In this document: positions 1 through 64,000 of the stretch, one piece after another
How positions within the stretch are numbered: the stretch's first letter is position 1
How the letters are laid out: every line of letters begins with the position of its first letter
Origin: Bacteroidota bacterium
GTDB taxonomy: Bacteria; Bacteroidota; Bacteroidia; Bacteroidales; FEN-979
Direction: 5' to 3'
DNA length: 64,000 nt
Assembly: GCA_026391715.1 (NCBI GenBank)
Contig: JAPLDO010000077.1
Coordinates: forward strand, 17,736 to 81,735
Program-made: the position numbers and the translations under genes
The notes under the pieces: generated by a model
Databases searched by the model: none
What the model was told of the DNA's origin: nothing
The model's input: only the letters and a program-made list of their open reading frames with translations

Positions 1-455
1 CCTGCTCCCGGAACGAGGGCGTCCATTGGCTCCTGGGCGCCGGTTTTGTACATGTCAATCTGAAAACAGCCGGGTTCGGGATCAAACGAGGCGATCATGT
101 CGAACTCGATAGTAAAATTCTCCGGGAAGGGCTTCCCAATTTCCGGGTAAAACGTGCCGCCGGTGTTCATTTTGAACCATTTTCCAGGCATTCCGCCAAT
201 GGTTACCACTTCGCCTGAGTTATTGGTATTCCAACGGGCAGGGAAATCCGCGATGTTGTCGGAACTGAAATCGTCAAAAAAGAACACTTGTTCGCCGGGG
301 ACAAAATCAAATTTGCTGAAAACCTGCAACGAAGGTTCTTTTTGCTGGCTTCCTGAGGTAGTTGATTCTGTTTTTGCCGGTTCTTCTTCCTGGGCAGATA
401 CTATCGTTGAAATTGCCAGAAAAAGTACAATCACCAATGCTTTTAAGTGGTTCAT
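1..455 (-). CDS. hypothetical secreted protein (C-terminal part lies beyond the window edge)
   Basis: The reverse-strand frame is open from the ATG (complement of cat at 453-455) to position 1 with no stop. The N-terminus MNHLKALVIVLFLAISTIVSAQ looks like a signal peptide. The listed + ORF 154..483 is its antisense shadow. Confidence 0.5.
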   Translation of the reverse strand, partial: MNHLKALVIVLFLAISTIVSAQEEEPAKTESTTSGSQQKEPSLQVFSKFDFVPGEQVFFFDDFSSDNIADFPARWNTNNSGEVVTIGGMPGKWFKMNTGGTFYPEIGKPFPENFTIEFDMIASFDPEPGCFQIDMYKTGAQEPMDALVPGA

Positions 456-479
456 AATATTTGGTTTTACAATGTTACG

Positions 480-707
480 TTAAGCTACTTTTAATTTTAA
501 TACTTCAAGTTCCGCCCCATTTATAAAAGCCTGGTTCCCTCTGTTAAGTACTTCTTTTGCGATTTCCTGATCCAGATAATAATGTTCGCAAACATCGCAG
601 ATATGTGCCGGGACTTCTTTTATAAGGATGATAGAACCTTTTTTTTCGAGGGTAACTGTCACCTGACCATCACGCATGGCGCCAGTTTTACAAATGACAC
701 AATTCAT
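480..707 (-). CDS. YgiT/MqsA-type zinc-ribbon antitoxin-like protein
   Basis: 75 aa with two CxxC pairs (CVICKTG ... CDVCEH). It sits 1 nt downstream of a DUF4258-like ORF, which is a typical small TA pair layout. Confidence 0.6.
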   Translation of the reverse strand: MNCVICKTGAMRDGQVTVTLEKKGSIILIKEVPAHICDVCEHYYLDQEIAKEVLNRGNQAFINGAELEVLKLKVA

Positions 708-708
708 T

Positions 709-1011
709 TTATTTCATTTTAATTTTTAAATCCGCTGACCACATATTTTTATCAGGCTCATAAACTGTAACCAAAATGCAAGTTTCAGTATCCATGTCCT
801 TTGCAACAACAAGATGCAATGGTCTATGATCGCTGAATCCCAACAATAGAAAACAGGGATATGGTTTATCATCCGGATATTCATTGATTATATCACCACT
901 GTTCAGAACGACATTCACTTCATTCATGGAAATTTCACGTTTGAACATTTGAGAAATTATATGATCGGTGAATAAAATCCTCTTACATTCCATTCCGGAA
1001 AATTTCGTCAA
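709..1011 (-). CDS. DUF4258-like toxin-type protein
   Basis: 100 aa. The FTDHIISQM ... HLVV ... VTVY pattern resembles the DUF4258 family, and it is paired with the zinc-ribbon ORF. Confidence 0.55.
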   Translation of the reverse strand: MTKFSGMECKRILFTDHIISQMFKREISMNEVNVVLNSGDIINEYPDDKPYPCFLLLGFSDHRPLHLVVAKDMDTETCILVTVYEPDKNMWSADLKIKMK

Positions 1012-1035
1012 AAGTAGGAAAAAACCAGTCTGGTT

Positions 1036-1659
1036 TCATGGTATTGTTGAGAATAACCTGCCAATTGAGCTGACAGACATATTGATCATCTCCTCCCCTT
1101 CCGGATCGCGCATGGCGTTGATCAGTTTACAACCGGTGAATTCAGGGAGATCCTCAATTGTAATTTCACGTTCTGAAACCAACCCCGCTGAAATTAATCT
1201 TTGCCTACAGGTTCCGTTATGCAATGGTCGCGATGGAGTAAACCATTGGACGCCATTGAAAAAAATGAGATTCGAAATGGATGTATCGGTGATATATCCG
1301 TTCTTCACGATGATGATTTCATCACAATCTTCCCGCAATTCAAAAAGTCGCTCCAGATGTGAACGGTCAGAATATTTAAACGGATAGTCAATGTTGTCGC
1401 AGTAAACAAGTTTCAACGACCGGATGACCCGCTTTTCGTAAGATTTGAAGGTTATTTCCTCAATGTCTTTTCCATAAAAGATGTTGCATCTCACGATCCC
1501 GGATGACATTTCCCCGGGAACGACCAGGGAGACGCCCAATTCGACGGTTCCGCAATAAGGCCAGAATTCAGCCCGCGCCTGGTTCATGCGCCGTTCATGC
1601 CATACAAGGTTCAGTGGAATCCCATTTTCCACACGAATCGTCTCAAACAACCGGCACAT
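1036..1659 (-). CDS. pabC: aminodeoxychorismate lyase-like class IV aminotransferase family protein
   Basis: 207 aa. The N-terminus LFETIRVENGIPLNLVWHERRM is typical of ADC lyase and fold-type IV enzymes. The start overlaps the pabB stop by 17 nt. Confidence 0.6.
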   Translation of the reverse strand: MCRLFETIRVENGIPLNLVWHERRMNQARAEFWPYCGTVELGVSLVVPGEMSSGIVRCNIFYGKDIEEITFKSYEKRVIRSLKLVYCDNIDYPFKYSDRSHLERLFELREDCDEIIIVKNGYITDTSISNLIFFNGVQWFTPSRPLHNGTCRQRLISAGLVSEREITIEDLPEFTGCKLINAMRDPEGEEMINMSVSSIGRLFSTIP

Positions 1660-2680
1660 AGATCTTTTTTAACATCTCGTCATATTCACTTTGCATATCG
1701 CTCAGCGCGGTGATCCCGCCGCCGCTTTTGAAAACAAGTCCATCGGGCATTTCTTCGATAAACCTAATTGACACTGCCGATTCGAGCGTTTTCCCGTCGA
1801 AATATCCAAAAATTCCGGTATAAAAACTGCGGTTATAATTCTCGGTTTCGCGGATGATCTGCACCGTTTTCTCCTTGGGCGCGCCCGTAACCGATCCGGC
1901 AGGCAAAAGAGTGAAAAGAATATCCCCCAGCCGATTCCGGTAACCGACGGGCAGTTCGCCGGTTATCTCTGAACTCATTTGCAGCAGATCTCCGCGGTTG
2001 GTGTTAATCCGGTCAATGTAGCGGAATCGCGCCACCTTCACGCCGGTCGAAACCATCGAAAGGTCGTTGCGGATCAGATCAACGATGGTGTTGTGTTCGA
2101 AAAATTCCTTGTCGTCCCCGAGAAGCCGTTTCTCCGCATCGGGAACATCGGCGCTGATCGTACCCTTCATCGGGCAGGAAGTGATCATCCCATCGCGGAT
2201 CGAAACAAATGGTTCCGGTGAAAACACAACAAACTTTCCGGGAACATAAAGTTTGAACGGCGCCTGACCGGCGTAAAACAGTTCCTCAAGGGAAAGATTT
2301 GTTTGCAACGGCGTTTGGAAGGTCAGGTTCAGAAGGTATGTGTTTCCGGTTTTCAGGTGATGCTGAATTTTATCAAAGGCTTGTTCATAAGTTTTCAGAT
2401 CCACCGGGGAGAAAGTGAAAGTCGTGGGACGTTTTCCCGTTCTTTTGGGATAATTGCGCTGATCGCCGATCTTAAAGCAGACGCCTTGTCTGGCAGCCTC
2501 ATCCGGAGTTAAGACAAATCCGTTCCGGCAATCAAAATCAATGGCAAACAGAAACGGCTTTTCATTTTTGGCAAAGTGGTTAATGGTTTGAATGATGGAG
2601 GAGCGTGAGACGAACATGAGGATTAAGTCGAAAATTTTCTGTGGCAGTACGGGTATCAAAACAGATGTTAAAAATTTCAC
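1643..2680 (-). CDS. pabB: aminodeoxychorismate synthase component I (short chorismate-binding enzyme)
   Basis: Chorismate-binding motifs PAGSVTGAPK and SGGGITALS. The likely true start is the internal Met at 2617 (MFVSRSS...). Confidence 0.75.
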   Translation of the reverse strand: MKFLTSVLIPVLPQKIFDLILMFVSRSSIIQTINHFAKNEKPFLFAIDFDCRNGFVLTPDEAARQGVCFKIGDQRNYPKRTGKRPTTFTFSPVDLKTYEQAFDKIQHHLKTGNTYLLNLTFQTPLQTNLSLEELFYAGQAPFKLYVPGKFVVFSPEPFVSIRDGMITSCPMKGTISADVPDAEKRLLGDDKEFFEHNTIVDLIRNDLSMVSTGVKVARFRYIDRINTNRGDLLQMSSEITGELPVGYRNRLGDILFTLLPAGSVTGAPKEKTVQIIRETENYNRSFYTGIFGYFDGKTLESAVSIRFIEEMPDGLVFKSGGGITALSDMQSEYDEMLKKIYVPVV

Positions 2681-2685
2681 GCAGA

Positions 2686-3033
2686 TTAATTAAAAAAATC
2701 CGGTTCCATTAAATTTTCCCTGACCTCCGCCAGTTCCATCTCCAATTGCGCTATTTCATTTTGTTTTTGTTTGATCAATTTCGTGATTCTATTCATATTT
2801 ATCATTCGGCTAAGATCTTCTACCGGTGGTTTTCGGGGACTTACTTTAGCCACAGGAGCAGGTATCTCCTCTTTAGCGAATTTTATTTTGTGATCCTCCT
2901 TATACTGATAATCCTGATAATCCGAAGAATTGGTGTAATCGTTATCCTGACCTTTGTTGATCCTTACGGCTGACAATACGATCAACAAACTAAAGACCCC
3001 TAAGAGACCAAAAACAACTTGAAGAATTATCAT
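2686..3033 (-). CDS. hypothetical single-pass membrane protein with C-terminal coiled coil
   Basis: 115-aa ORF with an N-terminal hydrophobic helix MIILQVVFGLLGVFSLLIVLSAV and a charged heptad-like tail. It is tightly packed upstream of pabB. Confidence 0.45.
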   Translation of the reverse strand: MIILQVVFGLLGVFSLLIVLSAVRINKGQDNDYTNSSDYQDYQYKEDHKIKFAKEEIPAPVAKVSPRKPPVEDLSRMINMNRITKLIKQKQNEIAQLEMELAEVRENLMEPDFFN

Positions 3034-3216
3034 ATTTATTAGGTGTTAATAATGAACCAAATATCCATTAGTGCATTCATGGCGTCTTGCGCTGTTTCTG
3101 TCCGCGCCCAAATTTAGGAAGAAATAATGTTGAGTTGAACCAAATTCACCCCAAACCAAAATACTTTCGCATTTAATCCCATGATACCAAATTTCATCGT
3201 TATTTTGCACCCTCAT

Positions 3217-3292
3217 TCGTCCCTCGTCCCTCGTCCCTCGTCCCTCGTCCCTCGTCCCTCGTCCCTCGTCCCTCGTCCCTCGTCCCTCGTCC
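3217..3292. repeat. heptanucleotide tandem repeat (TCGTCCC) x10 plus a partial unit
   Basis: Counted directly: ten perfect 7-nt units at 3217-3286, then tcgtcc. The tract ends 3 nt before the pabA ATG at 3296. Confidence 0.95.
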
Positions 3293-3295
3293 TCC

Positions 3296-3892
3296 ATGCT
3301 CCTCCTCCTCAACAACCACGACTCCTTCACCTGGAACCTTGCCGAACTTTTGCGAACCATTGGGAATGTCAGCTTTGAGATTGTTTCTTCAGAAGATTTC
3401 AATAGCGCAATGATGCCAAAGTTCGACAGGATTATCTTTTCGCCTGGTCCCGGACTTCCGCAGGAGCGCCCGGCAATGTTCACTATTTTAAAAGAGATAG
3501 AAGAGCGGGAATCCAGACGCGAAAAAGTTCCTTCTGTTTTGGGAGTCTGCCTTGGCATGCAAGCTATCGCCATCCATTTTGGAGCAAAACTGATCAACCT
3601 GCCATCGGTCATACATGGTCAATCACGGAAACTGCGAATCCTTCGACCTGACAATCCTCTTTTCAACGAAATTCCCGATGGATGTGAAGTTGGTCTTTAT
3701 CATTCCTGGGCAGTTGATCCTGCCTCCATTCCCGCTTGCCTCGAAACGCTCGCCATCAGCCCTGATGAAACCATCATGGCTCTTTGCCACAAAACCATCC
3801 CTGTAACCGGAGTACAATTTCACCCAGAATCAATTATGACTCCAACTGGGAAAAAAATGATCGAAAACTGGCTTGGGGAAGGGAGTTGGTAA
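3296..3892 (+). CDS. pabA: aminodeoxychorismate/anthranilate synthase component II (class I glutamine amidotransferase)
   Basis: N-terminus LLLLNNHDSFTWNL, nucleophile elbow GVCLGMQ, and QFHPES near the C-terminus. Divergent from pabB/pabC. Confidence 0.85.
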   Translation: MLLLLNNHDSFTWNLAELLRTIGNVSFEIVSSEDFNSAMMPKFDRIIFSPGPGLPQERPAMFTILKEIEERESRREKVPSVLGVCLGMQAIAIHFGAKLINLPSVIHGQSRKLRILRPDNPLFNEIPDGCEVGLYHSWAVDPASIPACLETLAISPDETIMALCHKTIPVTGVQFHPESIMTPTGKKMIENWLGEGSW

Positions 3893-3901
3893 GTTGGTAA
3901 G

Positions 3902-5353
3902 TTATTTGATGGCTGTCATTAATTCATTCAGAGTATTTGGCGAGGCAACAATTTCTCTGGTTTTTGCATCAAGCAAAATCATCACAGGCGTTGCCAATAC
4001 GTAGTAATCGCTTGCAACTTTGCTTCGAACGCCTTCCGCAGCCCGGATATGTTTCCAACCTGTAAGTCCTGTGATTTTTTTATCCCAGGCTTTCACCTCT
4101 GTATCAGTTTCATCGAGACTGATGGCTATAATATCAATTTTCTGCTGAACATCCAATTGCCGCTGCCAGGGGTATATTTTATCAACGGTTTCAACACAGT
4201 GGCTGCAATCCGCCGACCAGAAAAGAAGAAGAATGTACTTGCACTTAGTCTCGTACCTGTTCAGTTCAAAAAGATTTCCTTCAAAATCTTTCAATGAAAT
4301 ATCAGGGGCTTTTGCGCCAGTCACGAGGGTTTCCATGCCTTTCAACCGGCGTTCGATCTCCTGCCTTTTGGTGGTGAGGCAGTTTGGGTCATCCAGGTAA
4401 GGCTGCAGGGCTTTCATGCCGGCGTCAATGGCGTTCGATTCATAGCCTTTGTAGAAATAATCCACCATCCACCCATAAACAAGCGGATGTCCCGGTTTGG
4501 CTTTCTCTATCGCGTTTTTTCCGGCGGCGGGAAAAAGGGAATCGCGCAAAGCTACTGTTGTTGCCATCTGTCCGTAAAGGTTCACATAATTGTCCATCCA
4601 TTTGTTTATATTGGAAGTTTTAACAATTCGCGGATCCTGAAAATCCATGCCATCAAAATAGTGGTTGATCATGCTTTGCATCCGGTCGCTTTCGGAACCT
4701 TTAAGAACGATCTCCGGCACATATTGGAAGTCGTACATATTGCTGATAAAAAGAGCCTTATCTTGTTGTTTCCTTGATTTCAGCCAATCGTTGTAGTTAT
4801 TCCGGCGCTCGTTATATTCTTTAATGCCTTGCCGGTAAAATGCTGATTCCGGGTCATCATAATTCATTAAAAAATTCTGCAACAGCCCCAGCTTTTCTTT
4901 CTTTTTCGCATTCTCCATTGAAAACTCCACAAAAGTTGTATTTTCCTTTTCACCTTTCTGAAACCAGGAGCTATCGAGGTTGTTGCAATATTTCGGGCTT
5001 ACCCAAAGTTCAAGGTCCTGTTCATTGATAAAGATATTTTTCTCTGAAGGATACGGGGTACTTGACTCATTTTCCTTGTAATCGAACCGTAAAACGCACT
5101 CCCCTGGCAGGTTCTCCTTCAAAACCGAAATTTTAGCGGTCTCCCCGTTTTTTATACCTGGAACTTCATTTACAGGTTTAAATGTCCTTGAACCCGACAT
5201 TGCCAAAACGCTTATCTTGCTCTCATAAACGCCACGCAGATGGATTGTGATTGTGACGTCCCTTGTTTGTGCCGATGCAAAAAAAGGCGCTGATAACCAA
5301 AGTGAAACGGCAATTGCAATGGTAAGTCCTGTATGTATAAAATGCTTATTCAT
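3902..5353 (-). CDS. secreted thioredoxin-fold (TlpA/AhpC-TSA-like) thiol-disulfide oxidoreductase with a large N-terminal domain
   Basis: Signal peptide, and a C-terminal thioredoxin-like domain with LLLFWSADCSHC (CxxC). Confidence 0.7.
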   Translation of the reverse strand: MNKHFIHTGLTIAIAVSLWLSAPFFASAQTRDVTITIHLRGVYESKISVLAMSGSRTFKPVNEVPGIKNGETAKISVLKENLPGECVLRFDYKENESSTPYPSEKNIFINEQDLELWVSPKYCNNLDSSWFQKGEKENTTFVEFSMENAKKKEKLGLLQNFLMNYDDPESAFYRQGIKEYNERRNNYNDWLKSRKQQDKALFISNMYDFQYVPEIVLKGSESDRMQSMINHYFDGMDFQDPRIVKTSNINKWMDNYVNLYGQMATTVALRDSLFPAAGKNAIEKAKPGHPLVYGWMVDYFYKGYESNAIDAGMKALQPYLDDPNCLTTKRQEIERRLKGMETLVTGAKAPDISLKDFEGNLFELNRYETKCKYILLLFWSADCSHCVETVDKIYPWQRQLDVQQKIDIIAISLDETDTEVKAWDKKITGLTGWKHIRAAEGVRSKVASDYYVLATPVMILLDAKTREIVASPNTLNELMTAIK

Positions 5354-5662
5354 TTTTGTTGTTTTCAGTTAAAAACCCTTCGTGTTTTGTGCAATAAAAT
5401 TAGACAATTTTCAGGAACGCGGTAAAAAAACCTGCCTTCAAGCCATCCCCTTCCCTAAACTAACGCTACACAATAATTTTCTACCTACAAAAATTGTTTT
5501 TTTCAGTTTTCTGTTTAATTTTGTCACCAGACTAAATGAGATATAAAGCCATACCTATCTCTTCCATCCTGCACTCTGCATTTTGCATCCCGCATCCAGT
5601 ATTTCATAATTTCCAGTTCACATCATCTAAACAATCAATTACAAACTAAACAATCAAAAACC

Positions 5663-6736
5663 ATGAAAACAAAAACTTTCCTTCTGCTGGCGCTTTTCGT
5701 TGCCATGACCTACGGCGCCTTCGCCGTTGTAATTACCGTTAGTAACAACCCCAACAGCCCGGGGCAATACACAAGCTTACAGACTGCAATTGACGCCGCT
5801 GGAATTACCGGCGACACCCTGATGGTTGCAGGATCAACAACAAATTATGGCAGTATTACCATTTCAAAAAAGATTGTACTTGTCGGAGCCGGTTATAACA
5901 ATCCTTATGGATCTAACTCCTCTGTAACCAGTATTAATTTAAACCGCTCAAACGCATACGTTGGCGCAAGCGGTACAAAAATTATGGGCTTTGTCGTTAC
6001 CGGCACAATAACCCTTGAGCCGAGCGCCGGTGGTGGCACGCCTATCATGAACGATGTTCTTATTGAAAGATGCTGGCTTGAGTCTGTAAATTTCAGCGCT
6101 TGGTATAATAGCAATTCTTTAAGCAATGATACCGTTAGAAACTGCGTTATCAACGGAACTATTACATTACAAGTGGGACCGAGCAATTATAGCGCTCAGC
6201 TTAATAACATTCATATACACAATAACATTTTTAACGGAGCCTATTTTAACTCTTCTGGTTATAGCCTGAGTACCGTTTTTGTACGGAACAATATTTTCAT
6301 CAACAGAGCAAATAATCCTGTATTTAATTCTGTTACCAATATGGTCATTGAAAATAATATCTTTTATGGCGCTTTTCCCACAGTTGGCTCCGGTTGTGCT
6401 TTTACAAAAAACATTGGTTATCTGTGTCCCGACATGCCGGGCGCCGGCAATATCGGGGCAGGCAACATGAACAACACCAACCCTCAATTTGTCAATTTTC
6501 CGCTGTTGGGCGGAGCTTTTAGTTGGTCTTATAACTTCCACCTGCAAGCCGGTTCTCCCGGGATCGGCGCAGGCACCGATGGTACCGATATTGGTATTTA
6601 TGGCGGGATGCTTCCGTTTGAAGTAGGCGCCAACCCCCATTTCCCGCAGATGATGACCCTCACGCTGCCTGCCGGCAGTTCAGTTCCCGCAGGCGGAACG
6701 CTAAATGTCCATTTCACGGCAAAGAAACAGAATTAA
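5663..6736 (+). CDS. secreted protein, probable right-handed beta-helix repeat protein
   Basis: Signal peptide MKTKTFLLLALFVAMTYGAFA, and repeated N-rich turns (VRNCVINGTITL, IHNNIFNGAY, VRNNIFINRA, IENNIFYGAF). Confidence 0.5.
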   Translation: MKTKTFLLLALFVAMTYGAFAVVITVSNNPNSPGQYTSLQTAIDAAGITGDTLMVAGSTTNYGSITISKKIVLVGAGYNNPYGSNSSVTSINLNRSNAYVGASGTKIMGFVVTGTITLEPSAGGGTPIMNDVLIERCWLESVNFSAWYNSNSLSNDTVRNCVINGTITLQVGPSNYSAQLNNIHIHNNIFNGAYFNSSGYSLSTVFVRNNIFINRANNPVFNSVTNMVIENNIFYGAFPTVGSGCAFTKNIGYLCPDMPGAGNIGAGNMNNTNPQFVNFPLLGGAFSWSYNFHLQAGSPGIGAGTDGTDIGIYGGMLPFEVGANPHFPQMMTLTLPAGSSVPAGGTLNVHFTAKKQN

Positions 6737-6744
6737 GATTTTTC

Positions 6745-9700
6745 ATGATGAAAAATCGAATCTTACGGGTTCTGACGCTGCTATTACTGGCAGCAGTCAC
6801 GTCGCATGCGCAGGTACTCACACAGGCTGAGTATTTCGTGGATGTTGACCCGGGTGTGGGTCTTGCCACACCCATCGCAATGGCGCCCGGAGAAACGGTA
6901 ATTGGAAATTTCAGCATTCCGTTAAGCGGGCTACCGCCCGGATTTCACTGGGTTTACGTGAGGACAAGAGACGTTGGCAAACGATGGAGCATAGCCATGC
7001 CAACGAAGTTCTACATCTTCAGTCCGCAACCCGAACCGGCGATCCTACCCAGGTATTTCCCGATTACGAAAGCTGAATTTTTCTACGACGCCGATCCCGG
7101 CGAAGGCTTGGGGTTTCCCCTGCCGCTCATCCGGGGCGATACGGTGGTTGTTGACCGTTATCTTCGAGCCGTTGGCCTCGATACGGGGTATCACTACCTC
7201 TACGTCCGGGCTATGGACCAAATGAATTTGTGGGGGCTTGCAAAAAGGATCAGGTTCCACGTGGATACTGCACTCTGTAGCTACCCAATTGCAAATTTTA
7301 CCTTCGATACCGTTACTTATGGAACTCCGTGCCATTTCACGGATATGTCCACGAACACCGTGAGCGGTGCAACTTACAGGTGGGAGATCTATGCCCATGA
7401 TACGGTGATTTATACGACCAAAAACGTGGTGCATACCTTCACCTCTCCCGGGTATTATAAAGTAAAAATGACCGTAACAAATAGCGTTGGTTGTACCGCC
7501 AGCATCCTCCGGGATGTGATGACCGGTCCGTTGCCGCTTACAAACCTGCTGATTGCAGGTTCTACCTCTTTATGCAAGGGCGATTCGGTTATCCTCAGTT
7601 CCAATAATTATGAGGCGGGAACGAGGTATGACTGGTCAAACTGCGGAACAACCCGCGCCATTACCGTTAAGAGCGAAGGCAGTTACTATTGCTGGGTAAC
7701 CAATCCCTACGGCGTCTCGCTCAAATCGGAAACGGTGTTTGTTCATGTGCATGATGTGCCTGCAGTAGCGCTGACCTCGTTCAACGCCACCGGCGGTCAC
7801 TCAAATGGATCGGCATGGGCAGATATTACCAGCGGAACAGGCGCCTACGTGGTAAACTGGAGTACCGGGGCAACCGGAAACGTTCTTAACGGTCTCGCGC
7901 CGGGAAGTTACACAGTTACGGTAACCGATGGAAACTGCCCGGTGGTGAAGGAGTTCACCATAATCAATACCGCAGTTCAGCAAGGCGACATAGTAGCTGC
8001 GGAGTATTTCATTGATTCCGACCCGGGACAGGGAAATGGAATCCCGATCAACATCTGGTCAGGAGATACTGTTGATTACAAGTTCACCGTACCGATTATC
8101 GGACTCCAGGAGGGATATCATCACCTTTATATCCGCACCAAAGATACCCGCGGAATCTGGGGAATTGATAAATGGCATAAGATCTTTGTTGATCCGCCAG
8201 GACCGCCTCCGCGGCCACCCTTGCAGCCTCCCATTACCAAGGCTGAGTATTTCATCAATACCGATCCGGGCGTCGGGAAGGGGATCAATATACCCATCAT
8301 TCCCGGCGATGTAGTCAACCACGACTTCTATATCAATACTTATGGCATGTCAACAGGGTTTTACAATTTGTATATACGTACCCGCGACGCCAAAGGCAAG
8401 TGGGGGCAATATGCAATGACGCCGTTCTACATTTATGACAGCCAGCGCCATGATCTGACGAAAAACTATAAGTATATCGCAGGCGTGGAGTATTTCTACG
8501 ACGTTGATCCTGGCGTTCGGAATTGTTCCATCGTGAAGTCCAACATATACGAAACCATTGACCTCACACGCGATATCCGCATTGGCGCGCTGACGCCCGG
8601 ATTACATCGAGTTTACCTCCGACCGTTTGACGAAAAGGGAATCACAGGACTATGGAAGCGTATTGATTTCACAGTATTGAATGTTACCTGTACTTGTCCC
8701 ACCGTTGACTTTGGCGTTGATACTGTCAATGTCCTCGGCAATCCGACCCATTTCATTGATAAAAGCGCCGGCGTTTCTCCGGGCGCTCTGTACGAATGGG
8801 ATGTGAACGGCGACGGGGTGATTGATTACAACACGCCGAATGTGAACCATGTTTATCCGCAATATGGACTATACAATGCGAGGCTCACAGTGCGTAACAC
8901 TACAAACTGCTACGCTTCCATGACCCGCCAGGTGGTGGTAAGCCCGGTTATAGATACCAGTCTGACGATCGCCGGTAACACTACTTTCTGCGACGGCAAT
9001 TCGGTGATCCTCACGGCAAAACCCGGTTACACCTACAACTGGAGTTCCGATGAAATAACTCAATCCATCACGATAACGCGATCGGGCGACTATTCCGTGC
9101 GGTTGACCAATGTATTTGGAGTCCAGGGATTTTCAAGGAAGATCCATGTCACGGTTTATCCCGTTCCAACAGTCAACATTGTTGCCATCAATGCCAATGT
9201 TGGAAAACCGAATGGTACCGCCATCTGCAATGTAACCGGAGGAACCGGCAACTATTCCTATCTCTGGTCAACCGGAGAAAATAAATCCATAATAAACAAC
9301 CTTGCAGCCGGAAACTATTCAGTTACTGTAAACGACGGTCGCTGTCCGGTGATAAGTGAATTTACTATCGGCAGCGATCCGCTCTTCCCGGGCGACATCG
9401 TGAAAGCCGAATACTTTTTCGACGCCGATCCGGGTGTTGGAAATGCTACTGCGATGAACATTGCCGGGGGAGCTTCGATCTATTATGCCACGCTGATTCC
9501 GGTTGGCGGTCTTATGCCCGGCTATCACCAGTTGTTCGTCCGCGCAGCCGATACTTACAACCGTTGGAGCATTATCAAATGGGAACGGTTCATCGTGAAC
9601 GCACTTCTTCCACCTCTTGCGGTTAACAGACCACCCCTTGTGAAAGGAGAGTATTTCTACGATCAGGATCCAGGTGTTGGCAATGGAACGCCGGTAGCGT

Positions 9701-12700
9701 TTCCAAAAGGGGACGCAGTTGCCGTTGACCATCTTGCCACTACCTCCGGACTGCCGGCAGGTTTTCATAACCTAACAGTGCGGGTGAGGGATAGCGTAGG
9801 ATTATGGGGTCTCGCCAGGTCACAATGGATCTATATCAACGAAATCCCTGTGAACATTCAACCGAAAGATCAGCCGAAGCTAGTGGCTGCCGAATATTTC
9901 TTCGACGCCGATCCGGGCTGCGGAAAGGGCAACTCTTTAACTTTCAGTCCAACCGGCGATCTGATTAACCTTTATCGTTATTTGCCGGTAACCGGTTTAT
10001 CAATAGGTTCCCACCGCGCTTATATCAGAGTTAAGGACGAAGCCGGAAAATGGAGCATGTATGCAAATACTTCCTTCAACGTACTCAATACTTTGTGTGT
10101 AACGCCTTCGGTGAATTTCACCAAGGTTCCAACCAACGCGGGGCAACAGGTTACCTATACCAATATTTCAGGAAATCTGACGCCGACATCAACTTATGAA
10201 TGGGATATCGGCAATGACGGGATTGTTGACTACATCACGAAAGACTTTACTCACACTTTCGCAGTTTCCGGAACCTATAACCTCAAACTTACCGTTATCA
10301 ACAGCGATACCTGCAAAGCTTCTATTCTCAAGGAGGTTTATGTAGGTCCGTTGCCGCCGGCTACGATTACCGTTAATGGTAATCCGGTCTTTTGCGATGG
10401 AGATTCCGTTCAACTTGTCGCTTCTCCCGGTTATATTTACAAATGGTGGCCAACGGGAGCAATAACCCAATCCATCTATGCCAAAAATTCCGGAAGTTAT
10501 TACTGCTGGCTTCGGACCGCGACAAATCTGGAAGTTAAATCACAGATTATCGCCGTGGCGCGACATTCTATACCTGTTGTCACCCTGCATAAAATCAATG
10601 CCAGCGGCGGCAACAACAATGGCAGCGCGTGGGTTGATGTTTCGGGTGGCAGCGGGAGCTATACATTCCAGTGGACATCAGGCGCAACAACCTACTATGC
10701 CAATAACCTTGCGCCTGGAAACTACAGCGTGCAGGTGAACGATGGGCATTGCCCGGTGGCGACAAGCTTCACGATCGGAACTCATCCTGTGGTTGCAGGG
10801 AACATCCTGGCGGCAGAGTATTTCTTCGATACCGATCCGGGCGTTGGTTTAGCCACGCCCATGAACATCTCTGCGGCAGATACCGTTGAATATGTGACCG
10901 GGTGCAATGCGACCGGCTTGTCTGCCGGTTACCATATCGTTTATATTCGTGTGAAGGATACTTACAAACGGTGGAGTATTATTAAACAGCAACCGTTCAT
11001 GGTCTTTCCTACGCAGATTGCGTTGCCGCCGGCAAACCAGCCGCCAATTACATCGGGTGAATATTTTGTTGATCTCGACGTCAACAACAAACCTGACCCA
11101 GGCGTTGGCAGCGGCGAACCATTTGCAGTTGTGTCCGGCGATGCTGTTGCGGGTGACTTCGGATACACCGTTGATACGCTTTTTGTGGGATTCCACCATA
11201 TAGCCGCCCGCGTGAGGGATATGAAGGGGCAATGGAGCCATAACCTTCCGGCTCTGTTCTATATCTACGACACCACCTACCGGAATGTGGCGACAACTCA
11301 GCCGCTGCTGACGAATGCGGAATATTTCCTGGACGCCGATCCCGGCGTGGGTAAAGGGACGCCGATCCCGGTTATTGCCGGAGAATTGGTAATCAAGGAT
11401 TTCGGCATTCCGCTGGGAGCAACGCCATTGGGTTCTCATTACGTATATATCCGTGTAAAGGATGCCGGAAAGAAGTGGAGTAATTACGCAAGGGCGGGCT
11501 TTACCGTTTTTGCCTGCACCCAACCCGACGCCAATTTCAGCTTTGTGCCGGGGTGCATAACAACGCCGGTCGCCTTTACCGACTTGTCCACCAATGTTAA
11601 CCCCGCCGCAACTTATGCCTGGGATTTCAACAACGACGGCATTGTTGACGATGTGACACATGGAAGCGTTTCACATCTTTATACCATTCCGGGAGTTTAT
11701 CAGTGCAAACTGAAAATCACCCACAATGTTGCATGCGTTGACAGCGTCATTAAAACGGTGACGTTCCCCTTCGTCCATTTACAGAACGACACGACCATTT
11801 ACACCGATCAGTCAATCGTGCTGGATGGCGGTCCGGGTTATAGCTATCTCTGGAGTACCGGGGCTACCACCCAGACGATCACCGTCAACGGCGCCACAGT
11901 CGGTATCGGATTACACAACTATTCCGTGGTTGTCGCCAACAGTTTGGCGTGTACGGCAACCGACAACATCAACATAACGGTTACTTTGCCGCCTCGCGAC
12001 CTCGTGATAATTTCAGCCTCAATGTACCATGATACAATTCCAATCGCCGGAGATTCGGCAGATATGCATTGCGTTATAAAAAACATCGGAACAATTTCTG
12101 CGGTTGCAAGCGTGGTGCAGTACTTTCTTTCGGCTGATAATATCAAATCTCCGGATGACGCCTATCTCGGTTTCGGAATTGTAAACGCTCTTCCACCCGG
12201 CGCTTCTGAAGCTGTCACCACGAGGCAATTTGTTCCAGGCGGACCACTCGGACAGATTTGGTACATAATTTTCGTTGCCGATGGCGCAGGCGTCGTAGTT
12301 GAAAACAATGAGGGAAACAACGTAAAACCAGTTCCCTTCTACTACGGACAGCAAACCGTTCCTGAAAATTTATCAGTTGCCGATCAGATTATTGCTTTAG
12401 GTCAGACGAGGTGTTACAATGCGCTTCAAACAATAACTGTGGCAGGGTTATCAATGTTCCAGGTGCAGTTGGGAGGCAGCGCCACCTTTATCGCCGGATT
12501 GAAAATCAGGTTTTTGCCAGGAGTAAGAGTGTTTTCGGGAGGTTATATGCACGGTTATATCACTACCACCGGGCAATATTGTATTCCGGGTCCTGTTATT
12601 AATCCATTGACTGCGTCTGATTCTTCAACAGTAAAAGGCGATTTCACCGGGATTGAGAATGACCTTGAACCGCCCGGAAGCAGGTTTTGTTACATTTACC

Positions 12701-12924
12701 CAAACCCGACAAGCGGTGAGTTCAATCTGGTTTTATCTTCCAATAATCGCGAATGGCCTGTGAATGTGCGGATTTATAATGCTTACGGCGCGTTGGTAAA
12801 AGAGACCATTCTCGGCAAAGGCAGATCATATCCGTTTTCATTGGCTGAACAAAAACCCGGGATTTATTTCCTGCACATCAGACATGGAGATATTACCGAA
12901 ATGGAAAAGGTGATCAGGTTCTGA
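6745..12924 (+). CDS. giant (2059 aa) modular cell-surface protein with PKD-like domains and a T9SS C-terminal sorting domain
   Basis: Signal peptide. 11 copies of a roughly 95-aa module opening AEYF.D.DPG.G. Four PKD-like segments (e.g. YEWDVNGDGVIDY...ARLTVRNTTNC). The C-terminal YPNPTSGEFNLV...GIYFLHIRHG resembles a T9SS type A sorting domain. Confidence 0.85.
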   Translation: MMKNRILRVLTLLLLAAVTSHAQVLTQAEYFVDVDPGVGLATPIAMAPGETVIGNFSIPLSGLPPGFHWVYVRTRDVGKRWSIAMPTKFYIFSPQPEPAILPRYFPITKAEFFYDADPGEGLGFPLPLIRGDTVVVDRYLRAVGLDTGYHYLYVRAMDQMNLWGLAKRIRFHVDTALCSYPIANFTFDTVTYGTPCHFTDMSTNTVSGATYRWEIYAHDTVIYTTKNVVHTFTSPGYYKVKMTVTNSVGCTASILRDVMTGPLPLTNLLIAGSTSLCKGDSVILSSNNYEAGTRYDWSNCGTTRAITVKSEGSYYCWVTNPYGVSLKSETVFVHVHDVPAVALTSFNATGGHSNGSAWADITSGTGAYVVNWSTGATGNVLNGLAPGSYTVTVTDGNCPVVKEFTIINTAVQQGDIVAAEYFIDSDPGQGNGIPINIWSGDTVDYKFTVPIIGLQEGYHHLYIRTKDTRGIWGIDKWHKIFVDPPGPPPRPPLQPPITKAEYFINTDPGVGKGINIPIIPGDVVNHDFYINTYGMSTGFYNLYIRTRDAKGKWGQYAMTPFYIYDSQRHDLTKNYKYIAGVEYFYDVDPGVRNCSIVKSNIYETIDLTRDIRIGALTPGLHRVYLRPFDEKGITGLWKRIDFTVLNVTCTCPTVDFGVDTVNVLGNPTHFIDKSAGVSPGALYEWDVNGDGVIDYNTPNVNHVYPQYGLYNARLTVRNTTNCYASMTRQVVVSPVIDTSLTIAGNTTFCDGNSVILTAKPGYTYNWSSDEITQSITITRSGDYSVRLTNVFGVQGFSRKIHVTVYPVPTVNIVAINANVGKPNGTAICNVTGGTGNYSYLWSTGENKSIINNLAAGNYSVTVNDGRCPVISEFTIGSDPLFPGDIVKAEYFFDADPGVGNATAMNIAGGASIYYATLIPVGGLMPGYHQLFVRAADTYNRWSIIKWERFIVNALLPPLAVNRPPLVKGEYFYDQDPGVGNGTPVAFPKGDAVAVDHLATTSGLPAGFHNLTVRVRDSVGLWGLARSQWIYINEIPVNIQPKDQPKLVAAEYFFDADPGCGKGNSLTFSPTGDLINLYRYLPVTGLSIGSHRAYIRVKDEAGKWSMYANTSFNVLNTLCVTPSVNFTKVPTNAGQQVTYTNISGNLTPTSTYEWDIGNDGIVDYITKDFTHTFAVSGTYNLKLTVINSDTCKASILKEVYVGPLPPATITVNGNPVFCDGDSVQLVASPGYIYKWWPTGAITQSIYAKNSGSYYCWLRTATNLEVKSQIIAVARHSIPVVTLHKINASGGNNNGSAWVDVSGGSGSYTFQWTSGATTYYANNLAPGNYSVQVNDGHCPVATSFTIGTHPVVAGNILAAEYFFDTDPGVGLATPMNISAADTVEYVTGCNATGLSAGYHIVYIRVKDTYKRWSIIKQQPFMVFPTQIALPPANQPPITSGEYFVDLDVNNKPDPGVGSGEPFAVVSGDAVAGDFGYTVDTLFVGFHHIAARVRDMKGQWSHNLPALFYIYDTTYRNVATTQPLLTNAEYFLDADPGVGKGTPIPVIAGELVIKDFGIPLGATPLGSHYVYIRVKDAGKKWSNYARAGFTVFACTQPDANFSFVPGCITTPVAFTDLSTNVNPAATYAWDFNNDGIVDDVTHGSVSHLYTIPGVYQCKLKITHNVACVDSVIKTVTFPFVHLQNDTTIYTDQSIVLDGGPGYSYLWSTGATTQTITVNGATVGIGLHNYSVVVANSLACTATDNINITVTLPPRDLVIISASMYHDTIPIAGDSADMHCVIKNIGTISAVASVVQYFLSADNIKSPDDAYLGFGIVNALPPGASEAVTTRQFVPGGPLGQIWYIIFVADGAGVVVENNEGNNVKPVPFYYGQQTVPENLSVADQIIALGQTRCYNALQTITVAGLSMFQVQLGGSATFIAGLKIRFLPGVRVFSGGYMHGYITTTGQYCIPGPVINPLTASDSSTVKGDFTGIENDLEPPGSRFCYIYPNPTSGEFNLVLSSNNREWPVNVRIYNAYGALVKETILGKGRSYPFSLAEQKPGIYFLHIRHGDITEMEKVIRF

Positions 12925-12943
12925 GCGCTGAATTAATATGAAA

Positions 12944-12976
12944 AGCAGGTTCTGAAAGGGACCTGCTTTTTTTTTG
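12944..12976 (+). terminator. Rho-independent terminator after the giant surface-protein gene
   Basis: Stem agcaggt (12944-12950) / acctgct (12961-12967) with a 10-nt loop, followed by a run of T. It lies 20 nt after the stop. Confidence 0.6.
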
Positions 12977-12977
12977 G

Positions 12978-13134
12978 TTTATCCTTGAAATAAAGTACTC
13001 GGGGGAAACAATTTTATATCTCAACCACCTTCATACTCTCCTCCCCAAACTGCGAAATCATCCTGACCGCGATTTTCTGACCTCTCTTTTTGATTTCGAT
13101 CGGATGTGAAATGTGGCCATACAACCGGTCGAAA
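12978..13134. repeat. direct repeat copy A (3' end of mod plus its downstream flank), partner at 20081-20238
   Basis: By-eye alignment gives roughly 85-90 percent identity over about 157 nt, including the noncoding tttatccttgaaataaa lead-in. Confidence 0.8.
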
Positions 13135-15584
13135 GCCTCTTCGTCAATTTCGATGTGCAGGGTTTTTTCGGCTTTCTTCCGGGCGTCCTGTTTGGCGGCT
13201 TCGCCGAGTCCTTTCCGCCATTTGTCGAATTCATGGGCGTCGCCGCCACAGAAAAAGATCTGTTTCACGATGAAGTTGCTTCCGTCGTAATCATCGTCAA
13301 TCATCCAGTAGGCAATGTCGTGGATGTTGCGGGGTTTCACCTCGTCTTTGATTGGATCGTAAATATCGAGACCCTGGATCTCCACCGAAACGGTATTCCC
13401 GCTTTTGTGGATGGCAATATCGGGTTCGCCGATGGTGACAAAGCTGGCCGCCGATTTTGCCGGTTTCTTTTTCAAGCCTTCCTGCAACAGATCGTCGTGG
13501 ATTCGCGCTTTGGTCACTTCAAACGCGCCCACGCTGGTGGTTTGCAAACCACCGGAAATGTCGCTCTCGAAACTGAAACCGAGGATCACCAGCCAATCGG
13601 CATCGCCCCGGTTGCGGCACTCTTTGATGGCGTTGTTCACCGAATTCCGGCTCACCGTCCCGAATTTCGGCCCGATGTGGAAATAGGCTTTGGCTTCGCC
13701 TTTGGCGGTCTGGTAAAACCCTTCGGCATGAAGTTCGGTATGGCCCAGCAATTCGATGCGGGTAAAAACCACATGTTCATCTTTACGCCCGTTCTTCACC
13801 CCCGCGCTGATCAGGTGCTGCCTGATCACCTCCTCAAACGCCCCTTCGGCTTCGTTCACGCGGATTTCGTCGTCCAACTCTTCCGGGCTTACCGGCTCAA
13901 AGTTCTGCAAAGTCTCCACCGTGAACGGGCCGCTCACCCTAAGTTTGCCCCGGTCAACTTCCGGCTGGTCGTAAAGCGTTTCGGTGGCGGGCGGTTCGTC
14001 GTTGGCAAGGCTTTTCAGGGTGATGTGCGGAACCGTTTTGTAAACAAAGCCCTGCCGGATGTCTTCGCCCTTTTCATCGTAAAGTTTGTAGAACGGAAAA
14101 GTGGCCGTCATCAGCCGCTGTTTGGCAATATTGACCGCGATCCGGCTGGTATCAATGGTGATCCAGCGGCGTCCCCATTGTTCTGCCACGTAAGCGGTGG
14201 TGCCGCTGCCACAGGTTGGGTCGAGGATGAGGTCGCCGGGGTCGGTGGTCATTAAAAGGCAGCGTTGGATAACATAATTGGAAGTTTGTACGACATATTC
14301 TTTACCTTGAGCTGGGGAGGTGTCATCCCAGAAATTATTTATTTTGGAATATGGAAAATCATCATGATAATAGATATAGCTTAAATTATCGCCTTCTACT
14401 TCTAACCTGTCTTTGGTTGCAAGTATGCTCATTTTATCCTTGGAAGTCACCCAACACCCACCTTTTGGGGGAATAAAACTTTTATTTTTAAAATTGAACT
14501 CATATACGTTTGCTTCAGAAAATGAAGGGGCTCGTTGAGAAACGAGGCGATAGACTTTACTCCCTTTGGGTAAGAGGAGAATGTTGTCTCCTTCTTCTTT
14601 GGTTAGTTTTCTTCTTAATCCATCAGATAATTCTAAGTTTGTCCATCGTGACTCAATTTTAGGTTGGGTTTCTTTATACAAAGCTCTGTATTTGATTTTT
14701 TCACCATTCTTTGAATACCAGACAAGAAAATCACACATTCCTTCGAGAGTTACCGACCCTAAAGGCATCAGTTTTTTTCTAAACGGAATCAAGCTCACAA
14801 AATTCTCGCTCCCAAACACCTCGTCCATCACGCTTCTCACGAGGTGCACGTTTTCATCGCTGATCTGCACGAAGCACGAACCGCTTTCGGTGAGCAGCTC
14901 TTTGGCGATCAGCAAACGGTCGCGCAGATAGGAGAGGTAGGAGTGGATGCCCAGTTCCCAGGTGTCGCGGAAGGCTTTGATTTGTTCCGGTTCGCCGGTG
15001 AGCGCTTCGTCGCTGCCATCTTTCACGTCGCGGTTGTTCATTTTGATCTGCCAGTTTCCGCCGTATTTGATCCCATAAGGCGGGTCGAAATAGATGGTTT
15101 GCACTTTGCCTGCCATCCCTTCGCGTTCCAGCAAACTTGCCATCACCAGATGGCTGTCACCCTGGATGAGGCGGTTGGTCCAGCCATCCTGGTGGCGGTA
15201 ATATTCGCCAACCTTTTCCAGTTCGTCTTTTTCAAGGGCATTGCCAAAAATGGTGTTCATGTCGAAAAGCCCTAACTGGTCGCTTTTCGTTTCGGCGATT
15301 TTATAGAGGTTCTTGATGAGCCTTTCCGGCGCGATGTGCTCATGGCGGTACAGGCTGCGGATGTCCACGCGCAAAAGGTCGTCGCGGTCGTCGTTCCCGT
15401 ATTTGTTCAGCCAGAACAGTTCCGGATCCTGGCCGCGGTGTGTCACCGGGTTTTTAGGCAAATCCAAAACCTTATGGCCCGATTTTACATTCTCGTTTGC
15501 CTCTTCGTAACCAGCCTCTTCCCTGCTGGGGATGTGGGCGCGGGTGTCGTTGGTGTGCTTGATGCTGTCGATGCTTTTTGCCAT
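13014..15584 (-). CDS. mod: type III restriction-modification Mod subunit (N6-adenine DNA methyltransferase, beta-class motif order) with a long C-terminal extension
   Basis: Motif [10 protein letters not shown] lies upstream of motif [16 protein letters not shown], with a roughly 200-aa variable region between them. The ORF track start is 15650; the internal ATG at 15584 avoids overlap with the NYN gene. Confidence 0.85.
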
Positions 15585-15597
15585 GAATATTCGGTTT

Positions 15598-16224
15598 TTA
15601 TTTCGTATCAGAGTGATTCCACTTTGAAGGCCGATGGAGAACATGTCCATCTTTCTTGATTATTTCGTCGGGGAATAGGCTGTCTTTCAATTTTTTTCGA
15701 CCAATTGTAAAGGAAGCATTGGCAGCATTTTGTAATTCAAATGAAAAACGGGAAGGTGGAAATGCAATCACAATCTGCTTTTCCGGGAATAATTTCCTGA
15801 TGTGTTTGATGGTTCCTATCAGATCGCTATCCGCTGAGATCAGGATGGCAACATCAAAACTGTTTAGAAATGCATCAGCAAGCATCTCTACGGCGATATT
15901 GACATCGGTCATTTTTTCATTAGGCCGCATCATTACGTGGCCACATTTATTACAAGTAAGGCTGTTTGTCTGGTACTTCCCGTAGAACACCTTTAATTCA
16001 GGTATGGTTTCCAACGCCTCAATATATGTAGTTTGTCGTTGAGCTTTATCGGGTGGCAAAGAGATACGGGAAGTAAAATACTTGACCCGATGCAAGGATT
16101 GACATGGCTTTAACAAATTTGTGGCAAGTCTGAAGAGGTTGAGCCAATAATAACGTTTCCATCCCTTCTCTTTCAATCCGAAATAGAGATTGAAACCATC
16201 AATATACGTTATAACTTTCTGCAT
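15598..16224 (-). CDS. NYN/LabA-like (PIN-fold) domain protein, predicted nuclease
   Basis: 208 aa. N-terminus [10 protein letters not shown], central DVNIAVEML and ILISADSDL acidic motifs typical of NYN domains, and a CNKCGH insert. It lies between res and mod. Confidence 0.75.
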
Positions 16225-16333
16225 AAAAATTTGGAATATTTGTCAATTATGCCTTATCTTTGTTGTTCAATTAACAGCGCCGCAGATAGCATCTGCGGTT
16301 TGACGATCCCGGCCCTTGGTCGGGACGTTTATT

Positions 16334-19300
16334 TTAAAGGCTGTTGATTTCATCCGCCAACTGGTTTTTTATGTTTCGGATATCGTTGGCAATCTCGATG
16401 AAATGCCATTCCGGATATTGAAACTTCTCCTTCATGGCATTCACCGCAGGTATCCAGCGGTTCTCCACGAACCATTTTTTTTCCTCCTTATCAGTGTTGA
16501 TACCGCTGATCTCAATCATCAGGTTTTTGATGGCGCCGTCCCTGCCTCTGCACCTGGCGATGAAATCGGGGAAGTAATTCCTCTCCTTTCCCTCTTTTAC
16601 ATAAGGAACGGCAAACCCTAAAAACTGGTTTTTCACATAGCTGACCACCTGGGGCAGTTCCTCCAGCGCCTTGGCAGCAATTCCCTCCCAACCACTGTCC
16701 ATGACCACGTAGTTGACGTGGCTTTTCCGGGTAGGATAAACCTCTTTGATGGTATTTCCATTCACATATTTCGTGCTGCCGAATCGGTTGTAATAGTTGA
16801 ACACGGGGCGGATATGTTCCGAAGTGTTGATTTGGGGGTTAATGCCCCGTGCGATATGGTCAACCAGTTTTTTGGGTTCCTCGAAAAACAGGAGGCGCTT
16901 GTATCGCTGATCTTCGATGTTGAGCAAAACTACTTTTGTTTGGTACCAGTCGGTCACGATGGATTTCAGCTTGTTGAACTTCTGGAAATTGGGGTTTCCT
17001 TCATCATCGGAGAAGTGAAACTTTATCAATTCTTTGGTGAGCCGGAAAATGATCTCCTGGTCGCGTTTTTCAAGCACCGATTGTATCCGGATGCTGATCT
17101 CTTCAGGGGAAAAGGCGCTGGCGAGTTGTGTTTCAATGGGGGTGGTGTCGCCCCGGATCTCATAGTTTTCAATTCCGCTGAAATCATATTTGATGGGGCC
17201 ATCGTAATTTTCAATCCGGTAGCCCACCACATTGGGGAATTCGATCTCCATGGTTTCCTGGCGTTCGCGCATGGCGGCAATGTGGATCAAATCAACAGGC
17301 GGAGGGGGCGTTTCGGTTTTTCCCCCTTTGAACATTTTAAATGGAACTCCAATGATATGGGCGTATTCCGGCGGAAATTTATAGACGACGGTTTTTCGCT
17401 TATCTTCCGTGGGATTTCCCTCCTTGTTGTAACCCTGGAGGAAGTAGTTCATCCGGCGAAGGGCACGCCCGGCTACCTGCTCGCACAACAGTTGCGATCC
17501 AAATGCCCGAAGTCCCATGATGTGCGTAACCGTATTGGCATCCCAGCCTTCGGTGAGCATGGAGACGGAGACCACGCATCGGATGTGGGAGCCCAGCCGG
17601 TTGGGCTTGCCCACGGTATTCACCACCTCCCTTAATATTTCAGCATCGGTGATCCTTTCGATGCTGCCTTGCCCATGAAGCCTCGCGTAGTCCTTTTTGA
17701 ATTCTTCAATTTCCGATGAAAAAATTTTCTTGAAATCATCGTTGATCTGGTCGCTATCTTCAAGTGCATCGCTGTCTATCAACAAGGTTGGCGGCCTTTT
17801 CACCGGCTTTTTGGTTACCGGGTCATAATTGCTGAACAGATCCTTGGCGCCTGAAACGGTTACCAGTTGTCCAGTCTCATCGGGATACTCATAACCGGCA
17901 ATATATTTATAAACCTCCTTGGAAACAGAGGTATTGTTGCAGACCAAAATAAAGACCGGTGGCGAGGAGAACAGATTTGTTTTTTCCTCCTGGTTTTTTC
18001 TGACGCCTTGATAATAATCGACATAGTGCCCATAAAATTGATCCAGGGCCGATTTCACCAAGGAAGGCAATCGGGGAGGCAACTCTTTTACTTTTTGTCC
18101 CTCTTTGGCCGCTTCCGATTTTTGTTTTTTCTGGCCTTTCCGGGGCAATTCATCTTTCACATGGTCATATAAATTTCTCAGGACTGGCATTGACAGTTCC
18201 TGCGTATTGTCGCTTTCGGGCAGAAACGGGATTTTCACCAACCCGGCTTCAATGGCCTCGATCAGGCCAAAGTCAATAACAACCCAAGGAAAAAGACTAT
18301 AAGGCGGGTAGCCGGAACCGGTCAGATAGTAAGGGGTTGCCGACAGATCGTAGATGTTCTGAAGTTTGAACCGCCTGGAAAGTTCTTTTATGCCCGTAAA
18401 CCAAACAGCGGCCCGTTGGTTTTCGTCGGCCTCTTCATTGTCAGAGGTTTTCCCTTTTGATTTAGGAAGATAGCAATGATGTGCCTCATCGTTCATCAGC
18501 AATAATCTTGTTCCGGATTTGAATTTGCTCAAAGAACGTTTGATCACCTGCGCAAAATCTTCCAAATTCCCGGTTTCTGCTTTCCTGCCCTGAAGATCAA
18601 CTTTTCCATCGAAAGGGCTTCGTTTGTTACCTTTCAGTGTTTTTGGTTCAAAGGTGTGATAGTTGGTGATGATCAAACGGGCGTTCAGGTTTTCCAGCCG
18701 GTGTTCAAGTTTTTGGGGAACAAGCGCCCGGATGTGATAATAGTCTTGTATGTCGGCAGGATTCTTTGTTTTGGTATCCACGAATAAAACCCCGAGCCGG
18801 TCTTTGATGGTGACGCCGGGGGTCACGATCAGAAAATAGTCGGCAAACCGTATGTCGTTCCGGTATTCCTGCCTGTTGAAATAGTGATAGAGGATGAAAC
18901 AAGCCATCACGACAGTTTTTCCTGAGCCGGTGGCCATTTTGAAAGCGATCCGGGGCAATTGGTCAGATGCGTCAAAGCCCGCTGTTTTCTGGCCTTCCCT
19001 GAGCTTATTCAGGATATTCTGGCCCGCGTTTGATTTTTCGGCGACCTCATTGAGCCACACGGCGGTTTCTACGGCTTCACGTTGGGCGAAAAAGAGTTGT
19101 TGGGTGGCATGGCGTTCCGGGTTTACGAACCAAAAAAGGAGAAGTTCACGGGTAACCCTGGTTGTATTCGGATAATTGTCATTCCTCCATTTTCCCACCT
19201 CTTTGCGACAAAGGTTGATCAGATGGTTTCCATATTCTTCGGCAAAATCATTGATTTCCAAAAGATTTGCCTGCGGGTCTTTTTGTCTGGTTGGAATTGC

Positions 19301-19450
19301 CTGTCCTTCGCTGTCGGGGTCGAATACCCGTCGGCCCGGAATAATTCTGGTATAATCCAACGAACCTTTTTCAACACCGGTTGCGATGGTTGCATAATGA
19401 AATTTTGGCTCGTCATACGGGCTGTTCAGGATGGGATTTTCTGGACTCAT
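16334..19450 (-). CDS. res: type III restriction enzyme Res subunit (SF2 helicase plus C-terminal PD-(D/E)xK nuclease)
   Basis: Walker [13 protein letters not shown] box [10 protein letters not shown], helicase motif VI-like QVAGRALRR, and the C-terminal YFPDFIAR...LMIEISG nuclease core. The ORF track start is 19498; Met at 19450 ([12 protein letters not shown]) is more likely. Confidence 0.85.
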
Positions 19451-19523
19451 GGATGGAAAAAGGCCAAAGTTAATCTTATTTCTATAATAGAAACACAACA
19501 GATGATTACCCCCTTGACCTCCT

Positions 19524-19832
19524 TCACCTTGCTTCTCTTACGCTATCTATATCTTTCTTGTTGTTAAACAGATAGACCAAGTAGATTCTTTGTCCGGACA
19601 ATTCATAAAATATTGTTGTTTGCTTACTTAGGACTGCTTTTCTTAACCTTGGATTGTATTCAGAAACGGGAAACAATTTGGGATTTGACACGATCAGATC
19701 CAACTGTTTGGCTAATTTGCGTTTGAAATTGTTTACTTCCTTTTGCGACCAATTTGTGGAAAGATACTCAAAAATAGATTCAAGATTATCTATGGACTCA
19801 TTGGACCAATAAATTTCGAAATCAGAGTCCAT
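19524..19832 (-). CDS. RelE/ParE-family type II toxin
   Basis: 102 aa, with the size and C-terminal pattern of ParE-like toxins. It overlaps the upstream 75-aa ORF by 11 nt. Confidence 0.7.
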
Positions 19833-20049
19833 ACTTCAACTTGACGTCCATGTGAGATATCGCCCGCCCATTTTTAATATCCTGCAAACCTCTTTTTATG
19901 CCCGATTTTTGTTGAGCCGTCAGATCATTCCACCAATCTTCATGAACATTGCAAGATTCTTTAACCACTTTGAGATAATCCAAAGTATCATCATCCTCTA
20001 GTTTGGTGAGCCATTCGATCAATTCGAGTTTTATTGCTTCGTGTCCCAT
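19822..20049 (-). CDS. putative addiction-module antitoxin
   Basis: 75-aa acidic protein (LELIEWLTKLEDDDTLDYL) translationally coupled to the ParE-like ORF. Confidence 0.55.
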   Translation of the reverse strand: MGHEAIKLELIEWLTKLEDDDTLDYLKVVKESCNVHEDWWNDLTAQQKSGIKRGLQDIKNGRAISHMDVKLKYGL

Positions 20050-20080
20050 AGTTGCAGATTTGTTTTAACAAAATTACGTG

Positions 20081-20238
20081 TTTATCCTTGAAATAAAATA
20101 CTCCGGCGGAAACAAATTTATATCTCAACCACTTTCGTGCTATCCTCTCCAAACTAAGAAATCATCCTCACCGTGACTTTCTGACCTCGCTTTTTGATTT
20201 CGATCGGATGTGAAATGTGGTCATACATCCGGTCGAAA
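20081..20238 (-). pseudogene. remnant of the 3' end of a second, related type III mod gene (direct repeat copy B)
   Basis: Aligns to 12978-13134, including the stop-codon region and downstream flank. No intact ORF. Confidence 0.65.
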
Positions 20239-20247
20239 TTCAATTTA

Positions 20248-20340
20248 CATATTTAGCTCCCCCGAAACTATTGTAATAGCTGAACAACGGGGCGGATATG
20301 TTCCGAAGTGTTGATGTGGGGGTTAATGCCCCGTGCGATA
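20248..20340 (-). pseudogene. remnant of an internal fragment of a related res gene
   Basis: Aligns to res positions 16764-16857; the run ggggcggatatgttccgaagtgttgat.tgggggttaatgccccgtgcgata is nearly identical. It is joined about 10 nt from the mod remnant. Confidence 0.6.
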
Positions 20341-20846
20341 ATGAAGACGGGGTTTCGCTTTCCGGTTTTTTAAAACTATATGGTTCTGATCCTTTCTATT
20401 CCTGGATAGGCCTTGACAGTTCATTGATGTATGCGGCACATAAGGCAGCTGGAGGAATGACTTCTGTTAGGCAAACTCCCAAAAATGGAGTTGTTTTTGA
20501 AGTTCGTCAGGGTTACAAAAGCAAAGACAGTAAAAGGCAAAATGCAGATATTGATAATGCAACAGTAGCGTGGGCAAACATTATTTACCAGTATTTGCAA
20601 TTTTTTCGTCTCAAATTGATTCGGATATTGTTCTAAGATATCGTAACAACCGTTGTGGAGTATTGATTGGCTCAACTTCTTTTAATCCGAACATATCACT
20701 ATTTTCATTCTCAAAAAGTATATTAGGGTTTGACCTTGCCGATTTCTTTGATTTGAAATTAATCCGTTCTTAATTTGGTTGGGCAACACAAAATGTCATC
20801 ATTTTTCTGCTGAAAAACTTTTTTCTTTAAAATGTGTTTTTGAAAG

Positions 20847-21095
20847 TTGCATGAGTATTTTGATGATACCTACTCTCATTTAAAGAATCTCAAGGAACAA
20901 CTAAAGCCTAATGCAAAATTGAATTATATTGTTGGAAATTCGTCATTTTATGATAATTTCGTTGATACGGAAAAAATTCTTGCAGAGTCATTTTCTCAAC
21001 TTGGCTACGAAAAAATAACGATAGAAACACTTCGCAGGAGAAATACTAAACGTGGTCTTCTTGAATTCAATGTTTCAGCATCCTGGAGTAAATAA
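20847..21095 (+). pseudogene. possible C-terminal fragment of a degraded DNA methyltransferase
   Basis: 82-aa ORF (NYIVGNSSFYD...RRRNTKRGLLEFNV) reminiscent of methyltransferase C-termini. Upstream frames 20298-20773 are broken. Weak call. Confidence 0.3.
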
Positions 21096-21125
21096 ATCAG
21101 AACCCATACTTTAGCTTGATGACCT

Positions 21126-21644
21126 TCAGAAAGAATTCACCAATTCTCTGATACATTTAATGGCAACAGGAATTGCACCAGCCACCTCCTCCGACAGCTC
21201 CATCCCCATATCCTGATAATCCTTCACCGTAATGGCCACCAGGTGGATTTGTGGCATGTTGCCTAACAAACCTGCTGCATCTAACATATCTTTCAGCCCG
21301 ATTTCATGGGCGCTCAACTGCTTAGGGAAATCTTTGGCATAACGGGGATGCAGGATTCTCACATGCCCAGCCGGATATTGATCCAGCGAAGCATCAACGA
21401 TGATAATGGTTTTATAGGATTGAATATATCCGAGCAGATGAAACCCTCCTGTCCCGCCATCCATCAGGTCGGCGCCCGGGATGCCGCCATCCAGTTCCAG
21501 CCGGTTGACCACGTGGATCCCCACGCCTTCGTCGTTCATTAAAATATTGCCAATCCCGAGTACCAGGATTTCATTCTGTGTTTCTTGCAAGTCTAATAGG
21601 ATTATTGGCCGGGGGGAAGGGACGCTGAGTTTGCGATGAAACAA
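21126..21644 (-). CDS. hyaD: [NiFe] hydrogenase maturation endopeptidase (HyaD/HybD family)
   Basis: LVLGIGNILMNDEGVGIHVV motif and the last position in the hydrogenase operon. Confidence 0.85.
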   Translation of the reverse strand: MFHRKLSVPSPRPIILLDLQETQNEILVLGIGNILMNDEGVGIHVVNRLELDGGIPGADLMDGGTGGFHLLGYIQSYKTIIIVDASLDQYPAGHVRILHPRYAKDFPKQLSAHEIGLKDMLDAAGLLGNMPQIHLVAITVKDYQDMGMELSEEVAGAIPVAIKCIRELVNSF

Positions 21645-22349
21645 TCAATCTTTTTCTTTCTCGTGCCGTTCAATCACATCTTCCTCAATAAACTTCCAAC
21701 CGCCGATCATGGAGGAGGTAATTCCGCGACGCTCGATATAATCGTGGTAGAAAACAAGGTAAACATGAACCATGGCAAACAGGATAAAACCCCACATCAG
21801 GATGTGATGTATTTGCCTGACATGCATATCCCCGCCGAGAAATGGAACAATCCAGGCAAAGAGTTTCGGGAAAAATGAACTGCTCATAGCCGAATACATC
21901 CCAAATCCGGTAAGGGATTGGAGCAAAAATATCAGGAAGGTCATGAAGTAGATAAAAGCAGCCAGGTTGTTGTGACCAATTGAATCAATCTTCTTGTTGG
22001 TGACTTGTAAAACATCAACCATAATCACATCCTTGATCTCCATCCAGTGTTTTTTGGAATACGGGATGAAATGATACCACCGGGAGAATTCATTTCCAAC
22101 AAATCCCCAGTAAGTCCTGAAGACAAAATTGAAAAAGAAAAGGAAAGCGCTGGAAAAATGAACGAACCTGACCGTGCCGAACCAATAGTTGGCATAAGCT
22201 TCGGTACTTGTTGTAAAGGCAGGAGGATCGCCGATCAGGTAGCCGGTGATGCACAGCGAGACAATACAAAGTGCATTGATCCAATGATATAAACGAACGG
22301 GCATCTCCCATACATGCACTTCGCGCAAAGGAACGGATCGGTTTCTCAT
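21645..22349 (-). CDS. hyaC: Ni/Fe-hydrogenase b-type cytochrome subunit
   Basis: 234 aa with four hydrophobic helices, conserved His residues (RLYHWINA, VRFVHF, HNNLAA, MVHVYLVFYHD), and its operon position. Confidence 0.85.
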   Translation of the reverse strand: MRNRSVPLREVHVWEMPVRLYHWINALCIVSLCITGYLIGDPPAFTTSTEAYANYWFGTVRFVHFSSAFLFFFNFVFRTYWGFVGNEFSRWYHFIPYSKKHWMEIKDVIMVDVLQVTNKKIDSIGHNNLAAFIYFMTFLIFLLQSLTGFGMYSAMSSSFFPKLFAWIVPFLGGDMHVRQIHHILMWGFILFAMVHVYLVFYHDYIERRGITSSMIGGWKFIEEDVIERHEKEKD

Positions 22350-22351
22350 GG

Positions 22352-24070
22352 CTAATAGGTTTTCAGTTCATGAATGGTAGTTCCATTTTCATCGTAAAGG
22401 TGTACGGCACAAGCGAGGCATGGGTCGAAAGAATGAATTGTACGGAGTACTTCCAGCGGGATTTTCGGGTCGGCAACAGGAGTTCCAAGCAACGATTCCT
22501 CAAAAGCCGAACGCTGTCCTTTGGCGTCGCGAGGGGAAGCATTCCACGTTGTAGGCACAACCAATTGATAGTTTGCAATTTTCTTATCTTCGATAACTAT
22601 GAAATGCGAAAGCGCGCCGCGGGGAGCTTCCACCATTCCGATACCTTTTGCCTGTTTGGGCCAGGATTCGGGTTCCCATTTGGCATTGTTCATTGTGCGT
22701 GAATCACCGTTTTTGATGTTGGCTAAAAGTTGCTGATAAAACTCCAGCGCCCAGCCGCAAACCAGTTTGGTTTCGAGCCCTCTGGCGGCGGTGCGTCCCA
22801 GGGTTGAAAACAAAGCTGCCACAGGTACGTCGAGAGCTTTCAGGGCTCCTTCGATCACTTCTTTGTAATCGGCGCGACCTGATGCGTAGCCAACCAGCAT
22901 GCGCGACAATGGACCGACTTCCATGGGATGACCTTTCCAACGCGGAGTTTTCACCCAGCTATATTTTTGTGAAACATCGAGTTGGTCGTAAGGTGGCTTG
23001 GGTCCGGTATAGTTAAATTTAGTTTCTCCATCCCAGGGATGAAGTCCGGTTTGATCGCCTTTGGAATACTCATACCAAGAATTGTTGATATACTCCTGAA
23101 TCTGTTCCGGATCTTCAGGTTTCACTTCATGGATTTTACTCAGGTCGCGACCAAGTATAGCGCCACGCGGCATTTTAAAACTTTCAGGGTTGTTGTACCC
23201 GTTGGTTGGAAAATCGCCGAATGACAGATAATTTGTCAACCCGCCGCCAATTGCTCCCCAATCTTTATAGAATGAGGCAACTGCAAGTAAATCGGGAATA
23301 TAAACCTGATCAACAAAAACCTTTGCATCTTCAAACAGTTTGCCAATAAAAGCAAGTCGTTCTGCATTTACTGCATTTGCTTCATCAATATTTATGGAGC
23401 ATGGAACGCCGCCCACCAGGTAATTCGGATGCGGATTTTTTCCGCCGAAAACGGTATGAACTTTCACAAGTTCTTTTTGCCATTCAAGCGCTTCAAGATA
23501 ATGTGCCACAGCAATGAGGTTCACTTCCGGGGGAAGTTTGTAAGCCTTGTGTCCCCAGTATCCATTGGCAAAAATGCCCAATTGACCGCTATCAACGAAG
23601 TTCTTAAACTTTTTCTGAATGTCGGTAAAATAGCCAACCGAACTTTTTGGCCAGGGAGAGATGCTTTGAGCAATTCTCGAAGCTTCGGCAGGATTAGCTT
23701 TAAGCGCCGAAACCACATCAACCCAGTCGAGCGCGTGCAACTGATAAAAATGAACCACATGGTCCTGAATATAAAGCGCGTTAGCCATAAGGTTGCGGAT
23801 GAGTTCGGCATTTGGCGGCACAGAAATGCCAAGCGCGTTTTCCACAGTTCTGACGGAGGTCAGCGAGTGCGTTGAGGTACATACGCCGCATACGCGGCCT
23901 ACGAAAGCCCATGCATCACGCGGGTCGCGACCTTTTAAAATGGTTTCGATGCCCCGAACCATAGTTCCGGCGCTGTATGCATCGGTGATTTTACCATCTT
24001 TTACTTCTATCTCAACCCGCAGATGTCCTTCAATACGGGTGATGGGATCTATTACGATTCTTTCTGCCAT
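22352..24070 (-). CDS. hyaB: [NiFe] hydrogenase large subunit (group 1, uptake type)
   Basis: N-terminal RVCGVCTSTH and C-terminal DPCLACAVH nickel-binding motifs, followed by a cleavable tail. Confidence 0.95.
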   Translation of the reverse strand: MAERIVIDPITRIEGHLRVEIEVKDGKITDAYSAGTMVRGIETILKGRDPRDAWAFVGRVCGVCTSTHSLTSVRTVENALGISVPPNAELIRNLMANALYIQDHVVHFYQLHALDWVDVVSALKANPAEASRIAQSISPWPKSSVGYFTDIQKKFKNFVDSGQLGIFANGYWGHKAYKLPPEVNLIAVAHYLEALEWQKELVKVHTVFGGKNPHPNYLVGGVPCSINIDEANAVNAERLAFIGKLFEDAKVFVDQVYIPDLLAVASFYKDWGAIGGGLTNYLSFGDFPTNGYNNPESFKMPRGAILGRDLSKIHEVKPEDPEQIQEYINNSWYEYSKGDQTGLHPWDGETKFNYTGPKPPYDQLDVSQKYSWVKTPRWKGHPMEVGPLSRMLVGYASGRADYKEVIEGALKALDVPVAALFSTLGRTAARGLETKLVCGWALEFYQQLLANIKNGDSRTMNNAKWEPESWPKQAKGIGMVEAPRGALSHFIVIEDKKIANYQLVVPTTWNASPRDAKGQRSAFEESLLGTPVADPKIPLEVLRTIHSFDPCLACAVHLYDENGTTIHELKTY

Positions 24071-24075
24071 GGCTA

Positions 24076-25221
24076 TTATTCTTTCTTGGTTTCAACTGTA
24101 GAACCCTCTTCAGGTTCTTCATTTTTTATCTCTTTATGTTTGCGGAAGTTTGTAACAATGGCATGACCGGCAATACCGACAGCCGTTGCAACGCCGAGAC
24201 CCAGCCCGATCTTGTCGGCAGTGGTTTCGATACCAAAACCGGCTACTTCCGGGAGGTGTTGGTAGAATGGACCGTTGTCCCAGAATCCGGCTTCGGCACA
24301 ACCGATACACGGGTGTCCCGACTGGATAGGATAACTCACGCTGTCGTTCCATTTAATAATCCCGCATGAATTATAGGTAACAGGACCTTTGCATCCCATT
24401 TTGTAGAGGCAATAACCGCGTTTGGCGCCTTCGTCGTCGAATGATTCAACAAACAACCCTGCGTCAAAATTGGCGCGGCGATAGCAGGTATCATGAACCC
24501 TGCGGGAATAGAAAGCTTGTGGACGATTCATGCCATCCAACTGCGGTATGCGGTCGAAAGTAAGAAGATGGACCACCACGCCTGCCATCACATCGGCAAT
24601 AGGCGGACACCCCTGAACATTGATGACCGGTTTCCCGCTGATCACCTTATGAACCGGTTTCGCACCGGTTGGATTCGGGCTTGCAGCCTGGACGCAGCCG
24701 GCAGAAGCGCAATTGCCCCAGGCAACCACGGCTTTGCAATTCTTTACGGCTTCCTGAAGTATCTGAAGCGCGCTACGTCCTCCAATACAGCAATAGGCTT
24801 CGTTTTCGGTCGGAATTGAACCTTCTACCATTACAATGTATTCCCCCGGATATTTCTGCATTACTGCTTTGTAGGCATCTTCTGCCTGAACTCCGGATGC
24901 TGCCATCAGGGTTTCCTGATAGTCGAGTGAAATTTTATTCAACACAATATCGGCAACAATAGGATGGGACGCCCTGATGAAGGATTCGCTGCAACAGGTA
25001 CACTCCTGAAAATGAAACCAGATGACCGGAAGCCTCGGTTTTGATTCAAGCGCTTTGACAATCTGGCCAACGCCGCTGGCTTCGAGCCCAAGAAAGGCTG
25101 CCATTGTGGTGCAAAATTTCAGGAAATCCCGGCGGGATATTCCCTTCCCTCTGACTTCCTCATAAAATGAAGGTATGTGTTTCTCCATAAAGCAATTGGT
25201 TTTAGAGATTAAATCTGGCAT
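24076..25221 (-). CDS. hyaA: [NiFe] hydrogenase small subunit with Tat signal
   Basis: Twin-arginine motif SRRDFLKF, FeS-cluster cysteine pattern, and a C-terminal membrane anchor. The true start is possibly the Met at 25188. Confidence 0.95.
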   Translation of the reverse strand: MPDLISKTNCFMEKHIPSFYEEVRGKGISRRDFLKFCTTMAAFLGLEASGVGQIVKALESKPRLPVIWFHFQECTCCSESFIRASHPIVADIVLNKISLDYQETLMAASGVQAEDAYKAVMQKYPGEYIVMVEGSIPTENEAYCCIGGRSALQILQEAVKNCKAVVAWGNCASAGCVQAASPNPTGAKPVHKVISGKPVINVQGCPPIADVMAGVVVHLLTFDRIPQLDGMNRPQAFYSRRVHDTCYRRANFDAGLFVESFDDEGAKRGYCLYKMGCKGPVTYNSCGIIKWNDSVSYPIQSGHPCIGCAEAGFWDNGPFYQHLPEVAGFGIETTADKIGLGLGVATAVGIAGHAIVTNFRKHKEIKNEEPEEGSTVETKKE

Positions 25222-25323
25222 AAATATATACGAATTTGTTAATATGACAACTTTTTGATGTTAATTTATACCAAATCTTAATAGGTATCGGGGAAGTGAA
25301 AATATACTATACCTGGCAAATGG

Positions 25324-26808
25324 CTATTTGTAGATAATCCTGGTTCTTCCTTTTATGGCTCCATCCCGGTCGGAGATGGTCAGAATATACAAACCGGAGG
25401 CATTGCCATCGCGACTGAGGATAAACTGATTTGAAGATGCTTTTCCTGAACAAACGCTGATCCCTGAATATGTATAGAGGGTGTAATTCCATGAATCATC
25501 CGGGTTAAAACCTTGAAGGGTTACCTGAACCTCCGTTTCGGCTGGGTTTGGCGCTACCTTAATCCCTGTTTGTACCTTCGCCACTTTGCTTTCTATGCTT
25601 AACAGTGTGAAGCAATCGGTGGTAATGGGAGTTCCCCACGAAATCGTCCCCTTTTTGTAGTAAACCAGGTTTTCTTCCATTTGCGCGAAGTAAGGCGGGT
25701 CGGCCTGATACCAGTAAGTTCTTGTCCTGCCAAGCCCTTCGGTGTAATTCCCGGACGATATTGTCCAACTATATCCATTACCCGTTCTCCAGCAGGTATC
25801 GCCGCCATTCCATGCCTGGGTAAACAGAAAACCACCCCAACTAATCCCCTTCTGCCTGCGTTCGGGGAAGTACTGGGTAGAAAACCAATAGTCATCCGCG
25901 GAAAAATCTTCACGAATAAACTCGCCCGGCAGTCTGGAGAGCCACGAACTCTGAGGATTTTCGAGGAAATTGAATGTTTCCGCAATTGTGTCGTAAACCG
26001 TTGAATAATAAGGGTAAGTAGTCGACCACAACTGTTGACAATGTTCCAGGGTATATTTCACCGAATCTAACCCATAGTCAGTACGGGAAAGGACCTTCAT
26101 GATTGTTTTCCAACTGGCAGTATTCATCGCCAATCCTGTAAAATGAAATTCATCCCCGACATTGTAATCATATATTTCGTGCCATGTCAGGTTCTGAATC
26201 CCAACAGCCGGAACACTTTTCCCTGCAAGCGTGTAAAAGGTGGTATCGTTGGGAACCGAAAACACATCCAGCATCCGCGACAGCCCCCAATGCTGGCTGA
26301 GCCTGATGGATTTTTGATTCAGAAGATGCGCAATGTTGTTGTTCCCGGCGTCTTTTGCCTGAAGGGTGATAACTTTTACGGCATCCGGCGCTCCGAGAAC
26401 GCTGTCGGAAATGACCGAAGTCACTTTTGCCTCAAGGTATCCGTTTGCAGCAAGGGGACAAAACCGCCACGATTGATTTAAGGCTGCCTGCGTATTGATC
26501 TTTAGCGAATCACCGTTGCGGTTGAACAGGTAAAACCAGCCGGTTTGGGTTTTGTAAATTTTCCTGCCAAGAATGGAACCGTTTGTTGTATCAAGACAGC
26601 CGGTGTCCGCAAGGGTTCGTATCGCCCTGTAGGAGAAAAACAGGGTATCGCCAACCCCGACCGGGAGCGCGGAATCGCTCCTGAATGCAATGAAATAATT
26701 ATCCGGGCTTCGGTAAAACGTGATGCCGGGTGTACAGATATTCTGGTAATTCTGAGCGCCCAGGATGTTGATCCAGAAAAAAAATAGCGGAAATAATAGT
26801 TTCTTCAT
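25324..26808 (-). CDS. hypothetical T9SS-secreted protein
   Basis: Signal peptide MKKLLFPLFFFWINILGA. The C-terminal VAPNPAETEVQVTLQGF...GLYILTISDRDG resembles a T9SS sorting domain. Confidence 0.65.
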   Translation of the reverse strand: MKKLLFPLFFFWINILGAQNYQNICTPGITFYRSPDNYFIAFRSDSALPVGVGDTLFFSYRAIRTLADTGCLDTTNGSILGRKIYKTQTGWFYLFNRNGDSLKINTQAALNQSWRFCPLAANGYLEAKVTSVISDSVLGAPDAVKVITLQAKDAGNNNIAHLLNQKSIRLSQHWGLSRMLDVFSVPNDTTFYTLAGKSVPAVGIQNLTWHEIYDYNVGDEFHFTGLAMNTASWKTIMKVLSRTDYGLDSVKYTLEHCQQLWSTTYPYYSTVYDTIAETFNFLENPQSSWLSRLPGEFIREDFSADDYWFSTQYFPERRQKGISWGGFLFTQAWNGGDTCWRTGNGYSWTISSGNYTEGLGRTRTYWYQADPPYFAQMEENLVYYKKGTISWGTPITTDCFTLLSIESKVAKVQTGIKVAPNPAETEVQVTLQGFNPDDSWNYTLYTYSGISVCSGKASSNQFILSRDGNASGLYILTISDRDGAIKGRTRIIYK

Positions 26809-27618
26809 TGTGTCAGTTTCGGAAACCGTAAAGTTATTTTAAATTTACACAAAAACAAACACGTTTTTTCTGTGGGATTTGTAACTTGAATTTGAGGCTT
26901 GGAATTTTTTAAATGCGCAGTTTTATTACGTTATAAGTATTTCAGGAGAACTTAATCTGGGCTGAGTCTCTGTATAACTGCCATCAAGGAATATATTTAA
27001 GTAAATCTATAAGGTAGTTATTGGGAATATCTTCCTGTTCTGAATTATCATAAATTGAAAGTAGAAACACCTCCGATTGACTTACTTTCAGATGGGTGAT
27101 AATCCGGCTCCTCCCGATTTTCCTTTGCTTTTACTCGAAATCGCAAGTCGAATTTTAAAACAATTATTTCCCGGCGGAGAACAACCATCAGGAACTGGTA
27201 ATTGAACTTTTCAGCCACCATGCAAACGCCACAAGGATCGTGGTGGCATCGAGGCATGAGGAGACGGAGGTGTTTTGTGTGTAAAAGGATGAGATGTTAT
27301 ATTCCTATGACAATAGGACATCTGCCGGAATTCCCAATTCACGATGAAACAATCTGGCAATCTCAAGAGTCAATGGGATCCGGTTTTGGAATAACCTAAC
27401 CTGGATAAACCAGAAATGACAAAGAACAATAAACAAAACGCAAATAAATTCGAAAATTTTAAAATTTTAAAATTCAAAAACAAGACCGGTAAAGTCTATT
27501 CTTACTATTTGAAATTTTGAGATTTGTGTTTGCTTTTTATTTGTTGTTTGCATTTTGAATTTTGTAATTTGTGCCAATAAAAACATCAATTTCAAAAATA
27601 AGACACTAATGCAGGTCT

Positions 27619-30276
27619 TCATATTGCCTGATCAATTGCCGCCGAAACCTTCAAAAAATACCGGTTCAGCAACCGTTCCTGGGGTTCAGGGATTTCAGCC
27701 AGTTCATCAAAAGGCATAAGTTTGTCTTTCCTTTCCAGGTCGGTCCTATCATATTCGCTCTGGTAGGTTTTTATAAATTGGATGCTTTTTAAATCTTCAT
27801 TGTTCTGAAAATTACATTCGCGCAACAAGACCGGGATGATCGTATAACCTTCCGATTTCCGACGTTCCAGCATCTGTTTGAACTCGTCGCCCATGCAATA
27901 TTTCGATCCAAAAAACGACGGACTGACCAGCAATATACCGATATTCGACTCCTTCAATGCCTTCTGAATTTTGTCGTTCCAGTCGCCGCCAACAGGGATT
28001 TCGACATCCGACCAAACCGTGCCGAATTTGTTTTTCGCGCTTGCGAGATGAACCTTCAGTCGTTGCTCGAAGATTTTTCTTAAATACCGGTCGGCTGTTG
28101 AATAGGAGATGAAAATCTTATTGGCGGACATTTCCTTGCCCTGAAAAAATTCATCATTGGCATAAATTTCATGAAGCATTTTATCTATCGCGACCCGTTT
28201 TTTTCCGATTTTGCAGAAGATGGTTTTCTCCCCGGCTTCGATGTTCGATTTGATATAATCGAGGTCATAAAAATTTGGCGTATCGCTTTTGTCGCATGTC
28301 TCACAATTGCACACTATCATTTCATTGCACACGATATATGGGAACGTGTTTGAATGGATGTGCTCAACCTCCTTGCGGATGGTCCGTAAAAACGCCCGGC
28401 GTTTCTCGGCAATACTGCCGGCTACTTTGATTCCAATGTATTTCAACCCTTCGCTGGTTGTTTCCTGTTGCAGTACTTCGGCCGTGCAGGGCTCTTTTTT
28501 GTCGTCATCCTGAAATATGGCGCCGGTCAGCCAAACTTTTTCACCCAGAATTCTATCATGGAGCCGCACGATCAGCCTGCTCATTAATCCTTCGGGCATG
28601 AATGGATACTGAAACCTGAAATGCAACTTGTCGCCTTTTCCCAAATCATAATCCGTCCTTGAATCGGGCAGTTTCATCGGGACAACATAATTGCCGGGTC
28701 TATATGGCAACTCGTAACAAATATCAAATTTATCCTTCAACATCAAATTGAGCAAAAACACACACTCGGCATTCTTATAAGGTTGCCTGTGTTTTTCGGT
28801 ACATTGTTTAGATAGCCAGTGGCTGTATAGCGCATGCAGGTTAAACTCACCATTTTTGTCAATGACCAGGGTGTCGCTTAAAACATCGTAAATTGCCTGT
28901 GTTATCCAGTTTGGATCCAGAAAAACGGTGTTCTGAAGATTGGCGTCGTTAAAATTCAGGGCGATTCCTATTTTGTGATAATATTCCAGCAGAAAATCAA
29001 TATCGCTGGTATCTTCCAACCCACATTTCCTGGAGATTTCCTCAAAATCATCCCGCAAAATATATTTCTGATTGCGTAAAATGTCAATTTCCTCCCGGAT
29101 TTTTTTCCAGGGTTTGATGATCGTCTGTCCAACAATGGGAAGCGACGATAAACAGGAAGCAATTTTCTCCTCAAAAGCATCCCATGTACGATTCAGGTTG
29201 GCAAAGTCAATTTCACCACAGTTGAAGATGTTCAACTCCCTGAAAATGTCCCTGAAACCCTTTTCATCGAACGGAATCACCGTGTCGCTTTTTTTGTGGC
29301 GGTTGAGCAGGACGAGGACCGGGCTTTTCTTTCCCAATAAATTGATGATGTGGAACCAATAGCCGTAACGCGTTTTTCCGCTTCTTCCGTCGGTAATCAG
29401 GACATATACCGAATCGTCGGTCAAAAAATACTGATGAAGCATATACTGGATATCCTGGCCACCGAAATCCCAGATGTGCGCTTTTATCTTTGGCAACGAT
29501 TTTACCGGATTTTCGAACTCCCGGTTTGGCCTTACTTCGATTCCCAACGTGGAGGGTTGTTCGGGTTGCGGCACTTTAAAGCCCCTGTCGAACAGCAATT
29601 CCATCAATGTGGTTTTTCCGGCGCCGGGTTCGCCCACGATCAGAATCTTTGCCTCATACGCTTTTTCGGTGGAATATTTTAACGCCTGCTTAAACCATTC
29701 AACGGTTTTCGCCTTGCCCCCATCCACAATCTCTTTGGGCGGCGCGGTGATCGTTTCATTTTTCTCAAAATTGAAATCAAACCCCTCCTTCGCAAAAAAC
29801 CCAGCCAGTTCCGACAAATCAACGAGGTTGTTTTGATGGAGGTACAAATGCTTTAGCGACGGAAAATCGCTCACGGGTAAGTCAATCCGGGAGATTGCGT
29901 TACGGCTCAGATCAATAAGATCGAGTTTCGGAAAGGCGCCTTCAAAACGGATCTCTTCCATCCCATTCCCAAATAAAAAGAGTGTTTGAAGGTTGGGGCA
30001 ATTTTTAACGACCATCTTCTTTATCCCACAGTTGTTGGCGTTCAGATAGCGCAAGCGGGGTTGAGGGGTTTCAAAAACCAGTTCGGTCAAATCAGGATCT
30101 TGTTGTTTTTCGTCTTTTTTTTCGTCCTCTTTGTCATTGCCAAGATAGACGAATTCATAACCGGTGGTGGTTTCGTCGAAGACAAAACGTTTGTTTTTGA
30201 TCTTCGATTTTATTGATGGGATTGCCAACTCGAGGGTTGTTAAGTCGGCGTGGGTGTAATCGGTAGATGTTGTCAT
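27619..30276 (-). CDS. ROCO-type protein with C-terminal TIR domain (LRR - Roc GTPase - COR - TIR)
   Basis: LRRs (NCPNLQTLFLFGNGM, LIDLSRNAISRIDL, LKHLYLHQNNLVDL). Roc P-loop GEPGAGKTTL, WDFGGQ and the NRHKK NKxD-like motif. A long COR-like middle region. The last roughly 130 aa are TIR-like (KIFISYSTADR...ILLVSPSFFGSKYCMGDEF...IIPVLL). Confidence 0.8.
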   Translation of the reverse strand: MTTSTDYTHADLTTLELAIPSIKSKIKNKRFVFDETTTGYEFVYLGNDKEDEKKDEKQQDPDLTELVFETPQPRLRYLNANNCGIKKMVVKNCPNLQTLFLFGNGMEEIRFEGAFPKLDLIDLSRNAISRIDLPVSDFPSLKHLYLHQNNLVDLSELAGFFAKEGFDFNFEKNETITAPPKEIVDGGKAKTVEWFKQALKYSTEKAYEAKILIVGEPGAGKTTLMELLFDRGFKVPQPEQPSTLGIEVRPNREFENPVKSLPKIKAHIWDFGGQDIQYMLHQYFLTDDSVYVLITDGRSGKTRYGYWFHIINLLGKKSPVLVLLNRHKKSDTVIPFDEKGFRDIFRELNIFNCGEIDFANLNRTWDAFEEKIASCLSSLPIVGQTIIKPWKKIREEIDILRNQKYILRDDFEEISRKCGLEDTSDIDFLLEYYHKIGIALNFNDANLQNTVFLDPNWITQAIYDVLSDTLVIDKNGEFNLHALYSHWLSKQCTEKHRQPYKNAECVFLLNLMLKDKFDICYELPYRPGNYVVPMKLPDSRTDYDLGKGDKLHFRFQYPFMPEGLMSRLIVRLHDRILGEKVWLTGAIFQDDDKKEPCTAEVLQQETTSEGLKYIGIKVAGSIAEKRRAFLRTIRKEVEHIHSNTFPYIVCNEMIVCNCETCDKSDTPNFYDLDYIKSNIEAGEKTIFCKIGKKRVAIDKMLHEIYANDEFFQGKEMSANKIFISYSTADRYLRKIFEQRLKVHLASAKNKFGTVWSDVEIPVGGDWNDKIQKALKESNIGILLVSPSFFGSKYCMGDEFKQMLERRKSEGYTIIPVLLRECNFQNNEDLKSIQFIKTYQSEYDRTDLERKDKLMPFDELAEIPEPQERLLNRYFLKVSAAIDQAI

Positions 30277-30348
30277 GAAAAATATTTAAACTGCATATCT
30301 GCTAAAAACAAGTTGATTTTTCTTGTGCTTATATCATTTGGTTCCATA

Positions 30349-30507
30349 TTATGTCATCCCTTCGGGATTCTGTTCCAACTCAATCTTTTCAATCTATTAT
30401 CATGTCATCCCTTCGGGATTTGTAGGATTTTTTTGTAAACCCCGAAGGGGTGACATGATTATAGAACGGATTGGAAAACCCGATATTGAACCCCGAAGGG
30501 GTGATAT
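30349..30507. repeat. nested inverted array of four 18-nt hairpin motifs (2 forward atgtcatcccttcgggat, 2 reverse accccgaaggggtgaca/t)
   Basis: Copies at 30349-30369, 30402-30420, 30439-30456 and 30490-30507. Each contains a ccc-ttcg-ggg or cccc-gaag-gggg mini-hairpin. The inner pair and the outer pair are mutually complementary. Confidence 0.8.
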
Positions 30508-30742
30508 TATTCTTCATACCATTAATCGCTATATGTGCACTTCTCGGCAACGTGACCTAACCAAATTTAAAATCCAGTACTTTTCATACCTCAAAAAAAC
30601 AGGGTTTTCGCCAAAACTATCCGGCTTTGGGTACTAACCCTGCGCTTAATCGACGCTGCACGAGCGCCATATTCGCCGCCGTTAATATGGCGGGCAGGGA
30701 CAATAATCTGTTCGATGGAAGCTATCCGGCTATTCCTTTGAG

Positions 30743-30875
30743 CTACGGGACGAAGGCGAGGCGGAAGCCGAGATTGTTGTTGCGGTTGTCGGGGGTGTTG
30801 TTGTTGCGGTTGCCCCGTCGGCAGTTGAACGCATTGTTGATCCACGAGCCGCCGCGATTCACGCGGTTCGAACCC
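30743..30875 (-). repeat. DGR template repeat (TR)
   Basis: 133 nt aligns without gaps to 32536-32668. All 17 mismatches are T on the + strand, i.e. A on the coding strand, in this copy. The in-frame reading is Asn-rich (AAC/AAT codons). Confidence 0.92.
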
Positions 30876-30879
30876 ACGA

Positions 30880-31875
30880 TTATTGCCCTATATTGCAAAG
30901 AACTTTTTTACGAAAATACAAACTATCGGCATGAAAAACAAAAGCGTTTAAAGCCAATGCATGATGTTGAAATTCGGATTGGGACCATATTCCGGTTTCT
31001 AATAAGCCGGTAAATTCTTTCATTTTATGTTGGTAGCGTTTCCTGCTTCGCGCTGCAAGGTGTGTTTTTTCGGGAAAAATCAAATATCCCACAAAAGTCA
31101 ACCCTTTGGAACACCGGTTTAAATCGGCTGTTTTTAAACACAACCCGAGTTGTTCTTCCAAAAATATTGTGATTTTTTTGCCTGTTTCTTTCAAAATATC
31201 TTTGTTGTTGTGCCAGATAATAAAATCATCCGTATACCGGATATAGGCAGGCGAATGTAATTGGCTTGTAACATAATGGTCGAGCAATCCCAAATAATGG
31301 TTGGCAAAATACTGGCTTGTAAGGTTTCCAATTGGCACGCCTTGTCCGGTTTTGGTATGATAGGAATTGATTATTCTGTCGAAAATACCGAGCAGAACTT
31401 CATCTTTGAATTTCCGCTCCAGCATTTTTTGAAGAATACAATGTGAAATGCTGTCAAAATATTTGCGAACATCAAATTTAAAATACCACTGGTATTCTTT
31501 TTGAAACCGCTTGGCGCGTTCCAGAGCTTTATAGGTTCCCTTTCCAATCCGGGTGGCATAACTGTCGAATATCTGATATTTCTCGAAACATGGATGACAA
31601 ACATTCATCAAAGCATGATGCAGAACCCGTTCATTAAAATCGGCCGCGCAAATCTGCCTTTCCTTTGGGTCGTAAATGGTAAAATAATGGTAGTTGCCAA
31701 CGGAAACATTTCCGGTTATTATCTGGCGTTGAAGAATGGTTAAATTTTCATCCAGGTTTTTACTATATTCTACCACCGTAGGCTGATGTTCTTTGCCTTT
31801 TTTTGCTTTGAAATATGCCAGGTACAGATTATCAAAACAGGATATCTGTGGGATCAGGTTTCCCGCTCGTTTCAT
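30880..31875 (-). CDS. DGR reverse transcriptase
   Basis: 331 aa. RT motif 4 IGNLTSQYFAN (the DGR-typical SQ signature) and catalytic YTDD. Small, with no maturase or endonuclease domains. TR is immediately downstream. Confidence 0.92.
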   Translation of the reverse strand: MKRAGNLIPQISCFDNLYLAYFKAKKGKEHQPTVVEYSKNLDENLTILQRQIITGNVSVGNYHYFTIYDPKERQICAADFNERVLHHALMNVCHPCFEKYQIFDSYATRIGKGTYKALERAKRFQKEYQWYFKFDVRKYFDSISHCILQKMLERKFKDEVLLGIFDRIINSYHTKTGQGVPIGNLTSQYFANHYLGLLDHYVTSQLHSPAYIRYTDDFIIWHNNKDILKETGKKITIFLEEQLGLCLKTADLNRCSKGLTFVGYLIFPEKTHLAARSRKRYQHKMKEFTGLLETGIWSQSEFQHHALALNAFVFHADSLYFRKKVLCNIGQ

Positions 31876-32314
31876 TCATTTCAGCGTTAAATATTTTTAT
31901 AATTGTCGCTCCGTATTTATCTGTTTTTTTATCGCCGACGCCTTTAATGCTTTTTAGTTTGTTTATGGTTAGTTCCGGGAGTTTCGCCATTTCGGCAAGT
32001 TCGGCGTCGGTAAAAACAACATACGCCGATACGCTATCGTCAAAAGCAATTTTCTTTCGTATCTCGCGTAGCTTTGAAAACCTGGCAAAAACTTCGGGTT
32101 CAAGTACTTTCATATAATCAATTCTTTCTTTTGTTGCATATTCAGGTATATTGGTTAAAATATAGCTGATATAAATGCACCAATAAACGCCATTAGGAGT
32201 TTGAATCAATTGTTTCTCGATCTCTACAACTTTGTTTGACCGTAAAAAAGTGTTCAGTTCGTCGTTGTAATCATTTACCGAAGTAATCGGAATAGTAAAA
32301 AACCTGATTTGCAT
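31832..32314 (-). CDS. DGR accessory protein with C-terminal HRDC-like domain
   Basis: 160 aa. The C-terminal half (VFTDAELAEMAKLPELTINKLKSIKGVGDKKTDKYG) is HRDC/helix-hairpin-helix-like. It lies between target and RT and overlaps the RT start by 44 nt. Confidence 0.7.
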   Translation of the reverse strand: MQIRFFTIPITSVNDYNDELNTFLRSNKVVEIEKQLIQTPNGVYWCIYISYILTNIPEYATKERIDYMKVLEPEVFARFSKLREIRKKIAFDDSVSAYVVFTDAELAEMAKLPELTINKLKSIKGVGDKKTDKYGATIIKIFNAEMNETSGKPDPTDILF

Positions 32315-32535
32315 AAAGCATCAAAATTATTTGTGTAAAATATCAATTGAAAAATTCTCTCTGTGTATTCTTGTGCAACTCGGTGAAAAAAAATTTTCCG
32401 CCTACGTCGGGTTTTTAGTTCGTAAACCCTAAAAAAACACGCTTCACTCGGCTACCGCCTCGTTTCGCTTTGTTTTTTTTGGATTTACTCACCGCCCCTG
32501 TGCTCAAAGGAATAGCCGAATAGCATGCCACCGAA

Positions 32536-32668
32536 CTACGGGACGAAGGCGAGGCGGAAGCCGAGAGAGTCGTCGCGGTTGCCGGGGGTGCTGTTGATGC
32601 GGTCGCCCCGACGGCAGTAGAACGCATCGTAGAGCCACGAGCCGCCGCGAACCACGCGGCGCGAACCC
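32536..32668 (-). repeat. DGR variable repeat (VR) at the 3' end of the target gene
   Basis: See the TR entry. VR encodes GGSWLYDAFYCRRGDRINSTPGNRDDSLGFRLAFVP; TR encodes GGSWINNAFNCRRGNRNNNTPDNRNNNLGFRLAFVP. Confidence 0.92.
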
Positions 32669-33345
32669 GAATCTGCGCCAACCGGGTTTTCCGTCTTTCT
32701 TTTGTCGTATTTGCCATACCAGTCCCAGCGCCATTCCCAAACGTTCCCGCTCATGTCGTACAAGCCAAACGCATTCGGGAATTTTAACCCCACGGGTTTG
32801 GTTTCATATTTATTGTTTTTGTCGTACCAGCCAACGAGGTCGAGGTGGGAACTGCCGGCGTATTGGTTTTTTTTCAAATTCGACGGGTTTTGAAAACCCG
32901 TCGGATTTGAAGCATACTCCCCTTCCGCCTCGGTTGGCAGGCGAAAACCGGAAGCGGCAGGGTTAAGTTTAAACTTGTCAAGGTCCTTTTCCGACAGGTT
33001 ATCTAATTTTAAAAGATCCGAACCCCTGACCAACCCCAAACGTTCTAATTCACGGTTCAGGATTCCGCAAAACTTAACGGAATCGTACCACGAAACCTGT
33101 TCAACCGGATGTTGGTCGCCTTTAAAATTTGACGGATCGTTGCCTGCAACCTCTTTATAAAACTCCTGCGTTACCGGGAATTGCGCCATGCAAAAGGAGT
33201 TTACTTTTACTGTTTGGCCATCTTCACGTTGAAATGAGCCGCCGGGGATTGATACGAGGTTAACCGTTAACTGTTTGTCGGGTGACTGATTTTGAAAATT
33301 CAATTGATACCCGGTATCGGTTTGCTTTAGTTCTATTGGTTTCAT
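32536..33345 (-). CDS. DGR variable target protein, FGE-sulfatase / C-type-lectin fold, no signal peptide
   Basis: 269 aa with FGE-type motifs (HPVEQVSWYD, GLYDMSGNVWEW, RVVRGGSW). The C-terminal 44 codons are the VR. The N-terminus is hydrophilic. Confidence 0.9.
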   Translation of the reverse strand: MKPIELKQTDTGYQLNFQNQSPDKQLTVNLVSIPGGSFQREDGQTVKVNSFCMAQFPVTQEFYKEVAGNDPSNFKGDQHPVEQVSWYDSVKFCGILNRELERLGLVRGSDLLKLDNLSEKDLDKFKLNPAASGFRLPTEAEGEYASNPTGFQNPSNLKKNQYAGSSHLDLVGWYDKNNKYETKPVGLKFPNAFGLYDMSGNVWEWRWDWYGKYDKRKTENPVGADSGSRRVVRGGSWLYDAFYCRRGDRINSTPGNRDDSLGFRLAFVP

Positions 33346-33440
33346 GCCAATGGTTTTATTTACGACTGAATGAAATAAGATTTATCCGGTATTATCTGAT
33401 GCTCCGGGCGCCTTATGAAGAACAAATATACTAGAAAAAA

Positions 33441-33523
33441 TTCCAGGTTCAAGGTTCCAGGTTCAAGGTTCAAGGTTGCAGGTTCAAGGTTCAAGGTTCC
33501 AAATTCCAGGTTCCAGGTTCCAG
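33441..33523. repeat. heptanucleotide tandem repeat (TTC[A/C]AGG) about 12 units, with 3 inverted units at 33584-33604
   Basis: Counted directly. It lies 96-180 nt upstream of the DGR target start codon, in a divergent intergenic region. Confidence 0.9.
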
Positions 33524-33764
33524 CGAAAAGAGATCGAGTCAAGATTGAACAAGACGTGAAAGCAAGGATTTGAAATTTGAGACCTGGAATTTGGAATTTG
33601 GAACTTGTAATCAAAATGTCTTAATTTTGAACGTTTGTATTATAACATATAACATATTATGACCTATAACCCAAAAACCAACGATGAACTCATTCAAGAG
33701 GTTGAAAGACCCTGTTCTTTATCGAGTTTTCAAGAAACGAGTCCAACCAAACTGAATACCCAAT

Positions 33765-34350
33765 ATGAAGATCTCCTTTTTCCCTCTGCAATTCATGATC
33801 CTTTACATCCTGTTTTCGGCAACGTTTGCAAATGCACAGACGGATCGGAAATATATGCCCGACAAACCGGGTGTATCGAAGATTCAAAGCAATCTGGAGA
33901 ATCTCACCGGGAGCGAAAAGGTCAGCTATGAAAATAACCTTTCAAAAACAGCCGGTTGGTTTCTAACCGATAACGCCTTACTGGCAAAACCAAAGGGGTT
34001 CGATATGCTGGTGTGGTACTTTGGAATGTATGATGAAAACTATAAGCGCCGCGAATGCAATTGACGAAATGACCCCTGAAATTCTGAATGCTCCGGCTTA
34101 TGAAGGCGGCGATCCGATCATCGAAGTTACCGCCGCGACTGATGGTTTCCCGATCATGCGGTTCAACAAGGATTACTGGGATCGTTCCCTGCCAAAAACC
34201 GCCATTCAGTTTATGACCATGAAATATCAACCAATAAGTGAGGAAGAGATGCGGGAGCATGTCGCCAATAATGGCTATCCTGATTATACCACCCTTTCGC
34301 GGGATGCAATCAACTTTGGCGATCTTGGCGGGTTGATTGAAAAAAAGTAA
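33765..34350 (+). pseudogene. small secreted protein, apparently split by a frameshift near 34040-34060
   Basis: ORF 33765..34064 has a signal peptide (FMILYILFSATFANA). ORF 34021..34350 continues in another frame with no convincing start of its own. This may be a sequencing error or two real genes. Confidence 0.3.
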
Positions 34351-34373
34351 ATCACTATGAGAAAAATTTTCAC

Positions 34374-34808
34374 CTATCTCATCATATAAGGCATAAAGGT
34401 AGCATCATCCTTTAAATACTTGCATAAGGATTTCCATATTGCCGGATGCGGCATGGCGTCAGGATGAAGGCGCTTCACCTCTATATACGCTTCTTTCAAA
34501 CTGATCTGCTCAACCGAACTGAGGGCAGCGATGGCAAAAGTGGCGGAACGGCTGATCCCGGCGCCACAGGCAACAAGGATGTTCAGTCCAGATTCTTTAT
34601 TGGACATGATAAAGTCCAGCCCCCTGTGAAAATGCCGGTACGGAGTTGGTTGACCATCCTCCTGGTCAATAAATAGTGACACGATTCCTGGGCGGTCAAC
34701 CAATTCGGCAAACTGGAGCATGGCGCCAATCTGGTGGAATTGAAGCAAGGTAAGATTTGTGGTGTCGCGATATTTCCCGATGTAAAGCCAGGGGCGGATT
34801 TGATTCAT
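34374..34808 (-). CDS. dual-specificity / protein-tyrosine phosphatase family protein
   Basis: CX5R P-loop in LVACGAGISRSAT; 144 aa. Confidence 0.75.
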   Translation of the reverse strand: MNQIRPWLYIGKYRDTTNLTLLQFHQIGAMLQFAELVDRPGIVSLFIDQEDGQPTPYRHFHRGLDFIMSNKESGLNILVACGAGISRSATFAIAALSSVEQISLKEAYIEVKRLHPDAMPHPAIWKSLCKYLKDDATFMPYMMR

Positions 34809-34820
34809 GTTACAATATAT

Positions 34821-37235
34821 TTAACGTTCCAGTATTGCCGACCATGCCGCTGATTCATCGTGTGCCGATGAAATGTCAACAGTAACAAACAAATACTCCT
34901 TCGTTCCAGAATTTGAATAACCCATTATTTCGTATTTGTTCGTTGCAAATCCGCCGTTGGGAAGGTTGGCGTTATCATTGTTTTCACCGCCATAGTATCC
35001 TTTATAGAATCCGATAAATGCTGCGAATCCTGAACCATTGACAAGTGTAATTATTGGTCTGCTTACAGGTGTTGCAGGCGTGAAAGTGTAGGTGTGCGCG
35101 GCACAAGAGCCAAATGCGGCGCCATTGCCGCTTGCGGCAATCAAGGCATCTGACCAGCATCCGTTTGGCGTGCCCATGTAGCCATCGTTTCGGGCGCTGC
35201 CACTTGTTTCATAAGAGAATCCGCCGCCAGCGCTGAATGTGAATTCATCATCTGGCATGCACGACCAGTCGTCAGCGCCTGATCCTCCACCGGTAAAAAA
35301 GCTCTTGGGTACATACCACCAGTTACTCATGCCCATGCCTGACCCGACGAAGACAGTTTTATCCTCCACTTTCACTCTCCAGGGGGTTCCTTGCAACATG
35401 GCATTGGTAAGTGTTGAAAGGTCTATGCCCATGAAAATAAGCGATGATATCGTATTGACGCCATAAGGATTGGTCGCAGTTAAAGTTACATTATAACAAC
35501 CCTGAACAGCATAGGTGTGAATAGGGTTCATTTCAACGGAAGTTCCGCCATCTCCGAAGTCCCACAGGTAAGAAACTGCATCAGTTGAAGTGTTGAAAAA
35601 ATTTACGACCAGACCGTTCAAGCTATATGTAAAACCGGCGAACGGCAAGTTCCCCGGTATGGGAGGCTCTTGGGACGGATCGTCGTAATGCATCAGAACA
35701 AACCTCCAATATCCTCCTGTTTGTAAAGGATCCCATTTGTAAACGCCTTCAATAATAAGGGTGTCAACAGCGCCATCCGTAAGTTTTACGATATTGTAAG
35801 TCACCGAGTCCAGCGGGACTAATGTTTCAGCGCCATTCCCTAATTTGTAAAAGCCGATATAAGCGCCTTTGCCAACTGCCTTCAGGGTAGGAGCGGAACC
35901 GGCTGCCAGAACAAAAGTGTGATTTCCATTGCCCCATGCCGAGAGATCGTCCCCGTTAATCCCTATCATCGGAAAAGAAGTTGAAGCACAAACATTAGAC
36001 TGAATAAAAACTCCTGTTTCGGACCAGTAATCTCCTTTGGCGTCGAAAGTGAGAGAGTTGTCAAGTGCGAAAGTCCACTCATCGTTTAACATACATGGCC
36101 GATTTGCAAGTTCGTTATTGTTCAAACCTGTAGCCCACCAAATCATTGAATGATCCTCGGGACCTACTTCCAGCGGATATCGTCCGGTAGCTGTGCTTCG
36201 AAGCAGCTTCCATGTTTTGGAAGAAACGCCAGTTAGTCTGTTCAAGTCGGAGAATGTTGTAAAAGCAACCTGATTTCCGTAAGCGGTTCCAACACTGTTT
36301 GTCGCAAAGGCACGGACGTAATACGTTGATGCTTCGGTAAGATCGGTAATGGTATCGCTAAAAAAACCAGTTCCTGAACCAATGGATAGATGTGGATCCG
36401 CCAATGTTGGATCTGGCAGGGCGCTCCAGCAAATGCCGCGGGTTGTAACCGGAGCCCCGCCATCGGAAGTTACCTCGCCACCCGCAGAAGCATACGTGTA
36501 GGATATGTTCGAGATTGTGGAAGTTGAAATTGATGGTATTGCCGGGATATTCTTCAACTCAAAGGTGTATATCGTATCCTTAACAGGACTGTCATTGATG
36601 GATTTTTCGTAATACCCACTTTTAATGGATTTCATAAATAGCTGATCTCCCAATCGGAAAGAAAATCCCGAAACATCAAGATTCGATTTTAACTGGTTAT
36701 AGTCAGTTCCCAGATAGATGATCCTGTTTTCTCCTGTTCCGTTGCCCGCGTTTATCAGAGTTACTGATTTTTCAGTATGTCCAAGATTGACATTCAATAG
36801 TAATAATCCTGTTACCGCCGCTTTGATTTCAAACTTATGTAACCCGGCTTTATGATCATTCTTGTAGGCGGCAATCACTTTACCCTGCAAATCCATCAGC
36901 GCCAATTGCAATACACCTGACTGATTCGTCGCAATCCGTATCAACGTTTTTCCTGTAAATGGATTTGGAACGGGTGGGAGAATTGCAAAAGTTTCTGATC
37001 CATGAAAAGCATGACCCTCTATTCCCAATGGGATTGTTAGAATGATGGAAGGTGAAGCCCCGGATATTGTCGTATCGCATCCGGCTGTAAGATTTTTAAT
37101 ATAGATGCTTTCCAGCGGTAAATTGACTTGCGTAAGAGAATCTACACCACGAAATGTAAGTGTAATCTTGCTGATCTGACCAATTCCAGTCAAAGAAATA
37201 GCCATCAAAATGAACCATAAACTGATTGTTTTCAT
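34821..37235 (-). CDS. large secreted protein with a PKD domain and an N-proximal T9SS-sorting-domain-like module
   Basis: Signal peptide. PKD signature YLWDFGDGGTSVEMNPIHTYAVQGCYNVTLTATNPYG. Residues about 86-161 resemble a Por secretion tail. Confidence 0.7.
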   Translation of the reverse strand: MKTISLWFILMAISLTGIGQISKITLTFRGVDSLTQVNLPLESIYIKNLTAGCDTTISGASPSIILTIPLGIEGHAFHGSETFAILPPVPNPFTGKTLIRIATNQSGVLQLALMDLQGKVIAAYKNDHKAGLHKFEIKAAVTGLLLLNVNLGHTEKSVTLINAGNGTGENRIIYLGTDYNQLKSNLDVSGFSFRLGDQLFMKSIKSGYYEKSINDSPVKDTIYTFELKNIPAIPSISTSTISNISYTYASAGGEVTSDGGAPVTTRGICWSALPDPTLADPHLSIGSGTGFFSDTITDLTEASTYYVRAFATNSVGTAYGNQVAFTTFSDLNRLTGVSSKTWKLLRSTATGRYPLEVGPEDHSMIWWATGLNNNELANRPCMLNDEWTFALDNSLTFDAKGDYWSETGVFIQSNVCASTSFPMIGINGDDLSAWGNGNHTFVLAAGSAPTLKAVGKGAYIGFYKLGNGAETLVPLDSVTYNIVKLTDGAVDTLIIEGVYKWDPLQTGGYWRFVLMHYDDPSQEPPIPGNLPFAGFTYSLNGLVVNFFNTSTDAVSYLWDFGDGGTSVEMNPIHTYAVQGCYNVTLTATNPYGVNTISSLIFMGIDLSTLTNAMLQGTPWRVKVEDKTVFVGSGMGMSNWWYVPKSFFTGGGSGADDWSCMPDDEFTFSAGGGFSYETSGSARNDGYMGTPNGCWSDALIAASGNGAAFGSCAAHTYTFTPATPVSRPIITLVNGSGFAAFIGFYKGYYGGENNDNANLPNGGFATNKYEIMGYSNSGTKEYLFVTVDISSAHDESAAWSAILER

Positions 37236-37658
37236 AAGCGCTGGGTTTTAAACTACTTTGTCAAGTTGACTCATAAATTAATAAAACGAAAATAATAATT
37301 TTTTTACTTTGCGCGACTTTGCGGTTAAAAAATGACTACTGATACAGCCTCTTGGGTGGCGTCATGTCACCTGATTGTTGAATGACAAAAGTAATGTATT
37401 GATTTGAAGATAACAGTTCAACATTCACCAATCCTCCGTTTTCGATGATAAAACTCTGTTTTAGCATGGGCAAAATGTCATTTTCACCGGATTATCTTAG
37501 GTTTCTTCATGGCATGTTAAAATATTAGTGTTTAGATTTGCCATGATGAAACAAATCTTTTGATGTCGCTCAAAAAATAATGGCGCGAAAAAATATCTGT
37601 TCAAACCGTTAGGTTGATAATATTCTTATGCTAACCTGTTGCCTGATACATTTAAACC

Positions 37659-38660
37659 ATGAAAAAAACCCTTGGCATTTACATTTATCCCGAAACCTTG
37701 TTGCAGATCCAGGGACTGAAGCCGATCAAAGCCATTGCCGACTTCATCGACCTGAGAAACAACATTCACCAGGAGAGCACGATCCCCCTGACGCGGGTGG
37801 ATATCGGTGAGTTCCGGTCGGTTCATTCATCAACTTACCTTGACTCGCTGACTCGGCTTTCGCGGGGCGAAAAACCGGAAACAAGGACTGCATTAAGCAT
37901 GGAGTGCCTCGATTTATATGATTTCCTTCCCGGACATGAATATGGTCTGGGCGGAATTTATGCAGCCATCGACCTGATGAAAAAGGGAGTACTCGACAGG
38001 GCCTGGTGCTTCGCGCTTCCCGGGCATCATGCACATCCTGCGCTGGGGCATGGCTATTGCATGCTGAACACCCAGGCCGCCGGCGCCAGGTATGCACAAC
38101 AGAACGGGTTCAAAAATATCCTCATCATTGATTGGGATTTTCATCACGGCGATGGCACGCAAACAATCTTTGAAAACGATCCGACAGTTCATCAAATCAG
38201 CATTCACAACGCCGTTGACCTTTATATGAATAAAATGATGATGACCAATCGGGGACTAACTACCTATGGCTCCCGGGTGGGCCACTGCAACATCCCGTTG
38301 TTGAACCGGATCCTGGGCGAAGATTTTTATTTTCACTTTATGGGCGACGAATTTTCAGGGGAGCTGTACAATTCCGGCAATTGCATGGAAGCATACAAAT
38401 CTGCCCTGGAAAGCCTTCCATTCGCGCCCGACATGATCTTCATCTTCGATGGACATGATTCGCACATCGCTGATCTCGGAAGGGAGATAACCGACTGGAA
38501 AGATGATGATTTTAATTTCCTTGCCCAAACCGCACTCGACGTGGCAGGAAAATTCGGCTGTCCGGTAATTTCAAGTCCGGCCGGGGGATATAACACAACA
38601 ACTTTGCGGAGATTGACCGAGTTGCATCTGGCGATACTGGAAGATTACCAGCGCCAATAA
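37659..38660 (+). CDS. histone deacetylase-family (acetylpolyamine/acetoin-type) amidohydrolase
   Basis: Hallmark IIDWDFHHGDGTQ, PGHHA, and a C-terminal GGY. Confidence 0.85.
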   Translation: MKKTLGIYIYPETLLQIQGLKPIKAIADFIDLRNNIHQESTIPLTRVDIGEFRSVHSSTYLDSLTRLSRGEKPETRTALSMECLDLYDFLPGHEYGLGGIYAAIDLMKKGVLDRAWCFALPGHHAHPALGHGYCMLNTQAAGARYAQQNGFKNILIIDWDFHHGDGTQTIFENDPTVHQISIHNAVDLYMNKMMMTNRGLTTYGSRVGHCNIPLLNRILGEDFYFHFMGDEFSGELYNSGNCMEAYKSALESLPFAPDMIFIFDGHDSHIADLGREITDWKDDDFNFLAQTALDVAGKFGCPVISSPAGGYNTTTLRRLTELHLAILEDYQRQ

Positions 38661-38713
38661 TTTTTTGCCCGGTTTTCCGGGGATAATTACACAAACCAAT
38701 AAGGAATCAAAAC

Positions 38714-39391
38714 ATGGAACTTTCACGGGAATTTATCGAAAATTCAATCGTTTATAATGGTTTTTTGGATCAAAGAAATGGTTTTGATCAGGAAACGATT
38801 GACGAGATCATCACAATTACACTGAAAGAAACTAACGACCATGAGCATTTTATCCTGTTGATTAAAAAAATTAAATCGTTCCGTTATCAGGAAGCGAGAC
38901 AACACTTTTTTTTTAATGGAGGCCAATACCCCGGCGAATTTTACCCACTGAGATTCGTTATTAAAAGCCTCCTGAAAGGATTAATTGCAACATCTTCTAT
39001 TTCCCGCCTTTCGGAGATAACTGATTCCAAAATTCGCTGGCAGAAATACGATGACCAACAGGATCGTAATGATCCCCAAGGACATCACAACCTTGTTTAC
39101 CGGGAATTTAAAAAGGTGGTAACCCTCGAGGATCTTGAAAAGTTCAATAATTTTTTCCAAAACTACATTCTGGATCTGGTTTTCGGGTTTGCTGAAATTT
39201 TTATCCGGAGGTGGCGCTACACCATTGATTATCTACGTGTTGACAAACAGTTTGAGGAGGCTTATGCGAAAGGGGCCATCAACCTTGAAAAATTCGAAAA
39301 GGATTTGGAGGAGGCAAAGGCTTTCATCCCCGGGCCATCCGACCTTGTTCCATGCGATGACAAACCTGCTCATTTGACCGACAACCTATGA
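38714..39391 (+). CDS. hypothetical protein
   Basis: 225-aa ORF with no recognisable motif. Its stop overlaps the next start (ATGA at 39388). Confidence 0.45.
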   Translation: MELSREFIENSIVYNGFLDQRNGFDQETIDEIITITLKETNDHEHFILLIKKIKSFRYQEARQHFFFNGGQYPGEFYPLRFVIKSLLKGLIATSSISRLSEITDSKIRWQKYDDQQDRNDPQGHHNLVYREFKKVVTLEDLEKFNNFFQNYILDLVFGFAEIFIRRWRYTIDYLRVDKQFEEAYAKGAINLEKFEKDLEEAKAFIPGPSDLVPCDDKPAHLTDNL

Positions 39392-39852
39392 AAACAACGA
39401 ATAGATACCTTTTCCATCTTTGCGTCCTTTTATTTTTTTATGGATGCGCTCCCGATGGTTTTTCACAGGAATTTCTTCCAAAATTTAAAAAACTTCAGAT
39501 TATCCAACAGGATACCAGTAACTTCTATTTTCGTGAGGTTTGGATACAGTCGAAAGATGTAAACCAGGATAACGCCATCGGATTTACCAACAGGGCAATC
39601 GAAAAAGTACAACTTGGATATTTCCATGACGCCTTGCTGGATATAGATAAATCAATTGCCATTGATTCAACGATATCCTATAATTATACCTTAAAAGGAT
39701 ATTTGAAATTCCGGGAAGATTCAGCCCTCATCGCTTTGAGGTTTATCGAAAATGCCATTGCCCTCGATGATACGAGCTTTCTGAATTTATATTTTCTTGG
39801 CGAAATATATATGAAAACCAATAAATTGGCACAAGCTGACTCATCTTTCTGA
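39388..39852 (+). CDS. TPR-repeat lipoprotein, probably truncated by a frameshift (the reading continues in another frame to 40070)
   Basis: Lipobox-like LLFFYGC and TPR-like repeats. The frame starting at 39852 encodes further TPR-like sequence (NKAIERDSNFALAYFFRGYL...EDWKKAVDLD). Confidence 0.55.
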   Translation: MKTTNRYLFHLCVLLFFYGCAPDGFSQEFLPKFKKLQIIQQDTSNFYFREVWIQSKDVNQDNAIGFTNRAIEKVQLGYFHDALLDIDKSIAIDSTISYNYTLKGYLKFREDSALIALRFIENAIALDDTSFLNLYFLGEIYMKTNKLAQADSSF

Positions 39853-40068
39853 ATAAAGCAATTGAGCGCGATTCAAATTTCGCGCTTGCCTATTTTTTCA
39901 GGGGATATCTGAAAGCCGTTCTCAGAAGTACATTTAACCCAATGTTGGAAGACTGGAAAAAAGCCGTCGATCTGGATTCAACAAAGATAATGTATCCAAT
40001 ATCATATGCACTGTTAAATATCTATTTAAAAAGGTATTCTGAAGGAATGTATATTCCTTTTCATGTTT

Positions 40069-40220
40069 GAGTCCACTCCGAAAAGTAGTTGGAAAAATAA
40101 GAATTTGTCTAAAACCCGGAATGTCAGCAACTTGAATTGCCACTACCTTAAGGTAGTGGCAATTGATAAACAGAGTTACTGGACTTTAGTCCAAACTGCT
40201 TCCTTTTCGGAGTAGGCTCC
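40069..40220 (+). repeat. dyad-symmetric MITE-like element, copy 1 (full length)
   Basis: Termini gagtccactccgaaaag / cttttcggagtaggctcc. Central 26-nt perfect palindrome ttgccactaccttaaggtagtggcaa at 40137-40162. Confidence 0.7.
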
Positions 40221-40308
40221 TGGTTGGATTTTATTAAACGTTGAAGAAATTTTCCAGCTTGAGGAATCTGACGTCTGATAAGACATCTTCTCTGGATTGT
40301 GTGCTACT

Positions 40309-40800
40309 TTAGGAATTATTCAGGTTAAACTGCTTTTTCAGTATTTGCTCCAGTTGTTCTGCCTTTTGTGTTCCGATACAAAATTTCCTTCCATTTTTCA
40401 ATTCAATTGCAAGTCCCATTTTGCCTTTTGTATTATAAACAGTTCCATATTTTGTACCAATACGAATTCCCCATCCGCCTACGAATCCATAATTCACGAT
40501 TTTTGCGCTTTTAATATCCCTCCATCTTGTTTTTTTATTTGTAAACGGGAAAAAGCTCATCCGTATTTCGTGTTGGTCAATCTCTGTTTTCAGTCGCATC
40601 AGATAGAACAAAGCCAGTAATGCAAAGATGAAGATCGCCATTATAATCAACCCGAAATCAGGCATTGGTTTGTCGCCAAATTTCTCTCCTAGGATCAACT
40701 GCTTATAAATCCCATAAACTGGCAATAATCCTATTATGATTAGTATCAGCCATAACCACCATTGGGTAAATTTTTGATCCTCTTTAAATTCGACTTTCAT
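40309..40800 (-). CDS. hypothetical membrane protein (two N-terminal TM helices plus a small soluble domain)
   Basis: 163-aa ORF with hydrophobic segments WWLWLILIIIGLLPVYGIY and GLIIMAIFIFALLALFYL. Confidence 0.5.
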   Translation of the reverse strand: MKVEFKEDQKFTQWWLWLILIIIGLLPVYGIYKQLILGEKFGDKPMPDFGLIIMAIFIFALLALFYLMRLKTEIDQHEIRMSFFPFTNKKTRWRDIKSAKIVNYGFVGGWGIRIGTKYGTVYNTKGKMGLAIELKNGRKFCIGTQKAEQLEQILKKQFNLNNS

Positions 40801-41052
40801 AATATTCGTTTTTATCCGTCAAGGGTTGATGGTTTCTTTATTTTCCTGAAAGAAACAACACCGAATCATAAATGTAAAGGTACAGAATCCGTGCAAGTCA
40901 TCATGAAATATTATATCCCATCAGTATATCGGCAATTATCTGGCATATCAAACAACCAGAGTGACGATCCTCTTGGCGCTCACCCAAAGTGTTTTTCCAA
41001 CTGGAACCAGGCGTTTATTTTGAGAAATGGTTAATGCTTGTTATATGAGAGT

Positions 41053-43449
41053 TTATACAGGGAAATACTTGTTTATTAATCCAATCAGATCATTCTTGAT
41101 AATTGGTTTTGAGATATAATCATTACAACCTGCTTCAATTGCTTTGGCTTTGTCGCCTGCCATCGCATAAGCGGTTTGAGCAAGTATTACCACATTGTTA
41201 TTAGTTTGTCGAATCTGACGGGTGAGCTCAAGCCCATCAATTCCCGGGATTCTTATATCCATCATAATTAAGTCAATATCAGGATTTGCTCTAAAAGTTT
41301 CTATCGCTTCAATTCCAGTAGATGCCAGTAGAATTTCTTTTCCGAATGGTTTAAGCCCTGCTTTCAGGAGATATTGCGAATCCTGGTCATCATCCACTAC
41401 CAATATTTTCAGGCTGTTAATCCGGGCGGGCATTCCCGGTTGCAACTGAATTTCTTTATTGATACTTTTAGCCTGTTTACCGGTATTATAAGGAATAGTG
41501 AAATAAAATGCTGAACCTTCCCCTTCACCACTCTCAACCCAAATTTTCCCACCAAGCATTTCCACATAGGCTTTGGCAATAGACAAGCCCAGTCCGGCGC
41601 CTTCATAAGCGCTTATATCTGCAACATCAGCCTGAACAAACCGGTTAAAAACAGCCTCCTGACGGTTCTTTGGAATGCCAATGCCGGTATCTTTCACGAA
41701 AAACTCAAGATATTCGCCCTTTTTCTCATAACCAAATACTATTGAGCCCCGTTTCGTGTATTTTATTGCATTTTTAACAAGATTGGTCAGTATCGCAAAT
41801 AGTTTTTCCCGGTCTGTTGTAATTATGGATTCTTTTGATTGCAGGGAATATTTAATAGAAAGGGCTAATCCTTTTTTCTCTGTTTCCGGTTTGAAGAAGT
41901 AAAAAAGGTATTCGATTTGTTCGTTAATGTTCGACTCTTTAACCACAACGGCAACCTGCCCTGCTTCAATTTTAGAAATATCAATAAGGTCCGTAATAAT
42001 ATTTAGCATCCGCTTGCCACTCCTTTGAATTATCCGAATGTACTCCTGCTGTTCTTTACCGGTAAGTTGAGGCTCCTTCAAAAGTTCTGAAAACCCCAAA
42101 ATGCCATTCATCGGAGTTCTGATTTCATGGCTCATATTGGTAAGGAACGCGGACTTCAGACGGTCGCTTTCCTCGGCTTTTTCTTTGGCTTTGATAAGTT
42201 CAAATTCTATTTTCTTTAGCTCCGTGATATCTATTTGCACTCCCTTTAATGCAACGAGTTCACCTTCTTTTACAATCGGAGCTATATTGATTTGGCACCA
42301 CTTTTCATTGCCGTTCGGAAAGAGCATTCGCACTTCAATATTGGTTGGTTTTTTGACCCTGGAAATAGTTTCAAAAGTTTCATCAATGATATGCAAATCA
42401 TCAGGATGAACCCTGCTTTTGAAATATTCGAAAGTTGGTTCTATCTCATAAGGTTTCAATCCATAAATGTTATAATTATTTTCTGACCATTTTACCTTTT
42501 GATTAATAAAATCCAACTCCCAACTGCCCATCATTGCAATTTCCTGAGCCTGTTTTAAAGCAGATTCGCTTTCCTTCAATGATTCCTGAGCCTGTTGGCG
42601 TGTGGTCACATCAATAAAAAACCCTACGCTGGATTTTCGTCCGTCGAGGACAATTGGAGCCCCGGCTATGTCGGCATAGAAAACGGTTCCGTCTTTTCTC
42701 AGGCAGAGCTGGGCAAATGATATGGGTTTCTCACCCCGCATTTGTAAATCAAACTCCGACATTACCGAATCGAGTGATTCCTTTGGAACCAAATTTTCAA
42801 TGCTGAGTTGCTGAAACTCTTCATCGGTATAGCCGAACAGTTTGCAGATGGCTGGATTGGAAAACAAAAGCCGATGGGTTTCGATATCGGTGGCCAGAAT
42901 GCCATAAGAACTTCCGTTAAAAAGCACGCGGTACCTTTCTTCCGATTCTGCCAGGGCTTGTTCAACCATTTTCAGTTCGGTGATATCGGCAAATGACGCT
43001 ATTATTTTTCGATTGCTTAACATTGTGACGGACATCATTGAATGCCTTATTTCACCATTTTTTCGGTAGAGGGTACACTCGTATTTGTCAGGGGCGTCCT
43101 TTGGATTTATCATTCTGCGGCGGTTATATTCTTTTAACCGTTCAATGTCCTGGGGTGGAATTCGCTTAGTCCAACTCATACCAACTACTTCCTCCTTCGC
43201 GTAGCCACTTTGTTTACAATACTCCTGATTGACCATTGAAATCGTAGTATCGGGTTCAATAAGAGCCATTGCAGCCGAGTTGTTCTCAAAGATTGACCGA
43301 AAGTTTTCCTCGCTAACCATTAAAGAGTCTTCATGAGGATTGCCCGATGAGATATCTTGTCCCTTTGAACCTTTTAACGCTTCAATCTCTATACGTAATT
43401 TCTGAAGTTCCTCTATAAGTTCTTCCTTTGTTTTGTATTTATCCTTCAT
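41053..43449 (-). CDS. PAS-domain hybrid sensor histidine kinase / response regulator
   Basis: Multiple PAS repeats, H-box MSHEIRTPMNGILG, N and G boxes (LVKNAIKYT, DTGIGIP, GAGLGLSI), and a C-terminal receiver (ILVVDDD...DLIMMDIRIPGIDG). The ORF track start is 43581; Met at 43449 (MKDKYKTKEEL) is more plausible. Confidence 0.9.
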   Translation of the reverse strand: MKDKYKTKEELIEELQKLRIEIEALKGSKGQDISSGNPHEDSLMVSEENFRSIFENNSAAMALIEPDTTISMVNQEYCKQSGYAKEEVVGMSWTKRIPPQDIERLKEYNRRRMINPKDAPDKYECTLYRKNGEIRHSMMSVTMLSNRKIIASFADITELKMVEQALAESEERYRVLFNGSSYGILATDIETHRLLFSNPAICKLFGYTDEEFQQLSIENLVPKESLDSVMSEFDLQMRGEKPISFAQLCLRKDGTVFYADIAGAPIVLDGRKSSVGFFIDVTTRQQAQESLKESESALKQAQEIAMMGSWELDFINQKVKWSENNYNIYGLKPYEIEPTFEYFKSRVHPDDLHIIDETFETISRVKKPTNIEVRMLFPNGNEKWCQINIAPIVKEGELVALKGVQIDITELKKIEFELIKAKEKAEESDRLKSAFLTNMSHEIRTPMNGILGFSELLKEPQLTGKEQQEYIRIIQRSGKRMLNIITDLIDISKIEAGQVAVVVKESNINEQIEYLFYFFKPETEKKGLALSIKYSLQSKESIITTDREKLFAILTNLVKNAIKYTKRGSIVFGYEKKGEYLEFFVKDTGIGIPKNRQEAVFNRFVQADVADISAYEGAGLGLSIAKAYVEMLGGKIWVESGEGEGSAFYFTIPYNTGKQAKSINKEIQLQPGMPARINSLKILVVDDDQDSQYLLKAGLKPFGKEILLASTGIEAIETFRANPDIDLIMMDIRIPGIDGLELTRQIRQTNNNVVILAQTAYAMAGDKAKAIEAGCNDYISKPIIKNDLIGLINKYFPV

Positions 43450-43810
43450 GATACTTTCAATTTCAAAATGTAAAAGTACATGCGAAAAACTACTCAACCA
43501 AATTCTTTTACCATATTGGTTTAGAAGGTTTGAATTTATTACGGATAATCCTTTCGAAGAAAACACTTTTGCCGCATTCAACCCACTGGGCTTGTGCCAA
43601 ACCGGATTTTATCAATACCTTTGTTTTGTTGCATGTCCATTGATTTTTTGTTTAGTAATTTGTTTGTTAACTACTGCTAATTTAAACAATTACAATGGTT
43701 CATGCAGCACATTTTTTGCAGTTTTTGCACATTTATCATTCCTGATTATCAGAATGTAACGAAGTCCGAATTAATAGTAAAGCCGGTAAAATTTGCTGAA
43801 AAAGAAACGC

Positions 43811-44659
43811 ATGAATATCCAATTATACCGACCGCAAAACATCATTCTTCAAAACTTTATAGAATATTTCTATACTTTAAGCCGACATGCAAATGAGGAA
43901 GCGATTACCTATTTAACCTTTCCCAATATTTATTCTATGGTTTCCATTAGTCAAAACGCAACAATCAGCAGCGCCGGTAATAAAGTGACTGTTCAGTTTA
44001 GCGCGAATAATCCAATGGAAACAGGACTTGCAGTTAGATATAAACAACCGTTGCTGATTGAATATATCGGCGCAGCTACGGAAATCACCATCGCCTTTAA
44101 GCCGTTGGGTCTTAATGCATTTCTATCTCATCCGATAAGCCATTACGCCAAACATGAAATTATCGAAGATGTATTTATTCCCTTTGATGATTTCCTTGAA
44201 AGGATGAAAGCGATCATGGCGATACAAAAAGATGAAGAAAAAATTGCCGCAATGGAAGCATACTGGATAAGTAAGCTCACTGGGGTTAAACATCCGTTTT
44301 TGTATCAGGCGCTCAATGACATGTTACTTCCCAATCATGAAGAGATGTCAATAGCGGAAATTGCAAGGAAAAATAAGATTTCACAAAAAACCCTGATAAA
44401 GCATTTTGAGCGGCACATTGGCAAAAAGCCTTCTGATTTCAGGAAAATAGTCAGATTCAGGAATGCTTTGAAACAAAAAACCTGGGAAAGCAGCGAGGAC
44501 AATCTAACCGACATTACCTACATTTCCCAGTATTTCGATCAATCGCACATGATTAAGGATTTTAAAGTTCTTACCGGATATACGCCGAAAAAATTTTTCA
44601 AAAAACTGAGTTCCAGCCATGACGGAAAAATAACCTGGATATTTCCCGGCGAAGGTTAA
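43811..44659 (+). CDS. AraC-family transcriptional regulator
   Basis: C-terminal double HTH (IAEIARKNKISQKTLIKHFERHIGKKPSDFRKIVRFRNAL ... LTDITYISQYFDQSHMIKDFK). ATG at 43811 lies within the listed ORF 43793..44659. Confidence 0.85.
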   Translation: MNIQLYRPQNIILQNFIEYFYTLSRHANEEAITYLTFPNIYSMVSISQNATISSAGNKVTVQFSANNPMETGLAVRYKQPLLIEYIGAATEITIAFKPLGLNAFLSHPISHYAKHEIIEDVFIPFDDFLERMKAIMAIQKDEEKIAAMEAYWISKLTGVKHPFLYQALNDMLLPNHEEMSIAEIARKNKISQKTLIKHFERHIGKKPSDFRKIVRFRNALKQKTWESSEDNLTDITYISQYFDQSHMIKDFKVLTGYTPKKFFKKLSSSHDGKITWIFPGEG

Positions 44660-44732
44660 ATTTTTACAATTTCCTCAATATGACGATCTGTAATTTTGCA
44701 TCGCGAAATTGCACCATTTCACCATATTAATT

Positions 44733-47030
44733 ATGAAAAAACTATCCATCTTCCTGCTCATTTGTCTTCTATGCGCTCCCGCTTTTGCCTCTGTTGATAC
44801 TTTGAGGTACTACACCCCCGGAACGCCAAGCCTCTATTTTCAAACCTATCCGGTTCAGATTGCGCGGTTCAATCTTCCGCAACCGGGGAACATCCTTTCC
44901 TTTATTGTCACATTGGGTGGCGATAATCCTGCCGGTTCGGCAACATTACATCTGTACGGGCATGAAGGCGGAAATATTATCCCGGAACAAAAACTCGATA
45001 TGACTACGCCCATAACGCTACAAAAGAGCATTGCCGGCGATGAAAATATTCTCGCGACTGTATCCGCGCCTGTTCATGTTGATAATAATCAGTTCTTTGT
45101 TTGGATAGACAATTTTCAGAACGGCGCCAAACTGGCTTCCGATAATGTTGTCTACCCGGCTTTCTGTCTTGCCGGATCGTCAGGTGGAGATTTCTACTTA
45201 GAATATCTGCAAACTGCTTCCGGCTCCTCATCCTTTAAAACTAACGCCTTCAAAATAGATGTAATTATTGATTACGAAACGCTTCCTTCTCCATCCTGGT
45301 TTGAAGATTATACCGTGGCAAGTGGAATTTTATCCGACGCATATTCCAACCGGGGCGCCTCTGTGGGCGATTTCAATAACGACGGATGGGATGATTTTAT
45401 CCGCAGGAATCTCCTTTACAAAAACGATCATGGCGCCTTTGTGGATATTACCGCTTCCGCCGGAATATATGGAAATCCTTATGCCAGCGCTTTTGCCGAT
45501 ATGAACAACGACGGACTTCTTGACATTGTTTATGTTTTGATAGATTCCATAATTATCTTCAGGAACAATGGCGATGAAACTTTTACGCCTTTCACTGCCG
45601 CCACCTCCAACGCAAGTTACGGATACGACGGCACACAAACATTCAGCGTTGCAGATATCAACAATGACAAGTATCCTGACCTTTTTATCGGGCGATTGTG
45701 GAAAACTTACCCAACGCCACTTCCGAATTACCTTTACCTTAACAATCATGATTTCACCTTATCCGACGTCACATCAACATTATATCCGGTTCCGAGCCAG
45801 AACCTGCGTCGCACCAGAGCTTCACAGTTTGTTGATTACAACGACGACGGGCTGGTTGATCTCTTCGTAACCAATTATTACCTCGAACGCGATGAATTCT
45901 GGCAGAATACCGGAAATGCAACCTTTACCAACATTATTGCCGCCAAAGGAATTGATAGCAACGCTACCGGGTCAAATCATGGAACCGGCGTTGCCTGGGC
46001 AGATTATGATAACGACGGCGATATGGATTTGCTGCTGCCGCAGTTTGCCCATCCGGCTTATGCTGTTTTATATGACCACAGAGGCACTACCATCTATCAA
46101 AGCGACGGTGCGCCAGATTATAATTTTACCGACCTTATTGGCGCCCCCTCGCTTGACGACGACATTGAATTTGAGGAGACCCATGCCGGGGCAGTTTTTG
46201 GCGACGTCAATAACGACGGACTTCTCGACTTTTACATCACGAACTTTTACAATTGCCGGTATTCCGATTTTTATATCCAGAAGCCGGATCACAAATTCGA
46301 ACTTAAAACCCAATATTGCCTGCCGAGCCAATACTACAATACCGGAGAAGACGCTTTAATGTTTGATTATAATAATGATGGCAAACTGGATCTCGTAACG
46401 GGTCAGTTCAACAAGTTTTTCACAATGTTTAAAAATAACTGCCCTGGAAATAATAATTACCTGAAGTTGCTCCTTCGATCAACCAGCGGGAATAGTTACG
46501 CACTCGGCGGACGCGCTACAGTTTATGCCGGAGGTGAGCGCTTTACCAGGGAAGTTTATACCGGCAGAGGCGCTCGGATGGGCGATCCATATACGCTGCA
46601 CTTTGGACTTGGCGCTTCCGCTTTTATTGATTCTGTAGTTGTAAAATGGCCGGTTAGCCCGCCGGTTTATGAAACCTTTAAAGGTTTGAATGTGAATAAT
46701 GCCTACACTCTTACTGAAGGAGGTCAGATAATAATTACCGGGCAGCGTGAAAAAGAAACGGCAGGTACATTTAACGTATATCCTAATCCTGCAAAAGATC
46801 AGATCACTATTTCAGCATATTTCAATAAAGCCTCTGAAATCGAATTGACTATCAGGGAAATTACAGGCTCCGGCAATGTGAAAATTCTTCCGGCAACAAA
46901 GGTTGAAGCAGGTTCATTTTCCTATAAAATAACCGAACAAAATCTCTCCGGATTATCCTCTGGCGTTTATCTAATATGTTTGAAAACCGATGGTTTTGAG
47001 CAGGTTAAGAAGTTGGTGATGATCAGATAA
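44733..47030 (+). CDS. FG-GAP/VCBS-repeat, ASPIC-UnbV-like protein with a T9SS C-terminal sorting domain
   Basis: Signal peptide. Seven DxNxDGxxD-type repeats (FNNDGWDDF, MNNDGLLDIV, YNDDGLVDLF, YDNDGDMDLL ...). UnbV-like GGRATVYAGGERFTREV. C-terminal YPNPAKDQITIS...GVYLICLK. Confidence 0.8.
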   Translation: MKKLSIFLLICLLCAPAFASVDTLRYYTPGTPSLYFQTYPVQIARFNLPQPGNILSFIVTLGGDNPAGSATLHLYGHEGGNIIPEQKLDMTTPITLQKSIAGDENILATVSAPVHVDNNQFFVWIDNFQNGAKLASDNVVYPAFCLAGSSGGDFYLEYLQTASGSSSFKTNAFKIDVIIDYETLPSPSWFEDYTVASGILSDAYSNRGASVGDFNNDGWDDFIRRNLLYKNDHGAFVDITASAGIYGNPYASAFADMNNDGLLDIVYVLIDSIIIFRNNGDETFTPFTAATSNASYGYDGTQTFSVADINNDKYPDLFIGRLWKTYPTPLPNYLYLNNHDFTLSDVTSTLYPVPSQNLRRTRASQFVDYNDDGLVDLFVTNYYLERDEFWQNTGNATFTNIIAAKGIDSNATGSNHGTGVAWADYDNDGDMDLLLPQFAHPAYAVLYDHRGTTIYQSDGAPDYNFTDLIGAPSLDDDIEFEETHAGAVFGDVNNDGLLDFYITNFYNCRYSDFYIQKPDHKFELKTQYCLPSQYYNTGEDALMFDYNNDGKLDLVTGQFNKFFTMFKNNCPGNNNYLKLLLRSTSGNSYALGGRATVYAGGERFTREVYTGRGARMGDPYTLHFGLGASAFIDSVVVKWPVSPPVYETFKGLNVNNAYTLTEGGQIIITGQREKETAGTFNVYPNPAKDQITISAYFNKASEIELTIREITGSGNVKILPATKVEAGSFSYKITEQNLSGLSSGVYLICLKTDGFEQVKKLVMIR

Positions 47031-47110
47031 ATTTGTAAAGTTGAAATAATCGGCGCTCCCTGCATTTTTCTCGAAACCCGTATTATCTTTGCAGGATAAT
47101 AGCGAAATTT

Positions 47111-47734
47111 ATGCAGAATCTCTCTTTTCAACATTATTTGCTTGGACTCTTTGCTGTTGCCAACAACATTCCCGCCATTCCCCTTTATTTGTTGTTAATT
47201 GACGGACTTACGCGAAAAGAACAGAATAAACTCTGTTTGATCGCTACAATTGCTTCCTTTATTACCATGGTAGTTTCTATGGTAACCGGGATGGGGATTC
47301 TGGCTTTTTTCGATATCAGCGTTAATGCTTTCCGAATTGCCGGCGGACTTCTTTTACTGGGAACCGGCTTCAAAATGATGGATTCCGTTGAGAAATCCAT
47401 TGAGAGCGCCGGAGAACGAACATTGGCAAAGAAAATTTCCACCGCCATTGTTCCCATTGCTATTCCTTTGACAACCGGCGCCGGAACAATGTCAACAATC
47501 ATCCTCTTCTCCCAGGATATTCATAGTTTTCCTTACCTGGAACTGAAACTTTTTCTTGCAATCGTTGCAATGACGATGATAATCTACTTCACTTTCAGGT
47601 ATTCACCCAAAATCGTACAACTGCTGGGTCCAACGGGCATGGATGTTCTGACCAAAATTTTCGGTCTGATTACCCTTGCCCTTGGCGTACAATTCATTTT
47701 GACAGGCATCAGCGGAGCCTTTCCCGGAATATAA
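47111..47734 (+). CDS. MarC-family (UPF0056) integral membrane protein
   Basis: 207 aa with six hydrophobic helices and family-like segments (FAVANNIPAIPLYL, GGLLLLGTGFKMM). Confidence 0.75.
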   Translation: MQNLSFQHYLLGLFAVANNIPAIPLYLLLIDGLTRKEQNKLCLIATIASFITMVVSMVTGMGILAFFDISVNAFRIAGGLLLLGTGFKMMDSVEKSIESAGERTLAKKISTAIVPIAIPLTTGAGTMSTIILFSQDIHSFPYLELKLFLAIVAMTMIIYFTFRYSPKIVQLLGPTGMDVLTKIFGLITLALGVQFILTGISGAFPGI

Positions 47735-47811
47735 GCAGGAATGAAATATTTTACCCATTTTATCCTTTCCGATATTTATCTTTGCGGGAAACACTCCAAA
47801 TATTTCAGATT

Positions 47812-48960
47812 GTGAAACCGATTGGAATACTGTTCGTTTTTATAATTTTCTGCAATCCCGGTATTACCCAAAACAAGATCATATCGGGCGACAGCCTGCT
47901 GCTGATTGAAAAAACATTAGAGAAACTTGATCGCAAAATTAATTTTACCGTAATCCCCGGTCCGGTTTATAATTCATCAACCCAGTTGGGATTTGCGGTA
48001 ATTCCTATGCTGGTTTACAACCTCGATAAAGCGGATACTGTTACACCGCCATCTTCCACATCAGCTTTGCTCTATTTTAACACTCACTGGAGCTGGATGT
48101 TTTCAATAAAACAGAACTTATACTGGGACCACAACAAATGGCGGGCAATTATCTCCTTTGGATATGGAAACCTGAAGTCAAAGTTTTTTGGCGCCGAGAA
48201 TGATTCAATGGTTATAAATAACAATACCGACAATTACGGTTGGATTTCGGATAAAACCCTGTTCGTAACTGCCACCTGTTATAGAAAAATTGCGGGAGGA
48301 TTTTACGGAGGACTCGAATATTCTTATAGCAGTATCTTGCAGCAGGGCGCAGATTCAGCATCTACTTCGAGAATGCTTAAAAACAATGTGCATGTTGGCA
48401 ACGATATCACGAGTATATTATCGCCTACATTTGTGTGGGATAACCGCGACGACCTTTTCTGGTCAACAAAAGGCTATTATGCGGGGCTTAATTTCAGAAA
48501 TGCCAGTAATTTATTTTTCAGTTCCCGCGATTTTCTTGTTATCGAAGCCTTTCTTAACGGGTATCACTGTTTATCGAAAAAAAGCAAACGGCTAACTCTC
48601 GCATGGCGGTTATATATCCAGGGTTGCTGGGGCGATGTGCCTTATATCCACCTTGCAAAGTATGGCGAAGGAGATGATTTCAGAGGTTATACAGGCGGGA
48701 AATATGTGAATCGTTCGAAGGCGAACCTTCAGGCAGAATTGCGTTACGATATCTGGAAATTTATCGCTGTTTCGGGTTTTCTCGGTACCGGGAAGACATT
48801 CGGGAATATTGCCAATTTTGGACAATCGGTCTGGCTTCCATCGGCAGGTATTGGCATTTACCTTAATGTAATCCCTACGAGAAATATAAGAGCATATATA
48901 AATTTCGCAATCGCGAGAGAAGACTATGGAATTTATGTCGGGTTGGGTCAGGCTTTCTGA
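47812..48960 (+). CDS. Omp85/bacterial-surface-antigen-like outer-membrane beta-barrel protein
   Basis: Signal-like N-terminus, alternating beta-strand pattern, GDDFRGYTGGKY and a terminal aromatic (GLGQAF). The start is uncertain: TTG 47782 in the track, GTG 47812 here. Confidence 0.5.
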   Translation: MKPIGILFVFIIFCNPGITQNKIISGDSLLLIEKTLEKLDRKINFTVIPGPVYNSSTQLGFAVIPMLVYNLDKADTVTPPSSTSALLYFNTHWSWMFSIKQNLYWDHNKWRAIISFGYGNLKSKFFGAENDSMVINNNTDNYGWISDKTLFVTATCYRKIAGGFYGGLEYSYSSILQQGADSASTSRMLKNNVHVGNDITSILSPTFVWDNRDDLFWSTKGYYAGLNFRNASNLFFSSRDFLVIEAFLNGYHCLSKKSKRLTLAWRLYIQGCWGDVPYIHLAKYGEGDDFRGYTGGKYVNRSKANLQAELRYDIWKFIAVSGFLGTGKTFGNIANFGQSVWLPSAGIGIYLNVIPTRNIRAYINFAIAREDYGIYVGLGQAF

Positions 48961-49009
48961 TTTCTGTATATGCAATCGGATACTCATTATTTGAAAAAAT
49001 CCTTTTCTT

Positions 49010-51364
49010 ATGAAGAATATAGTTTTAGCCTGTTTGACGCTCATTTTCGTCGCCTTAATTTCGGCAATTCCCGGATTCTCTCAATCCGAAAAAATGGCAA
49101 ATCCTGCGCCTGCTCCCGAATCGCTTACCGGGTTTGTAAATCCTTTTATCGGTACGCAGGAAATGGGGCACACCTTTCCCGGCGCCTGTACTCCTTTCGG
49201 ATTTGTGCAATTGAGTCCCGATACTGATACTATTCAATATGAAAAGGACGGCAAATACAATCCGCCTGTTTATCGCTATTGCGCCGGTTATCAGTATCTC
49301 GATAAAACCATAGTCGGTTTCAGCCACACACATTTCAACGGCGCTGGACATTCCGATCTGGGCGATTTTCTGATCATGCCCACAGTGGGAAAACTTCAGC
49401 TAAACCCAGGAACGGCTGACCATCCCGAAAATGGTTACCGTTCAGGATTCCGCAAAGAGACAGAGAAAGCGTCGCCCGGATATTACCGCGTCCACCTCGA
49501 CGACCCCGATGTTGAGGCTGAACTTACCGCCACCGCGCGGGCAGGTTTTCACAGATATACCTTCCCGGAGAGCGATAGCGCTCACATCATTCTCGATATG
49601 ATTCATGGCATTTACAATTATGAAGGCAAAATAACCTGGGCGTCTGCGAGGGTTGTGAACGACACGCTTGTAACCGGCTATCGAATCACCCGCGGATGGG
49701 CGCGTTCGAGGTACATTTACTTTGCCATGGTCTTTTCAAAACCATTCAAAACTTATGGATTGACTAACGACGAGCCATTGGTTTACCGCGGATTCTGGCG
49801 CAGGTTCAATCAGCGGGAAAATTTTCCGGAGATGGCGGGAAAGAAGATCAGGGCTCATTTCGATTTTTCCACAAAAGCCGGCGAAAAAATCCTTGTCAAA
49901 ATAGGGCTTTCATCTGTAAGCGCTGACGGCGCCTTAAAAAATCTTATGGCTGAAATACCTCATCAGGACTTTGACAAGACCAGACTCGAAGCCCTCGCCG
50001 ATTGGGAACAGGAACTTAGCCGAATCCGGATTGCAGGTTCAGATGAGCGAAAAATCAACTTTTACACCGCGTTTTACCATGTATTGCAATCACCGGTAAT
50101 TTATACCGATGTTGATGGCAAATACCGCGGCATTGATCAGGAAATTCATTACGCGGAAGGTTTTACCAACTACACAACTTTTTCCCTCTGGGATACCTAT
50201 CGCGCCGAACATCCTCTGCTTGCCCTTCTTTATCCCGGACGCACCGCCGACATGATTAACTCAATGCTGGCTCATTTTGAGCAAAGTCCCGAACAGATGT
50301 TGCCAGTTTGGTCGCATCACGGAAACGAAAACTGGTGCATGATTGGTTACCATGCGGTTCCGGTTATAGCCGATGCATATATAAAGGGAATCAGAGGTTT
50401 TGACGTGAAAAAAGCCTTCGCTGCCTGCATTGCCACTGCAACCAACAAATATTACGACGGTATCAGCGATTACATGAAGTACGGATATGTTCCTGATGAC
50501 AAATCTGCTAATTCGGCGTCGGTAACTCTGGAATATTCTTATGATGATTATACCATCTCCCGGTTTGCGCAAGCCATTCTCGATTCAAAGGAGGCTCCGA
50601 TGGATTTGAAAAAACAGGCTTCGGAAGCATTGCCGGTTTTTCAGCGGCGTTCGTTGAATTACCGCAATCTTTTCGATCCCTCCACCGGTTTTATACGCGC
50701 CAGAAAATCGGATGGCGCCTGGAAATCTCCATTCGATCCGCTCAGCGCTAACGGACAGGGTTTCATCGAGGGAAATTCCTGGAATTATTCGTTTTATGTG
50801 CCGCATGACGTGGCGCATTATATCACCATGATGGGCGGTGAAAAACCCTTTATCAGCAGGCTCGATTCGCTTTTTACCATGCATCTCGACGATAAATATT
50901 TCGCCGAAACTGAGGATATCACGCGCGACGGACTTATCGGCAATTATGTGCATGGCAACGAACCAAGTCATCACGTGGCTTACCTTTACAACTGGACTTC
51001 AAAACCCTGGAAAACGCAGGAACGAGTTCACCAGATCGTAAATACAATGTACCGCAACAAACCCGATGGTTTATGCGGCAACGACGATTGCGGGCAGATG
51101 AGCGCCTGGTATATTTTCAGTGTGCTTGGCTTTTATCCGGTTTGCCCCGGAACCGCCTCCTACGCGCTTGGGAGTCCGTGCGTGGCTGAAGCGACCATCG
51201 CCCTTCCCGGAGGAAAGACCCTGAAAATACTGGGCAACGGATTAACCGAAAAAAATATCTATGTAAAGTCGGTGACGCTGAACGGGAAAAAGCTGGAAAC
51301 GCCTTTCATTGATCATGCCGCGCTGATGGAGGGCGGAACGCTGATTTTCGATATGAAAAAATGA
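49010..51364 (+). CDS. GH92-family alpha-mannosidase
   Basis: Signal peptide and characteristic GH92 blocks FSHTHFNGAGHSDLGDF, SLWDTYRAEHPL, GNEPSHHVAYLY, CGNDDCGQMSAWYIFS. Confidence 0.9.
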   Translation: MKNIVLACLTLIFVALISAIPGFSQSEKMANPAPAPESLTGFVNPFIGTQEMGHTFPGACTPFGFVQLSPDTDTIQYEKDGKYNPPVYRYCAGYQYLDKTIVGFSHTHFNGAGHSDLGDFLIMPTVGKLQLNPGTADHPENGYRSGFRKETEKASPGYYRVHLDDPDVEAELTATARAGFHRYTFPESDSAHIILDMIHGIYNYEGKITWASARVVNDTLVTGYRITRGWARSRYIYFAMVFSKPFKTYGLTNDEPLVYRGFWRRFNQRENFPEMAGKKIRAHFDFSTKAGEKILVKIGLSSVSADGALKNLMAEIPHQDFDKTRLEALADWEQELSRIRIAGSDERKINFYTAFYHVLQSPVIYTDVDGKYRGIDQEIHYAEGFTNYTTFSLWDTYRAEHPLLALLYPGRTADMINSMLAHFEQSPEQMLPVWSHHGNENWCMIGYHAVPVIADAYIKGIRGFDVKKAFAACIATATNKYYDGISDYMKYGYVPDDKSANSASVTLEYSYDDYTISRFAQAILDSKEAPMDLKKQASEALPVFQRRSLNYRNLFDPSTGFIRARKSDGAWKSPFDPLSANGQGFIEGNSWNYSFYVPHDVAHYITMMGGEKPFISRLDSLFTMHLDDKYFAETEDITRDGLIGNYVHGNEPSHHVAYLYNWTSKPWKTQERVHQIVNTMYRNKPDGLCGNDDCGQMSAWYIFSVLGFYPVCPGTASYALGSPCVAEATIALPGGKTLKILGNGLTEKNIYVKSVTLNGKKLETPFIDHAALMEGGTLIFDMKK

Positions 51365-51389
51365 TTGCGATTATTACTTTTGAGCGCGG

Positions 51390-54300
51390 CTAATCTTTGA
51401 CGCAACGAACAGGTAAAGCATTGCTCCGTAATGAGAAATACTGCGAAACGCTGGGATTAATATCATTCAGTCCATGACTGAAAATCCTTTTACTGTCGGA
51501 TGGACTAACGGTTGACGTCCAGAAAATAGTGGCTGAAAATCCAGATGGCATAAAACTCCAGATATTATTCTGATATAATACTCCCTTGGTTTTTGCGTGA
51601 AAACCGTACAATTCGTAAGGATCTAAAAGCGCCCAACCTGCAATGCCGGCGCCCGAATGGTAGTTTAACAACTCGTCCCATTCCGATTCAGTTGCAACAT
51701 GCCATTCGGGAGGGCATAAACCCTGCCTGCCTTCTGCCGAAGCGTTGGTTGCCGGCAAATAGGTCATAAGTTCGTCCCATTGATAAAGACCGCCTGATTC
51801 GGCGCATCTCGAAGAATCGTTACCCTCGCAGTATTTCTCCACCATGCAATTGTCGGTTTGTGAGATATTACTTTCGATAAATGCGCCGTAATTGAGATTA
51901 GCCGAAATCCAGCAACGGTGAGTGTTTCCGATTAATATTGCAAAAGTCGGATAGGTCTTCATGTCGCGTAAATCGGTAAGTGTGGAATTGCAGATAAAAC
52001 CGGAAACATCATTCACCCTAAGCGCTTGTGTTTTGCTGTTTACGCAGTTGTAGCGGTTTGTATAGGTATAGGAAATTATGTGATTTGGAGGACTAACGCT
52101 CAGCGTTGAAGGATCCAGAATGTCTGTGGGAAGTTCCAATCCGTCAATACTGTAAACTCCGCCCAACGGAACGCCGCCTTTAAGTTGGAATGGTTTCGCG
52201 CCTCTCGTTGTCACCGGATCGTTGCACGACTGAAGAGTAACAACCGGGTTTGGGTTAACTGTAATGGCGGTATAACCTGAGAAGACGCCATCGCCGCAAT
52301 TACTTACCGGCTGAAACCGGATACCGGCAATGCCAATATATCCGGCATTTACGGAAACCGAAGGCGTTACGTTGCTTCCGCTGATGATGCCGGCAGATGC
52401 CGGGTTTATCTCCCAGTTGAAGGATGTTGCAAGCGGGTCGGCTCCACTAAGAATATACTGGATATTCTGCGCTGCTTCACAAACAATATTTGGCCCGCTC
52501 ACCGTTCCCGATGGCAAAGGCAGCGGAATTACCGTAAGATTTGAAGTAGCTGAGTTGACGCATAGATTTGCATCGGTATAAGCGTAGGTTATTAAATGAA
52601 CTCCTGCCCCGGATGATGGGTTGAACATACCCGTTGCCGTATTTACTCCCGCGCCCGACCAGACGCCGCCAACCGGTATTCCGCCGCCTAAAGGAAAAGC
52701 CGGATCGGTGATACAAACGTCAGCCAGAACCGATAGCTGAACTATTGGTAGAGGGTTGACGGTTAATATGCCGGTGGCTGTGTTTGTGCATCCGTTGAAA
52801 TCGCTGTAGTTATAAGTAATCGCCTGTTGCCCCGCGCCGTAAGATGGATCGAAAAAACCGGTTATCGTATTTACGCCGTTTCCCGAATAGAAACCTCCCG
52901 CAGGCATACCGCCATCCAATGGAAAAGGTGTAACCGAAATACATACTACAGGTTGCGGCGCAATCTGAACAATGGGAAGGGAGTTAACGGTAAGCGTTTT
53001 GTAATCATTATCTGAACAGCCATTCGCGTCAGCATAAGTGTATGTGATGGTGTGCGTCCCCGCCCCGGCGGAAGGATCGAAAAAGCCGGTTAAGGAATTT
53101 ACTCCCGCGCCGGAATAGATTCCTCCCAACGGCGAACCTCCGTTAAGAAGAAAAGGCGGAACCGAAATACATACTACAGGCTGCGTCGCAATATGAACAA
53201 CAGGAAGGAGGTTGACTGTAAGTATTTTTGAATTGGCGTTTGAACAGCCATTCGCATCGGAATAGGAATAGGTTATTGTGTGAGCGCCTGCGCCGGAGGA
53301 GGGATCAAAAAAACCGGTTGCGGAGTTGACTCCTACGCCGGAATAGATTCCCCCCAACGGCGTTCCGCAGGTTAAAAGAAAAGGCGGCTCGGAGATACAC
53401 GCTGCATCCTGTCCCACCATCTCAATCACCGGAATTGTATAAACGGTAAGTATTTTGGAGGAGGTATTGGCACAACCATTGGCGTCGGTAAAAGAGTACG
53501 TGATTAAATGCTGCCCCGCCCCTGAGGATGGATCGAAAAAGCCGGTTGCAGAGTTGACTCCCGCGCCTGAATAAATTCCTCCAACCGGCGTTCCGCAAGT
53601 CAACAGAAATGGCGAAGCCGAAATACAAGCGCCATCCTGACCCGACATTTGAACCACGGGGAGCGGATTTACAGGAAGCGTTTTGGAATCAGTATTTATA
53701 CAACCGTTGAAATCAGAGTAGCTATAAGTGATAGCGTAAAGTCCCGCCCCTGCGGAAGGATCGAAAAAACCTGTTAGGGAGTTCACGCCGGCGCCCGAAT
53801 AAATTCCTCCTGAAGGCGTTCCTCCGGATAACGGAAAAGGAGGAGCCGAGATGCACACTGAATCCTGTTCGGCTAACCCAACGATTGGAAGTGGGTTTAC
53901 GGTTAGAACTTTAGAATCGGAACCGCCACAACCTGCCGCATTGGAAAATGTATAAGTAATCGTATGAAGCCCTTCCCCGGAAGAAGGATCGAAAAAACCA
54001 GTCAGCGAATTAACCCCGATCCCCGAATATATGCCTCCTGTTGGCGTTCCCCCATTCAGTGGAAAAGGCGGATCAGAGATACAAACAGCAGCCTGAACTG
54101 AAAGCTGAACTGCGGGAGTTACTATTACGGTTATTGTTTGAGAAGCGGCGTTAGTGCAACCGTCGGCGTCGGAATAGGTATAGGTTATTAAATGCGGACC
54201 TAATCCCGAAGCTGGATCGAAAAAACCGGTTAATGAATTGACGCCGGAGCCTGAATAAATTCCTCCCACAGGCGTCCCTCCGGTTAGCTGAAAAGGAGGA

Positions 54301-56780
54301 TCAGATATACAAACCGTAGCCTCCAGCGCCAATTGAACCGCCGGAAGTGGAAAGACGGTAAGTGTTCTTATGGCAAAGTTGGCACAACCATTTCCATCGG
54401 TATAAGTATAAGTAATCTGATGCGCACCCGCCCCGGATGAGGGAGTGAAATAGCCGGTTAAAGAATTGACTCCGGGACCGGAATAGACTCCTCCCGGGGG
54501 CGTTCCGCCTGCCAGAGGAAATGGCGGATCCGAGATACACACAGCAGATTGCGCAGTAAGCTGAACGCCTGGAAGCGCGTAAACGGTAAGTATTTTGGAG
54601 GCTGTGCCACTGCAACCGTTTCCATCGGTAAAAGTATATGTAATCAAATGACCTCCCGCTCCGGAGGAAGGAGTGAAAAAGCCTGTTCCGGAATTTACTC
54701 CCGGTCCCGAATAAATTCCTCCCGGAGGCGCTCCTCCGTTTAATTGAAATGGCGCCACCGATATACACACAGATGGCTGCGGCGCCAACTGAACCGAAGG
54801 CGTGGAGTTAACGGTAAGGGTTTTGGAATCTGATCCAACGCAATTGTAAACATCAGTAATTGTATAAGTAATTAAGTGCGGACCTAATCCTGAAGCTGGA
54901 TTGAAAAATCCTGTTCCGGAATTTACTCCGGGTCCGGAGTAAACTCCTCCCGGCGGACTACCTCCGGTAAGAAGATACGGCGGAACGTTTGAGCAGGTTG
55001 ACGCTGGCTGGGCAAGGGTGACAATTGGCAGAGGATGCACCGTCACCGTTACAGAAGCGCTTCCAGTACAGGCATTGGCTCCCGTAACTGTAACTCCATA
55101 AGCGCCGCTCGATACAACAGATATGGATTGAGTAGTGGCTCCCGTACTCCAGAGATATGAATTGAATGTTCCGGTAACGCTGAGTTGTTGCGAAACGCCC
55201 TGGCAGAAACTTGTAACTCCGCTAATCACCGGGACGGGGGCAGGGTAATTACTCAGTTGAACCTCGTCGGACAGAATACATCCATGGTCATTCACTGTTA
55301 CAGAATATAAGCCCGGAGCGGTGACGGTGATGGTTTGAACTCCTGTTAAATATGGGTTGCCATTAAAAAACCAGGCATAGCTCAACCGGTTTGGTCCGGC
55401 GTCGAAAGTTACAGAAGTACCCGGACAGACAATCTTATCCGACCCCAGGTTCAGACTGGCAAAGTCGGAAAAATAGCCATAAGAGCATCCCGATTGTCCC
55501 GCATCATAAGTATGGATAACGCCCATGTGGAAAATATCCTGAGAATTGGTAAGAATATGCGCGCCAACGGGTAGCGTGGTAGAGGTGAAATTTATTCTGG
55601 CATATACAAACGCCGGATTTCCGGGTACTGACGAAAACATTGCCGCAGTTACAAGAGTAGAGTTTCCGTCGAGAGTGAAAGAGCCCTGCGCGCCAACCTT
55701 TGTAAGAACGATCATCTCAAAAGAAAATGATGTTGTTCGCGTAAAGGCAACCTGAGTTGATCCTGTACAGTCCATTGCGGGAAGAAGCGACGATCCTGCC
55801 TCACAACCGTAACCGGTAAGATGCCAGAGGTAAGCGGGTTTATTGGTTTGAACCGAAGAACATAAATTGATAGAAGACATACTGAAACTGTAGGAATAGC
55901 CAGCATTGATAATTGCCGCCACACTTCCGTTAACGGTAATCTGTGTGTTATCTTCGGTTGCAGTCACAAACACCCAATCGTTCACTGTGTTTGTAAATCC
56001 GCGGACAACAATATAATCAGTTCCGATAATATTAACAGGCACAATCTGATCGCCGGTAAGATCGGAACAAGGTTGCCCGGAGATATGATCCGAATCATCT
56101 TTCACGGTGATTGCCACAGGTTTATCCGAAGTGACAGTCGAGCCCATCAGATGGTCGACTCCCTGCTGCCCGACTGCCTGAGCGCTGTAAACCTGACCCT
56201 GATTCAGCGTAACTGTAAACGGCGTTCCCGCCGCGTGACCAACAATGGCTTTTCTCGGCGTTATAGTGACGATTGTGTTATCTTCTGAGGCAATGATATC
56301 AAATGAATTATAGGCGTCGGGATTAAAGTTTGGTTCATTGTAAAAAACGCTTTGCGACGGAATAAAAAAGGATGTTCCAAGCGCATTGTTGCCTTTCAAA
56401 GTAAAAATTTCAGGATTCAGATTATTGGCAACTTCATAATATACCGTTATTGGAACATTGGAATGAATATGTAATCCGAGATTCAGGATTGTATTGGGCG
56501 GTTTACATTCAACCTGGTTAATTAAGGATGTGAGGTTGACTGAAACTGTGGAATTTGCCGGAATATATACGGTTATGGGCGGGAAATTTGTTAATGTGTT
56601 GGCTGGTTCCGAAACAGTTACCGTTGCCGATTGGTTGAAGGAGGTTAATCGCAAATAGATGGGCTGATCGCCGTGACCCGAAGTTACCTCCGGAGCTGCA
56701 AACCAGAAATCGGTGTTTGTTTGCCCGAACAGAAACAGGGGAAACAGTATCAGAAGCGATAAGAAGTAAACCTGCTTCAA
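51390..56780 (-). CDS. giant (1796 aa) repetitive surface protein with a C-terminal FISUMP-like domain
   Basis: Signal peptide and an N-terminal beta-rich domain. 11-12 tandem roughly 85-aa modules (GG.P.GG.YSG.GVNS.TGFF.PSSG.G.H.ITY.Y.D.NGC). The C-terminal segment with CPPEWHVATESEWDELL and GGLYQWDELM is typical of Fibrobacter-type paralogous (FISUMP) domains. Confidence 0.85.
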   Translation of the reverse strand: MKQVYFLSLLILFPLFLFGQTNTDFWFAAPEVTSGHGDQPIYLRLTSFNQSATVTVSEPANTLTNFPPITVYIPANSTVSVNLTSLINQVECKPPNTILNLGLHIHSNVPITVYYEVANNLNPEIFTLKGNNALGTSFFIPSQSVFYNEPNFNPDAYNSFDIIASEDNTIVTITPRKAIVGHAAGTPFTVTLNQGQVYSAQAVGQQGVDHLMGSTVTSDKPVAITVKDDSDHISGQPCSDLTGDQIVPVNIIGTDYIVVRGFTNTVNDWVFVTATEDNTQITVNGSVAAIINAGYSYSFSMSSINLCSSVQTNKPAYLWHLTGYGCEAGSSLLPAMDCTGSTQVAFTRTTSFSFEMIVLTKVGAQGSFTLDGNSTLVTAAMFSSVPGNPAFVYARINFTSTTLPVGAHILTNSQDIFHMGVIHTYDAGQSGCSYGYFSDFASLNLGSDKIVCPGTSVTFDAGPNRLSYAWFFNGNPYLTGVQTITVTAPGLYSVTVNDHGCILSDEVQLSNYPAPVPVISGVTSFCQGVSQQLSVTGTFNSYLWSTGATTQSISVVSSGAYGVTVTGANACTGSASVTVTVHPLPIVTLAQPASTCSNVPPYLLTGGSPPGGVYSGPGVNSGTGFFNPASGLGPHLITYTITDVYNCVGSDSKTLTVNSTPSVQLAPQPSVCISVAPFQLNGGAPPGGIYSGPGVNSGTGFFTPSSGAGGHLITYTFTDGNGCSGTASKILTVYALPGVQLTAQSAVCISDPPFPLAGGTPPGGVYSGPGVNSLTGYFTPSSGAGAHQITYTYTDGNGCANFAIRTLTVFPLPAVQLALEATVCISDPPFQLTGGTPVGGIYSGSGVNSLTGFFDPASGLGPHLITYTYSDADGCTNAASQTITVIVTPAVQLSVQAAVCISDPPFPLNGGTPTGGIYSGIGVNSLTGFFDPSSGEGLHTITYTFSNAAGCGGSDSKVLTVNPLPIVGLAEQDSVCISAPPFPLSGGTPSGGIYSGAGVNSLTGFFDPSAGAGLYAITYSYSDFNGCINTDSKTLPVNPLPVVQMSGQDGACISASPFLLTCGTPVGGIYSGAGVNSATGFFDPSSGAGQHLITYSFTDANGCANTSSKILTVYTIPVIEMVGQDAACISEPPFLLTCGTPLGGIYSGVGVNSATGFFDPSSGAGAHTITYSYSDANGCSNANSKILTVNLLPVVHIATQPVVCISVPPFLLNGGSPLGGIYSGAGVNSLTGFFDPSAGAGTHTITYTYADANGCSDNDYKTLTVNSLPIVQIAPQPVVCISVTPFPLDGGMPAGGFYSGNGVNTITGFFDPSYGAGQQAITYNYSDFNGCTNTATGILTVNPLPIVQLSVLADVCITDPAFPLGGGIPVGGVWSGAGVNTATGMFNPSSGAGVHLITYAYTDANLCVNSATSNLTVIPLPLPSGTVSGPNIVCEAAQNIQYILSGADPLATSFNWEINPASAGIISGSNVTPSVSVNAGYIGIAGIRFQPVSNCGDGVFSGYTAITVNPNPVVTLQSCNDPVTTRGAKPFQLKGGVPLGGVYSIDGLELPTDILDPSTLSVSPPNHIISYTYTNRYNCVNSKTQALRVNDVSGFICNSTLTDLRDMKTYPTFAILIGNTHRCWISANLNYGAFIESNISQTDNCMVEKYCEGNDSSRCAESGGLYQWDELMTYLPATNASAEGRQGLCPPEWHVATESEWDELLNYHSGAGIAGWALLDPYELYGFHAKTKGVLYQNNIWSFMPSGFSATIFWTSTVSPSDSKRIFSHGLNDINPSVSQYFSLRSNALPVRCVKD
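52520..55030 (-). repeat. in-frame tandem coding repeats (about 255 nt unit, 11-12 copies) inside the 1796-aa gene
   Basis: The repeated protein module is visible in translation. Boundaries are approximate, estimated from landmark codons. Confidence 0.65.
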
Positions 56781-56891
56781 TTTTTGAAATCCGATTAAGT
56801 TTCTGTAAATCTACATAAAATTATCGAGAAGTTTTAAACGGATAATCAAAACGGGATAAAACCGCATATAAAAAATTCCAAGTCTCAATTT

Positions 56892-56990
56892 GAGCCTTCT
56901 CCGAAAAGGAAACCATTTGGACTAAAGTCCGGTAACTATCTGTTTAAAAATTGCCACGACCTTAAGGTCGTGGCAATTCGGAATGGACTC
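56892..56990 (-). repeat. dyad-symmetric MITE-like element, copy 2 (inverted orientation, one arm internally deleted)
   Basis: Matches the reverse complement of copy 1, including ctccgaaaagga, ggactaaagtcc and the central palindrome ttgccacgaccttaaggtcgtggcaa (56951-56976). About 55 nt of the other arm is missing. Confidence 0.7.
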
Positions 56991-57003
56991 AATTATCGAA
57001 AAA

Positions 57004-57408
57004 TCACCTCAGAATGAACGGTACAACGGTGGCAATCACACCTGTGCAAACAACTACCATGATGAAGAGATTATACCGTACATTGTAGTTGCCAAGCAAC
57101 GATTCATCATAATACTTGTCAACATTCTGATCTTTGTACATCAAAAGAAGTCCGTTAACAAGTTTTATTCTTGTTTGCCTTCCTTTGACGAGTCCAATAA
57201 CTACAACGATATTGACAAGGACGATCAGGCTGACAAAAACAAACATGACGAACAGAGTAGAACTTTCGGTTCTCGATTTTTCAACCAGTCCCGAATTTAC
57301 TGCAAGTGTGATAAGATTCAGAATAATTGACGTCAGAATAAAGATGATGTCGGTCCGGGTATTTTGCTGTAACTCCGAAGTGATGTGGTTGTGAACATGG
57401 GCTATCAT
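57004..57408 (-). CDS. hypothetical membrane protein (3-4 TM helices)
   Basis: 134-aa ORF with strongly hydrophobic segments; no recognisable motif. Confidence 0.45.
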   Translation of the reverse strand: MIAHVHNHITSELQQNTRTDIIFILTSIILNLITLAVNSGLVEKSRTESSTLFVMFVFVSLIVLVNIVVVIGLVKGRQTRIKLVNGLLLMYKDQNVDKYYDESLLGNYNVRYNLFIMVVVCTGVIATVVPFILR

Positions 57409-57445
57409 AATTTTCAGTTTTAAGGGTTTTTATCAAAAGTAATAA

Positions 57446-58027
57446 TTATTTTTTGGCAAAACGATGACAATATAAATCTAACATCTCATTTTCGATGGTC
57501 AGTTCTTCAAGTGGCACGGGTTGAACCTTGCTGATTTCTCCTGCCATTTTATCAATATTTTCAGTGGGTTTGAAAAGTTGGGCAATCAGGTTGGTAAGAT
57601 CAATTATTTCAACCGAAGGGTCTGCGAAATTAACTTCGTATTTGCTCACAATCATGCTGACGCCTTCTTTTTTTGCAAGCTCCTGAAGCTTATCCTTTAC
57701 AATATCTATGATAATGGTCGTTGAACCAGTTCCAAAAATCATAAGATGCAATAAATGCTGAAACGACATCGCCTGGATGGAAAGTTCTTTAATCCTTGCC
57801 GTGTCATTTGCCTTCTGGGCAGAATCATTCTGCATACTGAAAATCTTCATGTGCTGTTTGAAATAGTCAGACCTCGACCAGGCAAATGTGATTATCCGGG
57901 AATCGTATGTGCCGATTTTCAACCCGGTAGGTTTTTTCTGGGCAAAAAGCATGGTTCCCGTTGTTGCCAGGAGGAATAAAAGGATAATTGTCGCTGCGAT
58001 CTTTGATGTTGTGTAACTTGGGTTCAT
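57446..58027 (-). CDS. hypothetical secreted protein
   Basis: 193-aa ORF with an N-terminal signal/anchor IAATIILLFLLATTGTMLFA. Confidence 0.5.
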   Translation of the reverse strand: MNPSYTTSKIAATIILLFLLATTGTMLFAQKKPTGLKIGTYDSRIITFAWSRSDYFKQHMKIFSMQNDSAQKANDTARIKELSIQAMSFQHLLHLMIFGTGSTTIIIDIVKDKLQELAKKEGVSMIVSKYEVNFADPSVEIIDLTNLIAQLFKPTENIDKMAGEISKVQPVPLEELTIENEMLDLYCHRFAKK

Positions 58028-58227
58028 AGAGGCTCCTTTGTTTGATGGTTGTTTGATTTTTTTTCTAATGTTCTTTTCTTTACTTTTGGACTGATAAACG
58101 CAATTGATCTGATTGAAGCGCCAAAATTAATACGGGCAGCGCTTAACGGATTGAATTTCGGTTGTAAAACAGTTGTAAACAGTTTTACAAGGATTCTGCA
58201 TATATAAACCAAAAACTTCTGTCATCT

Positions 58228-59199
58228 TTGTCATCGAACGATCAAACATATTTTGACGCGCTAAAAAAGAAGATTGTAGCCATGATGCAGCAATCCTATC
58301 CGGGTATAAATCCTGCCATTGCGGAATGGAAGGGGCAGGAGATTACTAATTTCCAGGAGGAATTGCTTAAAACTGTCAATGCGCATATCAGTGAAAAGTG
58401 GTTTTATACTCATATAAAAGGCGCAAGTCAGAATTTACCAAGGATTGACGTATTGAACCTTTTGAGCAAATATGCCGGATATTCAAACTGGGATGATTTT
58501 AAATTTAAAAACCAGGAACTCTTTCCCCAACCATTATCAGAAACTATCACTCCTCTGAATTTTAAAACCCCGGCGATTAAAAGCGGCAACCGGTTTTTTA
58601 TACTGATCCCGGTTTTGGCGCTTGTGATTGTCTGCATTTTCTACGGATTATTTAAACTTTTCAATACCCGTGAATATAAATTCAGCTTCTACGACGCCGA
58701 CACCCGCGAACCAATCGCCAATACAAAAATTGAGGTTCGCCTTCTACAGGACGCCGAATCGCCGGTTACCGGGTTTTGCAATGCAGATGGCTCTTACCTT
58801 CTGAAAACTGATAAAAGTATTGTCACCCTGGTTGTTTCCGCTACCTACTATGAAACCGATACCATTGTTCGCATTTTAAAGAAAATGAATCGGGATGAAA
58901 TCGTCAATCTGCATGCCAACGACTATGCGCTGATGATCCATTATTTCTCACAGTCAAAGGTGACCGACTGGGAGAAACGAAGGAGCGCCATCGAAAAAAT
59001 AATTGCCGACGATGCGGTTATATACCAGGTTTCAGGAAAAAACGGACTTACCGGCGCTGAGCTTTTTAGTAAAAACGAATTTATTGACCGGCTTTCAGTT
59101 CCAACCGGCAGTTTAAAAAATCTGGAAATACTCGATACAAAGTTCAAAAATGAAAAGATCATCATGCTAAGGTTCAGGATTAAAGAGCTGACAAGATGA
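58228..59199 (+). CDS. hypothetical single-pass membrane protein
   Basis: 323-aa ORF with a central TM helix FFILIPVLALVIVCIFYGLF. The listed start is TTG; the first ATG is at 58282. Confidence 0.5.
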   Translation: MSSNDQTYFDALKKKIVAMMQQSYPGINPAIAEWKGQEITNFQEELLKTVNAHISEKWFYTHIKGASQNLPRIDVLNLLSKYAGYSNWDDFKFKNQELFPQPLSETITPLNFKTPAIKSGNRFFILIPVLALVIVCIFYGLFKLFNTREYKFSFYDADTREPIANTKIEVRLLQDAESPVTGFCNADGSYLLKTDKSIVTLVVSATYYETDTIVRILKKMNRDEIVNLHANDYALMIHYFSQSKVTDWEKRRSAIEKIIADDAVIYQVSGKNGLTGAELFSKNEFIDRLSVPTGSLKNLEILDTKFKNEKIIMLRFRIKELTR

Positions 59200-59831
59200 A
59201 AACTATTTTCAAAATATCAGCTCTGTTAGCGCTCTATTTGCTTACAACCGCAAAAAGTTGCGACAACCGGGAACAGAATGAGGAAGCAAGGGAAACCGCC
59301 CGCTTTCAGACAATACATGATAGTCTGACTGTTGCATCTAAAAATGATTCCATTGATGAGGCGGCGAAATTTGCTTTTGAAACATCGGCATGCCAAAAGG
59401 TTTATGATCTGGCTGATTATCTGATTATTCTTGCTGACAAGAATACCGGCGAACAGTTTGTGAAAAAGACTGCCGAACTGACCCGACACCTTTTTATATC
59501 TTCTGCAGAAACGTTGAATTTTAGTTTTCCGGAAAACCCAGTTGAAAATAATTTCCTGTCAAAACGCATGAAGGATGCCGGATTTAAAAACGTTAATATC
59601 CCTGATGGTGTAGTTTTCGATTCCGTTTGGGTGAAACAAAAACTCCTCCAGGTCAACGACAGCCTGTATGCCGGAAAACTTGGGGTTTCAGCGCTTACTG
59701 GCGCAACGGCAGTAGAAAACGGGAAACTTCGCCATTTGCTTTCCGTTGACTTTTATGTTGTTAAGCGGGAAAAGATTTTTGGCGGTTCCATACACAAAAT
59801 ATGGACGGTTCTTCTTGGCGATATCCAATGA
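59196..59831 (+). CDS. hypothetical lipoprotein
   Basis: 211 aa with the lipobox-like LLTTAKSC. The start overlaps the previous stop (ATGA). Confidence 0.5.
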   Translation: MKTIFKISALLALYLLTTAKSCDNREQNEEARETARFQTIHDSLTVASKNDSIDEAAKFAFETSACQKVYDLADYLIILADKNTGEQFVKKTAELTRHLFISSAETLNFSFPENPVENNFLSKRMKDAGFKNVNIPDGVVFDSVWVKQKLLQVNDSLYAGKLGVSALTGATAVENGKLRHLLSVDFYVVKREKIFGGSIHKIWTVLLGDIQ

Positions 59832-59915
59832 AATGCCTCATGACGATGGGTTGGTTGTATTTGCCGGCTTGGAAATATAATAAACGTCTTATGTAATTGC
59901 AGTTATTTTGGCTCA

Positions 59916-61214
59916 TTAATAATCAATGCAAAAAACCGCATAAAGTGGGATAGATTTGATTTTATTCTCAAAACCAAAGTTCTTTGCAGAGATTCGTATT
60001 GAGAATTGAGGAGCGTGCCTGGAAATAAACTGTAGCAAACTTTTCGATTTTACATTTTCAGATGATTTCACTTCCACCGGAATAACCGCGCCATTTTGAG
60101 TTTGAATTAAAAAATCAATTTCAGCTTTTCCTTCCGACTCCCAGTAATACGGAGTATATCCGTTAGATATTAAAGCCGATGCGACATAATTTTCCGTGAG
60201 CGCCCCCTTAATTGCCTGCCATGCCGGAGATTCACGCTGAAATACTTCAGGAGAAATTCCATATCCGGCGCACAAAAGTCCTGTATCTGCCATATATAAT
60301 TTGAAAGAAGCAGATTCAGCAAAAGCATTAAGCGGCGCTTGTCCCCTGGATACCTTTGTGCATTTATTTACCATTGCGGAAGCAGACAGCCAATCAAGCG
60401 CCGATTCATAATGAACTGCCCTTGCGCCGCTTTTAATGATTTTATACTGAAACTTCCGGTTTTCCTTTGCCAGTTGGGACGAGACACTTTTAAAAGCGGC
60501 GATTATCTTCACGGTTTCTGATGGTCCGGCATATTTTGCCATATCTGCGATGTAGGCGTCTATGATATTCTTCTGCATTGCCATAACCATATTGGAGTCC
60601 CTGGTCCTGATGAATTCATTAACCACCTGTGGCATTCCTCCGACGCCAATAAAGACCCTGTAATCGTCAAGGAAGGTTTCATGAAGGCTGCATGCTTCAT
60701 TACTTTCGTATGAATCCCGAACAATTGATACTGCCTTATCCTTTTCACGTGCAAGCATGAATTCTTCAAAATCCAACGGATGCATCGTCAAAAACTGAAT
60801 TTTGCCTACCGGAAATGAATGACTTTTGCGGTTAAGCGATACTCCTAAAAGACTACCGGCTGTAGCAAGATGGTATTCCGGAGCCTCTTCGGTGAAATAT
60901 TTCAAGGATGTCAAAGCTCTTTCACACGCTTGTATTTCGTCAAAAATGATAAGGGAATCGCCGGGAATCATTGGTTCTGACGTATAGGCAGAAAGTTCCC
61001 TCAGAATTCGTGAGGGAGAGAGATCACGGTCAAAAATGTCATGTAATTCATTACTGCTTTCAAAATTGAAATAGGCCGTATTTTTATAGTATTTGCGCCC
61101 GAATTGAAGCAAACTGTATGTTTTGCCAACTTGCCGCGCACCCTGTAAAATCAATGGCAAACGAGATGAACTATTTTTCCACTCTACCAACTTTTTTTCA
61201 ATCTTACGTTCCAT
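59916..61214 (-). CDS. AAA+ ATPase with a DUF4143-type C-terminal domain
   Basis: Walker A GARQVGKT and Walker B LIIFDEIQ; 432 aa, matching the common AAA_14 + DUF4143 architecture. Confidence 0.8.
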   Translation of the reverse strand: MERKIEKKLVEWKNSSSRLPLILQGARQVGKTYSLLQFGRKYYKNTAYFNFESSNELHDIFDRDLSPSRILRELSAYTSEPMIPGDSLIIFDEIQACERALTSLKYFTEEAPEYHLATAGSLLGVSLNRKSHSFPVGKIQFLTMHPLDFEEFMLAREKDKAVSIVRDSYESNEACSLHETFLDDYRVFIGVGGMPQVVNEFIRTRDSNMVMAMQKNIIDAYIADMAKYAGPSETVKIIAAFKSVSSQLAKENRKFQYKIIKSGARAVHYESALDWLSASAMVNKCTKVSRGQAPLNAFAESASFKLYMADTGLLCAGYGISPEVFQRESPAWQAIKGALTENYVASALISNGYTPYYWESEGKAEIDFLIQTQNGAVIPVEVKSSENVKSKSLLQFISRHAPQFSIRISAKNFGFENKIKSIPLYAVFCIDY

Positions 61215-61513
61215 AAAATGTATTATTAATTACATAATTGGTTCCTATAAATGCAAATATAATACATTTTGAAGTTTCAAGCTCTCGTGAACAATCCAAA
61301 ACTGTGAACAATCTTAACTCCCCGGAGATCTTCACATACCTGCTAAGACGCTATCATTTTTATATCCGGCGATATCCTTGATCGTTTTAGTATTCATTCC
61401 CGGAACGATGATATTGGTGATGAAAGTTTTCCTGGCAGAACTGAAAGACCTGCACTTCATCTCTCTCAGGCTTGTTCTTTATGACGATAGGCTTGTTGCA
61501 TTTGTCGGGCTTG

Positions 61514-63415
61514 TTAATAGGCGATGACCATCTTTCTGTTCCTGAAAGTATCGTCACATCTCATGGAAACGAAATAGATCCCTGCGGGATAACAATCCTG
61601 GACTACAGTAAACATTACAGAATATTCGCCAGCCGGTTTCTCTTCATTCACGAGGTTTGCAACTTCTTCCCCAAACATATTAAGGACTGTTATAGATACA
61701 TGAGCTTTTGATTTCAACTGATAACCAATCGCAGTGGAAGCGCTAAAAGGATTCGGGGAATTTTGCATCAGTTTGAATTTATCTGATGAAAAATCCTGAT
61801 CGTCTATGCCGGTATTATTGAAGACTACTTCATCGGACCATGGGCTCCACTTCAGATTATCATCCCTGTATTTTACCCTGTACCATAAGGTTTTTCCCTG
61901 GGTAGTGATGCTGTCGGGTAATTCCAGCGAAGTAAGATCAATCCCAATATTTTTATTGATGGGGATAAAATTCGGGGAACCGGTATTTTCAAAAATATCC
62001 TCCCTGTCGCGAAGTTTGCTCACTACCGGGGATGAATAATTTCCCTGGCTTCCAGTAACTTCAAACCAGGAGGACATACAGGAATCGGCGCCGATCATCG
62101 CTGATGCCGACAGTATCACAGGGTTGGTTGTAGTAACCGGGTTTGCAACCGGTTTCTGAGGCGGAGCCTGGTTCATTCTGAAATGCCAGGTATCCAATAC
62201 CTGGTGGAGCGGATGTTCGGGCTTTCCTAACGTATAAGCTTCTGCTACATAAGACCGATCATCTATATTGACGTCCATGATGACATAGTTGTAATCGTCA
62301 ACGGTTTCCTGGATTTCAGGATAATCAATCGAACCTGAAAAGAATCTGGTAAGCTCCGCTCCCCCTCCGCCTGCCAGGACGGTGCGGAAATCATGCACCA
62401 AAGGGTCGGTGTTGCTTGTATTTACGATTGATCCCAGTTCAAAATCGTGGGCGTGTCCATACGAATATTGAACCATTTTATTAAACTTCAAAAACTCCGG
62501 GTAAAAAACAACATCAACCGAATCGTGGTCGCCTTCTGTCCATACTTCTGATTGCCAGGGGTGGTGAGCAAACGTGAAAACGAGGTTTGTTCCGGGATCG
62601 GCTTCTGATTCGGTCAGGACTTTGTTCAGCCAGGTTTTCTGAATCGGCGCGCCGATGATTTTATCATTGCTGTTTAGCACCACGAATTTGCATCCGGAAA
62701 TATCAAATGAATAAAACCTTTCTTTGTAAGAAGTCCGGGCAACTGCGGAATCGGTAAAATCTTCGTACTTCATGTAATCAAAATAGAATGCCGATTCGTG
62801 TTCATGGTTGCCGATGGATATCATGAAAGGCAGGGAACTGGAAAGATTCGCGATCTTCGAAAAATATTCGGTCTCAAAACGGTCAATAGCCTTACCAGAC
62901 CAAACGATATCTCCTGTATGCATGACCAGATTGACCGAATCGTAAAATGCAGTTCCGTATTTTGACTGCAATGTTTGCTGCACATTCTGACAAAGCTGAC
63001 CAAGGATTGACTGAACGGTATCATTATATCTTGAATCTCCGAAAATAACAAACCGTACATGCCTGCCCGCTGTTCCGGGAAGTGGCTGGCTCCTGAAAGG
63101 ATAAACAGAAGAAGAATCATTGCCGCTTATGCAACGGTAATAATACCTGGTATCGGGAGTGAGACCGGTTAGCTTGACCGTGTGCCAGTGTTTGCCGCCG
63201 ATGTTCTGGAAAGAACCACTCTTCACCTTGTCCAGATTTGTTTCAGAAAGTCCGTAACGGATTTTTGTGAAAGAGGTGTCGTTCGAATGCCAGCATATAT
63301 ACACCGAAGTTGGCGTTGGGGTTTGCAGGTAGGGGTTTATCTGGGCATAGAGAGAACCGTTACAAACCGCAATCAGTCCAACCAGGATTAAGAAATGAGC
63401 GATAATTTTTTTCAT
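61514..63415 (-). CDS. calcineurin-like metallophosphoesterase (purple-acid-phosphatase-like) with a T9SS C-terminal sorting domain
   Basis: Signal peptide. Motifs FGDSRYND, HTGDIVWSG, IGNHEHE, FAHHP, GHAHDFE. C-terminal NSPNPFSASTAIGYQL...GIYFVSMR. Confidence 0.8.
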   Translation of the reverse strand: MKKIIAHFLILVGLIAVCNGSLYAQINPYLQTPTPTSVYICWHSNDTSFTKIRYGLSETNLDKVKSGSFQNIGGKHWHTVKLTGLTPDTRYYYRCISGNDSSSVYPFRSQPLPGTAGRHVRFVIFGDSRYNDTVQSILGQLCQNVQQTLQSKYGTAFYDSVNLVMHTGDIVWSGKAIDRFETEYFSKIANLSSSLPFMISIGNHEHESAFYFDYMKYEDFTDSAVARTSYKERFYSFDISGCKFVVLNSNDKIIGAPIQKTWLNKVLTESEADPGTNLVFTFAHHPWQSEVWTEGDHDSVDVVFYPEFLKFNKMVQYSYGHAHDFELGSIVNTSNTDPLVHDFRTVLAGGGGAELTRFFSGSIDYPEIQETVDDYNYVIMDVNIDDRSYVAEAYTLGKPEHPLHQVLDTWHFRMNQAPPQKPVANPVTTTNPVILSASAMIGADSCMSSWFEVTGSQGNYSSPVVSKLRDREDIFENTGSPNFIPINKNIGIDLTSLELPDSITTQGKTLWYRVKYRDDNLKWSPWSDEVVFNNTGIDDQDFSSDKFKLMQNSPNPFSASTAIGYQLKSKAHVSITVLNMFGEEVANLVNEEKPAGEYSVMFTVVQDCYPAGIYFVSMRCDDTFRNRKMVIAY

Positions 63416-63472
63416 GTGTGAATGATTTAATAATACAATATGACTATACGCTTGTGTATATAATGATTATTT

Positions 63473-63574
63473 AGCTACTCTGCGGCTCTTTGCGGTTTCT
63501 TTGCGTAACTCTGCGGTAAAAAAAAACTTAACCGCAGAGAGCCGCTGAGTTTTTACGCAGAGAGCCGCAGAGCT
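63473..63574. repeat. long imperfect palindrome built from 4+4 copies of a CT(C/T)TGCG(G/T) motif at roughly 10-11 nt spacing
   Basis: Left arm ctctgcggct/ctttgcggtt/ctttgcgtaa/ctctgcggt, A-rich loop, right arm accgcagag/ccgctgagt/ttacgcagag/ccgcagag. It lies 58-160 nt upstream of the phosphoesterase start. Confidence 0.75.
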
Positions 63575-63676
63575 AAAGATTGTTAACCAATAAGATTTAA
63601 AACAAAACCTGCAAACCTTTTATCCATGGTAATAGTAAAATCGCAATTTATGTGTAAAATTAACGAAATACTCTTT

Positions 63677-63833
63677 GAGACCACTCCGAAAAGTAATTAT
63701 TAATAATTAACATTTGGCTACGAGCCCGGTATATCAGCAACATGAATTGCCACGACCTTAAGGTCGTGGCAACTGATAATCAACTTCTTAGTTGGCTTTA
63801 GCCAAATTTTTCTTAGTTTTCGGAGTAGGCGCC
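63677..63833 (+). repeat. dyad-symmetric MITE-like element, copy 3 (full length)
   Basis: Termini gagaccactccgaaaag / ttttcggagtaggcgcc. Central palindrome ttgccacgaccttaaggtcgtggcaa at 63747-63772. Confidence 0.7.
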
Positions 63834-64000
63834 TCTTTAAGAAATCAAGGATATTTAATAAATGGACAGAAAGTATTATTTAATTATAACTTTGTTGTTG
63901 AAAGCGTTGCCGGGAATTTGAAGAAGATTGACCGGGAATATAATACATCCCAATAATGCGTAATCTAAAAACAGAAAGGAGAAAAGTATGTCTTATTTTT

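What the first reader, a model, noticed from the sequence alone, without database searches (positions are those of the whole stretch)
27619..33345. Candidate composite conflict system: DGR-diversified cytoplasmic binder directly upstream of an LRR-Roc-COR-TIR protein
Seen in the sequence: five elements lie on the minus strand with no other CDS between them. In order they are the DGR target (33345-32536), HRDC accessory, RT, TR (ending at 30743), a structured 465-nt spacer, and the 885-aa LRR-Roc-COR-TIR gene (30276-27619). The target has no signal peptide or TM segment and is little more than the diversified ligand-binding fold. Established: DGR C-type-lectin/FGE folds are programmable binding surfaces. 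Roc-COR is a GTPase switch module. Bacterial TIR domains act as NAD+-consuming or signal-producing effectors in Thoeris and related immune systems. Inference: a hypervariable stand-alone sensor, a GTPase switch with an LRR interaction surface, and a TIR effector could form one sense-switch-kill system. I recall reports of DGR targets linked to NTPase-type conflict proteins in some bacteria, but I cannot verify that here. I know of no described system with a separate DGR binder plus a ROCO-TIR.
Basis: partly seen in the sequence, partly recalled or inferred. Interest (0 to 1): 0.85.

Follow-up and report, generated by a model that had tools for sequence, protein, structure and literature searches.

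The report
Hypermutable sensor paired with ROCO-TIR protein
A bacterial gene cassette that hypermutates a small intracellular binding protein is conserved next to a GTPase-switch protein carrying a TIR "kill" domain, which points to a split sensor-plus-executioner immune module; the general idea had been predicted computationally, but this split form has never been analysed or tested.

Summary
On the minus strand lie a complete diversity-generating retroelement (DGR) and an 885-aa LRR-Roc-COR-TIR gene. The DGR has a TvpA-like FGE/C-type-lectin target without a signal peptide, an HRDC accessory gene, an RT and a TR. 17 of the 18 TR/VR differences sit at TR adenines.

ROCO relatives at 30-77% identity, in at least six tree positions and with different flanking genes, have FGE-type genes within 5 kb and none at 5-10 kb. 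In one relative a single TR matches VRs in FGE genes on both sides of the ROCO-TIR gene. The FGE-ROCO pairing survives loss of the RT. Split variants exist (ROCO-EAD11 plus EAD11-TIR; TIR plus FGE; ROCO plus five FGE paralogs).

The "structured spacer" is composite: a conserved DGR RNA 3' element plus window-specific hairpin repeats.

Novelty is lower than claimed. Kaur et al. 2020/2021 and Doré et al. 2024 described DGR-diversified FGS sensors in NTPase-gated conflict systems, and one supplementary row lists FGS-?-RVT-ROCO. I classify it as a new variant of a known kind. The mechanism remains inferred.

The parts
32536..33345 (-). DGR target gene. It encodes a 269-aa stand-alone FGE/C-type-lectin-fold protein with no signal peptide. 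The closest solved relative is the Treponema denticola variable protein TvpA.
   Evidence: Pfam FGE-sulfatase E=1e-40. PDB 2y3c E=2.7e-36 over residues 41-268. N-terminus read.
32536..32668 (-). Variable repeat (VR): the last 44 codons of the target, including the stop.
   Evidence: 87% identical to the TR; 17 of 18 differences in the 136-nt repeat are at TR adenines.
32502..32524 (-). Inverted copy of the first 23 nt of the TR-downstream element, lying 12 nt after the VR. Possible target-recognition or hairpin element; role unexplained.
   Evidence: Inverted repeat I1. One mismatch to the reverse complement; also present in L087 and L168 but not in L001, L167, L169 or L170.
31832..32314 (-). 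HRDC-domain DGR accessory gene (160 aa), overlapping the RT start by 44 nt.
   Evidence: Pfam HRDC E=7e-16. The same gene lies between target and RT in L001, L167, L169, L170, L018 and L090.
30880..31875 (-). DGR reverse transcriptase (331 aa) with the IGNLTSQ and YTDD motifs.
   Evidence: Pfam RVT_1 E=8e-14. PADLOC generic RT model E=4e-39. Sequence.
30743..30875 (-). Template repeat (TR): 31 adenines, 16 variable codons, about 1e17 possible protein variants.
30585..30742 (-). Conserved structured element immediately 3' of the TR, ending in a stem plus T7. Proposed DGR RNA 3' domain, possibly also a terminator.
   Evidence: Nearly invariant in the window, L001, L167, L169 and L170; the first ~48 nt are also conserved in L018 and L090; 11 pairs show compensatory changes. 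No Rfam family matches.
30347..30511 (.). Four nested inverted hairpin repeats (UUCG/GAA loops). MITE-like insertion, absent from related loci.
   Evidence: 4 matches against 0.06 expected; none elsewhere in the window. Absent from the homologous spacers.
27619..30276 (-). LRR-Roc-COR-TIR (ROCO-TIR) gene, 885 aa.
   Evidence: Pfam LRR_4, Roc, COR-A, COR-B and TIR_2. CtRoco 6hlu E=4e-56. ThsB-like TIR E=4e-17.
29692..30276 (-). N-terminal module (aa 1-70) plus LRR (aa 71-195) of the ROCO-TIR protein. Candidate docking surface for the target protein.
   Evidence: An HMM of aa 1-92 hits only FGE-linked ROCO proteins among 170 loci. Identity of this region tracks FGE identity (r=0.90 and 0.93), while Roc identity does not (r=-0.06).
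28141..29691 (-). Roc GTPase (aa 196-345) and COR-A/COR-B (aa 346-712). P-loop GEPGAGKT at 215 and DFGGQ at 270. The G4 position reads NRHK, not the canonical NKxD.
27622..28140 (-). TIR domain (aa 713-885). Glu798 is invariant and aligns with the catalytic Glu of plant TIR NADases.

Best explanation
This is a split, DGR-fed intracellular conflict (immune-type) module.

The DGR consists of the RT, the HRDC accessory protein, and TR RNA with a conserved 3' element. It rewrites 16 codons in the C-terminal ligand-binding face of a small cytoplasmic TvpA-like lectin-fold protein, giving about 1e17 possible variants.

That protein is the detachable, hypervariable sensor of the neighbouring LRR-Roc-COR-TIR protein. 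It most likely docks on the N-terminal module plus LRR. When the sensor captures an invader-derived ligand, the Roc-COR GTPase switch changes state. By analogy with Chlorobium Roco this would be a GTP-driven dimer-to-monomer change. The TIR domains are then free to assemble and consume NAD+ or make a nucleotide signal, arresting or killing the infected cell.

Shown here: the anatomy; adenine-specific TR-to-VR differences; conserved and recurrent FGE-ROCO/TIR linkage; intact P-loop, switch II and TIR Glu.

Inferred: the physical sensor-ROCO contact, the direction of signalling, NADase output, and the immune role.
For: Anatomy and a canonical DGR.

Linkage starting from ROCO:
- Among 163 loci of ROCO relatives, FGE-type hits number 17 within 3 kb, 2 at 3-5 kb and 0 at 5-10 kb. 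Available sequence was comparable: 694, 334 and 683 kb.
- Linked ROCO proteins sit in at least six separate positions of an NJ tree.

Nesting: in L001 one TR matches VRs in FGE genes on both sides of the ROCO-TIR gene (15/15 and 22/22 differences at TR adenines), and the downstream FGE gene starts 2 nt after the ROCO stop.

Full DGR plus ROCO cassettes, each with its own A-biased TR/VR pair, occur in seven loci. These include ROCO-TIRs only about 31% identical, and one has the reversed order (L090: ROCO-TIR, then FGE after a 7-nt gap, HRDC, RT, TR).

FGE-ROCO adjacency persists where the RT and TR are replaced by repeats or by an IS200 transposase (L087, L168, L006).

Split and alternative architectures: FGE + LRR-Roc-COR-EAD11 + EAD11-TIR; TIR, with a weak EAD7 match, followed by FGE after a 4-nt gap; ROCO plus five tandem FGE paralogs.

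The block has different flanking genes in the window, L001 and L167.

N-terminus and LRR identity co-vary with FGE identity, while the Roc-COR core is swapped.

Literature: FGS domains are reported in the C-terminal position of LRR-AP-GTPase-COR proteins, and DGR-linked NTPase-FGS systems are reported (PMC8195603).
Against: - There is no experimental or structural evidence for a target-ROCO contact.
- A conserved stem plus T-run lies between the TR and the ROCO gene, so co-transcription is not assured.
- The N-terminus/LRR-FGE correlation (n = 7-8, related loci) could simply reflect physical linkage, because the 5' end of the ROCO gene lies next to the DGR.
- Most ROCO relatives, including the large Nostocales clade, have no FGE neighbour, and P0012's contig shows none downstream.
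- Distant FGE hits without an RT in view (L079, L083) may not be DGR targets.
- Contigs from different samples encoding an identical ROCO-TIR had identical VRs, so ongoing diversification was not demonstrated.
- The G4 motif of Roc deviates from the canonical sequence.
- The window's immediate neighbours are housekeeping genes, not a defence island.
Confidence: 0.6

Rival explanations
1. The target protein is a partner of ROCO-TIR, but as a negative regulator, bait or decoy (antitoxin-like) and not as an activating sensor. It would hold ROCO-TIR inactive. Invader proteins that bind, modify or destroy it would release the TIR. DGR diversification would then serve to keep up with, or escape, invader-encoded inhibitors.
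For: The same linkage evidence applies. Tight or overlapping gene junctions typical of toxin-antitoxin-like pairs are seen: 2 nt in L001, 4 nt in L171, 7 nt in L090. Kaur et al. discuss decoy-type components in these systems.
Against: A hypervariable inhibitor risks losing its grip on the effector. That risk is smaller here because the VR covers only the C-terminal face. Arrays of five paralogs (L011) fit a repertoire of receptors better than a repertoire of antitoxins. Nothing here discriminates directly between the two models.
Confidence: 0.17
2. These are two independent systems, a DGR with its own unknown purpose and a ROCO-TIR defence gene, that travel together on a mobile or defence island without functional coupling.
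For: - The block has different flanks in different genomes, and mobile or defence genes insert into it: an IS200 transposase in L168 and a HindIII-type R-M pair in L169.
- A terminator-like element separates the TR from the ROCO gene.
- The window spacer carries a MITE-like insertion.
Against: - Adjacency recurs with ROCO proteins only 30-36% identical, in different gene orders and with different effectors.
- FGE stays with ROCO when the RT is lost.
- The ROCO-TIR gene is nested between two VR-bearing targets of one TR.
- 7 of 7 target homologs are next to a ROCO or TIR gene.
- The literature reports FGS in the effector position of these GTPases.
Confidence: 0.1
3. The module is real but is not anti-phage immunity. 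It would be a self/non-self or kin-discrimination and programmed-death circuit in surface-associated or filamentous bacteria, or it would sense a variable endogenous or environmental ligand.
For: Related DGR-NTPase systems are enriched in multicellular or aggregating bacteria. The linked loci come from Saprospiraceae, Chitinophagales and Trichodesmium. There are no phage genes or classical defence genes immediately adjacent in the window.
Against: The sensor is cytoplasmic, with no signal peptide, which fits intracellular invaders better than cell-cell recognition. TIR and EAD architectures are typical of counter-invader systems. A Type III-like R-M lies 8 kb away.
Confidence: 0.1

Closest known systems
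AP-GTPase (Roc)-COR centred counter-invader systems, and NTPase-FGS systems associated with DGRs (Kaur, Iyer, Burroughs, Aravind, eLife 2021, PMC8195603; computational prediction)
   Same: LRR + Roc/AP-GTPase + COR with a variable C-terminal effector (TIR, EADs; FGS is listed). An FGS lectin-fold domain is proposed as the intracellular invader sensor, diversified by a DGR. One supplementary row lists FGS->?->RVT->LRR+AP-GTPase+COR in a Saprospiraceae genome.
   Different: - The main text treats FGS as a domain of the NTPase protein. Here it is a separate 250-300-aa protein, sometimes in two to five copies flanking the ROCO gene.
- The accessory gene is HRDC, not the four-helix Avd mentioned there.
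- The string 'COR+FGS' is absent from their tables.
- The split arrangement, the nesting between two targets, the persistence after RT loss and the mosaic evolution are not described there.
[quoted passage not shown] 2020, PMC7159879; Doré et al. 2024, PMC10907252)
   Same: A hypermutated C-type-lectin/FGS sensor, an NTP-dependent switch, and TIR or peptidase effectors or EAD adaptors. Degenerate loci occur in which MITE-like repeats or transposons replace the RT. Doré's clade 5A loci include a short CLec-only target with TIR genes nearby.
   Different: The switch there is a STAND or MoxR AAA+ ATPase, and the sensor is usually fused to vWA or NACHT. Roc/GTPase is not mentioned by Doré et al.. 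The taxa there are mainly cyanobacteria and gammaproteobacteria, whereas here they are mainly Bacteroidota.
Chlorobium tepidum Roco (CtRoco) and LRRK2-type ROCO proteins
   Same: LRR-Roc-COR architecture; E=4e-56 to 6hlu over aa 93-643; P-loop and DxxGQ intact.
   Different: CtRoco has no TIR and no known input or partner. The window protein has an extra N-terminal module, a TIR C-terminus and a non-canonical G4 motif.
Thoeris and other bacterial TIR defence systems (ThsB-like TIR)
   Same: The TIR domain is most similar to the ThsB model (E=4e-17), with the catalytic Glu conserved.
   Different: No ThsA (SIR2 or Macro-SLOG) partner is nearby. The TIR is fused to a ROCO switch.
TvpA DGR of Treponema denticola, the archetypal FGE-type DGR variable protein
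   Same: The target is homologous over its whole length (E=2.7e-36), with the VR at the C-terminus.
   Different: TvpA is a surface lipoprotein. This target and its relatives lack any signal peptide and are linked to cytoplasmic ROCO/TIR proteins.

Membership tests
Diversity-generating retroelement (DGR) | Reverse transcriptase of the DGR type (RVT_1 with the I/LGxxxSQ and YxDD motifs) | tested here: met
   RVT_1 E=8e-14. IGNLTSQ and YTDD are read in the translation of 31875-30880.
Diversity-generating retroelement (DGR) | TR/VR repeat pair whose differences are confined to TR adenines | tested here: met
   133-136 nt at 87% identity; 17 of 18 differences at TR adenines.
Diversity-generating retroelement (DGR) | Accessory gene (Avd or HRDC) next to the RT | tested here: met
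   HRDC E=7e-16, overlapping the RT start.
Diversity-generating retroelement (DGR) | Target with a C-type-lectin/FGE fold and the VR at its C-terminus | tested here: met
   FGE-sulfatase E=1e-40. TvpA 2y3c E=2.7e-36.
Diversity-generating retroelement (DGR) | Ongoing mutagenic retrohoming (VR heterogeneity within populations) | tested here: inconclusive
   Contigs L001-L003, from different samples, have identical VRs. No reads are available for the window itself.
ROCO (Roc-COR) GTPases | Roc G domain followed by a COR-A/COR-B tandem | tested here: met
   Roc E=3e-19, COR-A E=2e-28, COR-B E=2e-29. CtRoco E=4e-56.
ROCO (Roc-COR) GTPases | Intact nucleotide-binding motifs (G1 P-loop, G3 DxxGQ, G4 NKxD) | tested here: inconclusive
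   GEPGAGKT at 215 and DFGGQ at 270 are present and invariant in the family. The G4 position reads NRHK, not the canonical NKxD.
ROCO (Roc-COR) GTPases | GTP-dependent dimer/monomer cycle | not testable with these tools
   Requires biochemistry.
TIR NADase / signal-producing effectors | TIR fold with a catalytic glutamate | tested here: met
   TIR_2 E=4e-16. Glu798 is invariant in 11 homologs and aligns with the Glu of the plant TIR WCLDEL motif.
Thoeris | ThsB-type TIR protein together with a ThsA (SIR2 or Macro plus SLOG) effector gene | tested here: not met
   The TIR resembles ThsB, but none of the 16 neighbouring ORFs scanned between about 13 and 44 kb has a SIR2, Macro or SLOG domain.
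DGR-diversified NTPase-FGS conflict systems (Kaur 2020/2021; Doré 2024) | FGS/CLec sensor domain diversified by a DGR | tested here: met
DGR-diversified NTPase-FGS conflict systems (Kaur 2020/2021; Doré 2024) | Sensor fused in one polypeptide to the NTPase (STAND, KAP, AP-GTPase) or to vWA | tested here: not met
   The target is a stand-alone 269-aa protein. The top 120 homologs of the target and of the ROCO protein show no FGE-Roc/COR fusion.
DGR-diversified NTPase-FGS conflict systems (Kaur 2020/2021; Doré 2024) | Effector domain (TIR, peptidase and others) or EAD adaptor attached to the NTPase component | tested here: met
   TIR is fused in the window. An EAD11-split version occurs in a relative.
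DGR-diversified NTPase-FGS conflict systems (Kaur 2020/2021; Doré 2024) | Preponderance in multicellular or aggregating bacteria | not tested
   Linked loci come from Mariniphaga/Prolixibacteraceae, Saprospiraceae, Chitinophagales, Bacteroidia MAGs and Trichodesmium. Lifestyles were not assessed.
AP-GTPase-centred counter-invader systems (Kaur 2021, Fig. 6D) | N-terminal LRR + AP-GTPase + COR + variable C-terminal effector | tested here: met
   Relatives carry TIR, EAD7, EAD11 or no C-terminal domain.

The most novel reading that the evidence does not exclude
A stand-alone, DGR-hypermutated cytoplasmic lectin-fold protein works as an exchangeable 'antibody-like' receptor subunit. It plugs into the N-terminal/LRR platform of an invariant ROCO GTPase-TIR signalling chain. 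This would be the first defined physiological input for a prokaryotic ROCO (LRRK2-type) switch. It would also be a two-chain design (variable binder plus constant signalling chain), distinct from the single-chain NTPase-FGS receptors predicted so far. Variants would draw their repertoire from a DGR, from two targets sharing one TR, or from germline arrays of paralogs.
Probability: 0.4. Interest if true: 0.8.

Novelty: new variant of a known kind. Interest (0 to 1): 0.6.

Why it matters
The roles of cellular (non-phage) DGRs and of bacterial ROCO proteins are both unsettled, and no DGR-linked conflict system has been reconstituted. This locus is a compact ~5.7-kb cassette of four genes plus the TR, with intact catalytic motifs and clear relatives that provide natural controls: RT-less loci, two-target loci, EAD-split loci and paralog-array loci. 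If the target binds the ROCO N-terminus/LRR and gates the TIR, it would show how a hypermutable receptor repertoire is wired to an innate-type executioner in bacteria. It would also give the ROCO/LRRK2 field a tractable ligand-input model, and supply a programmable intracellular binder-plus-switch pair.

Tried and rejected
1. Natural VR diversification. Contigs L001-L004, from four samples, encode an identical ROCO-TIR, and their VRs are identical too. L003's 19 differences in the downstream FGE gene look like exchange between paralogs or an assembly artefact. Uninformative.
2. A degraded second FGE gene downstream of the window's ROCO-TIR (26808-27619), or extra VRs anywhere in the window. 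None found.
3. Rosetta-stone fusions among the top 120 homologs of the target and of the ROCO protein. None found.
4. Rfam families in 27-34 kb. Only sub-threshold miRNA-hairpin noise on the repeats.
5. PADLOC system models. Only the TIR (ThsB-like) and a generic RT model match; there are no hits for the FGE protein or the ROCO core.
6. Sigma-70 promoter and terminator scan. Counts are at background and the scan is not suited to Bacteroidota promoters.
7. The N-terminal module as a search query. It found only one 88-aa orphan ORF (L174/L175). I hoped this would mark island boundaries, but the region is rearranged relative to the window.
8. Context of ROCO-EAD7 (P0012). The contig has only 193 nt upstream and unrelated genes downstream.
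9. The inverted copy of the TR-3' element after the VR as a general DGR feature. It is present in only 3 of 9 loci checked.
10. Counting fused versus neighbouring FGS entries in the Kaur 2021 tables. I could only establish that 'COR+FGS' is absent and that one neighbour-type row exists.

Full report
**1. The observation**

- A 269-aa FGE-sulfatase-fold ORF (33345-32536, Pfam E=1e-40).
- A 160-aa HRDC ORF (32314-31832).
- A 331-aa reverse transcriptase (31875-30880), with the IGNLTSQ and YTDD motifs.
- An 885-aa ORF (30276-27619) with LRR_4, Roc, COR-A, COR-B and TIR_2, all above the Pfam cut-offs.

A 133-136-nt direct repeat links 30743-30875 (TR) to the last 44 codons of the first ORF (VR, 32536-32668). 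It is 87% identical, and 17 of the 18 differences are at TR adenines. The TR has 31 adenines in 16 variable codons, which allows about 1e17 protein variants.

The target's closest solved relative is TvpA, the DGR variable protein of Treponema denticola (2y3c, E=2.7e-36). True formylglycine-generating enzymes score about twenty orders of magnitude worse. Neither the target nor 14 of its homologs has a signal peptide or lipobox. The window holds no second VR and no remnant of a second FGE gene.

**2. The ROCO-TIR protein**

Residues 93-643 match Chlorobium tepidum Roco (6hlu, E=4e-56) and, more weakly, LRRK1 and LRRK2. The P-loop (GEPGAGKT, 215) and switch II (DFGGQ, 270) are intact and invariant among 11 homologs. 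The G4 position reads NRHK, not the canonical NKxD. The TIR domain is closest to the Thoeris ThsB model (E=4e-17). Its invariant Glu798 aligns with the catalytic Glu of plant TIRs. No PADLOC model covers the ROCO core or the FGE protein. Scanned neighbours are a NiFe-hydrogenase operon, two T9SS-tail proteins, a dual-specificity phosphatase, a deacetylase and a PAS histidine kinase. A Type III-like R-M system lies 8 kb away. This is not a classical defence island, and there is no ThsA.

**3. Is the neighbourhood conserved? Starting from ROCO**

Close homologs (71-76% identity, same architecture) were looked up.
- L001 (a Mariniphaga MAG) has FGE-HRDC-RT-TR-ROCO-TIR-FGE, with completely different flanking genes.
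- L006 has HU-FGE-ROCO-TIR, without an RT.
- L005 begins with a methylase directly upstream of the ROCO gene. L169 shows that this methylase belongs to a HindIII-type R-M pair inserted between a DGR and a ROCO gene.

I then fetched 160 loci of ROCO relatives from genomes and metagenomes, most at about 30% identity. I searched them with the window's RT, HRDC and FGE proteins. FGE-type hits numbered 17 within 3 kb of the ROCO gene, 2 at 3-5 kb and none at 5-10 kb. The sequence available was comparable: 694, 334 and 683 kb. This far-flank comparison is an internal control.

The linked loci sit in at least six separate positions of an NJ tree of the Roc-COR region. They are mostly Bacteroidota (Saprospiraceae, Chitinophagales, Bacteroidia) plus Trichodesmium. 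The large Nostocales clade has none.

**4. Starting from the target**

The 120 best homologs of the target are all stand-alone proteins of about 250-300 aa. I looked up seven of them (41-78% identity), chosen only for long contigs. All seven have a ROCO or TIR gene adjacent.
- L167: FGE-HRDC-RT-TR-ROCO-TIR.
- L168: FGE-IS200 transposase-ROCO-TIR-FGE.
- L169: see section 3.
- L170: FGE-HRDC-frameshifted RT-TR-ROCO.
- L171: a 290-aa TIR protein (with a weak EAD7 match) ending 4 nt before the FGE gene.
- P0177: FGE, then LRR-Roc-COR-EAD11, then EAD11-TIR.
- L173: FGE, then Roc-COR without a TIR.

The EAD11 split is the pattern Kaur et al. call the EAD principle. It shows that the ROCO and TIR parts are one system even when they are separate genes, and the FGE gene still comes along.

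**5. Nesting, persistence and alternative repertoires**
- In L001 the single TR (9689-9821) matches VRs in both the upstream and the downstream FGE gene, with 22/22 and 15/15 differences at TR adenines. The downstream FGE gene starts 2 nt after the ROCO-TIR stop. So the ROCO-TIR gene lies inside the DGR cassette, between two of its targets.
- Seven loci have their own A-biased TR/VR pair next to a ROCO gene: the window, L001, L018, L090, L167, L169 and L170.
- L090 has the reversed order: ROCO-TIR, then FGE after a 7-nt gap, then HRDC, RT and TR.
- In L087 and L168 the RT and TR are replaced by 75-nt repeat arrays or a transposase, yet both FGE paralogs still flank the ROCO-TIR gene. The FGE-ROCO pairing is therefore more persistent than the FGE-RT pairing.
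- In L011 a TIR-less ROCO is followed by five tandem FGE paralogs and no RT. This would be a germline repertoire in place of a somatic one.

**6. Mosaic evolution**

Segment-wise identities to the window protein differ sharply between loci.

| Locus | N-terminus | LRR | Roc | COR-A / COR-B | TIR | FGE | RT |
|---|---|---|---|---|---|---|---|
| L170 | 81% | 85% | 35% | 27% / 31% | contig ends first | 77% | 78% |
| L167 | 58% | 67% | 33% | 22% / 33% | 69% | 59% | 73% |
| L001 | 47% | 66% | 85% | 75% / 71% | 67% | 59-60% | 74% |
| L087 | 54% | 62% | 85% | 76% / 71% | 68% | 57-60% | absent |

Across eight loci, FGE identity correlates with N-terminus identity (r=0.90) and LRR identity (r=0.93), but not with Roc identity (r=-0.06). 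An HMM of aa 1-92 hits only FGE-linked ROCO proteins among all 170 loci then held. This fits the N-terminal module plus LRR being the partner surface of the target, with the GTPase core an exchangeable cassette. The caveat is that the 5' end of the ROCO gene is also the part physically closest to the DGR, so linkage alone could give this pattern.

**7. The spacer**

The 466-nt gap folds much better than shuffled sequence (z=-5.4), but it is composite.
- The first ~160 nt after the TR are almost invariant in the window, L001, L167, L169 and L170, whose proteins are only 59-78% identical. The first ~48 nt are recognisable even in L018 and L090. Eleven predicted pairs show compensatory changes. 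The element ends in a stem followed by T7. I interpret it as the 3' domain of the DGR RNA. This is by analogy with the spacer region that primes cDNA synthesis in the Bordetella phage DGR, which I state from my own knowledge and did not test. It may also act as a terminator.
- The rest of the gap is not conserved. Its strongest structure is four nested UUCG/GAA-loop hairpin repeats (30347-30511). They occur nowhere else in the window or in the homologous spacers.
- In L001 only about 30 nt separate the conserved element from the ROCO start codon, so read-through or an overlapping promoter is likely there. In the window, transcription across the gap is undetermined.

**8. How it most likely works**

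Shown: an apparently functional DGR that diversifies a small cytoplasmic lectin-fold protein; a ROCO-TIR with intact GTPase and TIR residues; and a conserved, recurrent, architecture-tolerant linkage between the two.

Inferred:
- The lectin-fold protein is a detachable hypervariable sensor that docks on the N-terminus/LRR.
- Ligand capture flips the Roc-COR switch.
- The TIR domains then assemble and consume NAD+ or make a signal, causing growth arrest or death.

I put about 0.85 on functional coupling of some kind and about 0.6 on this mechanism as a whole. The main alternative keeps the partnership but inverts its sign, with the target acting as guard, bait or antitoxin. Pure hitch-hiking now looks unlikely. 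A non-immune recognition role cannot be excluded.

**9. Comparison with what is known**
- Kaur et al. 2020 (PMC7159879) described DGR-linked FGS domains fused to vWA in VMAP ternary systems. They mentioned AP-GTPase plus COR only as a rare domain there.
- Kaur et al. 2021 (PMC8195603) described two things. First, NTPase-FGS proteins in which the STAND module can be replaced by an AP-GTPase, often associated with a DGR RT and a four-helix accessory protein. Second, LRR-AP-GTPase-COR proteins with at least 24 alternative C-terminal domains, including TIR, FGS and EADs.
[quoted passage not shown] The string 'COR+FGS' is absent from their tables.
- Doré et al. 2024 (PMC10907252) showed DGR-diversified CLec sensors on NACHT and vWA proteins. 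They noted short CLec-only targets with TIR genes nearby in RT clade 5A, but they do not mention Roc or GTPases.
- Full-text searches combining DGR with Roc-COR, ROCO or LRRK2 returned no other DGR paper.

So the concept and the components are known from computational work, and the adjacency has been tabulated once. What has not been described:
- the two-chain (split) organisation as a conserved system;
- the nesting of the ROCO-TIR gene between two targets of one TR;
- its persistence after RT loss;
- the paralog-array and EAD-split variants;
- the HRDC-type DGR with its conserved RNA 3' element;
- the N-terminus/LRR-FGE co-variation.

Nothing in this class has been tested experimentally. I therefore rate it a new variant of a known kind, with interest 0.6.

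**10. Limits**

Sampling was capped: 12 context look-ups and one scan per large collection. The tree is a quick NJ tree with long branches. Several linked loci are related to one another. Distant FGE hits without an RT in view may not be DGR targets. No expression, binding or activity data exist.

Noticed in passing
window 30585-30742 (minus strand); also L001:9822-9977, L167:10658-10810, L169:2759-2914, L170:2554-2706: A ~160-nt element immediately 3' of the TR is nearly invariant across DGRs whose proteins are only 59-78% identical. It is partly conserved in two distant HRDC-type DGRs, shows 11 covarying pairs, ends in a stem plus T7, and matches no Rfam family. It is a candidate conserved DGR RNA 3' domain.
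   Followed up: partly
window 30347-30511: Four nested inverted repeats of ~23 nt, each with a CCCC-UUCG-GGGG or UCCC-GAA-GGGA mini-hairpin. They are found only here in the window and are absent from the homologous spacers, so this looks like a MITE-like insertion between the DGR and the ROCO-TIR gene.
   Followed up: partly
window 33427-33604: About 15 tandem 7-nt units (GGTTCAA/GGTTCCA) lie just upstream of the target gene, followed by an inverted copy at 33571-33604. Function unknown (promoter region, or another repeat element).
   Followed up: no
window 32502-32524: Twelve nt after the VR lies an inverted copy (1 mismatch) of the first 23 nt of the TR-downstream element, so TR RNA could pair with the target's 3' flank. 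It is also present after the upstream FGE gene in L087 and L168, but not in L001, L167, L169 or L170.
   Followed up: partly
window 32873-32911: A near-perfect 19+19-nt palindrome lies inside the target coding region. A 39-nt stretch overlapping it matches L174:9936-9974 at 87%, next to the orphan ROCO fragment there. Possibly a small mobile palindromic element.
   Followed up: no
window 13014-19498: A Type III-like restriction-modification pair (N6_N4 methylase, 878 aa; ResIII helicase/nuclease, 1054 aa) on the same strand, 8 kb downstream of the ROCO-TIR gene. A 2059-aa ORF at 6745-12924 was not examined.
   Followed up: no
L011:9875-16095: A TIR-less ROCO gene is followed by five tandem FGE paralogs (about 70-82% nucleotide identity to each other), with no RT or TR in 10 kb. 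This looks like a germline array taking the place of DGR diversification.
   Followed up: partly
L173:8001-14604: An FGE - Roc-COR pair (no TIR) lies next to a NUDIX/NrtR regulator and a NAMPT-type NAD-salvage gene. This is a possible link to NAD+ metabolism, or a coincidence.
   Followed up: no
L174:10001-10267 and L175: An orphan 88-aa ORF, 81% identical to the ROCO-TIR N-terminal module, lies beside hydrogenase maturation genes in a genome ~90% identical to the window at the nucleotide level but rearranged. It is either a remnant of a lost ROCO gene or a free-standing module.
   Followed up: partly
L169:2988-4743 and L005:173-1009: A HindIII-type endonuclease plus N6/N4 methylase pair is inserted between the DGR (after the TR) and the ROCO gene in a close relative. 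So the DGR-ROCO junction tolerates, and may attract, other defence genes.
   Followed up: partly
L087:8792-9859 and L168:9076-10143: Arrays of ~75-nt direct and inverted repeats, and in L168 an IS200-type Y1 transposase as well, occupy the position of the HRDC, RT and TR between the upstream FGE gene and the ROCO-TIR gene. This mirrors the MITE-mediated decay of DGR loci reported by Doré et al. 2024.
   Followed up: partly

Follow-up and report, generated by a model that had tools for sequence, protein, structure and literature searches.

Complementary template and target flanks in an HRDC-type diversity-generating retroelement of Bacteroidota suggest a route to target choice

Of the steps in mutagenic retrohoming by diversity-generating retroelements (DGRs), the one in which the cDNA locates and overwrites the target is the least well understood. 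The cis elements known to take part in it, namely IMH versus IMH* and a GC hairpin, derive from one phage. How donor and recipient are discriminated where IMH and IMH* are identical is unexplained for DGRs generally (PMC5758913). This question is raised by a DGR found in a 64,000-nt stretch of contig JAPLDO010000077.1 from a Bacteroidota bacterium (assembly GCA_026391715.1), referred to here as the window. The best reading that can be inferred from its sequence is that the spacer of the template RNA pairs with the flank of the target.

The locus is a complete chromosomal HRDC-type DGR (Table 1). As originally predicted, all elements are present and intact, and the substitutions between the repeats are strictly adenine-specific. 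Seen as a DGR, it adds one more ordinary member to the group; what is unexpected is the complementarity of its flanks. The genes are arranged in the order target-HRDC-RT-TR. The placement of TR after the RT had been described as less common, which may hold for DGR catalogues; within its own large clade, however, this is the invariant layout (65 related loci from Bacteroidota, Chlorobiota and others). Of 81 loci, 80 have an HRDC homologue. In the DGR catalogue, HRDC genes accompany 14 of 372 DGRs (PMC5758913).

Table 1. Features of the DGR locus, in coordinates of the window
Feature	Position	Strand	Description and basis
Target gene	32536..33345	-	269 aa, FGE-sulfatase / C-type-lectin-fold; ORF and Pfam PF03781
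VR	32536..32668	-	Final 133 nt of the target ORF, stop codon TAG included
X'	32503..32535	-	33 nt directly 3' of VR; reverse complement of X
Long hairpin past X'	32422..32488	-	Arms 32422-32439 and 32471-32488; inverted repeats
Z' (apical loop of long hairpin)	32447-32462	-	Complementary to VR 32550-32565 and TR 30757-30772
HRDC accessory gene	31832..32314	-	160 aa, HRDC domain C-terminal; Pfam PF00570
DGR-type RT	30880..31875	-	331 aa; IGNLTSQ and YTDD
TR	30743..30875	-	Begins 4 nt past the RT stop codon
X	30710..30742	-	First 33 nt 3' of TR; putative trans partner of X'
GAACAG motif	30708..30713	-	3' end of X; invariant alignment columns
Remaining conserved RNA 3' of TR	30596..30709	-	Alignments

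The proteins agree with this assignment. The target matches the FGE-sulfatase family over residues 30-266 (1.1e-40) and has the fold expected of DGR targets, and VR closes its ORF with the stop codon. Inspection by eye showed no evident signal peptide at its N-terminus. The accessory gene is of the HRDC type, as had been proposed (6.6e-16), and overlaps the RT gene by 44 nt. Its product could plausibly serve as a cofactor that anneals or binds nucleic acids. When the HRDC protein was used as a query, members of the same clade alone were returned (40-83% identity) and no distant HRDC-type DGRs. Both RT motifs that had been pointed out, IGNLTSQ and YTDD, occur in the ORF translation, and Pfam assigns the protein to RVT_1 (7.6e-14). 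Its best PDB match is 8ub7, the BPP-1 bRT (E = 3.9e-41), and it is 33% identical to the Brt of the Bordetella phage over 289 aa, including IGxLTSQ. In the similarity search, group II intron RTs (1.3e-13) and retron-type RTs (4.8e-13) are far more distant than the DGR RT, and the NCBIfam group II RT model gives 96 bits against a cut-off of 300. A DGR-specific RT model is absent from NCBIfam and PADLOC, whose matches are generic or far under the cut-off. No phage relatives of the RT were found in IMG/VR.

The footprint of DGR activity is visible in the two repeats. Exact pairwise alignment confirmed that TR and VR align over 133 nt with no gap and with 17 mismatches, all of which fall on a + strand T of TR, that is, on an A of the coding strand; there is no indel and no substitution at any other template base. 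In coding sense, the VR replacements are G (8), T (6) and C (3). The coding strand of TR holds 31 A, close to the thirty or so that had been estimated, and the probability that 17 random positions would all fall on them is 2.2e-13. These adenines are distributed 15/15/1 over codon positions 1, 2 and 3, with ten AAC and three AAT codons, and the peptides quoted in the original prediction agree with the ORF translations. TR-VR homology breaks off sharply at both ends. A scan of the window with T as wildcard yielded no additional VR. Copying with misincorporation at A, followed by replacement of the recipient, is standard DGR biology.

The stop-codon end of the repeats had been called IMH-like. 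It is indeed identical in TR and VR (31 nt) and G/C-rich (68% G+C versus 44% in the window), but it is not a classical IMH: no difference separates IMH from IMH*, the ends being the same through the stop codon, and hence the flanks must separate donor from recipient. The known GC-rich inverted repeat of DGRs consists of a 7-10 bp stem with a GRNA tetraloop 4-34 bp downstream of VR, and at this locus no such hairpin is present in that interval. This hairpin is not universal, since it occurs in only 34% of DGRs and two thirds of those catalogued are without it (PMC5758913). DGRs in which IMH equals IMH* are also on record, and recognition in them 'would have to extend downstream' (PMC5758913).

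Downstream of the repeats, an inverted repeat of 32 nt, perfect over a 16-nt core, adjoins both TR and VR. RNAduplex gives -49.5 kcal/mol for nt 1-33 of X with nt 1-33 of the VR flank, and the self-fold of X' reaches merely -5.5 kcal/mol. The clade set comprised 80 loci from species-level genomes, 65 of them with A-specific TR/VR pairs, and X:X' complementarity was found in 67 of 77 TR-VR pairs of related genomes. The median ungapped complementarity is 15 for cognate and 6 for non-cognate flanks (Mann-Whitney p = 5e-45), with scores of at least 11 in 86% and 3.4% of pairs, respectively. This match is maintained over 33 distinct X sequence types. The gapped duplex extends from X nt 1 to about nt 31, with indels every 8-10 nt, and lies at most 5 nt from the VR boundary in 71% of pairs; its energy is -39.4 kcal/mol for cognate and -19.8 kcal/mol for non-cognate partners, while the self-folds are around -6 kcal/mol each. 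The trans helix has 30 pairs, 21 of which have changed on both sides, and 88.5% of its cells are paired as against 33-47% when the partners are slid, although such cell counts overstate the independent events because the sequences are related. None of 500 shuffles matched the observed values. Interior non-Watson-Crick pairs are strongly biased toward G.T/T.G (31) over A.C/C.A (5; p = 1.3e-5), which indicates that the sense strands of both flanks pair; RNA:DNA and RNA:RNA versions of the duplex look alike in sequence. The X' strand also carries consistent extra T residues that the pairing model does not account for.

The pairing was replicated in hold-out data, being present in all four new metagenomic loci with a TR/VR pair. 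Around 13% of the TR-VR pairs in the clade set have no clear pairing; in some of these the repeat ends are misplaced and others belong to the most divergent loci, and long-window RNAduplex did not raise the 10 low-scoring pairs above shuffles. In the Avd-type BPP-1 clade (55 TR-VR pairs), cognate flanks score 16, non-cognate 16 and shuffled 15. The spacer of the BPP-1 phage itself had given a borderline score against its own VR flank, which the clade-wide test placed at background. No published description of X:X' pairing was found in open-access text.

A second element follows X'. At VR +48 to +114 there is an A/T-rich stem of 18 bp with a 31-nt loop, and the Z' segment in this loop is complementary, as inverted repeats, to the invariant 3' part of VR and TR. 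Many loci have an equivalent element at VR +67 to +89 whose sequence complements the end of the local VR. In the predicted DNA fold, Z pairs with Z' and X' is enclosed in the loop. Additional targets are informative here. Multi-target loci have a single HRDC/RT/TR cassette each and an X' at every VR; remote targets lie kilobases off, some of them downstream of TR, and their X' is still complementary to the single X. Between paralogous targets, the coding DNA upstream of VR is 57-88% identical, and X' is clearly better kept in most cases (88-94% in eight of the 11 comparisons, 71-94% over all of them). The long-hairpin module is kept as well, the 80 nt after X' being 72-98% identical in 10 of 11 comparisons and 58% in the remaining one. 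Further out than +115, most identity values are 50-65%, roughly the level of unrelated sequence.

The RNA on the template side is conserved over a greater length than the original prediction allowed for, since its interval, starting at 30721, loses most of the conserved RNA 3' of TR. In cis, X forms a small hairpin with a CGGAUA loop, with 91% of cells paired and 3-4 covarying pairs. At the end of the X:X' duplex, the GAACAG motif presents invariant adenosines at TR+31 and +32 (30712 and 30711), and in 48 of 61 loci it starts at +28 to +30. By analogy with spacer A56 of BPP-1, these adenosines are candidate priming nucleotides. Past X follow GUCCC, a covarying hairpin at 30676-30693, CAAAUA, a GGUAG-like motif and a second hairpin (30611-30630) with the loop GCCGGAUAG; the conserved RNA beyond the small hairpin was described by eye from alignments. 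For the TR flank, RNAalifold run on the raw MAFFT alignment retrieved the small hairpin alone because variable loops misalign, and the single-sequence fold is unremarkable (z = -0.43). Rfam gave nothing relevant, either at the gathering threshold over the whole window or, between 30300 and 32700, with E allowed up to 1. Its only matches, sub-threshold and miRNA-like, fell on a palindromic repeat at 30385-30478.

Taken with the position of X', these features suggest, with moderate probability, that the locus is an HRDC-type DGR in which the RNA spacer flanking TR pairs with X', marking the target and docking on it. The RT would copy the TR transcript into cDNA with misincorporation opposite A, and the cDNA would overwrite the last 133 nt of the target. 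Donor and recipient would be told apart by X versus X' and not by IMH/IMH*, and TR would not be a target because it is flanked by X instead of X'. In BPP-1, cDNA is primed at the 2'-OH of spacer A56, near a short TR-spacer helix, and remains covalently joined to the RNA (PMC6182149); the lagging-strand template is its presumed annealing partner (PMC12875486). Here, in a first step, the X hairpin of the free transcript could set the GAACAG adenosines beside the last TR nucleotide, and cDNA could be primed there much as at A56. In a second step, X would open and pair with X' on the target sense strand while this is single-stranded. As the duplex stops precisely at the edge of VR, the RNA-linked cDNA would then be collinear with VR and resemble an RNA-primed Okazaki fragment. 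The long hairpin past X', whose loop is complementary to the VR end, might help to keep the site open and accessible. A more specific form of this proposal is put forward only tentatively, as it may well prove wrong: in this widespread clade of cellular DGRs, the non-copied spacer would be a guide, carried covalently on the mutagenised cDNA and pairing with a 33-nt tag that follows every legitimate target, and the RNA-cDNA hybrid would anneal as one strand, Okazaki-like, to the exposed sense strand. If so, target choice would be sequence-programmed and transferable by moving the tag.

The most serious alternative, though an unlikely one, is that this is an ordinary HRDC-type DGR in which X':X and Z':Z pair only in cis, on one operon RNA, as a scaffold for priming by the RT and the HRDC protein, the target being recognised by something else. 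X' and X could share a transcript and pair in cis, since all genes are co-oriented and the gap of about 170 nt between VR and the HRDC gene has no conserved internal promoter motif: a sigma-70 scan for a promoter that would separate X' from X stayed at background, and the Bacteroidota TAnnTTTG motif upstream of HRDC is found in 5 of 74 loci. The G.U bias suits RNA:RNA pairing. In BPP-1, moreover, RNA upstream of TR is required for controlled cDNA synthesis (PMC6182149, PMC12875486), and the scaffold would be similar to the cooperation of the BPP-1 spacer with sequences upstream of TR. For such a scaffold, however, one X' would suffice, yet the remote targets mostly keep X' and the hairpin module better than their coding DNA, and a duplex ending exactly at the VR boundary would have no reason.

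It is improbable, to a greater degree, that X and X' represent one double-stranded DNA site in two orientations, with no base pairing between them, and that a sequence-specific protein (RT, HRDC protein or host factor) binds both and so joins TR with VR, or that they are used for recombination or inversion. The two do form DNA inverted repeats around the HRDC-RT-TR cassette, and a conserved GGAU-containing core, which occurs twice in the TR flank, could be a protein motif. Nevertheless, the variable part of X differs freely between loci with X' always matching, so that a protein would have needed to co-evolve repeatedly; the asymmetry between G.T and A.C pairs is expected of strand-specific pairing and not of a duplex site, which the frequent indels would moreover disrupt.

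There is very little probability that the cassette is a decayed or inactive relic with 17 old differences. Population-level variation was not retrieved: in the metagenome collection, the exact X' 22-mer and an A-to-N wildcard VR pattern were both without match, and the exact HRDC protein was matched on a single Logan contig of 1.8 kb, the only other contig with this HRDC and RT, which breaks off inside VR and TR. Against decay stand the intact ORFs, the catalytic YTDD, the lack of any non-A difference or indel across the repeat, and a non-coding TR flank conserved across phyla. Finally, that the complementarity is a chance match or a by-product of similar palindromic terminators or hairpins after both repeats is scarcely credible: X alone can form the small hairpin and the BPP-1 phage gave its borderline, chance-level match, but in direct orientation X and the VR flank are alike only at noise level (median 14; non-cognate 15), the self-folds are far weaker than the duplex, and chance is excluded by cognate specificity, covariation and the hold-out replication.

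With the pairing of spacer and target flank as the preferred reading, the locus can be compared with better-known systems. Mobile group II introns use EBS-IBS pairing in retrohoming, in which the element's own RNA recognises the DNA target beside the cDNA site and covaries with it between elements; the concept of RNA-guided target pairing would be shared, whereas here there is no ribozyme, reverse splicing or insertion, and the 33-nt helix lies outside the copied segment. Retrons possess an msr/msd RNA with 2'-OH priming at the base of an inverted-repeat helix. Priming at the foot of a fold-back helix, yielding a branched RNA-cDNA, may be common to both, but the RT is much nearer to DGR RTs, the locus has a TR/VR pair together with a target gene, and no msd-like unit was seen. 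With BPP-1 (mtd-avd-TR-brt), the mechanistic paradigm, several features are shared: the RTs are homologous, the A-to-N signature is the same, VR closes a C-type-lectin-fold target with a G/C-rich 3' end that is not mutagenised, and a structured spacer 3' of TR places a fold-back helix beside one or more conserved adenosines (PMC6182149). Both systems also have cis elements, a few tens of nt or less downstream of VR, that are either required or conserved (PMC3240598). In contrast to BPP-1, this locus has HRDC in place of Avd, TR after the RT, and identical IMH and IMH*; instead of the GC-rich 8-bp hairpin (4-nt loop) located 4 nt past VR, it has a 33-nt complement of the TR flank and a long hairpin with a large loop. 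TR-flank/VR-flank complementarity in the BPP-1 clade, by comparison, is background. HRDC-type DGRs are known as 'Architecture C', with the DGR of Treponema denticola as representative (Wu et al. 2018, PMC5758913; MyDGR, PMC6602519). Shared with them are the HRDC gene adjoining the RT, FGE-sulfatase/CLec targets and the occurrence of multi-target loci, whereas that survey counted 11 gene orders among 14 HRDC DGRs (PMC5758913) and a single order holds in the 65 loci considered here.

This clade offers a simple rule for target discrimination that is written in the sequence. Should the rule hold, it would explain mechanistically how HRDC-type DGRs discriminate targets and dock their cDNA, and would give the HRDC protein a testable role, and a short tag could serve to retarget DGR mutagenesis, which is relevant to DGR-based tools for directed evolution. 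Should it fail, the window contains one more well-formed DGR. The proposed subclass would be defined by X:X' complementarity over roughly 30 nt directly 3' of TR and of each cognate VR, followed by GAACAG, a combination found at the locus, in the clade and in the hold-out loci.

The window contains a complete diversity-generating retroelement (DGR) of the HRDC type, in which target, accessory gene, reverse transcriptase (RT) and template repeat (TR) follow one another in that order. The closest solved structure to the RT is 8ub7 (E 3.9e-41), the RT of Bordetella phage BPP-1. The RT shares 33% identity with Brt across 289 aa, IGxLTSQ included, and group II intron and retron-type RTs match at only ~1e-13. 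Since the enzyme lies so much nearer to the BPP-1 RT than to these types, the DGR-type RT of the original prediction is upheld. The HRDC and RT frames share 44 nt, an overlap also present in the gene calls of five related loci (L162, L163, L165, L167 and L168), which suggests translational coupling.

Features of the DGR and its surroundings (window coordinates)
Feature	Position	Strand	Evidence or remark
Target, FGE-sulfatase	32536-33345	-	profile match 1.1e-40
Accessory gene, HRDC	31832-32314	-	profile match 6.6e-16
Reverse transcriptase	30880-31875	-	RVT_1
HRDC/RT overlap	31832-31875	-	44 nt
TR	30743-30875	-	gapless alignment to VR
X	30710-30742	-	33 nt directly 3' of TR
X'	32503-32535	-	33 nt directly 3' of VR
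Long hairpin after X'	32422-32488, loop 32447-32462	-	apical loop complementary to invariant VR/TR 3' end
TR-flank hairpins with GCCGGAUAG loop	30611-30630 and 30720-30734		
LRR-Roc-COR-TIR gene	27619-30276	-	885 aa
Tandem palindrome	30347-30511		two copies
TTCCAGG/TTCAAGG array	33441-33523 and 33571-33604		~12 copies

TR and the variable repeat (VR), which forms the 3' end of the target gene, are both 133 nt long and align without gaps. The 17 mismatches announced earlier are all present, each at a plus-strand T of TR, i.e. an A on the coding strand, and random placement would yield this with a probability of 2e-13. The coding strand of TR has 31 A, close to the estimate of roughly thirty; 15 occupy codon position 1, 15 position 2 and 1 position 3, and among the adenine-bearing codons are 10 AAC and 3 AAT. 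The stop-codon end, described as identical and G/C-rich, is so over 31 nt (68% G+C vs 44% in the window), and the predicted peptides and RT motifs are found in the sequence. The likeness of the repeats stops abruptly at either side, and a scan of the whole window gave no further VR. The prediction of a DGR is thus correct, and the element is an ordinary member of its kind.

A one-genome-per-species scan identified 80 related loci with RTs 48-77% identical, hosted by Bacteroidota (Saprospiraceae, Bacteroidales, Cytophagia, Chitinophagales), Chlorobiota, KSB1, Caldithrix and others; no RT relatives were found in viral contigs. Self-comparison revealed adenine-specific TR/VR pairs in 65 of the 80. 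In these 65 loci VR nearly always lies ~1.75 kb upstream and TR directly after the RT, and 80 of 81 loci have an HRDC homologue. Because these placements agree, the target-HRDC-RT-TR order, taken at first for a less common one, is the fixed layout of this large cellular clade. The sole other assembly with identical HRDC and RT is L162, a Logan contig of 1784 nt. It begins within the invariant VR 3' end and stops within TR, as expected if assemblers break at repeat or hypervariable regions, and carries no information on VR variation.

The flanks of the two repeats are complementary to each other. In coding sense, TR is directly followed by the segment X (CTCAAAGGAATAGCCGGATAGCTTCCATCGAAC) and VR by X' (TTCGGTGGCATGCTATTCGGCTATTCCTTTGAG), an imperfect reverse complement of X. 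In the window the two flanks make up an inverted repeat of 32 nt, perfect over a core of 16 nt, and the predicted duplex of X nt 1-33 with VR-flank nt 1-33 reaches -49.5 kcal/mol. The sequence of X varies among loci (33 types) and its relation to X' is kept. The median ungapped complementarity is 15 for cognate flanks (TR flank and VR flank of one locus) vs 6 for non-cognate ones (p 5e-45), with scores of at least 11 in 86% and 3.4% of pairs, respectively. Gapped alignments start at nt 1 after TR, have a median of 26 identical in 31 positions and, for 71% of pairs, extend to 5 nt or less from the VR boundary. Median duplex energies are -39.4 kcal/mol for cognate and -19.8 for non-cognate pairs; X and X' self-fold at only about -6 kcal/mol each. 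Of the unique TR-VR pairs, 77 in total, 67 score clearly; the 10 exceptions are either pairs whose repeat ends were misplaced or the most divergent loci. In a formal count over 44 sequences, 88.5% of the cells of 30 pairs are paired, vs 33-47% with slid partners. Changes on both sides affect 21 pairs and 190 cells (68 +/- 8 in shuffles), cell counts that overstate independent events owing to kinship among the sequences, and none of 500 shuffles attained any observed measure. The sequences thus show that the TR flank is complementary to the flank of each VR in a covarying, strand-specific way.

Six metagenomic loci, picked via HRDC homologues once the hypothesis existed, were used as a hold-out. 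Four have a TR/VR pair, and X pairs with X' in all four (scores 37, 38, 77 and 46; shuffle maxima 30 and 38 for two re-examined with longer flanks). As a negative control, the same pipeline was applied to 80 BPP-1-related, Avd-type loci, in which flank complementarity does not rise above background (cognate 16, non-cognate 16, shuffled 15); the BPP-1 clade lacks the feature. Because the clade behaves in this way, the borderline flank score of BPP-1 itself is background. In BPP-1 (L081 2830-2844 vs 3443-3460) and several L084-L142 loci, the spacer around the priming nucleotide A56 (..AGGTGGTCAG) shows complementarity to the 3' portion of the VR-end element IMH (TGACCACCT). Judged by eye, the spacer fits IMH better than it does its known partner, the TR-end element IMH*, perhaps as a side effect of the known TR-spacer helix.

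Palindromic terminators shared by both repeats are ruled out because direct (non-inverted) similarity of the flanks is at noise level. With all mismatches penalised equally, interior non-Watson-Crick pairs comprise 31 G.T/T.G vs 5 A.C/C.A (p 1.3e-5), an asymmetry not expected for a double-stranded protein-binding site at X and X'. Such a G.T excess is expected if the two sense strands pair, that of X (in the TR transcript) with that of X'; the partner could be single-stranded DNA or target mRNA. Among the 77 TR-VR pairs, extra unpaired bases are mostly on the X' side at recurrent positions, as in the window. Relative to X, the VR flanks have 82 T and 25 C as extra single bases, and T opposite G or T, again at recurrent positions. 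The extra bases would lower DNA-level identity of the inverted copies and leave RNA pairing largely intact, and these one-sided departures may limit DNA-level recombination between the copies.

Ten loci combine two or three VRs having distinct flanks with a single HRDC/RT/TR cassette; L009, L038 and L062 have further VRs with nearly or wholly identical flanks. X' is found at every VR of multi-VR loci, except in L076, the most divergent. In 11 comparisons of paralogous targets, each with the primary target of its locus, identity is 57-88% in coding DNA upstream of VR, 90-100% in the invariant VR end (10 of 11), 88-94% in X' (8 of 11; range 71-94%) and 72-98% in the 80 nt after X' (10 of 11; 58% in L015). 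Beyond +115 it is mostly 50-65%, similar to unrelated sequence. In L057 the distal hairpin stems of two targets differ by compensatory changes, with X' kept. Since paralogous targets keep X' and the following ~80 nt, a module of ~115 nt after each VR is usually under constraint at every target, and its conservation at most targets argues for a target-site role. The main rival is pairing of X with X' in cis, inside one operon transcript. It stands because promoter scans of related loci found no conserved internal promoter between X' and X, but as a purely intramolecular RNA scaffold it is opposed by the constraint on the flank module.

The TR 3' flank is conserved over ~130 nt among related loci. 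X is followed by a TGAACAG motif with invariant A at TR+31 and +32, then by GUCCC, a hairpin whose stem covaries by eye, CAAAUA and a GGUAG-like motif. The next element in the window is another hairpin, with the same GCCGGAUAG loop as in X. A GGAU loop motif is kept at both positions among related loci and could be a protein-binding motif. No Rfam family matches the TR-flank RNA, and its single-sequence fold is unremarkable (z -0.43). In a 9-pair model X folds back on itself (G0:C33, U2:A31, C3:G30, A4:U29 and an inner hairpin), with 91% paired vs 13-46% when slid and compensatory changes at 3-4 pairs. The modelled fold-back would set the invariant adenosines beside the last TR nucleotide, mirroring the short TR-spacer helix of BPP-1. 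In the phage, that helix brings spacer A56 into place, and the 2'-OH of A56 serves as the primer for cDNA at TR G117; the cDNA remains covalently attached to RNA (PMC6182149).

On the VR side, many loci have a short segment at VR +67..+89, usually in the loop of a long hairpin, complementary to part of the invariant VR/TR end. It reads GGGACGA vs TCGTCCC in many loci, CGAGGCGGTAGCCGAG vs CTCGGCTTCCGCCTCG in the window and L001, and other variants elsewhere, and the loop changes along with the local VR end between loci. When the window sense strand is folded as DNA, the two segments pair and leave X' in the enclosed loop (z -1.68). By analogy with the BPP-1 inverted repeat, proposed to keep the site open (PMC12875486), this pairing could hold the site open and present X'.

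For target-site pairing, the following order is proposed. X would fold back first, cDNA being primed at a GAACAG adenosine, and would next anneal to X' on the exposed sense strand. As the X:X' duplex stops at the boundary of VR, cDNA linked to the RNA would be collinear with VR. TR would be spared as a target because it carries X, not X', and HRDC might help annealing. Classical DGR elements consist of IMH/IMH* and a GC hairpin, whose structure counts, not its sequence (PMC3240598). In survey statistics, 14 of 372 DGRs have HRDC and 34% have GC inverted repeats; with IMH = IMH*, it is noted, recognition 'would have to extend downstream' (PMC5758913; also PMC6602519, PMC3521204). No description of TR-flank/VR-flank complementarity was found in the open-access literature, and the clade departs from the canonical cis-element scheme in a seemingly undescribed way.

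The LRR-Roc-COR-TIR gene has the orientation of TR and lies 467 nt downstream of it; the TIR of its product resembles ThsB (4e-17). Of the 52 related loci with enough sequence downstream, 10 have a Roc-COR-like gene after TR; the observation covers the window, L001, L002, L003, L046, L055, L057, L065, L078, L079 and L165-L168. Flanking genes at other loci of the clade encode STAND/AAA ATPases, an EAD7 domain, kinase, PP2C and FHA. From this gene context, NTPase/TIR signalling or conflict systems are the suggested partners of the diversified lectin-fold protein. A 29-nt imperfect palindrome in tandem (TATYATGTCATCCCTTCGGGATT ... AACCCCGAAGGGGTGAYATKATT), REP-like or miniature-repeat-like, lies in the interval that separates the DGR RNA from the Roc-COR-TIR gene; Rfam gave only sub-threshold miRNA-like hairpin matches for it. 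The 7-nt/21-nt tandem array, accompanied by a partial copy in inverted orientation, is located 100-260 nt before the start of the target gene and may be regulatory.
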